Position numbers and translations under genes: made by a program. Of a stretch of DNA of 64,000 nt, positions 1 to 64,000 are shown one piece after another. Numbering within the stretch: position 1 is the stretch's first letter; each line of letters opens with the position of its first letter. Origin of the DNA: an uncultured cyanobacterium. Its GTDB lineage: Bacteria; Cyanobacteriota; Cyanobacteriia; PCC-9006; JAAUQQ01. Below the pieces are notes generated by a model. That model was not told the origin of the DNA. It saw only the letters and a program-made list of their open reading frames with translations, and did not search any database. The stretch is from the NCBI GenBank assembly GCA_963718615.1, contig OY970368.1, forward strand, positions 4,640,001 through 4,704,000, given 5' to 3'.

Positions 1-2387
1 GCCCGCAACTGATCCTTGGACAACGCTTGGAACGTGATCGTTTCGTCAATGCGGTTGAGCAACTCCGGACGAAAATGTTTGCGCAAGGCTTTGTTGACTC
101 GGTTATAGGCTTCCGCTGCTTTCTCGGGCTCTGCCCCGATCGCCTCCAAAATAAAGCTGCTGCCAATGTTGCTCGTCATCACAATCACCGTATTGCGAAA
201 ATCGATCAGCCGCCCCTGGGAATCGGTAATCCGACCATCATCCAACACTTGTAGTAGCAAGTTAAAGACATCGGGATGGGCTTTTTCGACTTCATCGAGG
301 AGCAAAACCGAATAGGGTTTGCGGCGAATGGCTTCCGAAAGTTGACCTCCCTCTTCATACCCCACATAGCCCGGAGGCGCACCGATGAGGCGAGAGACCG
401 CATGTTTCTCCATATATTCGGACATGTCGAGCCGGACCAAGGAATCTTCCGTATCGAAAAGGCATTGGGCCAAGGCACGGGCCAACTCGGTTTTACCCAC
501 CCCCGTGGGACCCAGAAAGAGGAACGAACCTAGGGGGCGAGCCGGATCGTTCATGCCTGCGCGGGCACGGCGAATTGCTGCCGCCACTGCAACCACGGCT
601 TCATCCTGGCCAATCACCCGCTGGTGGAGATAGGACTCCATTTGCAGCAGCTTTTGTCGTTCCGTGGCCATCAGCCGATTAACAGGAATACCGGTCCAAC
701 GGGCCACAATTTCAGCGATATCGTCATTAGTGACTTGCTCCCGCAACAGCGTCATACCCTGGCGCTGCATCTCCAGCAGTTCTGCCTCCTTTGCTTCTCG
801 GCTTTGTTGCAGACTGGCTAGGCGTTCGTACTTGAGTGCTGAGGCGGTTTGCAGATCTCCCTCCCGCTCGGCTTGGTCGATTTGGACCCGCACCTGTTCT
901 TCCTGTTCCTGGAAGGCCCCCACGGCATCCAGAAGATCCTTCTCGCTGCGCCATTGGGCGGTGAGGACCGCTTGTTTTTCGGTCAACTCTGCGATTTCGG
1001 CATTAATCGGGCCAAGCCGGTCTGCTGGACGGAAGCCAGTTGTATCGGCAAATCTTGTTTGGGCTTCGCCTTCTAGCGACAGCTTTTCCATTTCGAGCTG
1101 CATCAGTCGCCGGTCGATGACTTCTAGCTCCGTGGGTTTGGAGGTGATTTCCATTTTGAGCTGGGCAGCGGCTTCATCCACGAGGTCAATGGCTTTGTCC
1201 GGGAGGAAGCGATCGCTAATATACCGATTCGACAACACCGCCGCCGCCACCAGCGCCGAGTCCGTAATCTTAACCCCATGGTGAACTTCGTAACGCTCCT
1301 TCAGCCCTCGCAAAATCGAAACCGTATCTTCAACGGAGGGTTGGCTAATCAACACCTGCTGAAAGCGTCGTTCCAATGCCGGATCCTTTTCTATATTTTT
1401 GCGATATTCATCCAGCGTCGAGGCTCCAATACAGCGCAGCTCGCCCCGCGCCAGCATCGGTTTGAGCAAATTACCTGCATCCATCGAGCCCTGCTGGCCC
1501 TGCCCTGCCCCGACGACGGTGTGGAGCTCGTCGATAAAGAGAATAATCTGACCATCGGAATGGGTGACCTCATGGAGGACCGATCGCAACCGATCTTCAA
1601 ATTCCCCCCGATACTTGGCTCCGGCAATCAATGAGCCCATATCCAGACTGATCAGACGACGCTGTTTGAGGGATTCTGGTACATCGCCATTGACGATGCG
1701 TTGGGCGAGCCCTTCGGCGATCGCTGTCTTCCCCACCCCTGGTTCCCCGATGACCACGGGGTTGTTCTTCGTCCGCCGCGACAGCACCTGAATGACCCGC
1801 CGAATCTCATCATCTCGGCCAATCACCGGATCCAGTTTCCCAGATGCCGCCGCCTCGGTCAGATCCCGCCCATATTTTTCTAAGTTTTCATAGCGGGATG
1901 CTTCTTCCTTCGCCTCCTGCTGGACCTCCGCTTCGACCTTGACCTGAGCCCGGCGTTCTTGAATGGCCGTCGAGAGGGTTTTGGCGTCTAGGGTGTAGGG
2001 ATCACAAAGACGACGTCCGACGCGATCGTCCTCCACAAACCCCATGAGCACATGGTCAATATCAATACAGGCATCTTGCCAAATCTGCCGCGCTTGCTCT
2101 GCCTTATCCAGCAGCTCATCGAGACTGCGCCCCAGATAAAGCTGACCATTGGTCGCGACGCGGGGTTGGCGACGGGCAAATTCCTCCAGCCGCTGATAGA
2201 GATCCGCCGAGTCCACGGAGATGCTTTCCAGGAGCTGGGAGGCATAGCCATCCTCATGTTCTAGCAGGGTCAGCATGACATGTTCGACCTCTAGCTGCTG
2301 CTGCCGAAATTGCCGCGCCACTTCCTGAGAGGAGACGATGGCGTTCCAGACGGCTTCGGTGAACTGGTTGGGGTCGGTAGGCTGCAT
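1..2387 (-). CDS. clpB: ATP-dependent chaperone ClpB (3' end runs off the window)
   Basis: Minus-strand frame from ATG at 2387 reads [27 protein letters not shown]..., later [21 protein letters not shown] and [13 protein letters not shown]: two AAA+ modules of cyanobacterial ClpB. Confidence 0.95.
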
Positions 2388-2513
2388 GGGTGGGGTCAGT
2401 CGGATGAGGGGGAGTATGGACGTGAGTATGGGTTTATAGCTTACTATCTTGTGCTTGCCAACGTGGTGTGGGGAATGCACCAGGCTGGGGTGCGGTCTTG
2501 GGTTTTGACGGTC

Positions 2514-3024
2514 CTAGGGGGATTCGCTAGAATTTGGACGCAATACTCTAGTGGGTGTCGGGGTCAGAGAGTTTGAGGTTGAGGGCAGTGCTGTAGTCGA
2601 TGGCGAGGTCGAAGCGAGCGCGATCGTAAATGTCGTTGAGCAGTTGCTGGAGCACGATCGCAGGTTCAGCTTCGTTGGTTCGATGATGGTGATGACTTCG
2701 TTGTTTTTGGTGGCTCGGATCGTCAGAAAGCGTTCTTTCACCTGCCGTGGCATCGGGACTTCGACGGCCAACGGTTTGGACAGGGTGGCGGTGAGGGTGG
2801 GGGTTTCCGCGATGTCTTGGCCTTGGACTGTGGCGACATCGGCAACGCCAATGCTTTCGGCGGATTCATCGGTGGTGTATCCGTTCTTCAATGGAGGCGC
2901 GGTAGCGGGGCGCGATCTGCGGAGTGAGGGCGTCGGCAATGGCGATGATCAGCCGATTATGGACCTGGGGCCAGAGGTCTGAGCGTTCTAGGTAGGGGTC
3001 CATTCCGGGGAAGGGGCTGGGCAT
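2514..3024 (-). pseudogene. DUF4058-family protein, frameshifted and internally deleted
   Basis: Starts MPSPFPGMDPYLERSDLWPQVHNRLIIAIAD. It shifts frame near 2880 into ...VPMPRQVKERFLTIR...VITIIE, then jumps to the C-terminal LQQLLNDIYDRARFDLAIDY. Confidence 0.8.
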
Positions 3025-3093
3025 GGCATTACCTTTGTCCTAGCGTTTGTCGTGGATTGATCCTAGCGGATCTGCTGTTCAGAGGTCTGACAG

Positions 3094-4164
3094 TCAATCC
3101 CACTCTGCATACTGCGGCGGATTTGCCCCCACCCGCTGAGTCACCTTGGGATATTTGGCCCTTGCCTGAGGTTTGCCAATTTCCAGGGTTTCGATGTGGT
3201 GCCACCAGTCATCGCCAAAATCGAACCAGTAGCCCCAGGATTCACCGGGTTCTAGGTTAAGATCTGCGATCGCTGTCTTTTTCACCTCCCCAGCGGGCTC
3301 ATCCCTGCTGTGATCCATGGCAACGTTCAAAACATAGCGATCGGCATCGGGATCATTCGGCTTCATCCCTTTCACTTGGAACTCATACAGATGCTCTTCC
3401 TCTCGACCAAAGGCTTGAAACAGAGCGTTGTGCAGCTCGGCCAAGGTCTGATCACCCCGAATTTCGACGGTACGACTAATCTCAGGATTCTTTTTCATGA
3501 AGGCTTCCGTAACGGGACCACTGATAATTGACGCCTTGAGTGTGTAGAGAATCTTGGCAGCGGTGCTTTTGGAAGTTGCTTTTTGGGGAGTCGTGTTTTT
3601 CTGAATCGAAACGCCACTATCCAGCAATTGCAAAAACACATCGCTATCGTCTTTGTGCCCTGGAATATAGGGAATCATCCCTTTTCTGTAAGCCTCCACT
3701 TGAGCACCGATGGGGGCATCGCGGATATCCATGATGAAGCCATTGACCGACAACATCCAAGCCATGGGATTGTCATTCATGCGGCTGGGCACGGTCCAGT
3801 TGGGGTCCATCTGATGTATCTTCAACAGATCTCGAACCGTTTTGGATTTCCCCTGGCCGGTGCTGCTGCCCACGCCAAACCATTGGTAGAGTTCTGTGGC
3901 GCTGAGGTGGGGGTCAAAGCTGGAATCGAACAGGAAGTTGACCATGCCGATGGCGTGGCTGATGCCGCAGGCCCAGGTTTTGTCGTGGCCTTTGTCGAGG
4001 GGGGAGGGGCGTTTGCGACAGAGGGCGGCGGTGGCGGAGCGGATCAGTTGGGCGTATTCGTCGTTGAGATGGGCTGCGGCAAAGGCGTCGGTGATGGCGG
4101 TGATGCGATCGAACTTCTCCTGCATGGTCTTGGGCACTTGGTCAGACTTGGAGGAGGCAGCCAT
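3094..4164 (-). CDS. DUF6398 domain plus pRiA4b ORF-3-like domain protein
   Basis: N-terminal LCRKRPSPL...WACGI...VNFLFD; C-terminal TLAELHNALFQAF...HLYEF...YWFDFGDDWWH...PPQY. Confidence 0.8.
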   Translation of the reverse strand: MAASSKSDQVPKTMQEKFDRITAITDAFAAAHLNDEYAQLIRSATAALCRKRPSPLDKGHDKTWACGISHAIGMVNFLFDSSFDPHLSATELYQWFGVGSSTGQGKSKTVRDLLKIHQMDPNWTVPSRMNDNPMAWMLSVNGFIMDIRDAPIGAQVEAYRKGMIPYIPGHKDDSDVFLQLLDSGVSIQKNTTPQKATSKSTAAKILYTLKASIISGPVTEAFMKKNPEISRTVEIRGDQTLAELHNALFQAFGREEEHLYEFQVKGMKPNDPDADRYVLNVAMDHSRDEPAGEVKKTAIADLNLEPGESWGYWFDFGDDWWHHIETLEIGKPQARAKYPKVTQRVGANPPQYAEWD

Positions 4165-4289
4165 GGGAGTACGTGGGAATTAGCAATGACGACGTTTCTT
4201 ATTTTGACATAGCCCGCTTGGGTCACCGGTGACAAGCTCTAAGCCTTAATCGCTACAATCGAAAATAGGTAATTTTTGAGACTCACACC

Positions 4290-4691
4290 ATGGCAGATCC
4301 GATGACGGCGGCGGCGATCGCGGGCTTAGCTCTCTCCAAGTTTGCGGAGAGCGGGGCGAGCGAGGCGGCGAAGAAGTTGATTGAGGGTTTGTGGGGGGCG
4401 ATTACAACCCGATTTAAAGGCCGCAAGAAGGCGGAGGAGGCGATCGCCCAACTGGAAGCCAGCCAGGGCAAAGCTCCGGAGGCGGAGGCCAATTTGGTTC
4501 GGGTGTTGGATGCGGAGATGTTTGAGGATGAGGCGTTTGCGGGGCAGGTGCAGCAGTTAGCGCAGCAGATTATCCAGATTCAAAATCAGAATCAAACGCA
4601 GTCTAGCAATACCTTTACGTCGAATGACAATTCGCAGATACGGGCGGTGGGGCAGGTTTATGGGACGGCGAATTTGGGGGATCAGAAATAG
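4290..4691 (+). CDS. Small helical (Bell-like) effector with C-terminal amyloid-like motif
   Basis: 133 aa: hydrophobic N-terminal helix, helical bundle, Q/N-rich linker, and tail NTFTSNDNSQIRAVGQVYGTANLGDQ matching the N-terminus of the NLR at 5554. Confidence 0.75.
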   Translation: MADPMTAAAIAGLALSKFAESGASEAAKKLIEGLWGAITTRFKGRKKAEEAIAQLEASQGKAPEAEANLVRVLDAEMFEDEAFAGQVQQLAQQIIQIQNQNQTQSSNTFTSNDNSQIRAVGQVYGTANLGDQK

Positions 4692-4894
4692 CGGGCTTTG
4701 GGCTTGGCAATTTTGAGAATGGCGATCGCCTGCTCTCGTTTCACGCTCGGAAAATGGTCCAGAAACTCGCTCAGCGGGTCCCCGGCTGCGAGGTAATCGA
4801 GCAGGTTTTTCACCGGCACGCGAGTGCCAACAAAGACAGGAGTTCCGCTTAAAATGCCAGGGTCGCTGTGAATGACTGAAGAAAGAGTAATCAT
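4682..4894 (-). CDS. DUF433-family antitoxin-like protein
   Basis: IHSDPGILSGTPVFVGTRVPV...LDYLAAGDPLSEFLDHFPSV signature. Confidence 0.85.
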   Translation of the reverse strand: MITLSSVIHSDPGILSGTPVFVGTRVPVKNLLDYLAAGDPLSEFLDHFPSVKREQAIAILKIAKPKARYF

Positions 4895-5001
4895 GGCCGC
4901 TGGGCTCATTACAAGGATTTGGGTGTCGAAGCTCGATCGTAGCTGATTTTATGGGGATGGGTTGATGGCTGGGAAACCGACCAATCAGTTTGAATCCTAC
5001 G
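4860..5001 (+). repeat. Copy 1 of ~140-bp direct repeat (DUF433 start + intergenic + NLR 5' start)
   Basis: GTGAATGACTGAAGAAAG...GTAGCTGATTTT...GAAACCGA.CAATCAGTTTGAATCCTA recurs at 5437-5590. Confidence 0.8.
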
Positions 5002-5074
5002 GCCGCTGTTGTGAACGGTCCCAAGCCGTCGGTTATCCTAGATATGAGCCCGTACCATCATTGCTGCTCAAGAT

Positions 5075-5365
5075 ATGACTCCTCAACTCGCAACGGCGAT
5101 CGCAGCCACTCAACCCCTTTCCCTCCTGGAATTGACGCAGCTCATCAGTATCCTCGCCAGCAACCTGCACAAAATCCAGGCGCTGGAGGCAGAGAGTGTC
5201 GCTTTTTGGAGCAATCCATCGTTGGCAGATCTGAGCCAAGCCCAATCCGCACCTCTTTTTCTTGGTCTCCAGACCGTTGCGGGTGATCTTTGGCCGGAGG
5301 AAGAATCCATTGATAACTTCCTCAGTTCTCTGCAAGAACAACGCCAATCGGACGTGGCCGCATGA
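5075..5365 (+). CDS. Hypothetical antitoxin-like small protein
   Basis: 96 aa ending LWPEEESIDNFLSSLQEQRQ, a tail typical of cyanobacterial orphan antitoxin-like proteins. Confidence 0.6.
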   Translation: MTPQLATAIAATQPLSLLELTQLISILASNLHKIQALEAESVAFWSNPSLADLSQAQSAPLFLGLQTVAGDLWPEEESIDNFLSSLQEQRQSDVAA

Positions 5366-5436
5366 CCAAGATGACGATGGAATCAGTAATTTAAGGATTC
5401 TGACCAGGGCCTAGCCAACCGTGCGGATTATCCACA

Positions 5437-5590
5437 GGTCGCGGTGAATGACTGAAGAAAGATTAATCATTGCCGTTAGTCAAATCGCGAGGATTTGGCG
5501 CAGGGGTTTGGGTGTTACAGGTTGGTCGTAGCTGATTTTGTGGGGTAGGGTGAGTGGCTGAGAAACCGAACAATCAGTTTGAATCCTATG
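5437..5590 (+). repeat. Copy 2 of ~140-bp direct repeat
   Basis: Similar to 4860-5001; this copy leads into the real NLR start. Confidence 0.8.
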
Positions 5591-6198
5591 ACCAGTCGCA
5601 GATGCGGGCGGTGGGGGAGGTGCATGGCGATGCTTATTTGGGGGATCAGCACCATCACCATGGCGGCCCAGAAATCACCGTTTCTGGGGTGGGGGACTCG
5701 CCGCCCAATTTCCAGGACTATTGGGTGGAGCGGCGGGTTTATCAAGCTGCTCTGATCGATCGCCTCGACCGTCACCCGGCCACCGAAATCGTCGCAGAGG
5801 GTGGCTTTGGCAAGTCGTCTTTGGCGGCTTGGGCACATCAGCATTTGCAGAATTCGTTTCAAAAACGCATTTGGGTGAGACTGCAGCAGGACAAGCAGCA
5901 GGACAAGAGCTTTGACCGGGTGGCGCGCTGGATTTTGCAGGAAATTGGCTTCCCAAACAAAGACCCTCGGGCGGATGGGGAAACGCTGCTGCGGGAGTTG
6001 TGCTATCGGCTGAATGACCCGAATCGACCGGTGAAGGCGCTGGTGGCGTTGGCGCTGGTGGAGCAGGTGGCGGAGACGCAGGATTGGGAATGGTTTGAGC
6101 GGTTTCTGGAGGCGTGGGCGCGGCAGGGGAAGCTAAGTCGGGTGTTGGTGACAACGCGGCTGTCGGTGTTGGCGGAGGAGCCGATCCTTCTGTTTTGA
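5554..6198 (+). pseudogene. NB-ARC (STAND) receptor, N-terminal half with amyloid-like motif; truncated by island insertion
   Basis: Walker A AEGGFGKSSLA, FQKRIWV and SRVLVTTR. The sequence style changes abruptly at ~6187; the C-terminal half is at 17580. Confidence 0.85.
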
Positions 6199-6229
6199 TT
6201 GTCTAGGACTGTCGGGCAGAAATCAGTAG

Positions 6230-6400
6230 AAATAAGGAAGCTGCAACGCACTGAAGGTGAGCTTCTATGTGGAGACAGAAGCTTGTTCTTGAACTGCGAG
6301 ATGGGTCAAGACGGCGCTCACTTCGGTCACACCCATGTCCTTGGTATGGCGTTTGTTGTGAAACAGGAGGTAGCGCCGAATCCACTGAACGTAAGTTCGT
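6230..6400 (-). pseudogene. intI: Integron integrase N-terminal (SAM-like) fragment
   Basis: Minus strand translates RTYVQWIRRYLLFHNKRHTKDMGVTEVSAVLTHLAVQEQASVST*KLTFSAL, matching the IntI consensus YVxWIRRYILFHNKRHPxDMG..EV..FLTHLAV...STQNQALSAL; contains an internal stop. Confidence 0.85.
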
Positions 6401-6472
6401 AAGTTTGTTATGTAGACACCCGGATTCGATGGTAAAGATTGTGTGATTTTCTACGCCGACTTAAATGAGGTG

Positions 6473-6657
6473 ATTATACTGAGGTACTACGCAATAATAC
6501 TCAAATCGAGGCGTTATCCAGCAACTGTGCCGAGATAACGCTTTGAGAGGGGTAGTTATCATGAAGTCTTGCCTAGTAATATCCAACCAGGGGTGTTACC
6601 CAGGGTGATTGCATTGATAAGAGGCTGGAACTAGGGGTTATAAATCGCTCGTTATAC
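6473..6657 (+). other. Putative attI region of integron 1 with periodic half-site array
   Basis: RTTA starts at 6473, 6513, 6555, 6595 and 6637 (period 40-42 bp); the first four are each closed by TAAN 26-27 bp later. Ends in GTTATAA-N7-GTTATAC and lies directly upstream of the intI fragment. Confidence 0.55.
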
Positions 6658-6825
6658 GGTGCGAGTTCTGAACCTTTCTCGACCAGGTTAGCTGAACGAG
6701 TAGGTGGGCACAATCAATGTGAACAGAGATTCCCGAACCACAAAGGTTTCAGGCTTTCTTGTTTAATACTTATTTGCGCCGACCGACCTACCATCTTCAC
6801 GGAAGCCCCGTAAGGATAGACAATA

Positions 6826-7731
6826 ATGTCAACTGGGAAGCCCTTAGAGATCGATTACTCTCAACCAGATTCAACTTCAACATTTGCCCCACGCCCACGC
6901 ATTCATTCCAGTCAGCAAGCAGGATGGAAAAATATTCATCTGGCACACTATCAAATGCCTGCAATGGAAATCCCTGAAACGATGAGTGTTCAGCACATCA
7001 TCGCCCTGCCGTTTGTTAAATGTCAAACAGTGCAAGAATTAGTTTTTGATGGGAAATGTTATCAAACACAGCATGATCAAAAGGATATGGGATGTATTGC
7101 TATAATTCCTGCTGATGCACCGTTTAGCGCTAAGTGGAATCGAGAGTCCGGCGTGACTCATTGCTATCTTGATCCAACATTTGTCGCCCATGCTGCCTAT
7201 GAGTCGATCAACTTAGAACAAGTTGAGCTGAATTTGGTGATTCAAAAAACTGATCTGCTCGTTTGCCAAATTGTCTTAGCTCTACAACAGGTATTGGAAA
7301 CCGATGCAACGAACAGTTGCTTTTATGCAGAGTCAATGGCTACGGCTCTAGCAGCCCATTGTTTAAGAACATATTCAACTCGCAAGCTCGTTCTACAGAA
7401 GTACGAGGATGGCTTACCGAAGTACAAACTGAAGCAAGCTCTTGAATACATGAACGTTCATCTGAGTGAGAATGTATCATTAGCATCTGTTTCTGAAGAA
7501 GTACAGATCAGCCAATTCCATTTCTGTCGATTGTTTAAGCAGTCAACTGGAATGACTCCCCACGCGTATTTGATTCAGCAACGAGTTGAGCGAGCAAAAC
7601 AACTTCTCAAAAGGAAAGAGGGCAGCATGCTCGATATTGCTATTGAGTGTGGCTTTGCTAATCCGAGCCACTTTGCCAAGCATTTTCGGAAACATACAGG
7701 CATTTCGCCGAAGCAGTTTCGGATGTTGTAG
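6826..7731 (+). CDS. AraC-family transcriptional regulator
   Basis: C-terminal double HTH: SQFHFCRLFKQSTGMTPHAY...IAIECGFANPSHFAKHFRKHTGISPKQFR. Confidence 0.95.
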   Translation: MSTGKPLEIDYSQPDSTSTFAPRPRIHSSQQAGWKNIHLAHYQMPAMEIPETMSVQHIIALPFVKCQTVQELVFDGKCYQTQHDQKDMGCIAIIPADAPFSAKWNRESGVTHCYLDPTFVAHAAYESINLEQVELNLVIQKTDLLVCQIVLALQQVLETDATNSCFYAESMATALAAHCLRTYSTRKLVLQKYEDGLPKYKLKQALEYMNVHLSENVSLASVSEEVQISQFHFCRLFKQSTGMTPHAYLIQQRVERAKQLLKRKEGSMLDIAIECGFANPSHFAKHFRKHTGISPKQFRML

Positions 7732-7757
7732 CAAGAATGTGTCGCGATCGCAAGAAT
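7731..7757 (+). promoter_or_regulatory. Putative AraC operator (GCAAGAAT direct repeat)
   Basis: GCAAGAAT at 7731 and 7750, immediately after araC and upstream of the next gene. Confidence 0.5.
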
Positions 7758-7833
7758 ATATTCGCCTTAAGAAGTAAAGCATATTAAAGTTATCTAAGTT
7801 ACGTAATAACACTTGTGAACAACTTGTAAGGAG

Positions 7834-8160
7834 ATGTACTTCATGTCTATTAGTAATAGTGTTGTTGATGGAATGATGCCAGAGTTTGATCCTACAAATC
7901 CAGATGCCGACTACGGTGATGTAGTTCGCGCTGGTGGTGACGCAATTCTGAACGCTGTAACAGGTGGTGCTGCAGGGAATGCCTTTTCACAAGGTGCTCA
8001 AGGAATCGAGGATTTGAATGAGTTCACCGATAATGCTTTTACGGCTGAAAGTATTGTAGCGATGACCGAGGATGTTGCACCCGTAGTTGAACAGTTTAGT
8101 GAACAGGTATCAGAAGGTGCAAGCGATTTGGTGGAAAACGTGTTTGGTGGACTTTTTTGA
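7834..8160 (+). CDS. Small acidic hypothetical protein
   Basis: 108-aa ORF preceded by the RBS AAGGAG; very D/E-rich. Confidence 0.65.
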   Translation: MYFMSISNSVVDGMMPEFDPTNPDADYGDVVRAGGDAILNAVTGGAAGNAFSQGAQGIEDLNEFTDNAFTAESIVAMTEDVAPVVEQFSEQVSEGASDLVENVFGGLF

Positions 8161-8183
8161 TTCTAAAAAGGGAAAAAGAGCAG

Positions 8184-8291
8184 CTAGTACTCTGGGGCTG
8201 AAATATCCAGACTATCTCTTCTCGTGCAGACCATACTGAGTCAGAAGCCAGAGAAAGAACTGGTCAAATGACTTCCGCCACCGAGTACTAG
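8184..8291. mobile_element. MITE-like element
   Basis: Imperfect terminal inverted repeats CTAGTACTCTGGGGCTGAA / TTCCGCCACCGAGTACTAG; noncoding. Confidence 0.5.
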
Positions 8292-8334
8292 TCGCTTAGA
8301 CACTCATCCTATATTAAATTCTTAGGTTATTAAA

Positions 8335-9414
8335 ATGCTTGAGAAATATACTCCTATGGCACAGGATTGCTTTTCAACGCCAGCATGTAACGAGGAAAAT
8401 GCTTCACTGATGACTGATAGCTCTGAGGCAGACGGACAACTGGTTGGCAATACTCCTGTAAATTCACAACCAATTACTTCTCAAGAAGGTTCAACTCAGC
8501 CTGATCATCCTTTCCAGGCTAGGAAAGCACTTCAAGGGTTTAGCGGAAATTTGGTAAAAGGAGTTTGGCAGCTTAGTGGTGACGTTGCTGGGAAAACAAC
8601 AGAAATTGGTAGTAAAGTTGCTCAATCTGCTACTAAATTAGGGCAAGAAGCAGTTCAATCCGTGACAGAACTTAGGCGAGAAGCAATTCAATCTGTGACA
8701 GGATTTACTCAAGAAGTCGCTGAATCCACAGCCAAACTAGGGCAAGAAGCAACTCAATCAGCACTTTCTCAAGAGGCAGTCCAAGATGCTCTGCTACTGG
8801 TTGGAGGAAATACTCACGCTTCACAAGTTGCGAAGGAAGCTTCAGTTGAGGCGTATGTAAAGCAAGTCAATTTGAGCAGAGTCCAAAAGTTTGTTGTTGC
8901 TCTGAAAGAGAAGATTTCGACAAAAAATCTGGAAGAACTGTCCCAACAAATTGTGGTTCAGCAAACTCTCCGAATTACCGGAAATTCTGCCGCACTGAGT
9001 CTCATCCCAGGAAAATTAGTCGAGGCAATGGGCTTTGATCAGGCTTCGCTCACTCTGGCACAAGCTGAAATCATTTACCAAATTGCTGATGTATATGGGC
9101 TGGAGTTAAAGACTCCATCACGCAGAGAGGAAGCCTTCGCAATTTTTGATCGGACTTTCAGAATGGCTAGACAAATGAAGATGTCCATGAATCTGGGAGT
9201 TGTTCCAACGCTTCCGATCGTTGGTGGGCTTTTAAGTGCAATCCCAATTTTGGGAGGTGCTTTAAATGTAGGGAGTGATGCGTTTTTAATCTCTCTAACT
9301 GGAGATACAGCCTGCTATCTTTACAAAACAATTGCAGAGGAGAAGGTGGCTGGGGAAACTCTCAAGAGTTTTAAGCAGGAAACGCAAACACGGTATAAGC
9401 AACGTTTGTGGTAG
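8335..9414 (+). CDS. Hypothetical protein with 11-aa amphipathic repeats and EcsC-like C-terminal region
   Basis: Repeats QEAVQSVTELR/REAIQSVTGFT/QEVAESTAKLG; QAEIIYQIADVYG; Gly-rich hydrophobic LPIVGG...IPILGG. Confidence 0.6.
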   Translation: MLEKYTPMAQDCFSTPACNEENASLMTDSSEADGQLVGNTPVNSQPITSQEGSTQPDHPFQARKALQGFSGNLVKGVWQLSGDVAGKTTEIGSKVAQSATKLGQEAVQSVTELRREAIQSVTGFTQEVAESTAKLGQEATQSALSQEAVQDALLLVGGNTHASQVAKEASVEAYVKQVNLSRVQKFVVALKEKISTKNLEELSQQIVVQQTLRITGNSAALSLIPGKLVEAMGFDQASLTLAQAEIIYQIADVYGLELKTPSRREEAFAIFDRTFRMARQMKMSMNLGVVPTLPIVGGLLSAIPILGGALNVGSDAFLISLTGDTACYLYKTIAEEKVAGETLKSFKQETQTRYKQRLW

Positions 9415-9441
9415 TAAACCTAATTTTTTTGTTCAGGAGCT

Positions 9442-9831
9442 ATGGATATGGACTGGTTAGAAAGTTTGTTTGAGTGGCTTAGCGATGTCTTGGATGCTAA
9501 TGCTGATGGCGCAGTCACCTTTAATGATATTACAGATGGAATCAGCGATGTAGTAGAAACAGTGACTGACTTTGCCGATCAAGATAATTCTGGGGTAATC
9601 AATTTTAATGATGCATCCAGTTTGGTTCTTAATTTCATCGATAAAAACGGATCTAGACAAATTGATTCAGAGGACTTTCAGCAGTTATTATTTGGTGTTT
9701 TTGACAAAAATGGTGATGGTCAGTTTACTTCAATTGATGTAACACTACGAAAACTTGCCGCTGAGGTAGGAGAGAATTTTGGACCAGCAGCTAGATTGGC
9801 TTTTCTCAACACTGCGAAAAATTTACTTTAA
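9442..9831 (+). CDS. EF-hand calcium-binding protein
   Basis: Four DxNxDG-type loops: DANADGAVTFND, DQDNSGVINFND, DKNGSRQIDSED, DKNGDGQFTSID. Confidence 0.8.
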   Translation: MDMDWLESLFEWLSDVLDANADGAVTFNDITDGISDVVETVTDFADQDNSGVINFNDASSLVLNFIDKNGSRQIDSEDFQQLLFGVFDKNGDGQFTSIDVTLRKLAAEVGENFGPAARLAFLNTAKNLL

Positions 9832-9904
9832 CTTAACCTGAGCAAGTTAGATTTTGCTCGTTGAAAAGTAAATTGCAAATAAAGTGGGATGTTTCGGAAG
9901 CACG

Positions 9905-9992
9905 ATCTAGCAACGTCCATTCACACCGATCGTCGAAAAATGATCGGTTTAATGCAGAGTCTATCTGCAGCGGGTGATGGGCACCGTTAGAC
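9905..9992 (+). other. attC integron recombination site
   Basis: R'' ATCTAGC (degenerate RYYYAAC); L'' GTCCATTCACACCG pairs with L' CGGGTGATGGGC with extrahelical bases; R' GTTAGAC. Confidence 0.7.
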
Positions 9993-10064
9993 CACTGAGT
10001 TACCTGTTGGGGTGTAGCTAGAACGTTATTGCAAGTTGTAACTTCAGTCTTCAAATAGGAGTGA

Positions 10065-10814
10065 ATGCTTATGCTACCTCTCGTAGTGAATTTGAATTTG
10101 AGCGGCAGTGTAGGACAGGGTGGAAGAAACCATTCTCAAGATGTTCTCACTGTCAAGAATCGATTGGCTGATTTGGGTTATCCAGTTACCAGAGATGCGA
10201 TCGTCAACTCTGAAACTATTGCCATCATTAAACTATTTCAATCGATTATTAAAGGAGAGACAATAATTGTTGGAGATGGCAGAATTGACCTAAATGGTCC
10301 TACACTCAAATTTTTACAGGCGACAAATGCGCCTCAATGGTTAGAAATGCCAAAGGGAGATGCTTCTGAAGGTTTTATAAATCATGACGAACGTCAGAGA
10401 GATAATCATGATTTCGGTACAAATTGGGTGGTTGAAACCATTCAGGCTGCGGCTCAAATCTATCTGACCACTCATCTTTCTAGCCATCCAACAGCAGCCT
10501 TGATTCAAACTAATGACTTAAGTAAGCCAAAGGGAGGTTCTACACCAGTCCATGCAACTCATCAGACTGGTTTGTCATGTGATCTTCGACTACCTCGTAA
10601 AGATGGCCAAGCAGGTGGCATTGTATTCAGTGATTCTCGGTTTGATCGGGATGCAATGAGAGCAATGCTTCAAGCTATACGCAATCAAAACAAGTACAAA
10701 ATCAAGCGTATTTTCTTCAACGATCTTACATTGATTGCTGAAGGTCTCTGTAAAAATGCACCGGGTCATGACAATCATGTGCATCTTGATATCATTCCCC
10801 CTCAACCACAGTAG
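10065..10814 (+). CDS. Peptidoglycan-binding domain plus MepA-like (LAS) murein endopeptidase
   Basis: SVGQGGRN...VKNRLADLGY PG-binding region; NDLS..KGG...HATHQTGLSCD and GHDNHVH zinc motifs. Confidence 0.8.
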   Translation: MLMLPLVVNLNLSGSVGQGGRNHSQDVLTVKNRLADLGYPVTRDAIVNSETIAIIKLFQSIIKGETIIVGDGRIDLNGPTLKFLQATNAPQWLEMPKGDASEGFINHDERQRDNHDFGTNWVVETIQAAAQIYLTTHLSSHPTAALIQTNDLSKPKGGSTPVHATHQTGLSCDLRLPRKDGQAGGIVFSDSRFDRDAMRAMLQAIRNQNKYKIKRIFFNDLTLIAEGLCKNAPGHDNHVHLDIIPPQPQ

Positions 10815-10914
10815 ATGCTTATGGGAATAGGCTTTTAGAGATTTTAGCTGATTTACAACAGCATAGTGGCAACCTTTAATTTGTTCTGTAATTACTCTGA
10901 TAGGAGTCAAATCA

Positions 10915-12588
10915 ATGGCACTTCTTTCTCTTGGTTCATCCGGTACTGAAGTTCGTAAGTTACAGGAAAAACTCATTAAATTAGGTTTTTTGAGTTCAGC
11001 AGCTTCAGGGAGTTTTGATGCAACGACAGAATCCGCAGTTAAAGATTTTCAAACTCAGCATCCGTGGTTACTGACGGATGGTGTTGTCGGGCCGATGACG
11101 TTGGGTGAGATTGGTGATTCGATTTCAGTGCTTGATGGACAAGTTGCCTTGAAAGCATTTGCTGCGGGTTCCGCTTCTCTAGATATGGCATCCCTCAGGG
11201 CGAACTCCCTATTAAGTTTGGCAATTCAGAGACGGTTACGAGGGTTAGGTTTATACCCAGGTGGAAAATTGATTGATGGTGATTTCGGACAAAATAGTCA
11301 AGCAGCACTCGAGAATTTTTGTGATAAAGTCGCCCCTCCAGTTACTTCGCCCTTGCAACTGACTCCTTCAATCGCAGATAAGCTATTAACCACTCAGCAA
11401 ATTTCCTCAGTCTTGGATAATGTGCAAAATACTAGTGTTATTGCAACAATATTCAAAGACTTTCAGAAGGCGGTTGGAGCCAATGATGCCAAACTGGGAT
11501 TCCTAGACATGGGGGCACAACAATCTCCATTTAAGGAAACGATCTATCGTGGTAAAGATTTTTTAGCGGCAACAAAGTCAGCAGGAATCCAGAGTAGCTC
11601 GCCTGGGATACTCAGCTTTTCTAGTTATCCGAATATTGGAACTGCACCAACGATTGCCGCTAGCAGTTTAAATTTCTTAGGGTCTGACATTACAGAAGCC
11701 TGTTTGTGTGTGGGGCATTTCGATGGGGGGCAGCTAACCACAAGCTGGTTGGGCAAAGAAGCACTTGATCTGGTTGAGTGTTGGAGCGCCAGTAAAATCA
11801 TCCCCATGCTGAATGTTCTGTGTAAAGTGGGAGATCGAGTTCCCAGCGATCCGAGCGACTTGATTCTGAAGAATACAGGCAGTACGGGACGACAATTTGA
11901 ACTTTCTAATGCACTAGTTGATATCTGTTCCTATAGAGTGGATGTTTCTCACTCCAATGCTTTGTCTGCAACTTTGAATTCTTTTGAAAGTAATCGACCA
12001 AGATGGATCAAAAATCAAACTGGTAATGCCAAGGCAATTCAGTTTGGTGGAAAATATGGGATTACGGCAACAATTGGAGTGCCAGAAATTCGTGATCGTT
12101 CCAGCAACAGCCAAATCTTAAGTTTTCAATCGACTGCTACTGGAGGGAATTTAATTTCTGCTTATGACTTAACAAGGTTTATTTCCTTGGTCGGGTGGCA
12201 CGGACTACTATCTAATACGCAGAAATTACCTGGTATTTCAGATCGAGGTCTCGATCAAGCCGTCATTGCGTTCGGTACCGATACTGCACGATATGTGGAT
12301 ACAGCAATTTCAACACTTGGTCTTGAAAATGTGGTGGATTCCCTTGTTGTTCTTTCTAAATTGGGCTTTGGCCCCTCCCCGACCCGTGGTGTAACAGAGT
12401 TGGTTTATACCGCATTTGCTCAATTTGTTGACAAACAAGATCCAATAAATCAAAAGCTCAGAAGTTTTTCTTTAACATTGCGTAGCAGTAAACCTTCAGT
12501 AAACGGTGTAGGGATTAAATTAGATACGGCGATAGCTACCGCTGTTACAGAAATTGTTCGGCGGATTGTAACCGAAGATTTTTCTTAA
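10915..12588 (+). CDS. Two PG-binding domains plus beta-lactamase/DD-peptidase-like SxxK domain
   Basis: LSLGSSGTEVRKLQEKL...DGVVGPMT; DGDFGQNS; WSASK and SKLG motifs. Confidence 0.65.
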   Translation: MALLSLGSSGTEVRKLQEKLIKLGFLSSAASGSFDATTESAVKDFQTQHPWLLTDGVVGPMTLGEIGDSISVLDGQVALKAFAAGSASLDMASLRANSLLSLAIQRRLRGLGLYPGGKLIDGDFGQNSQAALENFCDKVAPPVTSPLQLTPSIADKLLTTQQISSVLDNVQNTSVIATIFKDFQKAVGANDAKLGFLDMGAQQSPFKETIYRGKDFLAATKSAGIQSSSPGILSFSSYPNIGTAPTIAASSLNFLGSDITEACLCVGHFDGGQLTTSWLGKEALDLVECWSASKIIPMLNVLCKVGDRVPSDPSDLILKNTGSTGRQFELSNALVDICSYRVDVSHSNALSATLNSFESNRPRWIKNQTGNAKAIQFGGKYGITATIGVPEIRDRSSNSQILSFQSTATGGNLISAYDLTRFISLVGWHGLLSNTQKLPGISDRGLDQAVIAFGTDTARYVDTAISTLGLENVVDSLVVLSKLGFGPSPTRGVTELVYTAFAQFVDKQDPINQKLRSFSLTLRSSKPSVNGVGIKLDTAIATAVTEIVRRIVTEDFS

Positions 12589-12615
12589 TTAAAGATAACT
12601 GGAGGATGTAAGGCG

Positions 12616-13542
12616 ATGAATTTTAGAGTGATTTCGGCAGGGCTTAATATCCGTTTATCTGGAGTTGTGGAACCCAACAACATCATTACAGTATTACCTC
12701 AGAATCAAATCGTTACGCGAATTGGTAATGAATCTGACAGTGATAGGTGGTGGCAAGTGAGAACTACTTTAATGGGGCGTATTATTGAGGGATTCGTGAA
12801 CAAATCCTTCCTAGCTAGCCTTCTACAAACAACTGAAAAAGTTTTGTGGGTTGTGAACTATCCTAGCTTAGAGTGGTTTATAGACCGTGCAACCTTTATT
12901 AAAGCAACAGCTGTTGCAATCCGAACAGATAACGATATGGAAACTGCCATTTCTGCTTTTCATGCTAAAGGCATTAAGGTCTACGGTTGGCGCTGGCCTT
13001 CTGCACAGCGAGATCGTGCTTTAAAGGAAGCGAACAGAGTAGTTGAACTATTGAGTAGAGGCTTAGATGGATATTATGTAGATCCTGAAGGTGAAGAAGG
13101 AAAGCATTATGATTGGGATCAACCTGATTTAGAGACAACAGCTGAAGAGTTTTGCCAGAAAATTACGATAGCTTCACCTGGTAAACCATTTGGGACAACA
13201 TCCCACTTTAGAGGAGAAAAAGTATTTAGCAAATTGCCCTGGAAGGTCTTCATAAAATACTCTAATGTATTACTACCACAAGCTTACTGGCGGGTTAAGC
13301 AAGGAACAGTCAGTGGCGGCAATCCGCAGAAAAACTATCTTACAGCGATTGATGAATGGCAATCGATTGGTGGATCTAGAAATTTAATAGTCCCAATGGC
13401 TGGAGAGCTTGAACATGTCAATGGAGCAGAAATTGAGAGTTATGCAGAAGTCGCGAAAGCGCAAGGAGTAAGTAGTCTACATTTCTATACAGCAACAAAG
13501 ACTACGAAATCGGAAGTTTGGAAGGCAGTCGCAAACTTGTAA
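12616..13542 (+). CDS. SH3b domain plus putative TIM-barrel glycoside hydrolase
   Basis: N-terminal LNIR...WWQV...EGFV; GIKVYGW, DGYYVDPE and LLPQAYW motifs. Confidence 0.6.
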   Translation: MNFRVISAGLNIRLSGVVEPNNIITVLPQNQIVTRIGNESDSDRWWQVRTTLMGRIIEGFVNKSFLASLLQTTEKVLWVVNYPSLEWFIDRATFIKATAVAIRTDNDMETAISAFHAKGIKVYGWRWPSAQRDRALKEANRVVELLSRGLDGYYVDPEGEEGKHYDWDQPDLETTAEEFCQKITIASPGKPFGTTSHFRGEKVFSKLPWKVFIKYSNVLLPQAYWRVKQGTVSGGNPQKNYLTAIDEWQSIGGSRNLIVPMAGELEHVNGAEIESYAEVAKAQGVSSLHFYTATKTTKSEVWKAVANL

Positions 13543-13598
13543 ATTACATAGTAACAACGGTCTTAATTCATCTATAGAAAATCAAGAGGTATTCAGGA

Positions 13599-14369
13599 AT
13601 GGTCACTTTAAAAGTTAAGCCAGAAAGTTTAAATCTGCGCAAGGCTCCAGAAATTAAGGATGGAAATATTATTGCCTCACTACCAATGGCACAGGAAGTG
13701 GAAACATTGACAAATAATCCTTCTGATCGTTTCTGGCAAGTCAAAACCCAAGTTAATGGATCGACGCTAGAAGGTTTTGTTAGTGCGGCTTTTTTGAGAG
13801 TACCTGTTAGTCTTGCTAAAGAGAAACTTATTAGTTCATCTGTAAAAGAGTGGCTAAGATTTTCTCGTGGCAATAAGCTGGAATTTGAGGATCCTCAATA
13901 CAAGTACGTTGGAGAATACTGGACTAGCATTGGTTTGAATTTCGATGGTAAAGATCGAGACCAACCTTGGTCAGCAGCATTTATTTCCTTTGTTGCTCGT
14001 GCTGCTGGTTATAGTGAATTTAAATTTGCACCTGCTCACTCAACCTATGTCTATGATGCAGTGGACAAAAGGCAGAGGAATATCACAACAGCACCTTTTT
14101 GGGCTTTTGATGTTAATGATCATAAACCTCAGCTAGGTGATCTAGTTTGCCGAACACGTGATGGGGTTAGTATTGCTTCGATAGCTAATTTACCCAGAGG
14201 AGGCTTTAAGAGTCACTGTGACATTATTGTCGAAATTCAAGATTCAGAAGTACGAACATTAGGCGGTAATGTTAGTCAATCTGTTTCAATCACGTCATAT
14301 CCATTGGATGATGATGGTTTCTTGAGAAAAGTGAATAATGTATATGGAATTTTGAAAAATAATCTATAA
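13599..14369 (+). CDS. SH3b domain plus DUF2272 (CHAP-like) protein
   Basis: PWSAAFISF, PQLGDLVC, SHCDIIV and GGNVSQSV motifs. Confidence 0.8.
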   Translation: MVTLKVKPESLNLRKAPEIKDGNIIASLPMAQEVETLTNNPSDRFWQVKTQVNGSTLEGFVSAAFLRVPVSLAKEKLISSSVKEWLRFSRGNKLEFEDPQYKYVGEYWTSIGLNFDGKDRDQPWSAAFISFVARAAGYSEFKFAPAHSTYVYDAVDKRQRNITTAPFWAFDVNDHKPQLGDLVCRTRDGVSIASIANLPRGGFKSHCDIIVEIQDSEVRTLGGNVSQSVSITSYPLDDDGFLRKVNNVYGILKNNL

Positions 14370-14945
14370 ACGATCTGGATCAAAAACATGGAACTTTATG
14401 TAGTTCAAGCGACCAGCCTTAATGTTCGTTCATTGCCTAAAGTAGAGGAGAATAATAAAATTGCATCTATTCCTCAAAATCATGTGGTCTCCAAACTTAA
14501 CACCACTGAAGGAGATGCTTGGTGGAAAATTTTAACTATCAAAGATGGGCAACCCTTGGAAGGTTATGTCGCAAGTCGATTTCTAGAAGCAGCACCTAAG
14601 CGAATTCGAGCGATTGGCTGGTTTAAGGAACAGTTTCGAGATCAGATAAATGCTGCCATTTCAGGCACTCCCTTTAGCTTGGATCTATTAGTTGCGATCG
14701 CGATGCAAGAAACGTATTACATTTGGGGAAATGTGTATAGCACGAGCTCGCTTAATGAGGTACTGAAACTCTGTACTGGAGATACTCTAGATGCTCCCAA
14801 TCGATCTGCATTTCCAAAAAATAAAGTAGAATTATTAGCTCGCGAAAAGGGAGATGAGATGTTTGCGATCGCTCGTGAAGCCTTGGAAGCAGTTGCTAAC
14901 TTTGTTCCTTCGTTTAAGCGTGTAGCAGATTCTTCTCCAAATAAG

Positions 14946-15850
14946 GGTAGTGCTTTTATGTAAAGGATAAAGAAAAACAGAGTGAAGCAGTTGTAGTCAA
15001 TAGGAGCTGAAGATAAAGGGAAAGAAGGGAAAACTGTTGTAGAAACGAGGAGCGGTTGTAGGAGAAAGGAAAAGATGACCATAGAACGTACTTGCCCGAC
15101 CTGTGGCTCCCACGACATTTCCAAGAACGGCACAACCCGCCGAGGCAAACAAAACTACAAATGCCGAGACTGCAACCGACAGTTTGTCGAAGACCCCCAG
15201 TGGAAGCCGAAAGACAAAGACACCCAGAGTTTGATAGACCTGCTGCTGCTAGAGAAAATTCCCCTGGCAGGGATTGCTAGAGCAACGGGCGTTTCGAGTA
15301 GCTGGCTGCAAGATTACGTCAATGAACACTATAAGGCGGTGCCCCAAAAGGCAGAGGTACTGCCCAAAGCGAAAGGAAGGCTGAGGGTGCAAATGGATGA
15401 GCTATGGTCCTTTGTGGACCATAAGGGCAACAAGCAATGGGTCTGGATAGCTTTGGATGCGAACACCCGAGAGGTGATTGGCTGCCACATCGGCGACCGC
15501 TCCCGAGCATCAGCCGTGGCGTTATGGCAATCCTTACCGTCGGTGTATCGGCAATGCGCCACGGTCTATACGGATTTTTGGGAAGCCTACGAGAGTGTGA
15601 TTCCAGCGCAGCGTCATCGTGCCGTCAGCAAAGACAGTGGGTTGACGAGCTACATCGAAAGGTTCAACAACACCCTGAGGCAGAGGGTTTCGCGCCTAGT
15701 GAGAAAAACCTTGTCTTTCTCCAAGAAGCTGGACAACCATATCGGTGCAATTTGGAATTTCATTCATGAGTACAACCGTCTAATCAGAGAAAAGATGCTG
15801 AACAACCAGCCCAATGATATTTTCTCCATCCTTTACTAAAGGGGACTACC
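14946..15850 (+). mobile_element. IS1-family insertion sequence
   Basis: TIRs GGTAGTGCTTTTATGTAAAGGA / TCCTTTACTAAAGGGGACTACC; 8-bp TSD CAAATAAG (14938-14945, 15851-15858). Confidence 0.92.
15075..15839 (+). CDS. IS1-family transposase (fused InsA-InsB)
   Basis: Zn ribbon CPTC...CRDC; DELWSFV, YTDFW and IERFNNTLRQR. Confidence 0.95.
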   Translation: MTIERTCPTCGSHDISKNGTTRRGKQNYKCRDCNRQFVEDPQWKPKDKDTQSLIDLLLLEKIPLAGIARATGVSSSWLQDYVNEHYKAVPQKAEVLPKAKGRLRVQMDELWSFVDHKGNKQWVWIALDANTREVIGCHIGDRSRASAVALWQSLPSVYRQCATVYTDFWEAYESVIPAQRHRAVSKDSGLTSYIERFNNTLRQRVSRLVRKTLSFSKKLDNHIGAIWNFIHEYNRLIREKMLNNQPNDIFSILY

Positions 15851-16234
15851 CAAATAAGTTCTGCCGAGGTTATGGCATCTTTCAACTCGACTTGCAGTTC
15901 TTCAAGAACAACCCTGATTATTTTCTTCAAAAGAAGTGGTACAGCTTTGATGAGTGCCTCGCTCAGTGTGTTAACGAACTAAAAGCAGCCATGAGACGCG
16001 CTTATGGTAGCGGTAAAACGGCATTAACCGATGAAGAAAAAGTCTATGCCGCGATCGCCTACAACCAAGGGAGTGTAGACTTCTCCAAAAAGTTTAAGCA
16101 GGGTTTTCGAGATCAAAGTGGCAAGTATTATGGTGAGTACATTTGGGAATATCTACAGCTTGCTAAGTCGGTACCTTAAGTCTTGATGTGTATAAAGTAA
16201 CCCATGAGCTATCGCGGTCCAATCGGGATAGGGA

Positions 16235-16456
16235 GTGCGATTCGTTGCAGACGAATAACGGTGCAAGCCTGTAAATAACTCTGCCAGCTTGGCTTCCAAA
16301 GATGAAGCACTCCAAAGAGCTGAACTGTCCTAATGATGAGGGTGAAAGCCCCTTCCATCAAACTCGGATGTGACTCCTGATCTGCCCACGATGACCCGAC
16401 TCGGAATTCGGGAAGTCGAAGCTGGGAGCAGGGCGCAATCAGACACTCATAGCAAG
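16235..16456 (+). mobile_element. Group II intron 5' (domain I) fragment, copy 1
   Basis: Begins GTGCGATTCGTT and contains GGTGCAAGCC and GAGGGTGAAAGCCCC; closely similar to 26554-26775; no RT ORF or domain V. Confidence 0.55.
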
Positions 16457-16620
16457 GGACGGAGAAGAACGATGCCACGCTAGAGGAACGAGGAGAGCAA
16501 CTGCACCAGACAACCGGAGTGCTGGTTGGGCGTACAACAGTAGACCGTATGGTGAAGAAGCTAGGATATACCGTCAAAAAAACACTACACGCGACAGAGA
16601 AAGCGAGTGAACGAGTCTAA
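16457..16620 (+). pseudogene. IS630-family transposase fragment
   Basis: EKNDATLEE...TVDRMVKKLGYTVKK, then TLHATEKASERV across an A-run. Confidence 0.75.
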
Positions 16621-16882
16621 TTCTTCTAATTTCACTCTATTAAATGCTGCCTCTAACGAAACATGGACTGGCAGTTGTAATTGGAGAGGTATTGGTGTTC
16701 AAATAAATGGTAGCTCAAGCATAACATTCGTGATTTGGTTATTTTTAGAGGTGCTTCTACTATTTCGCTGAAAGCTCATAACCCCCCCAAAATCTTTGTG
16801 CAATTCTGCATCACCCTCTTTTGCCCTGTTAAGAAAGAGTGATGCTATCCTTAGTGATAAAAGCCTTCGAGGATAGAATACA

Positions 16883-17092
16883 ATGAAAAGTCGTAGCTTC
16901 ACAGTCATTCTTCACAAAGAAGATGACATGTACATTGCTGAATGTCCAGAAGTTGGGACGGTTGATCAGGGGGAAACGATCGAGCAGGCGATCGCGGGTT
17001 TGAAAGAGGCAACGCGGCTCTACTTAGAAGAATTTCCCCTCCCTGAAACATCTCCTAGACTTGTAACCAGCATTGAGGTCAGCTATGCCTAA
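16883..17092 (+). CDS. hicB: HicB-family antitoxin
   Basis: YIAECPEVGTVDQGETIEQAIAGLKEATRLYLE. Confidence 0.9.
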   Translation: MKSRSFTVILHKEDDMYIAECPEVGTVDQGETIEQAIAGLKEATRLYLEEFPLPETSPRLVTSIEVSYA

Positions 17093-17312
17093 GATGCCAC
17101 GGGTCTCAAGCAGAGAAGCGATTCAGGCACTTGAGCGATTAGGGTTCGAGCAAGTTCGTCAAACAGGCAGTCATATTGTGATGAAGAAAGAAACTAAAGA
17201 GGGCAAAATTGGCTGCGTTGTGCCTATGCATCGGGAATTGAAGGTTGGTACGTTGAGCGGCGTTCTCAAGCAAGCGCAAGTCACAGTCGAAGAGTTCATT
17301 GAGAGTCTATGA
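17085..17312 (+). CDS. hicA: HicA-family mRNA interferase toxin
   Basis: ALERLGFEQVRQTGSH...VVPMHRELKVGTLSGVLKQA; overlaps the hicB stop. Confidence 0.9.
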   Translation: MPKMPRVSSREAIQALERLGFEQVRQTGSHIVMKKETKEGKIGCVVPMHRELKVGTLSGVLKQAQVTVEEFIESL

Positions 17313-17579
17313 GGTCTTATCCCTGAACCTTCATCCAGAGGTTCCGACTTGAAAGCAATCCTTAAACCCAGGGCTCATTTTTAGGAAACCCACTGAAGGG
17401 GTTCAGTCGCGCTGATCTGCTCAAAGACCCTGGCTGGGAGCTGGCTTGAGTTCCTTTCGTGAAGGGTTTAGATTAGCCTGGGGTTTTCAACCTCGGGCGA
17501 TCGTGAGGTGCAATTCGTCAATCTTGATGCCGTCTGACTGATGTCGAACTCACGTTAACTCAGAAATCGGCCCATACAA

Positions 17580-18659
17580 TTGGGGGCGGGGTTGTGGGGC
17601 AAGGGGTTGCTGTTGGCGGAGGGGGAGCGGTTTTCGTTGCACCCGTTGGTGAAGGAGTTGGTGGTGGCACGGTTGCCGCAGCAATTGCAGCAGCAGGCCC
17701 ATGAACGGGCGATTGACTACTACAGCGCTCATTTCCAAGCCTGGGATGGAACGATCGAGAGCTGCCAAGCGGAGCTAGAGGGCTTTTATCATGCCTGGGA
17801 GCTGGGGCAGTATGGGCGGGCCAAGGGGATGCTCGATCGCTGCGTTAATCAGCTCGATCGCGCAGGCTACTGGCGGGAGCTGCGAGGGCTGTATGAGCAA
17901 CTCACCACGACCTGGCAGCCTGAGGACGACGACGCGACCCAAAACCTCGGCTGGGCTTGGACAAGGTTGGGGAATTTGCAGCGGCGGTTGGGGGACGTGG
18001 CGCAATCCATCGACAGCCACCACCAAGCCCAGGCCCTGTTCGATCGCCTAGACTTCGCCCCAGGCAAAGCCGCCGCCCTCAGCGGTCTCGGCCTTGCGTA
18101 CGACTCCCTCGGGGACTATCAACGGGCGATCGACTTCCATTCTCAGAACCGGGAACTGGCGGAGGCAATCGGCGATAAACGTGGCATTGCGAATTCCCTC
18201 GGCAATCTCGGCAATGCGTACTACTCCCTCGGGGACTATCAACGGGCGATCGACCTCTATTCTCAGCACCGGGAACTGGCCGAGGCGATCGGCGATCGAA
18301 ACGGAGCAGCGAGGTCTTACTTCAACCTCGCCCAAGCCCAAGCCAAACTCGACGACCACTGGGCCGCCAAACAAAACCTCGAACAAGCCAAAGCCATCTT
18401 CACCGCCCTCAAACTCGATCACATGATCGAGAAATGCGACCAAGCCATCCGCGAACGCAACCAAATCATCGCCGCCACCCCTCGCCGCGTCCCCACCCTC
18501 GGCGAACCCGCCGAACCCGCCCTCCCCGACTAGTGGGAAAAATCCCTCCCCGCCAACGAAAATAAACCACGCCCCTCCTCCTCCAGCAAAACTCCAGTGT
18601 GGTTCTGGTTCGTCGTCGGCATTGGGATTGTAGCTTTGGTGTGGTGGCTAAAGCGCTAG
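17580..18659 (+). pseudogene. NLR C-terminal half: winged helix, TPR array, membrane anchor behind an in-frame TAG
   Basis: FSLHPLVKE (WHD); 40-aa TPRs GNLGNAYYSLGDYQRAID; after TAG at 18531 the frame continues WEKSLP...VWFWFVVGIGIVALVWWLKR* to 18659. Confidence 0.8.
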
Positions 18660-18759
18660 AGACACCAGCCCAATCTCCGAGCCTCCCCTCCACAAAGCTA
18701 AAATAGAGCCACCCACACCCGAGCCCCCATCGTGACACCCCTACAACCTCCCATGAGCC

Positions 18760-18888
18760 ATGCCCTCCAAAGATGTCATCCACGATCCAGTTAAGCGATC
18801 GATCCAAACCGCAGGCTGGCAAATCACAGATGATCCCTATGTCATCTCCTACGGGGAACGTTTTCTCTTCATGAACAATGCGAAATAA
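18760..18888 (+). pseudogene. xisH: XisH-family fragment
   Basis: MPSKDVIHDPVKRSIQTAGWQITDDPY, truncated at 42 aa; upstream of XisI. Confidence 0.75.
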
Positions 18889-18892
18889 AACA

Positions 18893-19213
18893 ATGGATAC
18901 CCAAACCCTCCGAACTGCCATCAAGCAAGTCCTAAATCAATACGCTCGATACGTGCCCTCCCACGGAAAAATCCGCCTCGAAACCGTCTTTGATACCGAG
19001 CAAGATCGCTACGCCCTCATGCAAACCGGTTGGAGCCAAAAGCATCGCATTCGAGGCAACCTGATTTACATCACGCTTCAAGACGATAACGTAATCATCG
19101 AGTACGACGGAACCGAACAAGGCATCAGCGATGATCTCCTCGCCTGTGGCATCCCTTCAGAAAAAATCATCTTTGCGTTCCTGGTCGAAGAACCCCTCGC
19201 CCTTGTTGGCTAA
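18893..19213 (+). CDS. xisI: XisI-family protein
   Basis: VFDTEQDRYALMQTGW...IEYDGTEQGISDDLLACGIPSEKIIFAF. Confidence 0.9.
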   Translation: MDTQTLRTAIKQVLNQYARYVPSHGKIRLETVFDTEQDRYALMQTGWSQKHRIRGNLIYITLQDDNVIIEYDGTEQGISDDLLACGIPSEKIIFAFLVEEPLALVG

Positions 19214-19307
19214 ACCCCAAGCCCCGGCCTCACCCTGCTCATCGCCTGGCTGCGGCGCTAATCCACCCCCTAAAATAGAACCACCCCAAGCATTCGAGGT
19301 CACAAAC

Positions 19308-19511
19308 ATGACCCCCATCAAACAACAACTCCTCAACGCCATCGACCAAGCCCCAGACGCCTTCTTAGAACAGCTCTTTCAATTCCTTCAAACCCTCTCC
19401 AGCGATCCCAAAAGCCGACCTCCCTTCGGCGCAATGAAAAACAGCGGCACCATTCTCGGCGACATCATCTCCCCCATCGTTCCCCCGAGTGATTGGGAAG
19501 TGCTTCAGTGA
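19308..19511 (+). CDS. DUF2281-like antitoxin
   Basis: RPPFGAMKNSGTILGDIISP...WEVL; overlaps the start of the PIN toxin. Confidence 0.7.
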   Translation: MTPIKQQLLNAIDQAPDAFLEQLFQFLQTLSSDPKSRPPFGAMKNSGTILGDIISPIVPPSDWEVLQ

Positions 19512-19897
19512 AACTCCTCCTCGACACCCACATCTGGCTCTGGTACCTCCTCGGCAATCCCCAGCTTTCCATCACGCTTCAAAACACCATTGCCTCACCC
19601 GAAACCGAACTCTAGCTGAGCCCCATCAGTCTCTGGGAAACCCTCGTGCTCGCCGAGAAAGGGCGGATTACCTTACAACCTGACCCTGAAGCATGGGTGG
19701 ATCAAGCACTGGCAATACTTCCGGCCCGAGAGGCGACTCTGAACCATGCGATCGCCCGCCTTAGCCGCCAGCTTGAGCTACCCCACCAAGATCCAGCGGA
19801 TCGCTTCCTAGCTGCGACCGCCATCCATTACGGCTTGACCCTGGCCACTGTAGACAGAACTCTGGTCAATGCTCCGGGCTTGCAAACCATCAGTTGA
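19508..19897 (+). pseudogene. vapC: VapC PIN-domain toxin with internal nonsense codon
   Basis: MKLLLDTHIWLW...EL*LSPISLWE...HQDPADRFLAATA; TAG at 19613-19615 where Trp is expected. Confidence 0.85.
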
Positions 19898-20017
19898 TCC
19901 TCAAAGCTAGAGAAAATGAGAGAAATTTGCCTGCGTGGGTTTCGTCCTCGGCCTCATCCTGCTCATCACCTGGCTGCGGCGCTAAACTACCCAGCACCTC
20001 ACAGTCCCTTAATCGAG

Positions 20018-22096
20018 TCACTCGCCTGATGGGCAAACGCAACCCAACGCAGCCCGAACAAAGGCCCATTTATCCGCAGCTTCCTCAATCACCTTCGCGG
20101 TCGGCTTACCCGCACCATGACCCGCCTTCGTTTCAATCCGAATCAGCACCGGATTATCACCCCCATGGGCTGCCTGGAGTGCAGCGGCGAATTTAAAGCT
20201 GTGGGCAGGAACCACGCGATCGTCATGGTCTGCGGTGGTAACCAACGTTGCAGGGTAAACCGTTCCTGGTTTAAGGTTATGCAGCGGCGAATAGGCATAG
20301 AGCGCCTCAAACTCCTCGGGATTGTCCGCCGAGCCATAGTCCGAGCACCAAGCCCAGCCAATGGTGAATTTGTGGAACCGCAGCATATCCATTACTCCCA
20401 CCGCAGGCAGCGCCGCTGCGAACAGCTCTGGTCGTTGGGTTATACAAGCTCCGACCAAAAGGCCCCCATTGCTGCCACCGGAAATGGCGAGTTTGCTGGG
20501 GCTGGTGTATTGATGCTCAACCAACCATTCCGCCGCACTGATGAAATCGTCAAAGACATTTTGCTTATGCAGTTTGGTTCCCGCCTGGTGCCAGACTTCG
20601 CCGTACTCACCGCCCCCCCGCAAATTGGGTATGGCGTAGACACCGCCCATTTCCATCCAAACCAAATTGGCAGGAGAAAAGGAAGGGGTTAACGACACAT
20701 TAAATCCCCCATAGCCATAGAGAATCGTTGGGTTTTGGCCCTTGCGCTCTAGCCCCTGCCGATAGGAGATAAACATCGGCACCTGGGTTCCATCCGAACT
20801 GGCATAGAAAACCTGCTCCGTGACGTAATGGGCTGGGTCAAAATCCACTTGGGGTTGACGAAATAATGAACTTTCACCCGTTACTAAGTTGTAGCGATAG
20901 ATCGTTGTCGGCGTGGTAAAGCTAGTGAAACTATAGAAGGTTTCCGTATCTTCTCGCTTCCCACCGAAACCGCCCACCGAGCCAATTCCCGGCAGCTCCA
21001 CCTCTCGCACAACGTCACCCGCGAGGGAAAACAGCTTGACTTGGCTGCGGGCATCCTTGAGGTAAGAGGTTACAAATTGATGATTGAGTAAGCTGACCCC
21101 CCGGAGGGTTTCTTCGGCTTCGGGGATAATTTCCTGCCATTGGGCGCGATCGCTCTCCTCCAAGTCGATCCCAATCACCCGACCCCGAGGCGCATGCAAA
21201 TCGGTCTTAAACCAAAATAAACTACCCTCGTTATCAATAAAATTAAACTGGGCCTCAAATTCAGAGATCAACTCGACAACGGTGCTCTCTGGCTGGGATA
21301 AATCCTTGTAAAACACTAAATTCTTACGCTCGGTCCCCTGCCAAACGGAGATGATTAAATAGCGTCCATCTTCCGTTACTTCACCGCTAAAGCCCCATTC
21401 TTTTTGGTCGGGGCGATCGTAAATCAGAATATCCTCTGCCTGATCGGTCCCCAGCTTATGATAATACAACTTCTGAAAATAATTAACATCCTCAAACTGC
21501 TTCTCCACTTGGGGCTCATCGTAGCGGGAGTAGAAAAACCCTTGACTATCCTTCGTCCAAGTGGCCCCGGAAAATTTGACCCAACGCACTTGGTCGGCGC
21601 GATCGGTTCCCGTATCGACCTCGCGAACTTTCCACTCCTGCCAATCCGAGCCCGAGTGCGACAGACCATAGGCCAGCAACCGGCCATCCTCACTCAGGGC
21701 TAGACCCGAGAGCGCCACGGTCCCGTCTTCGCTGAGGGTATTGGGGTCGAGCAGGACGCGGGCTTCTGCCTCTAGGCTGGGTTGGGTGTAGAGGACGCTT
21801 TGATTTTGCAGTCCATCGTTTTTGAAATAAAAATAGCGGGTGCCCTGGTCCGAGGTGCGCTTAAACGGAATGCCGTAGCGCTCGTAGTTCCAAACCTCCG
21901 TCAGCCGCTGCTGAATCCCAGGCCGCTCCGTTAAACCCTGCAAATAGCCAAACGTTACTTCGTTTTGAGCCGATACCCAGGCTTGGGTTTCATCACTGTT
22001 GGGATCTTCGAGCCAGCGGTAGGGATCGGCCACGGGCGTGCCGTGGTAGTCATCAACTTGGTCAACCGTACGAGTTTGGGGATATTGCAAAGCCAT
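20018..22096 (-). CDS. Prolyl oligopeptidase (S9A)
   Basis: DPYRWLED, GGSNGGLL, DHDDRV and AGHGAGK. Confidence 0.97.
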   Translation of the reverse strand: MALQYPQTRTVDQVDDYHGTPVADPYRWLEDPNSDETQAWVSAQNEVTFGYLQGLTERPGIQQRLTEVWNYERYGIPFKRTSDQGTRYFYFKNDGLQNQSVLYTQPSLEAEARVLLDPNTLSEDGTVALSGLALSEDGRLLAYGLSHSGSDWQEWKVREVDTGTDRADQVRWVKFSGATWTKDSQGFFYSRYDEPQVEKQFEDVNYFQKLYYHKLGTDQAEDILIYDRPDQKEWGFSGEVTEDGRYLIISVWQGTERKNLVFYKDLSQPESTVVELISEFEAQFNFIDNEGSLFWFKTDLHAPRGRVIGIDLEESDRAQWQEIIPEAEETLRGVSLLNHQFVTSYLKDARSQVKLFSLAGDVVREVELPGIGSVGGFGGKREDTETFYSFTSFTTPTTIYRYNLVTGESSLFRQPQVDFDPAHYVTEQVFYASSDGTQVPMFISYRQGLERKGQNPTILYGYGGFNVSLTPSFSPANLVWMEMGGVYAIPNLRGGGEYGEVWHQAGTKLHKQNVFDDFISAAEWLVEHQYTSPSKLAISGGSNGGLLVGACITQRPELFAAALPAVGVMDMLRFHKFTIGWAWCSDYGSADNPEEFEALYAYSPLHNLKPGTVYPATLVTTADHDDRVVPAHSFKFAAALQAAHGGDNPVLIRIETKAGHGAGKPTAKVIEEAADKWAFVRAALGCVCPSGE

Positions 22097-22354
22097 GGCG
22101 ATCGCAGCAAAGACAACGCAGTTTCTAGCCTAGCAGCCTCGCTGTCCGTAAACCGTTTTGCCCAACAATTAGGTCTTTTCTGTCTTCGCTTAAGTAATAC
22201 TCACTAGATCTTCAAGCAGAAAACAAGTCTTTTATACACAAATGGCGGATGGCGTCTTTAAGATTAAGGGTATTACTGGGTCACTTCGTTGGTTTGATTT
22301 TTTGTGATGACCAACGAAGAAAGTGGGGGCGTTACGGCATTTTGCTGAGTCGTT

Positions 22355-25300
22355 TTGAAAACGCAAGCAACTATCTCAGTCCTTGACAGCAGAGTTTTAT
22401 CTATGAGCAGTTCTCGTCAAACGTGGGGGCGTTCTTCTGGGGGAAGGCGACGCCCTGAAGCCGTTTTCACCCGCTCATTGGCTCCGGAGCTCGGCACCCA
22501 AGCGCCAATTCCCCGGATGATCTCCGACCAGCCTGTGGAGTCTCCGAAGCTTCAGCAACGGCGGTCGGTCCAGCGTAGCCAATCCTTATCCAAGACCCAG
22601 TCCGCTGATCTGGATAGTCTGAGTGCCGCGCTGGAGGCCTTGGAAAAAACGGAGTATCTAGAAGCCTTGCAGGTGTTTGATGCCCTGGATGCGATCGCCC
22701 AGCAGTGGGTAACGCCGCCTGCGGCGCAGGGGATTGCGGGGAATTCCCAGCCTGGATCCCCAAGCCCTTCTCCGACAGGGACAGCTTCTGCACCCAAGTT
22801 GGAGGATGTTTTCCAGGGGACGGAGTGGAAATCCCTGACGCTGATCGAGATTGCCGAAGAAATAGAAGCGGCTGCGGCGTTTGATGCCCTGGCGGTCTTA
22901 GCCAATGAGCCGGGGCCTCAGCCTAGGGTTCGGCCACCTGAAGTTCTGCCGACCGTTCAGCTTCAGACAGCGGAGGTGCCTGTGCCGGGGGGACGGGTGA
23001 TCGCCCAGCCGATTCCGACAAACGCTGCGATCGCCGCACCGCAACCCAGCCTCTCTGCACCGGTACCGCCCGTCGTGGACCCAGAGCCCAGCCTCTCTGC
23101 ACCGGCCCCGCCCGTCGTCGAGCCGGAGCCCGTCGTTTTCGCATCAGCACCGCCCGTCGCGGACCCAGAACCCAGCGTCTCTGCACCGGCACCCGTTCCA
23201 CCACCGCCAATGCCCTTGGCCCAGCCGGTGCAACCGCCCCATCCCGCAGCACTGTCTGAGCCCCCAACACAGATGCCGACGCTGATACCGGTCAGCCTCA
23301 ACGGCCTTCAGGGCACGGCAACGCTAACAGGCCGGGTAGACACCCACGCGGACATCCACAGCTATTCCTTCTCATTGGAGCAAACCAGCGATTTCAACCT
23401 CATTCTGGAGGGGCTTTCTGCCCATGCTGATGTGCAGCTTTTGGATGCGGATGGCAAGTTGCTGTACCAATCGAATGCAGGCAATCTGTCGGCAGAATTG
23501 ATCAATGCCACGCTACCAGCGGGGGATTATCAAGTCAACATTCAGGTGCCGTTGGACGGGAATGGTTCGGGCCCAACTGCCCGTACAACTGAGGGTGCGA
23601 CGGATTATAAACTGGTGCTTTCCGCCGTGCCGGATGGGTCGGGAACATCCAATAATCTGGAGGTCACAAGCGCAACTTACCTAGGCGGTCTCGGCAATGA
23701 CACCGCCAGTGCCATCGAGCTTTCGCCCCAGCGGGAATTGGTTGTCGCCGGTAACTTTAGCGCTGCGCCCAATACCGTTTCCCAGCGATTTTTGCTGGGG
23801 GCAGCGACGGAGAGCGCAGGCCAAATTGTACGCATGTCCCTCAGTGGTCAGGAGATCCTGTCGATTACCCATTTGGGCAACGAGATCAATGACATGGATG
23901 TTAATCGGGAAAATGGCACGATCGCGGCGGGCGGCGATTTTGGCATTACGCTGCTGAATGCGGCGGCGGATCAGGTGTTGTGGTCCCAGAAATTGGATGG
24001 GGAAGTGCGGCGGGTGGCGATCGCCAACGATGGCAAGGTCGTCACGCTCCACGACAAAACCGTCACGGTCTGGAGCGCCACAGGCACCCAGTTGGCCCAA
24101 ACGACCTTAAGCCGCAGCTTTGTGGAGGATATTGCAATTCATCCCACCACCGGAGCGATCTACGCCGTTGGGTTTGATAACAAATACAATAGCCTCGACC
24201 AAAACCCGGTTCAGGTGGCCTATATGACGGCCTTTGATAGTCAGTTGAACGTCAACTGGCAAACCTGGGGCTACGATGCCGACACCCTCACCCATGGCCA
24301 AAACGACATGGCCGATACACGGGGCTATCGGGTGACCATCGGTCGGGATGGTGAGTTGTATTTCCTGGGTGAAGTGGCTGGAGGCAACTCGGTGTTCCGC
24401 TGGAACGGCAAGGACCGCTCCACCAATACGCTGGTCAAATACGATGCCTACAATGACCCCTACAACTCCGCAAGCCCTCACCAGACCTACTATGCCCGAA
24501 TTGATCCCGCAACTGGAGAAGTGGTGCAGGGACAGTTGGCCATCGCTCGGCTCGCCAATGGTGCTGCCAATGCGGTGCGGGTGATTGATGGGTCGATCGC
24601 GGCGGATGAACAGGGCAATGTCTATATTGGGGGACGGTCTTTTGCTGGCATTGACGATCGCAATCTCCAGCAAGTGGGTGGGCAAACCGTTGGCGACTAT
24701 GCCAAGGGCGATCCCTTTGCTTTGGTGATTTCCAGCGACTTTAGGACTCGTCGCTCCTGGACACCCTTTACGGAAAACGGCGGCCAAGGGACGATTAGCG
24801 GGTTTGCCGTGGGTGAGGGTCGGGCGGCGGTGCTGGGTACGGTGGATCAGGGGTCGCTGATTACGAAGGCGGCGCTGAATGATCGGCCTTTTAATCCCGA
24901 TGATCCGAATACGAAGGATGTCTATCTGGCAACCTGGGGAACGGATACGGAAAGTGAGTTTGCGTCCTATCAGTATGGGACTACAGGCAATGATGTGCTG
25001 TCCGGGGGCAAAACTGAGGATGTGTTCTGGGGTGAGATGGGTCAGGATGTGATGAAGGGTGGCGGCGGTGCGGATGTCTTTGCCTATTTTAAGGGGGGAG
25101 ATGGGGGCGATCGCATCACCGATTTCAGTGCCGATGACCAGCTCAGTTTCTCGGCCCTTGGCTTTGGTGGGGGGTTGCAGGCGGGAGTGGAGTTGGTGAT
25201 AGGGCAGGCGGCTTCGACGGGGACGTTTGTCTTGGGCAGTCAACCGCTGGGCAGCAGCGCCAATTTTCTCTATTCCCAGGGCAAGCTCTGGTTTGATGGG

Positions 25301-25390
25301 GATGGAACGGGGCCTCAGGAGGCGATCGAGATTGCCTCGTTTGATGGGGCTCCAAGCTTAGAGGTGTCGCAGATTAAGATTGCGGCGTAG
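22355..25390 (+). CDS. Large protein: Pro-rich repeats, PPC domain, beta-propeller-like region, RTX-type Ca-binding tail
   Basis: 14-aa repeats PSLSAPxPPVVxPE; LEGLSAHADVQLLD (PPC); GTTGNDVLSGG/GGGGADVF nonapeptides. Confidence 0.75.
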   Translation: MKTQATISVLDSRVLSMSSSRQTWGRSSGGRRRPEAVFTRSLAPELGTQAPIPRMISDQPVESPKLQQRRSVQRSQSLSKTQSADLDSLSAALEALEKTEYLEALQVFDALDAIAQQWVTPPAAQGIAGNSQPGSPSPSPTGTASAPKLEDVFQGTEWKSLTLIEIAEEIEAAAAFDALAVLANEPGPQPRVRPPEVLPTVQLQTAEVPVPGGRVIAQPIPTNAAIAAPQPSLSAPVPPVVDPEPSLSAPAPPVVEPEPVVFASAPPVADPEPSVSAPAPVPPPPMPLAQPVQPPHPAALSEPPTQMPTLIPVSLNGLQGTATLTGRVDTHADIHSYSFSLEQTSDFNLILEGLSAHADVQLLDADGKLLYQSNAGNLSAELINATLPAGDYQVNIQVPLDGNGSGPTARTTEGATDYKLVLSAVPDGSGTSNNLEVTSATYLGGLGNDTASAIELSPQRELVVAGNFSAAPNTVSQRFLLGAATESAGQIVRMSLSGQEILSITHLGNEINDMDVNRENGTIAAGGDFGITLLNAAADQVLWSQKLDGEVRRVAIANDGKVVTLHDKTVTVWSATGTQLAQTTLSRSFVEDIAIHPTTGAIYAVGFDNKYNSLDQNPVQVAYMTAFDSQLNVNWQTWGYDADTLTHGQNDMADTRGYRVTIGRDGELYFLGEVAGGNSVFRWNGKDRSTNTLVKYDAYNDPYNSASPHQTYYARIDPATGEVVQGQLAIARLANGAANAVRVIDGSIAADEQGNVYIGGRSFAGIDDRNLQQVGGQTVGDYAKGDPFALVISSDFRTRRSWTPFTENGGQGTISGFAVGEGRAAVLGTVDQGSLITKAALNDRPFNPDDPNTKDVYLATWGTDTESEFASYQYGTTGNDVLSGGKTEDVFWGEMGQDVMKGGGGADVFAYFKGGDGGDRITDFSADDQLSFSALGFGGGLQAGVELVIGQAASTGTFVLGSQPLGSSANFLYSQGKLWFDGDGTGPQEAIEIASFDGAPSLEVSQIKIAA

Positions 25391-25431
25391 GGCTGGGTGA
25401 GTTGGGGGATGTGAGGCTGCTCAAGGATGGT

Positions 25432-25470
25432 CTAGGGATCGAGGGGGCTGCGCACGGCTCGGCCCTCTTG
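25432..25470 (-). pseudogene. intI: Extreme C-terminus scar of an integron integrase
   Basis: Minus strand reads QEGRAVRSPLDP*, matching the IntI terminus xVRSPLD; abuts the attI array. Confidence 0.6.
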
Positions 25471-25488
25471 AATGAAGCGTTTGTATGA

Positions 25489-25793
25489 TTCCGTCTAATT
25501 CTGGATTCAAGGGATTAGACGGAAATTCGTGCAAAGATTTTTGAAGGAAAACCCTTCTGGGTCGTCTTATTCAGAGAATTTACGGATATTATGTGGAAGA
25601 TGGTTCCGCCTAATCCCGAATGAAAGAGATTAGGCGGAACTGGGTTCGGCCTAATCTTCTGTTTTGGGGTGTTATGCAGAATTCGATTCTGTCTAATATC
25701 CGTTTTGGGGTGGATAGGCTGAACGGGTTCTGTATAACACCCCCTTTTTAGGGAATTAGGCAGAATTGATTCAGTCTAATTAGATTGTTAAAT
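25489..25793 (+). repeat. Putative attI region of integron 2 (periodic inverted-repeat array), copy A
   Basis: Alternating TTCnGyyTAAY and RTTArrCnGAA arms with a 41-42-bp period; ends GTCTAAT-TAGATT-GTTAAAT. Confidence 0.7.
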
Positions 25794-25877
25794 CGCAGCG
25801 GAAATATAAATTAGCGAGGAGGCTTGCCTGTAGATTTAATGTTAGCGCTTGGGAACACTACAAACAACTCCGCTACG

Positions 25878-25993
25878 AATTAACAAATCGCTGCAACCGA
25901 CGCAGTAGAGAAAGGATTGATGAGCCAGCCGCGCTATCAACATGCGTTGATAATAGCTAGATTTCTTGGCGCGGCTGAGCTAAATTGATAGCC
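25878..25993 (+). other. Degenerate attC site
   Basis: AATTAAC-AAATCGCTGCAACCGACGC ... GCGCGGCTGAGCTAAATT-GATAGCC. Confidence 0.65.
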
Positions 25994-26048
25994 TGCTTGA
26001 TTTTTTGGAAAAGTAAACTAGCCAGCCTTTGTATTTGTGAGTGAGCAT

Positions 26049-26258
26049 ATGACTTGGGAATATTTAACCGTCCGAGCCACAGTAATTAGCAATGCTCAAA
26101 TCTCTGGAGTCTTTATAAATAATGAGCAAGTTAAAGCTTGGGATAAGAGGCAGTTACACGAACTTCTGAATGATTTGGGCAGTCAAGGTTGGGAATTTGT
26201 GTTTGTACAGAAGGTACCGAGTGAAGTTTATATTTTTAAGAGATCGATTGCTTCGTAA
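26049..26258 (+). CDS. DUF4177-like small cassette protein
   Basis: MTWEY...LLNDLGSQGWEFV...YIFKR signature. Confidence 0.75.
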   Translation: MTWEYLTVRATVISNAQISGVFINNEQVKAWDKRQLHELLNDLGSQGWEFVFVQKVPSEVYIFKRSIAS

Positions 26259-26553
26259 CTCTATCGCTAGCAGTCTGTGCTGTTAGTCCTTACGGACTTC
26301 ACTTGAGTTTTAGTTTCGTTCTAAGCCCTCAATTTTTCTGTTATGAATTAGTTTCTTGGGGTTATCGACTAGGGTACAAAAGTGTCTACATTCAGTGCTG
26401 GTGTAGTTTAACGATCTGCTGCCCTGGACAGTGCGATCGCCAATCTTGTATGGTGCGTTCCCAAGACAACTCCTACCTGCTCCACTATTAATTTCTGGGA
26501 ACGTACCAGGATTAGTCCTTGAGCAAGCGATCGCAGTCTAATCGGGATAGAAA

Positions 26554-26775
26554 GTGCGATTCGTTGCAGAAGAATAACGGTGCAAGCCCGTCAATAACTC
26601 TGCCAGCTTGTCTTCCAAACATGAAGCACTCTCAAAAGCTGAACTTTCCTCTTGATGAGGGTGACAGTCCCTTCCATCAAACTCGGATGTGACTCCTGAT
26701 CTGCCCACGATGACCCGACTCGGGATTTGGGAGATCGAAGCTGGGAGCAGGGCGCAATCAAACACTCATTGCAAG
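26554..26775 (+). mobile_element. Group II intron 5' (domain I) fragment, copy 2 (may extend to ~26900)
   Basis: GTGCGATTCGTT start, GGTGCAAGCCC and GAGGGTGACAGTCCC; repeat of 16235-16456. Confidence 0.55.
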
Positions 26776-27050
26776 TGAACTGGCGCGAATAGGGAGTTTC
26801 CACGGTAAAACAGAGCCTAGAACAGCAACCTACCCAAAAGCAGCCGCAATCCAAAAACCTGGCTTCCGACCGATTCCTTCTCGCGTAGGGTGCTGGCACG
26901 GTCCTCTAAAAGAGTGATCAACGAAATCTCGTAGCTAAAATCCACGCATTCGCTGGATTTCAGAGAGCATCACTCCCAAGCAGGACAGTGCCCTATTTTA
27001 CTGCACTGCTGGTTTATCTTCAGATTTCAGCACTAGATCGTTCACACTAT

Positions 27051-27343
27051 TCCAGATACAAGGGATTAGACGAAAATCCGTGCAAAGATTCTTGAAGGAA
27101 AAACCTTCTGGGTCGTCTTATCCAGGGAATTATGGATATTATACGGAAGATGGTTCCGCCTAATCCCCTCCATTCGGGATTAGGCGGAATTGGGTTCAGC
27201 CTAATCTTCTGTTTTGGGGTGTTATGCAGAATTCAATTCCATCTAATATCCGTTGTGGGGTGAATAGGCCGAACAGGTTCTGTATAACGCCCTCTTTTTA
27301 AGGGATTAGGCTGAATTGATTCAGTCTAGTCAGATTGTTAGAC
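27051..27343 (+). repeat. Putative attI region of integron 2, copy B
   Basis: Colinear diverged copy of 25500-25793; ends GTCTAGT-CAGATT-GTTAGAC. Confidence 0.75.
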
Positions 27344-27430
27344 TGCTCTAGATCTCGGTAGGGACGTTCACTGACGCTATCTGTTGAAGCATTATTCTAA
27401 GGTTCAGAAAATATAGGGGTTTTCAGCTTT

Positions 27431-28852
27431 ATGAGACTGAAGTATTGTTTAATTGCATCTATAGTTATCATTTCTACACTGATTTTCTCCGGACTTACTC
27501 AAATACCTCTTAGTGCCTCTGTAACATTCCTTCAAACGCACGACCAACTAATTGCTCAGTCAGAGAATCTCCAAGCTAACCCTGGAGATAAAATAATATT
27601 TGGATATATTGAAGATGCTCCTCCTGTAAGTATCAAAAGTGGAGCCATTGTAAGTGGATATTGTAATCAGTTGGCGACGTATCTTGGACAACAAGGACTG
27701 CAATTAGAATTGGTTCCAATGCAATTCTCGCAGCGATTCCGAGCCTTTGAAACAATTAGGGATTCAGTCATACAAGAAAAGCAACCAGCAATTGAATGTG
27801 GCCCTAGTACAAAGACTATACAGAGAGAGAAAGACCTTGAGAAGCTCAATGAAGAGAAAGATGTTACCAGCAGATTTTCAAATATCTTTTTCACAACAAG
27901 TGCTAAGCTTCTTATTCAAAAATCAAAGCTTCGTGACCTAAATGAACATCCAGAGAATCTGAAGATAGGAGTACTTGGCAGTACTACTACTCAAGTTATT
28001 GGACAAATTTATCCAACCTCTAACATTAGAAGTGTTGAAGATAGAACGGATGCCATTGGTCAATTAGTACAAGGGGGACAAAATGGTGGAATTGACGCTT
28101 ATGCAAGTGATGAAATTCTTTTAATGGGAATTAGAAATGATAATGAATTCACAAAAAGGAAAGAATTTGTTATAGAGCCTAAGCTCTATGGGTTCACTCG
28201 TGAAGAGTATGGAGTTGTAATTTATAACGATGATAGTTTACGAGATAAGATAAACGATTGGATTAATGGGGATGGACAAAACGCAAAGCGTGATCTAGAG
28301 AGGCAGGTATTTATATCTTCTATGTTGAGAGGATTTGTCTCAAGTGATTATTTTTACCTGGTATTACTTGGCATCCTAGCTGCTTTCGCACTTTTGCTCA
28401 TCAGCCATCCCTGGTTTACTTTTCTGATTCTTAAATTGATACCTGTAAAATTAGCTAACAGATTTTTAGATTGGCTTAAAGCTAGAAGAAGGCAAAAGGG
28501 CAAGAATGATCTAATAGTAGTTTTCACAAATAAGCTCCTCAATAATGAGGTGTTTACTGTAGTTGCTCACAACGCAAACGATAAGTTTAATATTGGATTT
28601 ATTGATAGTGATGCTGCAATTAAATTGGTTGAAGAGGTAGGTATTCAGCCGCTTCTTCGGAGGTATCGAGAAGATGGATTGCCACAGGAAAAGGCTGAAG
28701 AGAAGGTTGTTGAGGTGATAAAAGTAAGCGCAGAAAATAACCATCAAATCTATAAGATGCTGCAAACTTGGGTAGATGCGGCTGGCACAACTGCTGCTAA
28801 TGAAATAGCTACTAAGATCATTGAGCGTGTTCTTGGTCAAGCCGGTAATTGA
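27431..28852 (+). CDS. Cassette gene: amino-acid-type substrate-binding domain, TM segment and C-terminal domain
   Basis: Signal-like N-terminus, DAPPVS, GYCNQL, GVLGSTT, DAYASDEILL, TREEYG, and a hydrophobic segment near aa 308-335; low GC. Confidence 0.75.
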   Translation: MRLKYCLIASIVIISTLIFSGLTQIPLSASVTFLQTHDQLIAQSENLQANPGDKIIFGYIEDAPPVSIKSGAIVSGYCNQLATYLGQQGLQLELVPMQFSQRFRAFETIRDSVIQEKQPAIECGPSTKTIQREKDLEKLNEEKDVTSRFSNIFFTTSAKLLIQKSKLRDLNEHPENLKIGVLGSTTTQVIGQIYPTSNIRSVEDRTDAIGQLVQGGQNGGIDAYASDEILLMGIRNDNEFTKRKEFVIEPKLYGFTREEYGVVIYNDDSLRDKINDWINGDGQNAKRDLERQVFISSMLRGFVSSDYFYLVLLGILAAFALLLISHPWFTFLILKLIPVKLANRFLDWLKARRRQKGKNDLIVVFTNKLLNNEVFTVVAHNANDKFNIGFIDSDAAIKLVEEVGIQPLLRRYREDGLPQEKAEEKVVEVIKVSAENNHQIYKMLQTWVDAAGTTAANEIATKIIERVLGQAGN

Positions 28853-28885
28853 CCGCAAAGTTTGTGCATTAACTAGTGCCGAACA

Positions 28886-28971
28886 GTCTAACAACCCGGT
28901 TGGAGCGGACTGAACAGAGATCTTGGCGGGGAAGCAAAGGTTCTGGCAGCCGCTCAACCGGAACGTTGGAC
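28886..28971 (+). other. attC integron recombination site (canonical)
   Basis: R'' GTCTAAC; L'' CCGGTTGGAGCGGAC pairs with L' GCCGCTCAACCGG with a bulged base; R' GTTGGAC. R'' complements the cassette start GTTAGAC at 27337. Confidence 0.9.
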
Positions 28972-29919
28972 TGCAACGCACGAAGCGAAAACACCAAAAG
29001 CTAACTAGCGATTGTAGACTTAGACATACAAAACAGTTTTTGATGATTGCATGGGATTTTCTCCAATTTCGATTAGTGGAAAAACAGCTTATATTCATTC
29101 AGCAGTATCAGAGCCGGATTTTGGGGCTGCTACGGTTCTTTCCGATGATCCTTGGGATTATGTAGCATTGTGGTTGCGTCGGGCAGGAAACGATGAGGCG
29201 CGATTTTATTGGGAGCAATCACGCGAGTTTTATAAAGCATCTATCGAGTTGTCGCCTATCTCTTCACCGCTCACTTCATATTACTGCTTCTTAAATGCTA
29301 CGAAATCTTTACTTACTCAGAAGCGAATTTCTTTTTCAGATAAGCATGGTGTTACCGGATTTACAAAAACTGGCAAAAAGTGTTTAACCAATGAAGTGGT
29401 TAAACTTCAGGGGAGTGGAGTATTGTATTCGCTATGCAGTTTTCTAGGTGAAAATATTCTCCCTAATGAAACTTACTCTCTAAATGAAGTTTTTTATCAT
29501 CTACCATTTCTACATAGGGCATTTACATTAACATACAAGTCAAAAACTGAGCTATTCCTACCAGTTAAGCAACCCATGTTTGTTCGGAAAGACGGTAGTG
29601 ATGATGCTTGGTTTGTTGCTGAACTAGATGCGAGATATGCCTCCAGTCAATTAAAGAACATTCTGCCATCTGCATACGAGGTAGATGCAGGTGTAAAAAA
29701 TCGTTGTTTGATAAGACGAAAAAAGAGATTCAAGTGGAAAACAAGAGGCAACCACCAAGCGAATAATCTAACCAATTTGGTCAATTATCACAAGGAAGTA
29801 CGACGAGATATCACTCCTATTTTTGCTCCGATAAATAGTTGGTATTGAGGTGGACCCAATCGACTGAACAGATTTAACAGGAGACTAAGCTCTGAATTCT
29901 CCCCGGATTGGACCTCTAT

Positions 29920-30783
29920 TCAGCGACTGCTCTCAGCTGCACCGTCAAAGTAAATCTCATCCGGTGTTTTGTAATCCAACGACTGATGCAATCTCAACTG
30001 ATTATACCAGCTAAACCATTTCTTCACCTCCTGATTTAAGTGATTCCCATCCTCAAAACTCTTCAGATAAATCAGCTCGTACTTCAGCGATCGCCACAGC
30101 CTTTCAATGAAGATGTTGTCATGACACCTTCCCCGTCCATCCATGCTCACCTGGGCTCCGGCTGTTCTCAACCTCTCGGTAAACACCTTCGCCGTGAACT
30201 GAGACCCCTGATCTGAATTGAAGATATCAGGACATCCATATTCCTCCAACGCTTCCTCCAATGCATCCAAACAGAACTGCACATCCATCGTGTTCGAGAT
30301 TCGCCAGCTCAGCACCTTACGGCTGTACCAGTCCATAATCGCCACCAGATAGAAATGCCCCTTCAGCACCGGCAGATAGGTGATGTCCGTGCTCCAGACC
30401 TGGTTTACCTTATCAATCGCCACACCCCTCAGCAGATAGGGATATATCTTGTGCTCCGGGTTTGCCACAGTCAGCTTCGGCTTCGGATACAGCGTTTGTA
30501 GACCCAGCTTTCGCATCAACCGCTGCACTCGCTTGCGATTCACATCATGACCCTCTCTCTTCAACTGAGCCGTCATCCGACGAGAGCCATAGAACGGCAT
30601 CTCCAGATACAGCTCATCCAAGCGACGCAGCAGTTCTAGCTCAGAGTCACTCACTGCTTTGGCACGGTAGTACAAGCTCGAACGGCTGATGCCCAGTAGC
30701 TGACATTGACGCACCAGGCTCAACTCCTCGTGCTCTCGCTCTACCAGGGCTTTTCGCTGCTCAACCCCAGTTTGGCTGAGCAC
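29920..30783 (-). CDS. IS3 transposase OrfB (DDE)
   Basis: WSTDITY, FNSDQGSQF, DNIFIERLWRSLKYE. Confidence 0.95.
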   Translation of the reverse strand: MLSQTGVEQRKALVEREHEELSLVRQCQLLGISRSSLYYRAKAVSDSELELLRRLDELYLEMPFYGSRRMTAQLKREGHDVNRKRVQRLMRKLGLQTLYPKPKLTVANPEHKIYPYLLRGVAIDKVNQVWSTDITYLPVLKGHFYLVAIMDWYSRKVLSWRISNTMDVQFCLDALEEALEEYGCPDIFNSDQGSQFTAKVFTERLRTAGAQVSMDGRGRCHDNIFIERLWRSLKYELIYLKSFEDGNHLNQEVKKWFSWYNQLRLHQSLDYKTPDEIYFDGAAESSR

Positions 30784-31064
30784 TCCGCTAAAAAATCCCG
30801 TTCCACCTTCAGCTTGCCGATTTGCCGATACAGCTCGTTGATTTCTGCCTGTTTATTCGCTTCCTCCTTTCCTCTATCAGATGTCTGGCCTGAATCAAAG
30901 ACGCTGCTTGCCCCTTCCAAGAGCTGCCTCTTCCACTGATGGATCAGCGTTGGATGCACATTGTGTTGGCTCGCCAGTTCCGGCACCGTCTTTGCCCCTT
31001 GCAAGGCTTCCAAGGCGATTCTCGATTTGAACTGGGCGCTGTACTGTCGGCGTTTCTTGCTCAT
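30741..31064 (-). CDS. IS3 transposase OrfA (HTH)
   Basis: YSAQFKSRIALEAL...LYRQIGKLKVERDFL; overlaps OrfB. Confidence 0.95.
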   Translation of the reverse strand: MSKKRRQYSAQFKSRIALEALQGAKTVPELASQHNVHPTLIHQWKRQLLEGASSVFDSGQTSDRGKEEANKQAEINELYRQIGKLKVERDFLAECSAKLGLSSEKPW

Positions 31065-31389
31065 CTTCTACTCCTATCATTTTTCGTGGAGTTTCAGAGC
31101 TTAACCCCCTGTCCAGTTTTTGGGGTCCACTATATATATCCAGAAGAAATTGAAAACAGTTACACCAATATCAAAATCACAATTGCCTCTGATTTTTGTT
31201 GCGATGCACAAGCTTAGTGAGTTGTCGAGATATGATCCCATAACATTGGCGCGTCATCTAGACCTACAGCATAACTGGATTCTTACAGAGTTTCTTCAAG
31301 TGGCACCAGCACAATTTATTAACCACATTGCTTGTGAAATCACAGGTAAAGAGTTTGTAAAACCATATGCAGCAAGGCTATCGTAAAAC

Positions 31390-31414
31390 AGTCCAACATA
31401 GGCCCTGAGGCGGA
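31390..31414 (+). other. Left half (R''-L'') of a truncated attC
   Basis: GTCCAAC-ATAGGCCCTGAGGCGGAC right after the YaaC stop; GTCCAAC complements the cassette start GTTGGAC (28965). No right half seen. Confidence 0.65.
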
Positions 31415-31554
31415 CAGGGTCAATAGATGAAGATAAAAAATAACTCTGATATCAAGTGTCAAGACATTTGCCTGTCGCGACAATTAGAAGGCGGGGAGCC
31501 CACTGAATTGGCAAAAGGAAATGAGAAGCGGCAATCTCAGGTCAAGACGACAAT

Positions 31555-32469
31555 CTAAGATCGCTTCTGGTGTGTCGATGTTTGGGAGTCAGATTCAGAG
31601 GATTTTGCCGGGAGTGCCTTCAAGTTCTCAGAGCGCTGGTGAGCGGAGCGTTTACGAAAACTGTCCGCCTTGATTTCGAGAATGACCGCATGGTGAATGA
31701 GGCGGTCAACGGCGGCGACGGTCATCATGGAATCACCAAAGATGGAGTTCCACTCACTGAACGGCTGATTGGCAGTGACCATGATGCTTTTGCGCTCATA
31801 GCGATAGGCAATGAGTTCAAAGAGAACGGAGGTTTCTGCCTCGGATTTTTGGACATAGCCGAGGTCATCAATGATCACGAGGTCAAAGCGGTCGAGCTTT
31901 TTCAGGGCAGGCTGAAGCTGGAGATGAAGCTTTTCTTTTTGGAGATACTGCACCAGGGTGGTGGCACAGAAGAATTTGACGCGCTTGCCCGCTTCCAGGG
32001 CGGCACGAGCGATGCCAGCGGCCAGATGGGTTTTGCCGACCCCAGAAGGTCCGAAGAAGAGACAGTTTTGGGCGTCATCAATCCACTGGGGTTCAGTGGC
32101 GAGTTTTTGAATCGGGAGAGGGTTAACCAGGGGCAGGTGTGTCCAATCGAAATTGGAAACCGTTTTGGCGTTGGGCAGTTGAGCTTCGGTGATGGCTCTT
32201 TGGAGGCGCAAAGCCTTGCGGCGGTCTGTTTCGAGTTGGCACAGGGCCAAGAGAAATTGCGCGTAGGACCAGGTCTCTCGCATGGCTTGCTGCTCCAAGG
32301 TCTCCCAGTGGTTGAGCATATGGGATAAGCGCAGGTGCTTGAGCTGAGCGCTGAGGCTTTGGTAAGGGCTCAGCTCCGGTTGAGACGAGCTCTGGTTCTG
32401 CATCTGGGATGACGCTGCTGTGGGTGAACAGAAGGGCATCGTAGTCGTTGAGGTCATGTTGTTGGACAT
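31555..32469 (-). CDS. istB: IS21 helper ATPase IstB (true start may be 32403)
   Basis: GPSGVGKTHLA, LVIIDDLGY, AAVDRLIHH. Confidence 0.95.
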   Translation of the reverse strand: MSNNMTSTTTMPFCSPTAASSQMQNQSSSQPELSPYQSLSAQLKHLRLSHMLNHWETLEQQAMRETWSYAQFLLALCQLETDRRKALRLQRAITEAQLPNAKTVSNFDWTHLPLVNPLPIQKLATEPQWIDDAQNCLFFGPSGVGKTHLAAGIARAALEAGKRVKFFCATTLVQYLQKEKLHLQLQPALKKLDRFDLVIIDDLGYVQKSEAETSVLFELIAYRYERKSIMVTANQPFSEWNSIFGDSMMTVAAVDRLIHHAVILEIKADSFRKRSAHQRSENLKALPAKSSESDSQTSTHQKRS

Positions 32470-33913
32470 TCACGGTGGGGAATTCGAGTTTGGTGAGCAA
32501 CTGAAAATGGAGTCTGAGCCTTGAGAGGGTGAGGGTTTTGGCCTCAATCTCTGGGAAGAGGTAGTCAGCGACCGCCGCTTCCTTGTTTTGGGTCGCCGCA
32601 ATATAGAGGGCTTCGACCATGAGCACGGCGGCAGAATCAAGCTCAAAGCCAGCCTGGAGCTGTTTCCAGAGTTGGTGATAGCGCTCATTGGGCAGGAGGT
32701 CCTCTCGCCAGGTGCTGTGGAGGAAGGCCAAGGGCTTTTTGCGCAACCCTTCGATGACATGGTGATAGTCCACCGAGCGGGCGCGCCGCTTGTCCTTGTC
32801 AGTAGAACGAATCCGTTTCAACCTGAACACTTCATGGCCTTCGAGGTAGCCCATCAGGCGGTTGTGGTGCAGATGCACTTCCAGGGACCGGCCAATTAAG
32901 CGAGACGGCACGCTGTAGAGCATGCAGCGGATATCAATCGTGCTGTTGCTGCTCACCTTGGCGGTGAGGAGTTCGTAGTCCGCAGCCCGGTATTTGGGCA
33001 ACGCCTGGAGATGCGCTTTCTCATGCTCATACTTATCCTGATGCTGGGCATTGAGCTTGGCCACACAGTCATTGAGCAGGTCTTGATAGTCGCTGACGCT
33101 AGCGAAGTCGGTGCTGCCGCGCAGGTACATCGCTTGGACAATGCGGTTCTTCAGATGACCGTGGGGGCCTTCAATAGAACCGTTCTCGTGGGCGATTCCC
33201 CGGTTGTTTCGCGTCGGTTGCAACCGATAGTGCTCACACAGGTCGTCATACAAGCGCGTCAGCGGTTTGGTCTTCTTCCCACCCAGATTTCGATAGGCCG
33301 CACTCAGGCTATCGGTGCGATGCTGCTTTGGAGCCCCGCCGCAGGCAAACAGGGCATTCTGCAATCCTTCGGATAGGGCGACAAAGCTTTCACCCCCCTC
33401 GATTAACTCCGCGTAGGACCAGCCGCTGTAGCCCAAGCGGTAGTGATAAATCAAGTGCTCATAGGGCTTTCCATTTATCGTCACCACCGTCCCTTTGAGT
33501 TCGGTGAAGTCGGAAAATCCTTGCACCCCCGGCTCGTGACGCAGCTCAAACATCACCTCGGGAGCTGGACCATACAGTGCTTTCCAGGTTCTCACTCGCC
33601 GCTGAAGCGTCCTGAGCACTTGCGGATATTGACCCGGATATTTGTCCTGCAAATGCTCAAATAACGTCGTCGGTTTCAGTCTTGGCTCAGCTCGCAGCAT
33701 CGCCTCTAGTTCGGCTTCCCAAAGACCGTTGAGTGGATCTGGCCGGGTCCGCACCCCGGTGCCCTCTCCACTCCCCTGCTGCCACTCGTTGGCATCCATT
33801 CGTTGCGCGGTTCGCACCGAAAATTCCGCCACCGCTGCCGCATCTTGCTGCGACAGGCCATGCTCCTTTGCATTCATGTACACTCGCTGTTGATACATTA
33901 TTACTCTCGACAC
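32123..33913 (-). CDS. istA: IS21 transposase IstA
   Basis: RTLQRRVRTW, GFSDFT, HRTDSLSAA, HENGSIE. Confidence 0.93.
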   Translation of the reverse strand: MSRVIMYQQRVYMNAKEHGLSQQDAAAVAEFSVRTAQRMDANEWQQGSGEGTGVRTRPDPLNGLWEAELEAMLRAEPRLKPTTLFEHLQDKYPGQYPQVLRTLQRRVRTWKALYGPAPEVMFELRHEPGVQGFSDFTELKGTVVTINGKPYEHLIYHYRLGYSGWSYAELIEGGESFVALSEGLQNALFACGGAPKQHRTDSLSAAYRNLGGKKTKPLTRLYDDLCEHYRLQPTRNNRGIAHENGSIEGPHGHLKNRIVQAMYLRGSTDFASVSDYQDLLNDCVAKLNAQHQDKYEHEKAHLQALPKYRAADYELLTAKVSSNSTIDIRCMLYSVPSRLIGRSLEVHLHHNRLMGYLEGHEVFRLKRIRSTDKDKRRARSVDYHHVIEGLRKKPLAFLHSTWREDLLPNERYHQLWKQLQAGFELDSAAVLMVEALYIAATQNKEAAVADYLFPEIEAKTLTLSRLRLHFQLLTKLEFPTVNVQQHDLNDYDALLFTHSSVIPDAEPELVSTGAEPLPKPQRSAQAPALIPYAQPLGDLGAASHARDLVLRAISLGPVPTRNRPPQGFAPPKSHHRSSTAQRQNGFQFRLDTPAPG

Positions 33914-34264
33914 TCGTTAGAGTCCTTTCTTTCCAGGGGGACCCTATGAGTGTCTTTTTTTGTCGATCGCCACGCCAGTGAGCTGTCAAAGTCTCACGTC
34001 TGTCTCACGATCCAAGCCACGCTTTCGCGACAACTCCCGCCAGGAAATGTCGAGCAGCCGCCAATGCTATTGTCGTCTAACACTCTGATGTAATATCTGA
34101 GCGAATTGAAGCCAGCGCAAACCCCCTAATAGTCATTTTTGAGTATCAGTCGAACTGGTCTATAAGAGCCATCTTCGTATTTTTTGTATTCGATTGGTTC
34201 AAAACCTAAAGCAGTTCAATCGAGCAACAAGATAGAGAACTAATCCGGTAAAAGAGCGACAAAA

Positions 34265-34625
34265 AGAGAGTTTTTGTGCCGGAGAGCAGCGAGATACTTT
34301 TCCTCATCATAAGGAGTCCTATCCTGCCAACATCACTAAAAGAACCCGACCCCATTTATACGCCAAAGCGCGAATAGCCTTAAAGGTTTGCCTCAAAAAG
34401 ATAGGACAAGACCAACGCCAATGGACCCAACGTTTCTTGCCACTTTCTTCCTTAACCGGTGCAATACCGATGTAACTCAGAAAAGCCTGAGCACAGTCAA
34501 AGCGAGTACGGTCTTCCCCGGCAGCATAAGCGGTTGTGCTGAGGTTGAGTTTCATTGTGCTAGATTGGGAGTGTTTTGTTGGATGGAGCGTCTGCCCCCG
34601 CACGCAAAGCGAAGAGATTAGGTCA
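34265..34625 (-). pseudogene. IS110-family transposase fragments
   Basis: YIGIAPVKEESGKKRWVHWRWSCP..LRQTF, AIRALAYKW and YDEEKYLAAL pieces with deletions. Confidence 0.75.
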
Positions 34626-34631
34626 AAGGTC

Positions 34632-35549
34632 CTGCTTGACTGACAAAACTAAGAAGGTGGGAAGTGTGTAAGGACGGTGAATTCACGCCGAAATGACAGT
34701 TCAGCTTGACGCATTGAAGCCATCGCAGGTTCTGGGTCTGGAGCACTAGATAAAAAGCGGTAGACCACAATTTTTGTTTGTTCGGCGATGGCCAAGCGAA
34801 TCCAATTCCAGCCGATTTTGAGATAGCTCATGCCGCGTTTCCAGTGTGGGTCAACGGCTTGCCGCTGGCCCTGAGCCACCACCGCCGTGCCCTGCAAGAC
34901 GAGAAATAGCATGGTCAAAGCGACCACCCAGAGCAATTGCGTCAAAGCAAACGGGTCACGCATACGGCAAGCCTCCACCTGAAAGCCATTGGACTTCAAA
35001 TCGAGAAAATTCTCCTCAATTTGGAACCGCAAGCGATATTCTGCAAAGGTAGACAAATTCGTGGGTTCGTCGCTGGCAATCATCCAGAACTCGCCACTTT
35101 GCAGGTCCTGGGCGAAGGCCAGATAGACGGGGCCATAGGGCTTGGTTTTGCCCAATTGCACTGGGCCAGTAAAGTAGGCTTCACCCGCCGCGAGCTGAAT
35201 GTCGCTGATTTTATGCCATCGGCCATCGTCGCTCTGAAACTGAAACCGTTTCTTAATCCGAATCCGGAAATGCCACTTCAGTGTCTGTCGCAGGTATTTC
35301 AGTAACTTGCCATCGGCAAAGCCTCGGTCAGCCAGCAACACCACTTTGACCGATGGCGGCAAGGTCGCCGCCACTTGCCGCAACACCCGTTGCACATACC
35401 ACAGCCGGATCGTACTGCTTTTGTGCGGCACCACCCGCAAGGCGATGGGGAGGGTGCGGCTCGGTTGTGTCAGAACTCCTAGCCTAAACCAGACTCCAAT
35501 ACCCTCTCTACTTGCGTTTCATCTATTCACACTTTTGTCAGTCAAGCAG
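34632..35549 (-). mobile_element. IS4-family element with 5'-deleted transposase
   Basis: Perfect 17-bp TIR CTGCTTGACTGACAAAA; ORF 34649-35440 with LLADRGF and YRLRFQIEENFLDLK; N-terminus missing; no TSD seen. Confidence 0.85.
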
Positions 35550-35790
35550 CCTTCTCACCTCTGTCCAGCCCCTCCACCAACAGGCCATGGACCTCGCCGA
35601 ACGCGCCGCGATTGGCTTCGCCAAGCTCCGAAGGATCGCCAAACTCCGAGGCGACCTCACTAGCGCCCAAACCCTCCTCCAGCAAGCCTGCCAAGCTGCC
35701 ACCCTTTCCTGGCCAGGAAACTTGCTCGCACAACAAGGTGAAGTCGCAAAGGGAATTACTAAGGATGAAATGGTTTCGATTGTCCCTTGA
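35550..35790 (+). pseudogene. Degenerate TPR gene fragment
   Basis: LHQQAMDLAE...IAKLRGDLTSAQTLLQQA...GNLLAQQGEVAKGI; cut by the IS4 end. Confidence 0.45.
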
Positions 35791-35838
35791 GCGGGGGCGC
35801 AATCCATTTTGCCACCCCGCTCCTCATCCCCAGAACGC

Positions 35839-36570
35839 TTACTCGCAACCCTTAATATTCTTGCCCCCATTAGGAACGCCTTCAGAAATCCAGCCCGTGC
35901 GTTTGCCCCCATTGGCGCTGTCGTAGGTGACCTTGAGCCAAATGCGATCGCCAGCGGTAGTCCGTTCCACCGGATCCGTCGTCAAAACCTGCGACCCCCC
36001 CAGCGGACCATCATTGCCAAACTTCGAGGCTTGAATCTTGCCATTCGGGGTTTCCCGAGCTGCCAGTCCCTCCTTCGGCACCACAAGGAAACAAGCCTTC
36101 GCCGCTGGGGTTGCATTGCCGCTTTCAGGCGCAGGTGTTGGAGTGGGTGTCGGGGCCGGGGCCGGCGTCGGCTTGGGCGCTGAGCTGCCAGGAGCCTTCG
36201 CCTCGCAGTTCGTGAGCAGGGTATCGGTTTTGATCCAGCCCACGAGCGGATCTGTGATCTGAACAATCCCAGACCCCAACACCCCCGTGAGAACAATGCG
36301 GGTAAAGGGCTTGAGGGTGCCTACGGGTTTCGATTGGGCGGTGTCGGCAAAGACGCTGACGGTGTCGCTACCGCTGGAACGACAGGTCCCCACATAGCTG
36401 GCTTTTTCGTTGAGGGGAGTTGTGTCGGTGGCTTGGGCGAGGGCCGGGAAGGAGAGAGAGAGGGGGGCGATCGCCCCAATCATTGCCCCAAGGATGGGTC
36501 CAGCGAAGGCGACGGGGAATACATAGGGTAAACGGTAAGATGCGCTGAGTTGTTTCATTGGTTTAACCAC
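35839..36570 (-). CDS. Secreted protein with SH3-like domains and Pro-rich linker
   Basis: Signal ...FPALAQ; GLAARETP...WLKV...GWISE. Confidence 0.7.
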   Translation of the reverse strand: MVKPMKQLSASYRLPYVFPVAFAGPILGAMIGAIAPLSLSFPALAQATDTTPLNEKASYVGTCRSSGSDTVSVFADTAQSKPVGTLKPFTRIVLTGVLGSGIVQITDPLVGWIKTDTLLTNCEAKAPGSSAPKPTPAPAPTPTPTPAPESGNATPAAKACFLVVPKEGLAARETPNGKIQASKFGNDGPLGGSQVLTTDPVERTTAGDRIWLKVTYDSANGGKRTGWISEGVPNGGKNIKGCE

Positions 36571-36686
36571 GAGCTTATGGTGTAGGTTAACAGCAGCATT
36601 GAACCATGCCTTTATCGAGGATTTGAGTCAAATTGATAGAAAACTTGACAGAAACCCAACAAAGGTAGGCTGAATCACGTTTTGTA

Positions 36687-36810
36687 CAACAGTCCGGACA
36701 GTTTTAAATTAAGGGGCTAAAACCCTTGATTTCTCGTTACTGAGGTGGGCTTCACAAAGGGCCGAAACCCGCATTCTGTCGTAGTCAATCAAAAACTGTC
36801 CAGAGTATTG
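36687..36810. mobile_element. 124-bp MITE (probably IS4-derived)
   Basis: TIRs CAACAGTCCGGACAGTTTT / AAAACTGTCCAGAGTATTG; flanking TTTGTA duplication (36681-36686, 36811-36816). Confidence 0.8.
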
Positions 36811-36957
36811 TTTGTATATACCATGATTTATCATCACCAAGTCAATGAATCTCTCTTACCTAGCTCATAAATTAAACGAATTGAATAGGATTTTACACTC
36901 CATTAGGTAGTCGTTTAAGAGATAGATCAAACATTAGATCGTGATAATTAAAAAGAT

Positions 36958-37611
36958 TTAGTTGATTCGTAAATAAGAGTCTTGAAGGGTAAGATTTTCA
37001 ATGTCTGTACTAAATCTAGAAATTGATTTCTGCACAAAAGAAACAACTTCATCAGTGTATTTAGAGGAAGGCTCCAAAAGTTCTCCATGGGCAATCGCAC
37101 ATCGATTTTTAAGCAAATCATCAATAAATGGTCCATGTGTTGCCCAGTGCATTGAGTAATCTATGCCAAGGGTTAGACAGATATTTTCAAGAACTTCTGA
37201 ATTTAGATTAGATTCTGTATCAATAATAGACGATGCTTGTACTCCTCTGATGTTCAGACAACAATCATCTCTTAGACGCTGAACAATTTTTATATGAGAT
37301 CTAATTTTCTTAGCAGCTTTAGATGCAACCAAGATTTCTGCACGACAAGCGATCGCTTGAAAATTTGAGGTTAAGCTTTCTAATGTCGGAGTTTTGAAGA
37401 AGACATAATCTACATATGCTGTTGCAGCATGCTTTACAAACCCCTCCCAATGTGCATAAGCCAAGAGAACTGCACTTCTGCACACTATTGGTTGTTCGTG
37501 CTTACGGCCATGAGTAATCAGTTGAGCCAATGTGATTAGCTCTCGTCGCCGTTTTTGACTATTTTGCGCAAGCGAGTCTATAAGAGAATCTTTACTTTTA
37601 TGAACACTCAT
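36958..37611 (-). CDS. MAE_28990/MAE_18760-family HEPN-like nuclease
   Basis: LLAYAHWEGFVK, IDTESNL and RCAIAHG (R-x4-H). Confidence 0.85.
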   Translation of the reverse strand: MSVHKSKDSLIDSLAQNSQKRRRELITLAQLITHGRKHEQPIVCRSAVLLAYAHWEGFVKHAATAYVDYVFFKTPTLESLTSNFQAIACRAEILVASKAAKKIRSHIKIVQRLRDDCCLNIRGVQASSIIDTESNLNSEVLENICLTLGIDYSMHWATHGPFIDDLLKNRCAIAHGELLEPSSKYTDEVVSFVQKSISRFSTDIENLTLQDSYLRIN

Positions 37612-38716
37612 CAAGCCACTCACGCCCAAATGTTATAGTCCGGGGAATCCGTGTAGATGAGCGGACACCTGATTTTGTGAACTGCTTGAGTTGATCATTA
37701 GAGCCTAAAAGACGGTGTTTTTCTATAAATTTTGTTGGATTAGGAAATGTCTTTTCCTGTAACCTTCTCCGCGCTAGTCCTACTCCAATAACTTCAAATA
37801 GGGACACTAATGTTGCGCCGTAATAACACGATTTACGACTATCAAATTTTCTAAAGCTATCTTGTCCAAGATGTTCTGAAAGGTACTGAAATACCTCATC
37901 AAATACCAAGCCTATGCGTACTTTATCAAAATCTTGTGAGTTCGAAATATCGACAATCTCATCAGTTAAGAATCCACCCAGCTCCTCTATACTTAGAAGC
38001 CTTGACTCATCTACTACAGAAAACACAATGAATCTTGTAATTAGTTCCAGATCAAAAGCTTCATCCATTGCCCTCTCCGTCAACAGTATTGTTTCAGAGA
38101 AGAATTTATTCGCTCCTAAATCTTTCTTAAGCCACTCAAAGAAGCTGCGATTATTCATGACGAGAATACAGTTTCTAACTTCTTGGTCAGTCCCTGCCGA
38201 GCCGCCGCTATTCAATCGTTGAAAAATTTCATACTTTGCAATTTCATCGCTCGTATTCTTTACTATATTAACATCTAAACGAGCACGTTTTATTTTAATT
38301 CGTGCTGACTCTGGAAGTCTATCACGGCCTTCAAAATCTTCTTTCCATACTTTACCTGCAAGGCTAGGAAGATACTTGGTTCCGGTTAGAACAAGAGGTT
38401 CTTGTTCTTGATTCATCTCATCTTTAAGGATACCCATTAATTCAAAAATAGTAGACAGTCGCTGTAAACCATCAATGACATCCCATCTAGACTTGTCGTT
38501 CTCTGAAACAAATATTGGTGGTATGGGAATACCAAGTAAGAGTGATTCTACTAACCTAGATTTCTGCTCGGACTTCCATCTAAAAAAACGTTGAAATTCA
38601 GGATGTATGTTAAGTTCTCCATCTGTATACATGGAGGATAATTCTCCTACAGACATTGAATACGAGTCGCTTGACACCTTCGCAGAATGCTTACTAATTT
38701 CTGCCTCTAAATTCAT
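37598..38716 (-). CDS. DUF262 (ParB-like) domain protein
   Basis: PEFQRFFRW, LLLGIPIPPIF, VIDGLQRLSTI, IFQRLNSGG. Confidence 0.92.
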   Translation of the reverse strand: MNLEAEISKHSAKVSSDSYSMSVGELSSMYTDGELNIHPEFQRFFRWKSEQKSRLVESLLLGIPIPPIFVSENDKSRWDVIDGLQRLSTIFELMGILKDEMNQEQEPLVLTGTKYLPSLAGKVWKEDFEGRDRLPESARIKIKRARLDVNIVKNTSDEIAKYEIFQRLNSGGSAGTDQEVRNCILVMNNRSFFEWLKKDLGANKFFSETILLTERAMDEAFDLELITRFIVFSVVDESRLLSIEELGGFLTDEIVDISNSQDFDKVRIGLVFDEVFQYLSEHLGQDSFRKFDSRKSCYYGATLVSLFEVIGVGLARRRLQEKTFPNPTKFIEKHRLLGSNDQLKQFTKSGVRSSTRIPRTITFGREWLDECS

Positions 38717-38822
38717 AGGTACTATTAAACAGATGAGTACATTTAAGTTTTATAAAGTAGAGCTTCGAGATTAAGGGTAGCTCTAAAGCTTAGAATCTAC
38801 CCTTAAATTTTAAGGTCAAAAT

Positions 38823-40010
38823 CTACTTTTTGTAACCCAGCTCGCCCAGCACGCGCTCCAGCGCCGCTAGCAGCGTCACCACATTCTCCGGACGGCTGTT
38901 GAAGCCCATCAGGCCAACCCGCCACACCTGACCGGCCAAATCGCCCAGGCCCCCGCCGATTTCGATGTTGTAATCGTTCAGCAGCTTGCTGGTAACCGCT
39001 TTGCCATCAATGCCATCGGGAATGCGCACTGTGGTCAGCGTCGGCAGTCGGTGTTCCTGGGGAACGTGACACTTCAGCCCCAGATCGGCCAGCCCTTCCC
39101 AAAGCAGTTCCGCATTTTTCTGATGCCGAGCCCAGCGGTTTTCGATGCCCTCTTCGCAGATCAGCCGTAGGGCTTCGCGAATGGCGTAGTTCATGTTGAT
39201 CGGTGCAGTGTGGTGGTAGGTCCGCTCTGCACCCCAGTATTTGCCCACTAGGGACATATCCAGATACCAGTTGGGGACTTTACCTTCGCGCTTGTTGAGT
39301 TTTTCTAGGGCGCGATCGCTCATCGTAAACGGCGAAGCACCCGGCGGGCAGCTCAGGCCCTTTTGGCTACAGCTATAGGCCAGGTCAATGCCCCATTCGT
39401 CAATGAACAGCGGCACACCGCCCAAGCTCGTCACCGTATCGGCAATCAGCAAACAGTCAAATTCTTTGCACAGATCGCCCACGCCTTCCAGGGGTTGGCA
39501 GGCTCCCGTGGAGGTTTCGGCATGAACGAGGGCCAGAACCTGAGGTCGATGCTCTTCCATGGCGGCGCGCAGTTCGCTGAGGCTAAAGACTTCGCCCCAG
39601 GGTTTGCGGATCGTGCGCACATCGGCGCGGTAGCGATCGCCCATATCCGTAAGGCGATTGCCAAAATACCCCATCACGCCCACAAGCATGACTTCACCGG
39701 GTTCGATGGTGTTGGCGATCGTTGCTTCCATGGCCGCGCTGCCGGTGCCGCTAACGGGAATGGTAATCCGGTTTTCCGTTTGCCAAGCGTAGCGCAGCAT
39801 TTCCTGGACTTCGCTCATCATGGTGAGGAACGCGGGGTCGAGGTGGCCGACTTGGCGCAAGCTCAGGGCTTGGAGGACCGCCGGGTGAGCGTTGGAAGGG
39901 CCAGGACCCAGGAGCAGGCGAGGCGGCATCGCCAGCGGACCGGCCTGAACCCGGTGGGCTTCGTTGATTTTGGGCTGGGACACAGTTTTCGGGGGAGGCG
40001 TTGCAACCAT
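38823..40010 (-). CDS. Alanine-glyoxylate aminotransferase family (class V PLP)
   Basis: LLLGPGPSN, VHAETSTG, SCSQKGLSCPPG. Confidence 0.95.
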   Translation of the reverse strand: MVATPPPKTVSQPKINEAHRVQAGPLAMPPRLLLGPGPSNAHPAVLQALSLRQVGHLDPAFLTMMSEVQEMLRYAWQTENRITIPVSGTGSAAMEATIANTIEPGEVMLVGVMGYFGNRLTDMGDRYRADVRTIRKPWGEVFSLSELRAAMEEHRPQVLALVHAETSTGACQPLEGVGDLCKEFDCLLIADTVTSLGGVPLFIDEWGIDLAYSCSQKGLSCPPGASPFTMSDRALEKLNKREGKVPNWYLDMSLVGKYWGAERTYHHTAPINMNYAIREALRLICEEGIENRWARHQKNAELLWEGLADLGLKCHVPQEHRLPTLTTVRIPDGIDGKAVTSKLLNDYNIEIGGGLGDLAGQVWRVGLMGFNSRPENVVTLLAALERVLGELGYKK

Positions 40011-40182
40011 TGAACTTCTTCTTGCTGTTGAGATTGAGTAGCCGAGGCTACAAGCGTTTGCCCTAGTTTCCCAAATTTCGAGTCATCCTGGGTGTTTTTC
40101 TGGAAAAGGGGGGTAGGGGGCTTCCTAGCAATCTACTAACCACGCTTCTAAACTTGGGGAGACTCCAGAGCCAGTGTTTGCT

Positions 40183-40377
40183 ATGCCACTCACACTGACG
40201 CCCGAGCTTGAGCAGTTTGCCCAGAACCAAGTTGCCCTGGGGCGATACTCATCTACTAATGAGGTTATTCTTTCGGCGTTGCGGATTCTAGAATCTCTTG
40301 AGATGCTCTATAAAGGTCGGTTTGAGGAGCTTCAGCGTGAGATTCAGATGGGAATTGCGGGGGCCATCGAGTGCTGA
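40183..40377 (+). CDS. ParD/CC2985-family RHH antitoxin, orphan and probably truncated
   Basis: LTPELEQF...GRYSSTNEVILSALRIL...LQREIQMGI; no toxin gene follows. Confidence 0.75.
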   Translation: MPLTLTPELEQFAQNQVALGRYSSTNEVILSALRILESLEMLYKGRFEELQREIQMGIAGAIEC

Positions 40378-40404
40378 GTGGCTATCAAGATTTAGAGGCT
40401 CTTT

Positions 40405-41649
40405 TTAGGGAGAAGAATCATCCGTAGCGATTTCCCAGAGCCAACCGATTAGGGTCATGACGAGGGTGCTGAGAAAAGCGATCAGGCCGATGACGGCGTC
40501 GCGGGGCATGAAGGCTTCGAGCCAGCTGGCTTGAAGTTTGAGGACGGGGTTTTGGGGGTTGAGGCCGATGTCGATGCGCTTGGTTTTGCCGGAGAAGTTG
40601 AGTTTTAGGCCGGGGAGGGATTGGTCGAGTTTGAGGGTTTGGTTGTCGCTGGGTTTGGCTTCGGTTTTTTCTTCGGAAAGGCTGAGGTGGAGGAGGGTGT
40701 CGATGCTGTCGGTGGGAGTGAAGGTGAGGAATTGGTCGGTTTCGAGGCTGGCGGCTCTGTCGGCGAGGCGGACGCTGCCTGCGAGGATGGCGGATTCGCG
40801 GTAGTGGGTGTTGTAGTTTTGGGCGCGGACGTTGGGGGCGTCCAGTTTGACGTTTTGGACGGCGAGGTTGCCCCAGAAGGGTTGTGCGGTGAATTCGGTG
40901 AGCTGGATGTCTAGATCAACGGCGTTGGCTAGGTCGAGGGTGAGTTGGTTGTCGGGTTGCCAGGTGAAGGTTGGGTCGGAGGAGAGGTTGGGGTTGCTGT
41001 CGATGCGATAGTTGGTGAGCTGGACGGAAAAGGAGCCGTTGGGATTGAGGTTGAGGTGGGCGGTTTTGGTATTTGGACGGTTGGCGTTGTTGAGGTTGAA
41101 CTTGATGCGTTTGTTGTAGGTGTCGTAGGTTAGGGCGTTGACTTGGGTGTTGGGTTCGAGGGAGAGGTCGGTGAGTTCGAGGCTGGCGTTGGGGCGAAGG
41201 CTGAGCTGGAGGGTGGCGCTGTCGTCGAGGGGGGTGAGGTCTAGGCTGGTGGTGTTTTGGAGGGTGGGATTGTCGGCAAATTGGCCGGTGAGGCGCAGGG
41301 GGATTTTACCTGTGAGGCTGAGTTGGCGGAGGGTGGGGGTGTTGAGGAGGAAGGGTTGGGGGGCGGTGCTCTCGAAGCTGAGGCTGCTGAGGGTGAGGCT
41401 GCCTTCGCAGGGTTGAGGGCTGGGCAGGAGGGTACCACAGACAATGAGCAGACTGAAGAAAAGGATGCCCAAGAGCAGGCAAATGAATTTGGGTTTACGT
41501 TGGGCAAGGGTTTTGAATTTTTGCCAAGTTTTTTGGCCCCCATTACGCAGGCTGGTGAGTTGGAGTCGCCAGGTTTGCTGGGACCAGGTGCGCAGGTTGG
41601 CAAGATTGGGTGGTTTACGGTGATGAGGTTGGGATTTTATTGGAGCCAT
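40405..41649 (-). CDS. Hypothetical two-TM membrane protein
   Basis: Hydrophobic segments near aa 55-75 and 385-405 flank a beta-rich domain; overlaps the upstream gene. Confidence 0.7.
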   Translation of the reverse strand: MAPIKSQPHHRKPPNLANLRTWSQQTWRLQLTSLRNGGQKTWQKFKTLAQRKPKFICLLLGILFFSLLIVCGTLLPSPQPCEGSLTLSSLSFESTAPQPFLLNTPTLRQLSLTGKIPLRLTGQFADNPTLQNTTSLDLTPLDDSATLQLSLRPNASLELTDLSLEPNTQVNALTYDTYNKRIKFNLNNANRPNTKTAHLNLNPNGSFSVQLTNYRIDSNPNLSSDPTFTWQPDNQLTLDLANAVDLDIQLTEFTAQPFWGNLAVQNVKLDAPNVRAQNYNTHYRESAILAGSVRLADRAASLETDQFLTFTPTDSIDTLLHLSLSEEKTEAKPSDNQTLKLDQSLPGLKLNFSGKTKRIDIGLNPQNPVLKLQASWLEAFMPRDAVIGLIAFLSTLVMTLIGWLWEIATDDSSP

Positions 41650-42389
41650 TTGGGATCATGCGCAAATTGGCGGGTGATTTGGCGGTCTTGGGGCGAATTA
41701 TTTCGCCTTTCTACTAATGCCTTTACCTCAATTATATATCGACCGGGAGGGGCAGTTTTAGCAGCCCACCAAAAACTTACTTCAGGCCCTTTCTTGTCAA
41801 CAAGAAGTTTTCTGTAAACCTCTTTTCTATTACTGGCTTGAATAATCTTCAACTCAATGCTTCGACTACGATCTCCAGTGTAAACCTGGATATCATAGCC
41901 ATCTGATTTCTGAAAAACAATAGGAAAAAGAACAGTCTCCGATCTGATTTCTGCAATACCCCTAATGCCAGAAAAAGGAATTTCTTCTTGTTTCAGTATT
42001 TTGTTCGACCATTCAAAATACCAATGATCTTTCATGGACTTTAACTGTAGCGGATCAAGCTGATAGTAAGCCTGGGAAGACTGAATACGAAGGATGGGCT
42101 GAGAACTGTTGCTACTAGGGGCAGGAATGCGAAGAGAAAGAGTCTTGGAATCAGTTAATTTCCCAATGGAAAAAGAACTGATCCGAAAGTCAGATGAACC
42201 TGCATCAGGGGCTATCATACCTTCACAACGCCTGTAATTCTCTAGCAATCGATAAGCATTTCTGGTATTGGCAGCCCGAGATTTGCATATTTGATCTGTA
42301 ACGGTAGCTGATGAGTCAGGCAAGCCAATCGCTGCCGAAAGTAAAAAGACAAATATTATGATAGGGATAGCCAATCTTAAATATTTCAT
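41637..42389 (-). CDS. Hypothetical secreted protein
   Basis: N-terminal signal; RRCEG motif; PPGRYIIEV Ig-like tail. Confidence 0.7.
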   Translation of the reverse strand: MKYLRLAIPIIIFVFLLSAAIGLPDSSATVTDQICKSRAANTRNAYRLLENYRRCEGMIAPDAGSSDFRISSFSIGKLTDSKTLSLRIPAPSSNSSQPILRIQSSQAYYQLDPLQLKSMKDHWYFEWSNKILKQEEIPFSGIRGIAEIRSETVLFPIVFQKSDGYDIQVYTGDRSRSIELKIIQASNRKEVYRKLLVDKKGPEVSFWWAAKTAPPGRYIIEVKALVERRNNSPQDRQITRQFAHDPKWLQ

Positions 42390-42402
42390 TGAATTGCAAC
42401 TC

Positions 42403-45400
42403 CTATATTCCTATATTCCTTAATTCTTCAATTACCCTTTTCATGGGGATTACATATCCCTTAACATCTTCTTCTACAGCATGTAATACTCCAATCGCAT
42501 GATTATTTTCATCGAAAACAGGACTGCCTGAATTGCCGATACTAAGATTTGCAGAAATCATTATCTTGTCGGAAGATACCGCTAAAAGCTGCCCTTCAAC
42601 TTCAAGCCATGACTGATTTTGGGGATGGCCAATGACTCTGACAGAGCTAGAATTGTCAGGATTTAAGTTTATTGGTACTGGCTTGATGTCATCAGGCAAG
42701 TCGGAAACATCGAGCTCTATAAATGCCAAGTCAGCATTACTATCTTTTCCAGGAAAGATGACTGTTCCCTCAATATGCTTAACACCGGTTTTTTTGTTAG
42801 GCATTTCACCTAGATACAAAGATACATATGCCTGATTAGTGAGCCGTGGATTTCTAGGGTCTGGTACTTGGCTACAACTATCGGTAAAAATATGCCTATT
42901 AGTCACGACTAGGAGTTTATTGCCATTGCGCTTCACAACAAAGCCTGTTCCCTTTTTACATAATCCATTAGGAGAGAAAACTGCTTGAATGAAAACAACA
43001 CTACGTTTTCGCTTAGTAGCTGGGTCTGCAACATTAAGATAATCCTTATTCGAGGGATCTAGTATCCTTTCTTGGGTTTTAGACGCTTTGTAGAAATCCA
43101 AATTATTTTTAGCAAATTCATGGTTTGGATTGATTTTGAGTGATGCACGTGCAGCATCTTCGGCTCTCTTTAAATCACCAGACTTCTGGAAAATAACTCC
43201 AAGTTCGTTGTAAGCATTGGCATGAGAACTACCAAAGAAACCTTGAGCAACACTCTCGGGAATTCCTAATAGAGTAAATACTTCTGGATCAGATTGAGTA
43301 TCGGGAAGCTTTAGGGATTCCTCGTATGCCTCAATTGCATCATTAGGCTTGCCAAGCCAATACAAAACCTCTGCAAGGTCATTGTAATTTGTTGCGCTTG
43401 GCTCGATCATAGCTGCCTTACGATAAAATTCCTCTGATTCTCGTAACTTGTCTGGATCTGCCAAAGAACTCTCGAAATCATCGGGCCGTTTATCAGAACT
43501 CAAGAAGAGATCCAACTTTCCAGCTCTAAAAATAAGAGCTGATGCAGTTTGAAAACGTTCGATTTTCTGCTTTATGCTTCTTGCATCGAAAAAATCACTG
43601 ATAGATTGGAGAATAGCAATTTTTATATAAGCTTCAGAGTCACTTGAAGTTGATGGAATGTATTGATCAGAGATTCTCACTGGATCATCATAATTTGATA
43701 AATTATTTTGATTATCTTGTATTTCTTCACGATAATACGCAACAGCAGAATCCATTTTTCTTTGGATTCCTTGAAATCGACAAATCATGCCTAAAAGACT
43801 ATAGTTTGTTGCCGTTTCAGGTGACAATTTAGATGCTTTTTGCATGACAATATATGCATCATCTAGTCTGTTTTCGATTATCAATACAATTCCCAAAAGA
43901 CTATGAATTTCAGTCTTGCCTGGGAATAATTTAGACGCTTTTTGCGTGACAATATATGCATCATCTAATTTATCTTGTGCAACTAATGCAAATCCCAACA
44001 TGAGGTGGTTCATAGATCTATTTGGGAACAATAAAACCGCTTTAGAAAGTATGAACTCTGCCTCACTCATTCTGTTCTGAAAAATAAGTAATCCACCAAG
44101 ATGTTGATAAATTATTGGGTTTTTTGGATCTAGCTTTAGGATTTTTTGAAAAATTGCAATTTCCTCATCTAATTTGTTCTGACTAGCCAGCACGATTCCT
44201 AGGTTTTCGTGAGCAAGATAGTGTTTAGGATCAACTTCGATCGCTTTTTGGTAGGCCGCGATCGCCTCATCGAGTTTCTTCTGGTCCCTCAGTACATTGC
44301 CCAGGTTGTTGTAAGCATGGGCATGTTTGGGGTCAAGTTCGAGCACTTTTTGAAAGGCGGCGCTCGCCTCCTCCAGTTTCTCTTGGGCACTCAGTGCAAT
44401 GCCCAGGTTGTTGTAGGTATCAGCATTGTTGGGGTCGAGGGCGAGCGCTTTCTCGTAGGCAGAAATCGCCTCCTCCAATTTCTTCTGGGCCCTTAGCGCA
44501 TTGCCCAGGTTGCTGTAGGCAGTGGCATAATCGGGATTGAGGGCGATGGCCTGGCGGTAGGCGGCGCTCGCCTCCTCCAGCTTCTTTTGGTCATACAGCG
44601 CATTGCCTAGGTTGTTGTAGGCGGCGGCATAGTCGGGATTGAGGACGATGGCCTTGCGGTAGGCGGCGATTGCCTCCTCCAGTTTCTTATGGTCGCTGAG
44701 CGCAATGCCTAAATTGCTGTAGGCGGTGGCCAAGTCGGGATTGAGGGCGATGGCCTTGCGGTAGGCGGCGATCGCCTCGTCGAGTTTCTTTTGGTCACTG
44801 AGCGCAGCGCCTAAGTTGTTGTAGGCAGAGGCATAGTCGGGATTGAGGGCGATGGCCTTGCGGTAGGCGGCGATCGCCTCGTCGAGTTTCTTTTGGTCAC
44901 TGAGCGTAACGCCTAGGTTGTAGTAGGCAGAGGCATAGTCGGGATTGAGGGCGATGGCCTTGCGGTAGGCGGCGATCGCCTCGTCGAGTTTCTTTTGGTC
45001 ACTGAGCGTAACGCCTAGGTTGTAGTAGGCAGAGGCATAGTCGGGATTGAGGGCGATGGCCTTGCGGTAGGCGGCGATCGCCTCATCGAGTTTCTTTTGG
45101 TCACTGAGCACATTGCCTAAGTTGTAGTAGGCAGAGGCAAAGTCGGGATTGAGGGCGATGGCCTTGCGGTAGGCGGCGATCGCCTCATCGAGTTTCTTTT
45201 GGTCACTGAGCACATTGCCTAAGTTGTAGTAGGCAGAGGCAAAGTCGGGATTGAGGGCGATGGCCTTGCGGTAGGCGGCGATCGCTTTGTCGAGCTTGTT
45301 CTGATCCCTCAGCGCATTGCCCAGGTTGTTGTAGGCATTGGCATAGTTGGGATCGAGGTAGATCGCTTTCTCGTAGGCGGCGATTGCCTCGTCTAGCTTT

Positions 45401-45687
45401 TTCTGTTCACGTAGTGCATAGCCCAAGTGATGGTGTGCAACTGCATTACCTGGGTTATGTTGAGTAATCTGCCGAAATAGATTCTCTGCTTCCGCTAAAC
45501 GTCCCTCATGGATAGCTTGAACTCCTTCATCAAGAGCTTCTGCTGTTTCATTAAGAGCTTCATCTCCCCCATCAATTATTTGAATTTCTGGCTGAATCAA
45601 CTGCTCAGTAACTTGAGCCATCGCAGCTACAGGCACTGAGCTCGTCGCCACCGCTAGCCCCATGGCCCAAACCTGGATTCGCTTCAT
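42403..45687 (-). CDS. Secreted TPR-array protein with C-terminal trypsin-like serine protease
   Basis: Signal [14 protein letters not shown]...AMAQ; many 34-aa TPRs; catalytic triad motifs VTNRH, ADLA, GNSGSP. Confidence 0.9.
44420..45400 (-). repeat. 102-bp tandem repeats encoding near-identical TPRs
   Basis: Unit [34 protein letters not shown], repeated with near DNA identity. Confidence 0.9.
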
Positions 45688-45796
45688 ACCCTTGCCCTGA
45701 ATCATGCCACCGCTGCCCCCAGCAACAACCAACAAACCTTCCGAATCAATTCCTGCCCAAGTCCCAGGCATCAGCCACAGCCAGCCAAGCTATCAA

Positions 45797-45846
45797 CCCA
45801 GACCTCAGTAAAGCTCCCCAGACCTCAGTAAAGCTCCCCAGACCTA
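45797..45846. repeat. 20-bp tandem repeat
   Basis: CCCAGACCTCAGTAAAGCTC, about 2.5 copies. Confidence 0.8.
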
Positions 45847-46169
45847 ACCAGATATCCTGCATCAGACCCCAGCTCTCCGGGTAAATTCTCTGAAGAATCA
45901 GTAAAGATAATGCTTACTTCTAAGTATGATGGCGCATATCCCAGAACAATCCGGCTGGAAGTTCACCCCTCCATGCCCCGCATTAATAGCACTTACAGGT
46001 CTATCAACCCAGCCCATAAAAAACATCAAATCGAGTAGCAATTGATCAGACAGCCACCCCGAAGCAACAACCATTTGCTGCGCAAGGCTAAACACAGGTC
46101 GTACCAGCAGACCCAAACCCAACCGCCGATACTGGCCCCCGCCAAGTTCTGGGGCAATCGCCTCTTTCA

Positions 46170-46315
46170 CCTGGCCCTAGTTCGCATAGATGCTCACCTA
46201 GATGCTCACCATTTGGCATAGTGTGGCGGTTTTGCCCCGGACATTGTCGATTTGTTCGTTGAGCACTAAGAACCGCTGATAGACGGCGATTGCCTTTGCC
46301 AAGTTCTGAAGCGAT
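46170..46315 (-). pseudogene. TPR gene fragment
   Basis: QNLAKAIAVYQRFLVLNEQIDNVRGKTATLCQMVSI*, with a 12-bp duplication TAGATGCTCACC. Confidence 0.55.
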
Positions 46316-46322
46316 CGCCCCT

Positions 46323-46910
46323 CTAACGCCCTGCCCGCAAAATTGCCTCAGCAGTCAACCCTAGAGCCGGGAACGTTGGAGATGCGATTGTCTCTCCTCC
46401 CTGAAACAGAGCAAAGCTGTAATCCCCATTAACCAATGTGCCAATATTCACCACCAAACGATCCGGATCAATAATCCAGTATTCGGGAATCCCCCGCTCC
46501 GCATATTCCCTCGACTTCTCTGTGTAATCGCGATCATGAGACTGCTTGTCTTTAACACCATTAGAAACCACCTCAACCACAAGTAAAGGTGCAGGTTCGC
46601 CTGCTCTCAAAATCCGGCCATCCTTGAAAAGTGCTGCTCTTGACTCATCACTATGGACAATCAGATCCGGTTGTCGCGCCGTTGCCTTGGTGGAACTGAC
46701 CCCAATTTGATGTCCGATAATAATTCGAAAATAGGGAATCCCAAGCCCAAGGAAAACAGCAAACAAAAAACTAGCAATCTCCGGATTTAGCGGATTCTCA
46801 GCACCCATCTCGACTAGCACCCCGTCCTTAAGCTCATAACGAGTATCCGTACCATCGTCATAGCTGAGATACTCCTCCAGAGACATGCGTTTTTGGGTGG
46901 CAACGGTCAT
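46323..46910 (-). CDS. Uma2-family endonuclease
   Basis: RQPDLIV, LVVEVVS, RDYTEKSREYAERGIPEYWIIDP. Confidence 0.95.
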   Translation of the reverse strand: MTVATQKRMSLEEYLSYDDGTDTRYELKDGVLVEMGAENPLNPEIASFLFAVFLGLGIPYFRIIIGHQIGVSSTKATARQPDLIVHSDESRAALFKDGRILRAGEPAPLLVVEVVSNGVKDKQSHDRDYTEKSREYAERGIPEYWIIDPDRLVVNIGTLVNGDYSFALFQGGETIASPTFPALGLTAEAILRAGR

Positions 46911-46999
46911 AGGGTCCTCCGGCTGACTTCACCGAGCTCATTTGATTGTAAGGCTAGCTGGCACTAATCTGCTCAAGGGTGATGAGTGCTGAACACCTT

Positions 47000-47926
47000 T
47001 TAAGTCGACGATACAACTTTTGTCTTTCCACTCCCCAAACTCCGAAAATACAGCGTCCCCACCGCACCCAAAAACCCCAAATACACGATCGCCTGCACCA
47101 AAAACAACCGATCGCGATAGCCCAATAACGCCTTCAACACCACCCCCGGAAACGCTCGATCCGGCAACCAACCGCTCAAATCCCACACCAACGGACCCAA
47201 AATACAAGACGCTTGAGAAACACAAAGATCAAGACCCTGGAGCTGCCCCAGCGCCACCACAGCCCCATTCCCACTCTTCAACAACGACGTCGTCAACCCC
47301 GCCACAATCAGCAATAGCAACAGCCCCATGACTTGGAAAAACCGACGAATATCAATCTGAATGCCAAACCGAAACAGCCCAAACCCGATCGCCACGGCTC
47401 CCAACAAACCGCCCAAGGCACCCACCGTCGCGGCCCAACCCTGCTGAAGATTGGCCAAGATAAAGACCACGGTTTCAAACCCCTCTCGCAGGACGGCGAT
47501 CGCCACCAGCCCAAACACCCCCCAACCCGCTGCTGAACCTTTCGCCGCTGAACCCTGGGATAACGTCGCCGTAATCGACCCCTCAATTTCAGCCTTGAGC
47601 GACTTCGCCTGCCGGGTCATCCAGATCAACATCCAACTGAGCATGGCGATCGCCACCCCACACAACCCCGCCTTTAGCAAGGGTTCAATCACTGCTGCCT
47701 GGGCCGGTTCCAGCAGTTGTATGCGCCCAAAGCCCCATCTCAGCAACAGCCCCGTGAGGGCACTGCCCACCAGCCCTGCCCCAATGCCCCCATAAACCCA
47801 GGGATTGAGCCGCGATTGCTGGGCCTTTTGCAAGCAGGCCAGCACAATCCCCACCACCAGAGCCGCCTCAACGCCCTCTCGCAACGTAATCACAAATGTG
47901 GGCAACGCCGCTGAAATATCGGCCAT
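47000..47926 (-). CDS. FTR1-family iron permease
   Basis: Two RExxE motifs (LREGVEA, LREGFET); multi-TM. Confidence 0.95.
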   Translation of the reverse strand: MADISAALPTFVITLREGVEAALVVGIVLACLQKAQQSRLNPWVYGGIGAGLVGSALTGLLLRWGFGRIQLLEPAQAAVIEPLLKAGLCGVAIAMLSWMLIWMTRQAKSLKAEIEGSITATLSQGSAAKGSAAGWGVFGLVAIAVLREGFETVVFILANLQQGWAATVGALGGLLGAVAIGFGLFRFGIQIDIRRFFQVMGLLLLLIVAGLTTSLLKSGNGAVVALGQLQGLDLCVSQASCILGPLVWDLSGWLPDRAFPGVVLKALLGYRDRLFLVQAIVYLGFLGAVGTLYFRSLGSGKTKVVSST

Positions 47927-47964
47927 GACTCTCTTCTCTCCTGAGGCTCGTAAGGTCCTGTCCC

Positions 47965-48025
47965 TATTCTGGCATTGGACATTCTGGCCTTGGGCATTCT
48001 GGCATTGGACATTCTGGCATTGGGC
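47965..48025. repeat. 15-bp tandem repeat
   Basis: ATTCTGGCATTGGRC, about 4 copies, between FTR1 and fur. Confidence 0.8.
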
Positions 48026-48121
48026 ACTTGTTATTTCTTTGCAATAAGAGCAGCTTCTTGCAATTGAGCCCCTCTCTTCGCTATGCTTCTCATTAAGCCT
48101 ATCTTATTGAGATATTTTCCT

Positions 48122-48577
48122 ATGGTGGCCTACACCCCCGCAGCCCTCAAAGCCGAACTCAACGAGCGGGGCTGGCGCATGACACCGCAGCGGCAGACGA
48201 TTCTCGAAACCTTTCAGAATTTGCCTGAAGGCGAACATCTGAGTGCGGAGGATTTGTGTGAAATGTTGGGGCAACGGGGGGAAAAGGTCAGCCTCTCGAC
48301 GGTTTATCGCAATTTGAAGCTGATGTCCCGCATGGGAATTTTGCGCGAGCTGGAGCTGGCGGAGGGCCATAAGCGTTACGAAATTAATCAGCCCGCTCCC
48401 CACCACCATCACCATTTAATCTGCGTGCGTTGCAATAAAACCGTTGAGTTTAAGAACGATTCTGTCCTCAAGGCCGGGGCCAAAATGGCGGATAAATCGG
48501 GGTATCATCTGCTCGACTGTCAGTTGCTCATCCATGCGATTTGCCCCGCTTGCCAGCGATCGATTATGCCGATCTAG
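48122..48577 (+). CDS. fur: Ferric uptake regulator (FurA-like)
   Basis: LKAELNERGWRMTPQR, HLSAED, HHHHHLICVRC, CPAC. Confidence 0.93.
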   Translation: MVAYTPAALKAELNERGWRMTPQRQTILETFQNLPEGEHLSAEDLCEMLGQRGEKVSLSTVYRNLKLMSRMGILRELELAEGHKRYEINQPAPHHHHHLICVRCNKTVEFKNDSVLKAGAKMADKSGYHLLDCQLLIHAICPACQRSIMPI

Positions 48578-48841
48578 GTCAATCTCCCAGGGGGGCGATC
48601 GCCAACCGCGACCCGCTCCCTGTCCTGGGTCCAGTGGGCATCCAAAAAACCTATAAAACCCGTCTGTAAAACCTGTCTGTAAAACCTGTCTGCAAAATCT
48701 ATCTGAAAAATCTGTCTTGGGATAGAGGCAAAAGACAACTGAAAAATAATCTCAGTAGTTTATTAAGGCATTGTTGCGTTTTGTAAAAAATCCAAGGAAA
48801 TTGTGAAATGATGGGGATAAGTATTCCCTTCCTCGCTGGCC

Positions 48842-50305
48842 ATGCAACCCGAAGCCACCCTCAATCAGCTCAAAGCGGCATTACCGAGCGGACAATTTCC
48901 CGCGAGTTTTGGGGTGTATTTCAAAAATACGCTGGTGGCGTTGTGTCACGCCCTAGAAGACCATATTTTGCAAACTAGCGCAGGGCTGCCCGAGGCCCAA
49001 AAACCCCTGGTGCTCGTAACCTTTCAGCAGGGGAAGTGGTACCTACAAGAGGCAGAGCGGTATTTTGAGGTGGCCCAGTGCTCCCAGGAGGTGGCGATCG
49101 CCGCTGTCCCCGCCAGTGGCTTTGCGGAACACCCTACCAGTCAGTTAGAGAATGTCTCGCTGTTCAACCTATCCTCGGACGATCGCCTGACCGAAGAATG
49201 GAATCTGGTGATCCTCGCACCAGGCTATGCGGCGATGGTACTCTGCCATGAACTGGACCCCAGCGAATATCGCGGTGAAAGTCGGCCCACGGTGGATATT
49301 GAACGCAAGTTTTACGGCCTGTGGACCTTTGAGCGAGATCTGGTCGAAAAGTCGGCGGCGATTTTAATCAATCGCTGCGAGCGCTACGATCCAGCCTTGG
49401 CGGAACGGCTCCGCCACTGCCAGACCACCGTGGCTGCCGACCGAGATTCGCCCCCCATTGACCTGAGCGGCGTCGTCTCTCGGATTGTGAACTATCTCCA
49501 AAGCAGTCAGCAGCAGTTGGTCACGGTGGGTCGTCAAACCCGTGAACTGTGGGAACTAGAAGGTCAGGCCCTGCGACTCAATCGCAACCTCACGGCCAAC
49601 AAACTTCAGGCCTTTTTGCGCATGGCTCAGAAGGTGGATGAGCGAGATACCTGCAATGCCATCGCTTCGCTCCAAGTTGCGGCCCTGGCCGAAACCCTCG
49701 GGCAAATGCTCGATCTGCCGACGTTGCAGTTGCGGCGGCTGCGCTTGGCGGGATTGCTCTTTCGGGTGGGCTTGGCGGAGGCTCCCCAGGAGCTGTTTCA
49801 AAAAACCTGGGAAGAATTGGATACGTCGAGTGAAGTGTTTTGGCGCGATCGCGCCCTCCTCAGTGCCCAGCTCCTTGCCTCTATGCCCGAACTCAAACCC
49901 ATGGCGGAAATTGTCCAGCATCAGCTAGAGCGCTGGAATGGCAGCGGTAAGCCGGATGGCTTGAAAGGAGATGCCATTCCCCTGGAATCGCGGATTTTGG
50001 GATTGGTGGCTTATTTTCAGGAACTCACGGAATGTCGAGGCAGCCGCGCTCCGCTGAGTTTGGGTGATGCGCTCCAATGTTGCCTAGAACGCAGCGAGGT
50101 TTGGTTTGATCCAGCCTTAGTAGAAATGCTGGGTAATCTGGTGCGGCTGACGGAAATGGGCTTGATGCAACTCCCCGATCGCCCCAGTCAACAACCTGCC
50201 GTTTGGCTAGAGGAGGCTACCAGCGGGACCAAGCTAGACGTTAGGCCAGAAAATGGCCCAGAGCACAGTGCTGAGAAAGCGGATCGGTTAGAACGAGGCA
50301 AATAA
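48842..50305 (+). CDS. DICT sensory domain plus HD-GYP-like domain protein
   Basis: YFKNTLVALCHALED, FQQGKWYLQEAERY; ERWNGSGKPDGLKGDAIPLESRIL. Confidence 0.85.
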   Translation: MQPEATLNQLKAALPSGQFPASFGVYFKNTLVALCHALEDHILQTSAGLPEAQKPLVLVTFQQGKWYLQEAERYFEVAQCSQEVAIAAVPASGFAEHPTSQLENVSLFNLSSDDRLTEEWNLVILAPGYAAMVLCHELDPSEYRGESRPTVDIERKFYGLWTFERDLVEKSAAILINRCERYDPALAERLRHCQTTVAADRDSPPIDLSGVVSRIVNYLQSSQQQLVTVGRQTRELWELEGQALRLNRNLTANKLQAFLRMAQKVDERDTCNAIASLQVAALAETLGQMLDLPTLQLRRLRLAGLLFRVGLAEAPQELFQKTWEELDTSSEVFWRDRALLSAQLLASMPELKPMAEIVQHQLERWNGSGKPDGLKGDAIPLESRILGLVAYFQELTECRGSRAPLSLGDALQCCLERSEVWFDPALVEMLGNLVRLTEMGLMQLPDRPSQQPAVWLEEATSGTKLDVRPENGPEHSAEKADRLERGK

Positions 50306-50307
50306 CC

Positions 50308-50904
50308 ATGGATAGTTCAACGGATCTGGCAGCCATTCGCCAGGGAAAAGTCGAAGCACTCACCCAAGCCAACCTGGCGGGAGCCGATTTGCAAGGCGTC
50401 GTTTTGAAAGGTGTGGATTTGTCCCAGGCTAATCTGAAGGGGGCCAATTTGCAGGGCGCAAATTTGCAAGGGGCGATCCTGCGTGCGGTTCTGCGCGGAG
50501 CCGACCTCACCGGAGCTAATCTCCAAAACGCGGATTTTCGCAACGGCGATTTGCGGGGGGTGATCTTGGCGGATGCAGATTGTAAACAGGTGAGTTTTGC
50601 GGGAGCGTTTCTGGCAGGGGCTATTCTCAGCGGTCTAGATCTCTCAACTGTGGATTTGCGGGGTGTGGATTTGCGAGGGGCAACGCTGATGGGCACTAAT
50701 CTTTCCCAGGCAGATCTTTCCTATGCCAATCTCTCGGGTGCGGATCTATCCCAGGCCGATTTGGAGGAGGCCAATCTGGAAGGCGCTATTTTGCGAGGTG
50801 CAAATTTAGAGCGGGCCAATTTATTTTGTGCAAGGCTCGATGGGGCAATCTTGGAAGGGGCGCTTTTGGCGGACACCTGTGTGGCGGGAACGGTTTTGGC
50901 TTAA
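50308..50904 (+). CDS. Pentapeptide repeat protein
   Basis: A(D/N)LxG repeats throughout. Confidence 0.95.
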   Translation: MDSSTDLAAIRQGKVEALTQANLAGADLQGVVLKGVDLSQANLKGANLQGANLQGAILRAVLRGADLTGANLQNADFRNGDLRGVILADADCKQVSFAGAFLAGAILSGLDLSTVDLRGVDLRGATLMGTNLSQADLSYANLSGADLSQADLEEANLEGAILRGANLERANLFCARLDGAILEGALLADTCVAGTVLA

Positions 50905-50942
50905 GGCTTAGCGGTCGAGATTAGAGGGTTAACGGCTTTGCC

Positions 50943-51800
50943 TCAGACGGAGGGGAATTGATCTTGGAGATCCTGGAGCGATCGCGTCAAATCCGCCGTC
51001 AATTGCTTCGACCCTTCCTTCGTGGATAACGCCCCATAGGCTTGAGTTTGCAGCGGGTCACCAATCTTGATTTTGACCGACGTTCCCCAAGGAACATTGG
51101 GTTTATCGTAATAGAGCCCGATGGGAACAATCGTTACATTTCCAGGTTTGTCCTGTTCTGATTGACACGGCTCAGCTTTTCTCTGCTCGGACTTTCCCGG
51201 CTCGGACTTTCCTTTCGATGCTTGCAGTGCCATGCGAGCCAAACCCACCTTGAGCGGATGGATCTGACCGTCCTTAAAAATATTCCCCTCAGGAAAAACC
51301 ACCATGGCTCGAGCCGATTGCAGGAGATTAACGCCACAGCGAATGCTTTCTAAACTGGGATGGCGAGTATCGACGGGAAAGCAGCCCATGCGACGAATGA
51401 TCCAGCCCTGCAACCCCTTGATTTCATCAACGGTCACCATAAAATGCAGGTCCCGTCCGGTGGCAAAGCGCCCGCCAATATAAGGCACCATAAACGCATC
51501 CCAGCGAGAGCGGTGCATCGGCGCAAAAATCACCGCACCGTTTTGGGGCACCTTCTCCCAGCCCTCCACTTCAATGGTCTTGAAATACAGCGGCAGAAGC
51601 AGAAATTGCCCAACGTAATAGATCAGCCAAGATAACCAAGGTGAAATATAGGGCGTCAGGGGCCGAGAACGGTTCATAGGAGAAACCTGAGGCAGATCGG
51701 GCGCTTCAACGGTCATCGACGAGGAGGGGCGAAGGGGTGTGATGGGGAGAGATGAAGGAACCACAGCAATGAGTGGGGATTCATGGATTGTACACATCAT
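50943..51800 (-). CDS. Lysophospholipid acyltransferase family protein
   Basis: HRSRWD and VFPEG motifs; start uncertain. Confidence 0.88.
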   Translation of the reverse strand: MMCTIHESPLIAVVPSSLPITPLRPSSSMTVEAPDLPQVSPMNRSRPLTPYISPWLSWLIYYVGQFLLLPLYFKTIEVEGWEKVPQNGAVIFAPMHRSRWDAFMVPYIGGRFATGRDLHFMVTVDEIKGLQGWIIRRMGCFPVDTRHPSLESIRCGVNLLQSARAMVVFPEGNIFKDGQIHPLKVGLARMALQASKGKSEPGKSEQRKAEPCQSEQDKPGNVTIVPIGLYYDKPNVPWGTSVKIKIGDPLQTQAYGALSTKEGSKQLTADLTRSLQDLQDQFPSV

Positions 51801-51857
51801 CGATACTGTAGGGTGCTTCTCGGCGATCGCCTCGCTCCGGCGGGACAGTTCTTACAT

Positions 51858-51905
51858 TGTCAGTTCAGGACCGTCAGTTCAGGACCGTCAGTTCAGGACT
51901 GTCAG
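51858..51905. repeat. 14-bp tandem repeat
   Basis: GTCAGTTCAGGACC, about 3 copies. Confidence 0.8.
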
Positions 51906-52586
51906 CTAACGACCTAAACGATGCAGCGCATTAATCGCCTCGGCACAGGTTTGGGTGGTCGCGTCTAGCAAGGCCCGCTGGGTGGAAGCGGGGGGAGCAA
52001 TGGCTGGACCTACCCGTATGGTGATAGGCACGGCTTGGGGTCGGACTTTGCCTTTTTCCGTAATGGCTTGAGTTCCCCAAAGACAGACCGGGATGAGGGG
52101 GACTTGCATTTTGGCGGCGATCCAGGCCGCACCCGCTTTAGGGTCCTGGACCAGACCATCCGCTGTGCGGGTGCCATCGAGAAATAGCCCAGCGCCCCAC
52201 CCCTGTTCGAGGAAAGACATGGCTGCTTTGAGGGCTTGGCGATCGCCCGTGCCTCGCCGCACTGGATAGGCTCCATAGAGCTGAATCCCCTGTTTTAAGA
52301 TCGGCACGTTGAACAGTTCTTCCTTCGCCATAAAGGCCACCGGGCGTCCCAAGCTGCTTGCCAGCAGGGGCGGATCAAAATCGCTGGCATGGTTGCTCAC
52401 AGCAATGAATGGACCCTGCTTAGGCACGTTTTCTAGACCTTCGATCCGCCCCCGGAAATAGAAATAAAACATGGGCGTAATCACAGACCATTTAAACAAA
52501 CGGTAGAGTGCTAAGGAGACAAGGGGCTCTCGCTGACGATAGGACTGAGGGGTAGGCAAGGTCTTGGACGAAGCGGGCGTGGCCAT
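51906..52586 (-). CDS. plsC: 1-acyl-sn-glycerol-3-phosphate acyltransferase
   Basis: NHASDFD, FMAKEELF, FLDGTRT. Confidence 0.88.
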   Translation of the reverse strand: MATPASSKTLPTPQSYRQREPLVSLALYRLFKWSVITPMFYFYFRGRIEGLENVPKQGPFIAVSNHASDFDPPLLASSLGRPVAFMAKEELFNVPILKQGIQLYGAYPVRRGTGDRQALKAAMSFLEQGWGAGLFLDGTRTADGLVQDPKAGAAWIAAKMQVPLIPVCLWGTQAITEKGKVRPQAVPITIRVGPAIAPPASTQRALLDATTQTCAEAINALHRLGR

Positions 52587-52941
52587 GGTGGGATTCTAAA
52601 AGGGCTACAAAGCAACGGCATGAGCATTTTATAGTGAGAGTGTTGCAGTTCGATATTCATGCATCCACCAAGGCCAATCCGTCAGGTTACTTTTGATGAT
52701 CTCAACTTTAACGCTTTAGTATTTTGTCGCCTAAATCAATAGGGATGAGATAGACATCACTACGGGATTCGTTCGTCTTTGCTCAAGACGATTTCAATTC
52801 AGGAGAAATATAGTTTTGCAGATAGAAAAGCATTACCCTTGGGTAACCTGAGGAAGACTAACCCCCGACTCTAGAACGGTTACGAAACGAAGGTGCCTCA
52901 AAGCAAATCAACATCATGGGTTTGGAAATCTTTAGTTAGCC

Positions 52942-55900
52942 ATGCAAGAATCGAGCGGCTCAAATTCTGTAGCTTCAGCAAATGTTTCGGTCCAAACCCT
53001 CCATGAACCGATTTTCTACCTTCAGTTTTTGCGCCAATTGACGCAAAAACTCCATCAAAGTCAGGACTTGACTCGCACCTTTCATCAGCTACTCCAAAAC
53101 ATCGGTGAGGTTTTGCAAGTTGACCACTGTAGTCTGGCCTGGGTGCCTGATCCGGCGGCGGCAGAAGCTCGAATTCTAGCGGATTATAGCAGTGAATCCT
53201 GGCGATCTTTGCAGCATTGGGCGGTTCCACTTTCGGCCCATCCGCTGCTTCAGCAAACCCTCATGCTTCAGGGCAAAACCGTTGCCCTCAGTGAGGTACA
53301 AAATCCTAGTCTTTTAGAATCGGTACGTCCATTGGTGGGGGCAATGCAGCTGCAAGCTTGCCTGATGGTTCCGGCATTGTATCGGAGTCGTGCCCAGGGT
53401 TTCTTGATGTTGCAACAGTGCGATCGCCCTCATTGTTGGAGTCCAGACGAAATTGAGTTTATGGAAGCGATCGCGATGCAGTTTGCGATCGCCCTTTGCC
53501 ATCTGCGGGTGTTGCAGACAGAACAAACTCAGCAAATGCTAGAGCAATGCCAAGCGGCGACTCCCCTACCTCCCCAAGCATCGCAGTCTACCTCAGACAA
53601 TCCTCAAGCGCTGAGTAACGCTGAGCTTGCGGAGATACAGCTCAATCAATCGCTGCGGGAATTAGGGAAGTTTCGCTATGCCCTCGATCAAGCGGCGATC
53701 GTCGCCATGACCGATGCTCAGGGGGTAATTACGTCGGTTAATCCGCTATTTTGCCAAGTCTCCCAGTACAGCGCGGCTGAGTTGATTGGCCAAACCCACC
53801 GTCTGGTTAATTCGGGATACCATACACCCGATTTTTTTCGATTGCTTTGGTCGACGATTTGTCAAGGCCAGGTTTGGCGAGGAGAAATCTGTAATCGAGC
53901 CAAGGATGGCAGTCTTTATTGGGTTGATACCACGATTGTTCCCTTTTTAGATGCGCAGCAGCAAGTCACTCAATACTTAACGATTCGATATGACATTACG
54001 AATCGCAAACAAGCGGAAAAAGATTTGCAGCAACGATTTCAGCAGTCGATTCTTTTACGTCAAATTACCCGAGAAATTCGGCAAAGTTTAGAGACATCAG
54101 AAATCTTTCAAATCGCGGTCTGTAAAGTTCGACAGATTTTACAGGCAGATCGGGTGGGTGTTTATCGGTTCGACGAAAATTCCCAACATACAGAAGGATC
54201 CTTTGTTGCTGAAGATGTGGTTGCAGATTTTTGCTCGGCCCTAGCGGTTAAGGTGCGCGATCGCTGTTTCGGTAATGAATATACAACGGCCTATCATCAG
54301 GGAAGGATCTTAGCTATTGAGGATATTTATGCCGCTGGCTTGAGTGACTGTCATTTGTCAGTTTTATCCCAATTTCAAGTGAAAGCGACCTTGGTTTTGC
54401 CCCTATTTCAGGGTGAACAACTTTGGGGCCTGTTCTGCATTCATCAATGTGCCGAGCCTCGAACTTGGCAGAATACAGAAATTGAGTTTTGTCTTGAGAT
54501 TGCTAACCAATTGGGTGTGGCGTTGCAGCAAACCAAATTCTTCAATCAGGCTCAGCAAAAATCAAAGAAACTACAACAGGCACTCACAGCGGTTCAAAAT
54601 CAGAAGCAACGATTGATGACAATCGCTGAGCAAGAGCGGACGCTCTACTATGTGATCCAGCGGTTGCGCCAAAGTCTGAATGTGGATGAGATTTTTGCAG
54701 TCACGACGCAGGAGATACAGCGAATTTTTCAGTGCGATCGCGTCGTTGCCTATCAGTTTGATGCGGATTGGGGAGGAAAGTTTGTGTTTGAAGCGGCCAA
54801 GCCGGATTTACAACCGCTAGCTCAGCTTTCCCAAGCGTCGACCTGGAACGATACCTATTTACAGGAAAATCAAGGTGGACGTTATCAGGACCATCAAATT
54901 TCAATGGTTTCTGACATTTACCAAACGCCCCACTCGGATTGTCATCTTGCAATTCTAGAATCATTTAAAATTCGTGCCTATGTGGTTGTTCCTGTTTTTG
55001 TGGGGGCTAAGCTTTGGGGTTTATTAGCTTGTTATCAAGAACAGGAGCCTCGACTTTGGTCCTTGCCAGAACGAACGCTGTTACGGCATGTCAGCGATCA
55101 ACTCGGCGTTGCGCTTAAACAGGCAAGTTTGGTCATTGAATTACAACAGGCCAAGGATCTGGCAGATGCCGCAAATCTTGCAAAAAGTACGTTTTTGGCC
55201 AATATGAGCCACGAGCTGCGAACCCCGCTAAATGCCATTCTGGGATTTAGTCAACTCCTTCATCGAGATTCAAGCTTAACGCCTCAACAGCGCTCTACGT
55301 TGGATACAATTAACCGTAGTGGAGCCCATTTACTCAATCTCATCAATGACATTTTGGAAATGTCTAAAATTGAAGCGGGATATGTCACGCTAAATCCTAG
55401 TAATTTAGATTTATACGCCTTGCTCAATTCCATTGAGGAAATGTTTCAGCTCAAGGCTAAGGCGAAACAACTACAATTACAATTCCAGCATCATTCAGAA
55501 ATCCCTCAATACATTCATACGGACGAGAGCAAGTTGCGACAGGTTTTAATTAATGTCGTGGGCAATGCCATTAAGTTTACGCAACTGGGTAGCGTAAACT
55601 TAGGGATTACGGCCCGAAGATTGCCGATGGAAAAGTTGCCGATAGAAAGATTGCTGATGGAAAGAAAAGATAGAATTTTAGATGAAACGGGTTGCCCCAT
55701 TGAACCGCAAACTCTCGAACTTCTATTTGAGGTTCAGGATACAGGGCCTGGGATTGCCGCCGCTGAATTGCCGACGCTGTTCGATGCCTTTACTCAAACG
55801 GAAACAGGACGCCAGACCCAGGAAGGCACCGGACTAGGCTTGCCCATTAGTCGTCGATTCGTGCAGCTCATGGGGGGGGAGATGCAGGTCCACAGCCAGG

Positions 55901-56637
55901 TGGGGCAAGGGACCTGCGTGCAGTTTTCGATTCAGACAACTCCGGCTTTGGCTGCAACAATTGCACCCCCTTGCGATCAGCGGGTTGTGGGTTTAGCGTC
56001 AGGCCAACCCGCCTATCGAATTTTGGTTGTTGAAGACCGCGCTGAAAATCGAGAGTTGCTGGTACGATTGTTAACGATGGTTGGCTTTGAGGTTGCCATG
56101 GCTGAAGAGGGTGAAGCCGCTGTCGCACAATGGCAAACTTGGTTTCCCCACTTGATCTGGATGGATCTCCAAATGCCGGTGATGGATGGTTATGTCGCGA
56201 CTCGTCGCATTCGGGACCTGGAAGCCCAGACCCCAGAGCGGCCTCGTACCTGCATCATTGCGCTTACGGCTAGTGCCTTTGAGGAAACGCGAACAATTAC
56301 GCTGGATCAAGGGTTTGATGATTTTGTGAGTAAGCCCTTCCAAGAATCGTTTTTGTTTAGCAAAATGGCCCAGTATTTGGGTGTGCACTATTGTTATGAA
56401 ACGGTTGAATCGTCCTCGGGCTTTCTATTGGTTTCAGAGGCCGATCTAAAAGCGCTAGACCAGGAGCAGGTGTGTGCGCAGCTTCAGCAAACCTCTGACC
56501 TTCTGGCGACTTCAAATCCTGGCTGCGGCGAGTACGTTGGACGAAGAAGCGATCGCCCAACACATCCAACAATTATCGCCGGACGTTCGTATGCTAGCCA
56601 CCCAACTACAAACGTGGCTGGAAACCCTGCGGTTTGA
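52942..56637 (+). CDS. Hybrid histidine kinase: GAF-PAS-CBCR GAF (DXCF)-CBCR GAF (red/green type)-HisKA-HATPase-REC; probable frameshift in the tail
   Basis: DRCF...DCH; WNDTYL...DCH; [10 protein letters not shown]; GTGLGL; LIWMD. Confidence 0.9.
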
Positions 56638-56664
56638 CAAGATTGAAGCTTTAATTCAAGGAGA

Positions 56665-58539
56665 ATGTTAAGAATGGAGTACCCTCAGTTGAGCCAGTCC
56701 GATGCCAAAAAAGCTGAGATTTTGATCGTCGATGACAATCTTGACAATCTCAATTTACTATCTAATATTTTGACCCAGCAGCAATACCGGGTGAAACGAG
56801 CAGTCAATGGGGCGATCGCCCTCAAATCCTTGCAAAAACAGCTCCCCGATCTGATTTTATTGGATATTACAATGCCTGAGATCTCAGGCTATGAGGTTTG
56901 TGAACAACTCAAGCAGGATCCCAAAACGCGAGAGATCCCCATCATTTTCATTAGTGCTTTGAGTGATTCTATTGATAAGGTTAAAGCCTTTTCGGTGGGT
57001 GGCGTCGATTATGTAACCAAACCCTTTCAAATGGCGGAAGTCTTGGCTCGGGTCGAAACCCATCTGGCCTTACAAGCTGCGAAGCAGGCACTGAGCGAGA
57101 TCAATCAGCAATTAGAAGAACGGGTTGAGCAACGGACGGCGCAGCTCAATGCCATGAATCAGACGTTGCAGCAGGAGATTTTGCAACGCCAATTGGCCCA
57201 GGAGCAGCTCCTCCATCTGGCTTACCACGACTCCTTAACCCACCTGCCCAATCGGGCCTATTTGATGGAAGAACTGAACCGGGCACTGGGCCATGTTCGG
57301 TCGAATGCGAGCGATCGCTTTGCAGTGCTTTTTTTAGATTGTGATCATTTCAAAGTTATTAATGATTCCCTCGGTCATCTGATGGGAGACCAGCTTCTGA
57401 TTGCTGTTGCCCAACGTCTAGCCCATTGTCTACCAGAAAACTGTGTTTTGGCCCGATTGGGCGGCGATGAGTTTATGGTGTTGGTTAAAGCAATTCATGC
57501 CCTCGCAGAGGCTGAACAGGTTGCCCAAACGCTGCTCGCAGAAATCGCGCATCCTTTCTCCTTGGCCCATCAAGAACTGTTTATTAATGCCAGTCTTGGT
57601 CTTGTGATGGGAGATGCTAGCTATGAGCAACCGGAGGTTTTGCTGCGCGACGCTGACACTGCGATGTATCAAGCCAAGGCGGAAGGACGTTCCTGTTATC
57701 GAGTCTTTAATCAGGCGATGCATCAACAAGTTCTCAATCGCCTCAAAATTGAAAGCTATCTACGAACAGCCCTTAATCAGCCTGAACAGTTCTATTTAAT
57801 GTATCAACCGATTATTGAGTTGGCTACCGGTAGAGTGGCGGGATGTGAAGCTCTGGCGCGTTGGCATCATCCCCAAGCCGGTCTGATTTCTCCCGAACAC
57901 TTTATTCCTATTGCAGAAGATACGGGACTCATTATTCCCTTTGGATTACGGATTTTAGAAGCCGCCTGTCTACAGCTTAACCATTGGAAAGAACGGTGGG
58001 CGATTAAGCATCAAATTGAACAGTTTGCAACATCGGTAATTCCTTGGAAAATTAGTATTAATCTATCCGTCAAGCAATTTCTGCGTCCGGGCTGGATTGA
58101 GCAAATTGATCAACTCCTCGAACGATTTGAGTTAGATAGTCGATTTCTCAAGTTTGAAATTACTGAAACGGCACTGATGGAAGATGCTGACCAAGCGGCA
58201 GAGATACTAAAACAGCTCAAATTGCGTCAGATTCAGTTGGCGATCGATGATTTTGGTACAGGCTATTCTTCGCTGAGCTATCTCCATCGTTTCCCGGTGG
58301 ATACGCTCAAGATCGATCGTTCCTTTATCGCTTCATTTGCCTCCCACGATCGCCGCATTGTGCAAGCAGCGATTAACCTTGCCCATGATTTGAAGATGGA
58401 TGTTGTGGCTGAAGGGATTGAAACCGCCGCAGCGGTGGACTGTTTGAAGGCCCTCGGCTGTGACTATGGCCAGGGCTATTACTTTGCCAAGCCGCTGGAT
58501 GAGCAAGCCATGGGCCAGTTGCTGGGATTGAATGACTAG
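56665..58539 (+). CDS. REC-GGDEF-EAL response regulator
   Basis: ILIVDD...LLDITMP; RLGGDEF; EAL; DDFGTGYSSL. Confidence 0.95.
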   Translation: MLRMEYPQLSQSDAKKAEILIVDDNLDNLNLLSNILTQQQYRVKRAVNGAIALKSLQKQLPDLILLDITMPEISGYEVCEQLKQDPKTREIPIIFISALSDSIDKVKAFSVGGVDYVTKPFQMAEVLARVETHLALQAAKQALSEINQQLEERVEQRTAQLNAMNQTLQQEILQRQLAQEQLLHLAYHDSLTHLPNRAYLMEELNRALGHVRSNASDRFAVLFLDCDHFKVINDSLGHLMGDQLLIAVAQRLAHCLPENCVLARLGGDEFMVLVKAIHALAEAEQVAQTLLAEIAHPFSLAHQELFINASLGLVMGDASYEQPEVLLRDADTAMYQAKAEGRSCYRVFNQAMHQQVLNRLKIESYLRTALNQPEQFYLMYQPIIELATGRVAGCEALARWHHPQAGLISPEHFIPIAEDTGLIIPFGLRILEAACLQLNHWKERWAIKHQIEQFATSVIPWKISINLSVKQFLRPGWIEQIDQLLERFELDSRFLKFEITETALMEDADQAAEILKQLKLRQIQLAIDDFGTGYSSLSYLHRFPVDTLKIDRSFIASFASHDRRIVQAAINLAHDLKMDVVAEGIETAAAVDCLKALGCDYGQGYYFAKPLDEQAMGQLLGLND

Positions 58540-58603
58540 CGCAACTGACTAGCGCAACCCTCTACAATCTAGTAAAGATCTCTTGGCATTGATTGCCAGT
58601 TTC

Positions 58604-59836
58604 ATGCCGAAACCTTCTCCCTTAGCCCGCGCAACGCTTCTACTGGTCAGTACCCTGACCGTCATGGCGGGGGCGACAATCTCGCCTTGTTTGCCTGCGA
58701 TGCAGCTCCATTTTGCCGAGTTGTCTGGTGGGGAATCCGATCTCCATTTGGCGCTTTTGATTCGCTTGGTCTTGACGCTACCCGCGTTGTTGATTGTGAT
58801 AGCTTCTCCGATCGCAGGCTGGGCCGTCGATCGATGGGGACGAAAACCGCTGCTTTTGGGCGCAGCTTTGCTCTATGGGGTGGCAGGCAGTTCGGGCTTT
58901 TGGGTCGATACGTTGACGGCAGTTCTGGTGGGGCGCGCCTTTTTGGGGCTAGCGGTGGCCGGCGTGATGGTGAGTGCCACAACGCTAATTGCAGATTTCT
59001 ACCAGGGGGAAGCCAGAGCCCAGTTTATGGGATGGCAAGCGGCGTTTATGGGCTTGGGGGGCGTGGTCTTTTTGTCCTTGGGCGGCACGCTGGCCGATGT
59101 GAGCTGGCGGTTTCCCTTTTTGATTTATCTTGCCGCTTGGGGCATGGTGCCGCTGATTGGGTTGGTGTTGCAAGAGCCCGTACGTGAGGCGAAAGCAGGA
59201 CCTGGGAAACCGGAGGCGATCGCCCCAACGCCAACCCCAGCCCCAATCCCGATTCCCTGGCAACGCCTATCGTTGATCTATGGCCTGATGGTGCTCTGCC
59301 AGATGGTGTTCTATTTGATTCCGGTACAACTGCCGTTTTATTTGGCCCAGATCGGCAAGACCTCTGGCCAGCAGAGTGGTTTGGCGATCGCCTTTTGCAC
59401 CCTCTTCGCCTCGCTGGCCTCCTTTCTCTATGGTCAATTGCGCACCCGCTTGGACTTTGCCAGCATCATGCCGCTGATGTTTGCGCTGATGGGCTTGGGC
59501 TATTTTTTTATGGGTCGTGCCAGCAACTATGCCGGAATTTTGGCCGGATTGGCGATCGCTGGTCTGGGGTTGGGTCTAGTCCTCCCTAATTTGAACCTCT
59601 GGACGGCAACGGTTGTGCCCGATGCCATCCGAGGACGGGCGCTCGGCGGTTTAAGCACGGCCCTATTTCTGGGGCAGTTTTTGTCCCCGATTTTTGGCCA
59701 ACCGCTGACGCTCTATCTGGGGTTGGCCGGGATGTATAGCGGAGTCGGCATCGCCTTAATGGGATTGGCCCTCCTCCTAGCCGGACAGCGGTATTGGCTC
59801 AACCGTCAGGTTTTACGACTAAACCAACGGAAATAG
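58604..59836 (+). CDS. MFS transporter
   Basis: GWAVDRWGRK motif A; about 12 TM segments. Confidence 0.93.
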   Translation: MPKPSPLARATLLLVSTLTVMAGATISPCLPAMQLHFAELSGGESDLHLALLIRLVLTLPALLIVIASPIAGWAVDRWGRKPLLLGAALLYGVAGSSGFWVDTLTAVLVGRAFLGLAVAGVMVSATTLIADFYQGEARAQFMGWQAAFMGLGGVVFLSLGGTLADVSWRFPFLIYLAAWGMVPLIGLVLQEPVREAKAGPGKPEAIAPTPTPAPIPIPWQRLSLIYGLMVLCQMVFYLIPVQLPFYLAQIGKTSGQQSGLAIAFCTLFASLASFLYGQLRTRLDFASIMPLMFALMGLGYFFMGRASNYAGILAGLAIAGLGLGLVLPNLNLWTATVVPDAIRGRALGGLSTALFLGQFLSPIFGQPLTLYLGLAGMYSGVGIALMGLALLLAGQRYWLNRQVLRLNQRK

Positions 59837-60546
59837 GTTGAGACACTCAGTTCTTTCAGCGGAAACGTCACAAACGTCAGCGGATTAATCGTCACAATAA
59901 TATTCCGTCGTCCCCGCGCCGCCTGGGCCAAAATCTGTCGAGCTACCCAGTCCGCATCCATCACCCCCACGGGATTGAGCTCGCTCTTAAACGGCCCTAG
60001 AATCAGCTTGCGCACGGGACAGGGCGCATCTAACCGCCGCAGTGTCACCAGGTCGCCCAAGGTCCGCTTGCTGAGCTCGTAGAGCGGGCTAAAGGCCGGA
60101 TTGGACTCGGCTTCCGATGTATTCACCCAGACTTCTTTGGACGTTGCACGGGCGTGAGTCGGGTCAGCGGCATCCGGCACCGTGGTGAAAAACAGCTCCA
60201 GCAATCGCCAGCTCGACCAGGCATTGACCTCATAGGACTGGTGAATCGCCTCTGGGGTGCGATCGCCCCCCACATTCACCCCATGGTTGAGCAGCAAAAT
60301 ATCCACCTGGGCCAAAGGCTCCGCCAACGCCGCTTCCTTCCCCACCTGCCAGGTCACGGTTTCGATCGCCACAGGGCCGGTTGGCGTTGAGAGCTCTAGG
60401 GGATGCGATCGCGTTGTCAACGCCAGCACTGTCGCTCCAGCCTGATGCAAGCACAACAGCAACGCCTGCCCCAATCGCCCCGAGGCCCCCGTCACCGCCA
60501 CTCGCTTGCCCGCCCAGACATCCAGGCTTATTTTTTTGTTCACCAT
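59806..60546 (-). CDS. Short-chain dehydrogenase (cyanobacterial sterol desaturase/SDR-type C domain)
   Basis: VTGASGRLG, NHG, NTSEAE, YELSK. Confidence 0.85.
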   Translation of the reverse strand: MVNKKISLDVWAGKRVAVTGASGRLGQALLLCLHQAGATVLALTTRSHPLELSTPTGPVAIETVTWQVGKEAALAEPLAQVDILLLNHGVNVGGDRTPEAIHQSYEVNAWSSWRLLELFFTTVPDAADPTHARATSKEVWVNTSEAESNPAFSPLYELSKRTLGDLVTLRRLDAPCPVRKLILGPFKSELNPVGVMDADWVARQILAQAARGRRNIIVTINPLTFVTFPLKELSVSTYFRWFSRKT

Positions 60547-60721
60547 GAAAAATTTCTCCGCTTGAACGGGAATCTTAAGAAGAGGGTAATCTAAGGTCTG
60601 TCTTGAAACTGCCGTACCTCGATCGCATCTACGATCATCGGTGAACCGTCGCTCTCCGTTGAGATTGAGATTGATCCCAGAGATTCGGGCTATGTATATC
60701 TAGGAGGACCCCATTTTTACT

Positions 60722-61102
60722 ATGGACTTCAGTCAACTGACGCCTGCGGAAAAGCAAGCCGTGGGTCTTTACTCGCCCTACTACAATCAACAAAACAAGC
60801 GTTCCGTGTTGCCCTTTGCCCTGAGTCTTTACCAACGGGGAGCCGTGGAAGGCGAGCGTCGCATTGAAGGCAGCAGTAGCGTGCCCTTTGTGGCCAGTTG
60901 GTTTGTATCCGCCTTACCTTCAGATATGACCCGCTGCCGCATCCAGTTTGATGGCAATTCCGAGCTGGATTATGAGCTAACCCTGTCCAATCACGAATTT
61001 ATCGATTATCTGATTGATTTGTTGATTAATCACAAGCGACTCAAGATGACGGACTTTTCCCAATCCTTCTACCGTCGCCTCTTGCAGTACGACGAAGGCT
61101 AG
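60722..61102 (+). CDS. ebsA: Type IV pilus/secretion protein EbsA
   Basis: YSPYY...LPFALSLY...GERRIEG...PFVASW...LPSDMTRC...FYRRLL. Confidence 0.85.
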   Translation: MDFSQLTPAEKQAVGLYSPYYNQQNKRSVLPFALSLYQRGAVEGERRIEGSSSVPFVASWFVSALPSDMTRCRIQFDGNSELDYELTLSNHEFIDYLIDLLINHKRLKMTDFSQSFYRRLLQYDEG

Positions 61103-61187
61103 GGCGATCGCCTTTTCCATGCCCGAATCTACTGCTTCCCCTAGAATGTAGGAAAATTGCTGCATTTACGGGTGGGAGAGAGACCGC

Positions 61188-62306
61188 GTGCCGAAGGATG
61201 ATGTGCGAAATCGGGCGAAGCACTTACTGATTGGTTCTGTCGAAGCCCACAGTGGCAAGTCGGCAATGGTGTTGGCCATCCTGCACCAGCTCAAAAGCCG
61301 AGGCTATAACCTGGGTTACGGTAAACCCTTGGGCACTTGTCTCGACAATCCCTTGGGGGCGAGCTGTCAGTCCCCCCACGGAACCCCGGACCTCGTGGAT
61401 GAAGATGTCCGGTTTCTCGCGAGCAGCTTGTCCTTAGCCAGCGAGCAGCTTTATCCCACGCTGTTGCTGCTGGATCAACAAACCATCCAGGAGCGCATGA
61501 GGGGCGACAATGCTGTAGATTATCGAGAGCTGCTCTCCAAATATCAAACCGAGTCCAGCCATGATTTGATTGTGGTGGAAGGTCCGGGCACCCTGGATGA
61601 AGGCTATTTGTTCCATCTGTCGCTTCGAGAAACCGCAGAAGCCTTGAATGCGGCGGTGGTTCTGGTCAGTCGGTTTACCGAGCCCTGGTCTGTGGATTCG
61701 ATTCTGGGGGCGAAGCAGCGCTTGGGGGATGCCGTGCTAGGGGTTGTCTTCAATGATGTGCCTAAGAAACACATTAAGACCGTTCAAACCGTCATCAAAC
61801 CCTATTTAGAAGCCCGGAATATTTTGGTCTTGGGGATCGTGCCCCACAGCGAACTGCTGCGCAGCGTCAGCGTCGCAGAATTGGTGCATCGGCTTGATGC
61901 GACGGTGCTGTGCTCAAAGGAGCGCCTGGATTTGATGGTGGAGAGCCTTTGCATTGGGGCGATGAATGTGAATTCGGCGCTGAAATACTTCCGCAAGGGG
62001 CACAACATGGCGGTGGTGACGGGGGGCGATCGCACGGATCTCCAACTGGCTGCCCTGGAAACCTCCACCCAATGCCTCATTCTCACGGGTCGGGTTGCGC
62101 CGCGTCAGGATATCTTGACCCGTGCTGAAGAAATGGAAATTCCCATTCTCACGGTTGATCTGGATACCCTGACGACGGTGGAACTGATTGACAAAGCCTT
62201 TAGCGAGGTGCGGTTCCATGAGCAGGTGAAGGCCCAGTGTATTTCCCAGATGAGCAGTACTTACTTGGATATCGATCGCCTTACCCAGGCCCTGGGCTTG
62301 ACCTAA
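61188..62306 (+). CDS. Phosphotransacetylase-family BioD-like/DRTGG protein
   Basis: SGKS, GKPLG, VVEG, VVTGGDRTDLQLAALE. Confidence 0.9.
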   Translation: MPKDDVRNRAKHLLIGSVEAHSGKSAMVLAILHQLKSRGYNLGYGKPLGTCLDNPLGASCQSPHGTPDLVDEDVRFLASSLSLASEQLYPTLLLLDQQTIQERMRGDNAVDYRELLSKYQTESSHDLIVVEGPGTLDEGYLFHLSLRETAEALNAAVVLVSRFTEPWSVDSILGAKQRLGDAVLGVVFNDVPKKHIKTVQTVIKPYLEARNILVLGIVPHSELLRSVSVAELVHRLDATVLCSKERLDLMVESLCIGAMNVNSALKYFRKGHNMAVVTGGDRTDLQLAALETSTQCLILTGRVAPRQDILTRAEEMEIPILTVDLDTLTTVELIDKAFSEVRFHEQVKAQCISQMSSTYLDIDRLTQALGLT

Positions 62307-62323
62307 CCTGACCTAACTTGACC

Positions 62324-62917
62324 TCAACAATCGGGGACTTCGTCGGCGAAGGAGGCCCATTTTTCAAATTCAAAGGGTCCGGCAATGGAGCCCCAGACCA
62401 GTTCATCGGTGTCGCGATCGCGCCCTCGGTCCAAGCTGGTGAGCCGCTCGGGAGTCACTTCAAATTCGCTGTCTAGATAGGTTTCCCGGCCCTTGCGCGT
62501 CACCGTACAAGCTTTCCCCGGTTCTACGACGGCTTTGAAGCTGTTGCCGGTCCAGTGGACGAGAAAGGAACAGCCGGGCATTTTCTTGATTTGGCTGGCA
62601 TCAAGCCCCTGTAAGCGCTCCGGCTGGCGCGATGCCCCGTAGAACGCCTCGCCATTTTCGATTTCGTAATTTTCGAGCTCGATGTCGTTTTCCCTCGGGA
62701 CAAACTTAAGGATCCGCGCCCGGTAGGGCAGCATCAGGTCGATATCGTAGGCCTGTTCGAGATAAAGGCTCATGCCCTCCATTAGCGCCCAGGGCAAAGG
62801 CCGCATACAAACGCGGATGTGGGCAAAAAACGGGGGATTCTCAAAAGCCTGGGGCTGATTGCTAAAATCGGCGGCCATCCAGCGGGCCAGCGTTTTAATA
62901 TCCGTAGAGTGAGTCAT
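62324..62917 (-). CDS. cpcT: Phycobiliprotein lyase CpcT/CpeT
   Basis: MTHSTDIKTLARWMAADFSNQPQAFENPPFFAHIRV. Confidence 0.93.
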   Translation of the reverse strand: MTHSTDIKTLARWMAADFSNQPQAFENPPFFAHIRVCMRPLPWALMEGMSLYLEQAYDIDLMLPYRARILKFVPRENDIELENYEIENGEAFYGASRQPERLQGLDASQIKKMPGCSFLVHWTGNSFKAVVEPGKACTVTRKGRETYLDSEFEVTPERLTSLDRGRDRDTDELVWGSIAGPFEFEKWASFADEVPDC

Positions 62918-62963
62918 CTAACCTAGAGATTCGAAAATCATTGTTATGTCTCTAAAATTCTAA

Positions 62964-64000
62964 ATGCTTCCCAGCGACCTCCTGATCAACCGCCTCTCCG
63001 GCGAAGCCATTGTCCCCAAGCGGCTGGAGATCAATGGGGAACATCGGGCGATCGCCCAAAACCTGATCGACTGCTTCGCCGAATTTCGCGGCCAACCCCA
63101 GGGAGAACTCGATCGCCGTCTGACGGAGCTAGAGGGAGACAGTCCTGACTACAAGCTCAAACGGGGGCTGGCCCATTTGCTGCGCAAAGGCTTTTGTACC
63201 TTTGAGGCGGTGAGTCCGCTGGATCCCATTGAACTGCGTCGTCGGGCCTTTGCGAGCGCTGCCCAATCCATCCCCAGCCCCAGCCAAACCGAAGTCACCC
63301 TCACCCAGTTGGCCCAGGAGCTGACCGCAGAACTCGGCCAAGAAGTCTTGGCCCAACAGCTCCGGGATGGTCTCTACGCCGACCTCCCCAGCAACCACAT
63401 CCTGACGGAATACGAAGCCCCCAGCGCCGAAGCGCTCCTGCACCGCTACAACCTTTCCCAGGTCCAGGGCATTTTCTACCAGGCCACCCAGGTCGTCCTC
63501 AATGCCCACCGCAACGACCCCGGCGAATACAAACTGCTGTTTCGCTATCTCAAGCTGTTTCAGCTCATGGCCTACATTGAAGGCGACGCCGACCATGGCT
63601 TTACCATCACCGTCGATGGTCCCACCAGTTTGTTCAAAGCCAGCACCCGCTACGGCCTCTCCCTGGCCAAATTGCTCCCGGCCCTGCTCCACGTCACCCG
63701 CTGGAGCTTGACCGCCCATCTCCAACGCCGGGATTTCTACAGCCGCGAACTGCGCAAGGGTCTGTTTAGTCTTGATTCCGATTGCGGTCTGGTCAGCCAC
63801 TATCCCCCCGGCAAAACCTACGACAGTTTGTTGGAGGAGTCCTTTGTCAAGGGCTGGGAGAAACTCAAAACCGACTGGCGACTAGAGCGGGAAGTGGATT
63901 TGATTCCGATTCCGGGGTCGGTGATGATTCCGGATTTTCGCTTGGTGCATCCGTCGGGACTGTCTTTTCTGCTGGAAATTGTCGGCTACTGGCGACCGGA
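62964..64000 (+). CDS. DUF790-family protein (runs off the window)
   Basis: MLPSDLL...LHRYNLSQVQG...IDGP-like VDGPTSLF...MIPDF...LEIVGYW. Confidence 0.9.
   Translation, partial: MLPSDLLINRLSGEAIVPKRLEINGEHRAIAQNLIDCFAEFRGQPQGELDRRLTELEGDSPDYKLKRGLAHLLRKGFCTFEAVSPLDPIELRRRAFASAAQSIPSPSQTEVTLTQLAQELTAELGQEVLAQQLRDGLYADLPSNHILTEYEAPSAEALLHRYNLSQVQGIFYQATQVVLNAHRNDPGEYKLLFRYLKLFQLMAYIEGDADHGFTITVDGPTSLFKASTRYGLSLAKLLPALLHVTRWSLTAHLQRRDFYSRELRKGLFSLDSDCGLVSHYPPGKTYDSLLEESFVKGWEKLKTDWRLEREVDLIPIPGSVMIPDFRLVHPSGLSFLLEIVGYWRP

Follow-up and report, generated by a model that had tools for sequence, protein, structure and literature searches.

A probable amyloid-signalling gene pair of Bell/BASS type in a cyanobacterium, with an intact effector gene and a receptor gene disrupted by a low-GC island

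In a stretch of 64,000 nucleotides from the genome of an uncultured cyanobacterium (contig OY970368.1, positions 4,640,001 to 4,704,000; hereafter the window) we find a locus that is probably a Bell-domain/BASS-type amyloid-signalling pair, surviving only as an intact effector gene and a disrupted receptor gene. Bell-type effectors that carry a BASS-type motif and are paired with NB-ARC/TPR receptors are a kind already known (Dyrka et al. 2020), to which this locus adds a member. Since an island breaks the receptor gene, the pair in this cyanobacterium is most likely a relic.

Results

The effector gene

The effector gene (positions 4290-4691, forward strand) is an intact ORF encoding a protein of 133 aa, in which a Bell-like helical domain (residues 1 to ~103) is followed by a C-terminal tail with the signalling motif. 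An AF2 model computed from a 47-row alignment (mean pLDDT 72.4) contains five helices (residues 7-15, 25-41, 46-57, 63-79 and 81-107), while the tail (residues 104-133) has pLDDT below 50 and is predicted to be disordered. The protein starts with M-A-D-P-M-T and a hydrophobic run, and its mean hydropathy peaks at residues 1-17. The N-terminal consensus of the family is M-x-x-P-I-T-A-A-x-I-V-G-L-A, with an acidic form M-x-E/D-P-I-T followed by a hydrophobic stretch, and the loose version of this pattern is fitted by 132 of 208 family members. In the accessible text of the original description, the Bell domain is a five-helix bundle whose helix 1 is hydrophobic and whose position 2-3 is acidic (Dyrka et al. 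2020, bioRxiv 10.1101/2020.01.06.895854), and a 'MEPIS' region at the effector N-terminus is mentioned in the accessible part of a later study (Ibarlosa et al. 2024, bioRxiv 10.1101/2024.11.07.622273). Taken together, the predicted helices, the N-terminal pattern and the gene architecture suggest, by analogy, that the effector is of the Bell type.

The effector has 60 homologues at E<=1e-3 and belongs to a family of 502 representative clusters, mostly of 120-160 aa. Among the ten longest members that were checked, eight are N-terminal fusions to NB-ARC, TPR, TIR, CHAT or GUN4 domains and two have no Pfam match. No curated family for the effector was found in Pfam, NCBIfam or PADLOC, none of which contains a model of the Bell domain. 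The HeLo domain (PF14479) gave no Pfam match to the window effector at E<=1, and to one homologue (P0022) only a sub-threshold one (E 0.031, 14.5 bits, under the cut-off of 23.2). Searching the PDB with the effector model by Foldseek yielded nothing at E<=0.001 (best E 1.6), a wide VIA-align search returned generic helical matches only (best Z 5.2), and the best match of the effector profile to PDB sequences was an unrelated protein (E 0.18). These fold searches neither revealed nor excluded a link of the effector to HeLo, MLKL or Babybell. HetE-N (PF20701), a precomputed label on 4 of the 60 homologues, was considered as an identity for the family and dropped, as hmmscan at E<=1 and the effector's own genome gave none.

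The disrupted receptor gene

Downstream of the effector lie the remains of the receptor (NLR) gene. Its 5' fragment (5554-6198, forward strand, GTG start) encodes 214 aa with the signalling motif, a linker, a P-loop (GGFGKSS, residues 83-89) and the first half of the NB-ARC domain, and runs into a stop at the island junction. It scores 29.5 bits against Pfam NB-ARC (PF00931; cut-off 23.5), matching only profile positions 9-142 of 248, and Pfam finds no TPR in this ORF. The repeats are located 11.4 kb downstream in a separate ORF of 317 aa (17580-18533, forward strand), the 3' fragment, which comprises the end of the NOD module and TPR repeats (Pfam TPR_12, E 1.7e-24). Thus, the neighbour that had been read from the letters as one NB-ARC/TPR protein has the NB-ARC start in its ORF, but not the TPR part. 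In tblastn searches the 3' fragment matches residues 331-682 of the homologue P0061 (50% identity, E 4e-103) and residues 339-591 of P0064 (75% identity, E 7e-117). Homology to the full-length NLRs ends at ~6190 and restarts at ~17590, with ~125 codons of the NOD module missing between the fragments, and the C-terminal two thirds of the full-length proteins map to 17601-18656. Conceivably, the two fragments derive from separate NLR genes instead of a single gene that was split.

Both fragments bear further lesions. Residue 167 is Ala, at the place of a consensus Walker-B-type Asp present in 12 of the 12 other aligned sequences, and residues 111-118 of the 5' fragment are a 4-residue in-frame tandem duplication. 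The 3' fragment ends at a premature in-frame stop (18531-18533), after which 41 codons lead to the original stop (the whole remnant spans 18531-18659, forward strand); these codons have their homologous counterpart in the hydrophobic tail at the C-terminus of full-length NLRs (compared with P0061, P0063 and P0064), and the tblastn match passes through the premature stop to 18656. The partner gene is collinear with the effector and has an NB-ARC start, but it is not the intact, closely linked NB-ARC/TPR gene that is found in orthologous loci. A second class-A receptor (the motif class of this locus, see below) that might act in trans was sought in genome searches, and none was found. The break is known from one assembly, and the best share of this stretch in any sequencing run was 0.20. 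The contigs of four sequencing runs include no piece bridging the island, their uncovered part proving nothing, and no RNA sequencing run with this stretch was listed.

The interruption is an island of low GC content and ~11.4 kb (6199-17579), with GC of 0.37-0.46 over positions 6501-15000 compared to 0.52-0.60 in the flanks. It contains genes for an AraC-type regulator, PG_binding_1, DUF2272/SH3, M74-like and EF-hand proteins, an IS1 transposase and HicA. About 70 bp from its left junction lies a stop-bounded fragment of 44 aa (6268-6399, reverse strand) corresponding to the N-terminal SAM-like domain of a tyrosine integrase (Phage_int_SAM_4, E 5.5e-10, profile positions 21-63 of 85).

The effector and the NLR fragment, described in the sequence-only reading as neighbours, are in fact 862 bp apart, compared with gaps of 0-56 bp in most relatives, and the space between them is occupied by a DUF433 gene together with a duplicated segment. 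The DUF433 gene (4682-4909, reverse strand, 75 aa; Pfam PF04255, E 7.8e-18) is convergent with the effector gene and overlaps its 3' end by 10 bp. Its homologues, with 76-78% identity, occupy the effector/NLR spacer in the same orientation in two other loci (L022 and L038) and lie upstream of the effector in a further one (L029). A DUF433 gene is found inside the effector/NLR pair in three loci. A literature search found no paper that combines the DUF433 term with NLR and amyloid. The first copy of the duplicated segment (4861-5004, forward strand) comprises the 5' end of the DUF433 gene, intergenic DNA and the first ~16 NLR codons, so that it contains the remnant of an NLR start, cut short six residues into the motif (weak tblastn match at 4974-5033, E 0.93); the second copy (5437-5593, forward strand) comprises a 5' remnant of DUF433, intergenic DNA and the start of the NLR fragment. 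The copies are recognized by two repeats, one pairing 4912-5004 with 5501-5593 (D1, 81% identical) and the other pairing 4861-4922 with 5437-5498 (D3, 82% identical), which corresponds to a duplication of 576-589 bp. In a relative, one metagenome contig (run X2) joins 4860 directly to 5437, without the 576 bp. An ORF of 96 aa between the copies (5075-5365, forward strand) has no match in Pfam or NCBIfam and is present in a single copy in the genome.

It was proposed from the letters alone that the locus is a working module of this cyanobacterium, and one may imagine that the 214-aa fragment still nucleates the effector, perhaps with the help of a separately expressed TPR fragment. The effector, 214-aa and 317-aa ORFs are indeed all open, and the motif residues that are invariant in relatives have all been retained, but such a function would have to be exerted by a receptor that has lost ~125 codons of its NOD module and the Walker-B-type Asp, that meets a nonsense codon ahead of its C-terminal tail, whose two fragments are separated by 11.4 kb of foreign genes, and which is set apart from the effector by a long gap with an opposite-strand gene. 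We therefore regard a functional module in this genome as unlikely, and a relic as the better reading.

The shared motif and its classes

The motif that connects the two genes is located at 4608-4685 (forward strand) in the effector, residues 107-132, and at 5572-5649 (forward strand) in the NLR, fragment residues 7-32. The match of 17 of 26 residues between otherwise unrelated proteins, noticed in the sequence-only reading, was reproduced by a residue-by-residue count and maps exactly; BLASTP of the effector against the NLR fragment reports one local match (17 identities in 30, E 3e-9) and no other similarity. The Smith-Waterman score of the pair is 84, compared to a mean of 20.9 (sd 3.8, maximum 39) for shuffled sequences, none of which reached 84 in 1000 trials (z 16.7). 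In six-frame tblastn searches of the 6.1-Mb genome, each 30-aa motif finds the other as its sole match below E 0.2 (E 7.6e-6), the next-best matches having E of 1.8 and 0.26, and no further copy of the motif was detected; another genome search also paired the two, with E 0.0035. Chance or low-complexity similarity is ruled out by the shuffle test and by this genome-wide uniqueness. At the DNA level the motifs are 75% identical over 79 nt (repeat family D2).

We refer to this motif as class A, with the consensus F-x-S-x-D-x-S-Q-M-R-A-V-G-x-V-x-G-x-A-x-L-G-D. Its composition over 27 residues (N4, Q3, G3, T3, V2, K1, L1, P0, with three or four conserved Gly) follows the trend published for BASS motifs, which are enriched in Q, N, G and V and poor in K, P and L (Dyrka et al. 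2020, 10.1101/2020.01.06.895854, accessible text). A full-text search of the literature gave no match to class-A motif strings. Neither Dyrka et al. 2020 nor PMC8086366 gives BASS consensus strings in its accessible text, the text of PMC12261475 has no occurrence of Bell, BASS11, BASS12, cyanobacteria or new/novel family, and no relevant literature was found for BASS12 or BASS13. When a database was searched with region 94-133 for motif-bearing proteins of more than 233 aa, no candidate sharing words was returned, which is weak evidence.

The pairing recurs in relatives. In each of the five further loci whose effector is of class A (L016, L018, L022, L037 and L038), a downstream NB-ARC-type ORF starts in a class-A motif (z 12.6-16.2, 0 of 500 shuffles in each), so the pair, whose conservation in homologous loci had been named as the check on the proposal, is kept in each of them. 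Members of the effector family are encoded immediately 5' of NB-ARC/TPR genes that bear the corresponding motif. Among 29 distinct loci outside the window that have a downstream ORF, 17 show a matching motif that no shuffle of 500 equalled, and in the other 12 the simple shuffle test found no significant match between effector and NLR. The full-length NLR homologues have 436-995 aa, with NB-ARC in 22 of the 24. Class A is present on 31 of the 60 effector homologues and on 8 of the 24 NLR homologues; among the remaining homologues there are at least four further motif classes, which recur on both the effector and the NLR sides, and in the score matrix motifs score high within a class and at background between classes. 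Judged from these sequences, motif classes are exchanged in concert on both genes among close relatives, whose effectors share 57-86% identity and whose partner NLRs share 42-66%. Residues F109, R118, G121, V123, G125, T126, A127, N128, G130, D131 and K133 are invariant in 23 class-A effectors, and F9, S15, R18, G21, A27, G30 and D31 in 13 class-A NLR N-termini. With five predicted helices, a Bell-like N-terminus and paired relatives, the Bell/BASS-type architecture suggested beforehand, with the motif at the effector C-terminus and the NLR N-terminus, is borne out.

Concerted exchange indicates that the two ends must match, but not how they interact, and the motif could serve as a docking tag without amyloid templating, through one-to-one beta-strand pairing or recruitment of a common partner; the low-confidence AF2 tail, for which no structure is predicted, is compatible with this too. 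We nevertheless consider a mere tag improbable, as the length of ~26 aa, the placement at the effector C-terminus and the NLR N-terminus and the composition all fit the BASS description of Dyrka et al. 2020, as far as its accessible text goes, and as fibrils and prions have been demonstrated for related motifs. According to the accessible parts of the two studies from which this is known, prions and fibrils are formed by BASS1 and BASS3, with the NLR side converting the Bell side (Dyrka et al. 2020, 10.1101/2020.01.06.895854), and Bab/Agp BASS11 acts in abortive infection in E. coli (Ibarlosa et al. 2024, 10.1101/2024.11.07.622273). That the similarity is a functionless by-product of DNA duplication in a rearranged region is scarcely credible, and we reject it because the motif pair is conserved in relatives: the region does contain the 576-589-bp duplication, and the motif DNA is 75% identical, but the pair has been kept in five of five other class-A loci of different organisms even though their effectors are down to 57-86% identity, the invariant residues coincide on both sides, and other motif classes pair likewise.

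Discussion

The preferred reading, an amyloid-signalling pair of Bell/BASS type, implies a mechanism that we can outline for the intact version of the module. The NB-ARC/TPR receptor would sense a cue and oligomerise, its gathered N-terminal motifs of ~26 residues would form a cross-beta nucleus, the nucleus would template the corresponding motif at the C-terminus of the small helical effector, and the hydrophobic N-terminal helix of the effector, once freed, would damage the membrane and thereby kill the cell. By analogy with the characterized systems, we infer that the class-A motif may form amyloid, and templating, membrane attack and a role in defence may likewise be attributed to intact modules. 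In the window, the ~11.4-kb island, presumably foreign, would have cut the receptor after codon 214. With the receptor cut, ~125 codons lost, the Asp replaced by Ala and a nonsense codon acquired, its parts for sensing and oligomerising are now detached from the motif, and since the genome has no second class-A receptor, what is left is most likely an orphan effector in an inactive module. The effector is still open, so it could be in some continuing use.

It is tempting, though on balance doubtful, to consider the class-A motif as an amyloid-signalling family beyond BASS1-11, confined to Leptolyngbya-like cyanobacteria, with one sub-lineage in which effector, opposite-strand DUF433 gene and NLR form a unit and DUF433 acts as an unnoticed regulator or safeguard. 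If this were true, the window would present a killer protein, triggered by amyloid, that has stayed intact although its trigger was lost.

That immune receptors signal to membrane-attacking effectors by amyloid templating is a principle recognised only recently, and one common to animals, fungi and bacteria. The known picture is unchanged by this locus. However, the locus and its relatives together make a compact natural series, in which at least five motif classes are exchanged together on both genes, and such a series of motif classes on similar proteins is a good substrate for testing the specificity and orthogonality of the motifs. The window itself illustrates the decay of a module, with the island in the receptor and the effector left whole.

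Comparison with known systems

In the HET-S/NWD2 system of Podospora anserina, the N-terminal motif of the NLR templates the C-terminal prion-forming motif of the adjoining membrane-targeting helical effector. The present locus resembles it in the pairing of an NLR N-terminal motif with the C-terminal motif of a neighbouring helical effector. The fungal system differs in its HeLo domain, in the HRAM motif of two repeats and in the NACHT-WD receptor.

The locus also resembles the Bab/Agp system of E. coli with its BASS11 motif, as represented in the accessible part of Ibarlosa et al. 2024. There, too, a small helical cell-death effector has a hydrophobic and conserved helix 1, its C-terminal amyloid motif is common to the N-terminus of the adjoining sensor, and Gly residues act as strand breakers. 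On the other hand, the Babybell effector domain is shorter (~80 aa), and our effector model matched no solved structure.

From the Bell/BASS systems, as far as the accessible text of Dyrka et al. 2020 (10.1101/2020.01.06.895854) describes them, the locus differs in its state of preservation: the receptor is here a disrupted pseudogene, and the effector is followed by the 862-bp gap with the DUF433 gene, whereas 57% of the published effector-NLR pairs are at most 10 bp apart. Common to both are a helical effector of ~130 aa whose N-terminal helix is hydrophobic and whose position 2-3 is acidic, a G/N/Q-rich motif of ~25 residues at the effector C-terminus that recurs N-terminally in a collinear NB-ARC/TPR protein, an occurrence in filamentous-type cyanobacteria, several motif families per lineage, and all-in-one fusions.

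The motif shared by effector and receptor

The effector (4290-4691, + strand, 133 aa) and the 5' ORF of the NLR (5554-6198, + strand, GTG start, 214 aa) share a motif that occupies residues 107-132 of the former (4608-4685) and residues 7-32 of the latter (5572-5649), with 17/26 identities. The local alignment score of the two proteins (84) was reached by none of 1000 shuffles (mean 20.9, sd 3.8, maximum 39), and BLASTP of the effector against the 214-aa ORF returned one local match (17/30, E 3e-9) and no other similarity. Thus, the sequence-only reading was right both in postulating a common 26-residue motif on the 133-aa protein and its NB-ARC neighbor, and in regarding the rest of the two proteins as unrelated. 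In a six-frame search of the 6.1-Mb genome, each 30-residue motif retrieved the other as its sole match with E <0.2 (E 7.6e-6; next-best matches E 1.8 and 0.26), the exception being a weak match to a short remnant at 4974-5033. In a protein search of the genome with the effector, the NLR start was one of 7 matches (E 0.0035).

The effector family

The effector has no match in Pfam, NCBIfam or PADLOC. A search of 5.8 billion proteins yielded 60 homologs of 74-208 aa, and the effector profile matched 502 clusters at E<=1e-3 among 1.84 billion representatives (181 at 1e-10, 10 at 1e-30), mostly 120-160 aa long. In a sample of the phylum, the family is present in 26 of 301 genomes and 24 of 134 genera; one large family of that sample has no effector match in any of its 123 genomes.

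The AlphaFold2 model (47-row alignment, mean pLDDT 72.4) comprises five helices (residues 7-15, 25-41, 46-57, 63-79 and 81-107), followed by a predicted disordered segment (residues 104-133, pLDDT <50) that includes the motif. Family N-termini share a conserved M-x-(E/D)-P-I-T ahead of a hydrophobic run; in the window effector, this start reads M-A-D-P-M-T. The Bell domain is described as a five-helix bundle of ~100 aa in which helix 1 is hydrophobic and position 2-3 carries an acidic residue (Dyrka et al. 2020, 10.1101/2020.01.06.895854), and a "MEPIS" region is described as common to Bell, Hell, Bab and Avast2 (10.1101/2024.11.07.622273). The five predicted helices and the N-terminal signature fit the published Bell domain, in agreement with the helical effector of the sequence-only reading. 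Fold searches with the model gave no specific match (Foldseek best E 1.6, VIA-align best Z 5.2), nor did the effector profile against PDB sequences (best E 0.18).

Among the 10 longest of 150 listed representatives, Pfam identified N-terminal fusions of the effector domain with NB-ARC (P0215), TPR (P0199, P0164), TIR (P0128), CHAT+TRADD-N+TIR (P0188), CHAT (P0230) and GUN4 (P0136, P0182), and 2 of the 10 had no Pfam match. Such fusions correspond to the "all-in-one" architecture that has been reported for Bell.

Conservation of the paired motif

Loci from species genomes and metagenomes were scanned for the helical domain by HMM, and the last 45 residues of each effector were compared with the N-terminal 75 residues of the same-strand ORFs that follow it. 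Of 39 non-window rows, 5 had no ORF downstream, either at contig ends or in a broken copy, and in 5 pairs the two rows were identical in their results, probably one sequence retrieved twice, which leaves 29 distinct loci. A motif match reached by none of 500 shuffles was found in 17 of them; by the same crude shuffle test, the remaining 12 have no significant effector/NLR motif match. All 5 other loci of class A, the motif class of the window pair, carry it on both genes (L016, L018, L022, L037, L038; z 12.6-16.2). A lack of the paired motif in homologous loci had been named beforehand as grounds for abandoning the idea; this test therefore does not refute it.

The all-against-all score matrix forms blocks, class-A effectors scoring 59-91 against class-A NLRs and <=42 against others, and the GRDQ-type motif class exhibits the same pattern. 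Among database proteins, class A is found on 31/60 effector homologs and 8/24 NLR homologs, and the non-class-A homologs carry at least 4 other recurring motif classes, on the effector side and the NLR side alike. The conserved class-A positions coincide on both sides (F, S, D, S, Q, M, R, A, V, G, V, G, A, L, G, D), and a few differ between the sides, namely the fourth (T/E), position 16 (Q/E-K) and position 22 (N/Y).

At least three more effector-family genes occur in the genome of the window. One (L002, G000:C1:4382609-4384513) is followed after 11 bp by an NB-ARC/TPR gene with an uninterrupted frame of at least 480 aa, where the retrieved locus ends, and this pair shares a different motif (13/23 identities, 0/1000 shuffles). 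Another (L004, G000:C1:2249889-2250242) precedes a P-loop NTPase, with which it has no significant shared motif, and a third (L003/L005, G000:C1:5665202-5665541) is broken by a TGA stop and has no NLR behind it. The presence of several pairs with unrelated motifs in one genome would fit a role of motif identity in insulating parallel pathways.

The interval between effector and receptor

The effector and the NLR are separated by 862 bp in the window, compared to 0-56 bp in most relatives. The interval contains a DUF433 gene (4682-4909, - strand, E 7.8e-18) and two copies of a duplicated segment (4861-5004 and 5437-5593, 81-82% identical, 576-589 bp apart), between which lies a 96-aa ORF with no assignment (5075-5365). 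The first copy carries the remnant of an NLR start, which stops six residues into the motif. The DUF433 gene at the pair is no accident of the window genome. Homologs of 76-78% identity adjoin the pair elsewhere: at L022:4541-4732 and L038:1488-1679 they lie between effector and NLR, with position and orientation as in the window, and at L029:3666-3869 a homolog lies just upstream of the effector. In sequencing run X2, one 861-nt metagenome contig from a relative continues from 4860 straight into 5437, and therefore has the order effector-DUF433-NLR without the duplication; this single contig, of under 95% likeness, hints at a relative with that arrangement. In the literature library searched, no paper links DUF433 with NLR and amyloid. 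Directly upstream of the effector lies a gene (3094-4164, - strand) with DUF6398 and PRiA4_ORF3 (plasmid pRiA4b ORF-3-like) domains (E 5.7e-43 and 1.7e-21).

The broken receptor

The neighbor had been described as an NB-ARC/TPR protein. Its NB-ARC start is present in the 214-aa ORF, which matches positions 9-142 only of the 248 in the Pfam NB-ARC profile (29.5 bits, cut-off 23.5), while the TPR repeats (TPR_12, E 1.7e-24) reside on a separate ORF of the same strand (17580-18533). Full-length NLR homologs comprise 436-995 aa, with NB-ARC in 22 of 24 and TPR repeats in nearly all. According to tblastn of two of them (P0061, P0064) against the genome, their first ~205 residues map to 5578-6192 and, in the same orientation, residues ~331-682 to 17601-18656 (P0061, 50% identity, E 4e-103; P0064 residues 339-591, 75% identity, E 7e-117). 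Residues ~206-330 have no counterpart in the genome, even at E 10 and word size 2. The simplest reading is that one NLR gene was split by an insertion plus a deletion and has been decaying since; alternatively, the two fragments may derive from two paralogous NLR genes. The break is seen in one assembly, and the best sequencing run contains 0.20 of the sampled words.

Further lesions accompany the putative split of a single gene. Residue 167 is Ala where an h-h-h-h-D stretch, ~80 residues past the P-loop, has a conserved Asp (12/12 other aligned sequences); from its position, this site may be read as Walker B. At residues 111-118 (5884-5907), Q-Q-D-K is doubled by a 12-nt in-frame tandem duplication that is missing from all 12 aligned homologs. 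Past an in-frame stop (18531-18533), alignment to the hydrophobic C-terminal tail of the homologs continues for 41 codons.

Receptors P0061, P0063, P0064, P0066 and P0072, as well as window positions 18534-18656, have a short hydrophobic, tryptophan-flanked C-terminal end that looks like a putative membrane anchor. If the NLR were so anchored, the nucleating motif would sit near the target of the effector.

The ~11.4-kb interval between the fragments (6199-17579) is a foreign island, with GC of 0.37-0.46 (6501-15000) against 0.52-0.60 in the flanks. About 70 bp from its left junction lies a 44-aa integrase SAM-like fragment (6268-6399, - strand, E 5.5e-10). The island further encodes an AraC-type regulator (6826-7731), an EF-hand protein (9442-9831), a cell-wall-related cluster of M74-like (10065-10814), peptidoglycan-binding PG_binding_1 (10915-12588), DUF2272+SH3 (13599-14369) and SH3 (14388-14963) genes, an IS1 transposase (15075-15839), a HicA toxin gene preceded by a small ORF (16883-17312), and several ORFs without any family (7834-8160, 8335-9414, 12616-13542). 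The ORFs 14388-14963 and 15814-16179 seem to be the halves of one gene that the IS1-family transposase gene has split: a contig of one relative in run X1 has 13865-14936 and 15850-16219 side by side, without the IS. In 4/4 runs, 15022-16023 is covered many times more deeply than its flanks, as a repeat would be.

Comparison with known systems

By analogy to BASS1/BASS3 as described in Dyrka et al. 2020, to the Bab/Agp system as described in 10.1101/2024.11.07.622273, and to HET-S/NWD2 as cited in both, the TPR domain of intact relatives would sense a cue and the NB-ARC module would oligomerize, whereupon the N-terminal motifs could fold into a cross-beta nucleus. This nucleus would template the C-terminal motif of the effector, whose helix 1 would be released to attack the membrane, and the cell would die as a result, probably by abortive infection or some other kind of regulated death. 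The window effector is most likely an untriggerable orphan, because its partner motif is cut off from the oligomerizing and sensing parts and a six-frame search found no other class-A motif in the 6.1-Mb genome.

The proposal of a Bell/BASS-type NLR-effector module thus holds for the kind of pair, given the size and helicity of the effector, its N-terminal signature, the shared terminal motif and the motif composition, but not for an intact receptor, which the orthologs have and the window lacks. A full-text literature search found no occurrence of the motif strings, and the library searched contained no paper on BASS12 or BASS13. Judged by the published description, the window pair appears to belong to the Bell/BASS-NLR kind. 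What is known is modestly extended by a DUF433 gene that lies within the pair in three class-A loci, by the natural "orphaned effector" state, and by the close relatives, in which concerted motif exchanges form a clean series.
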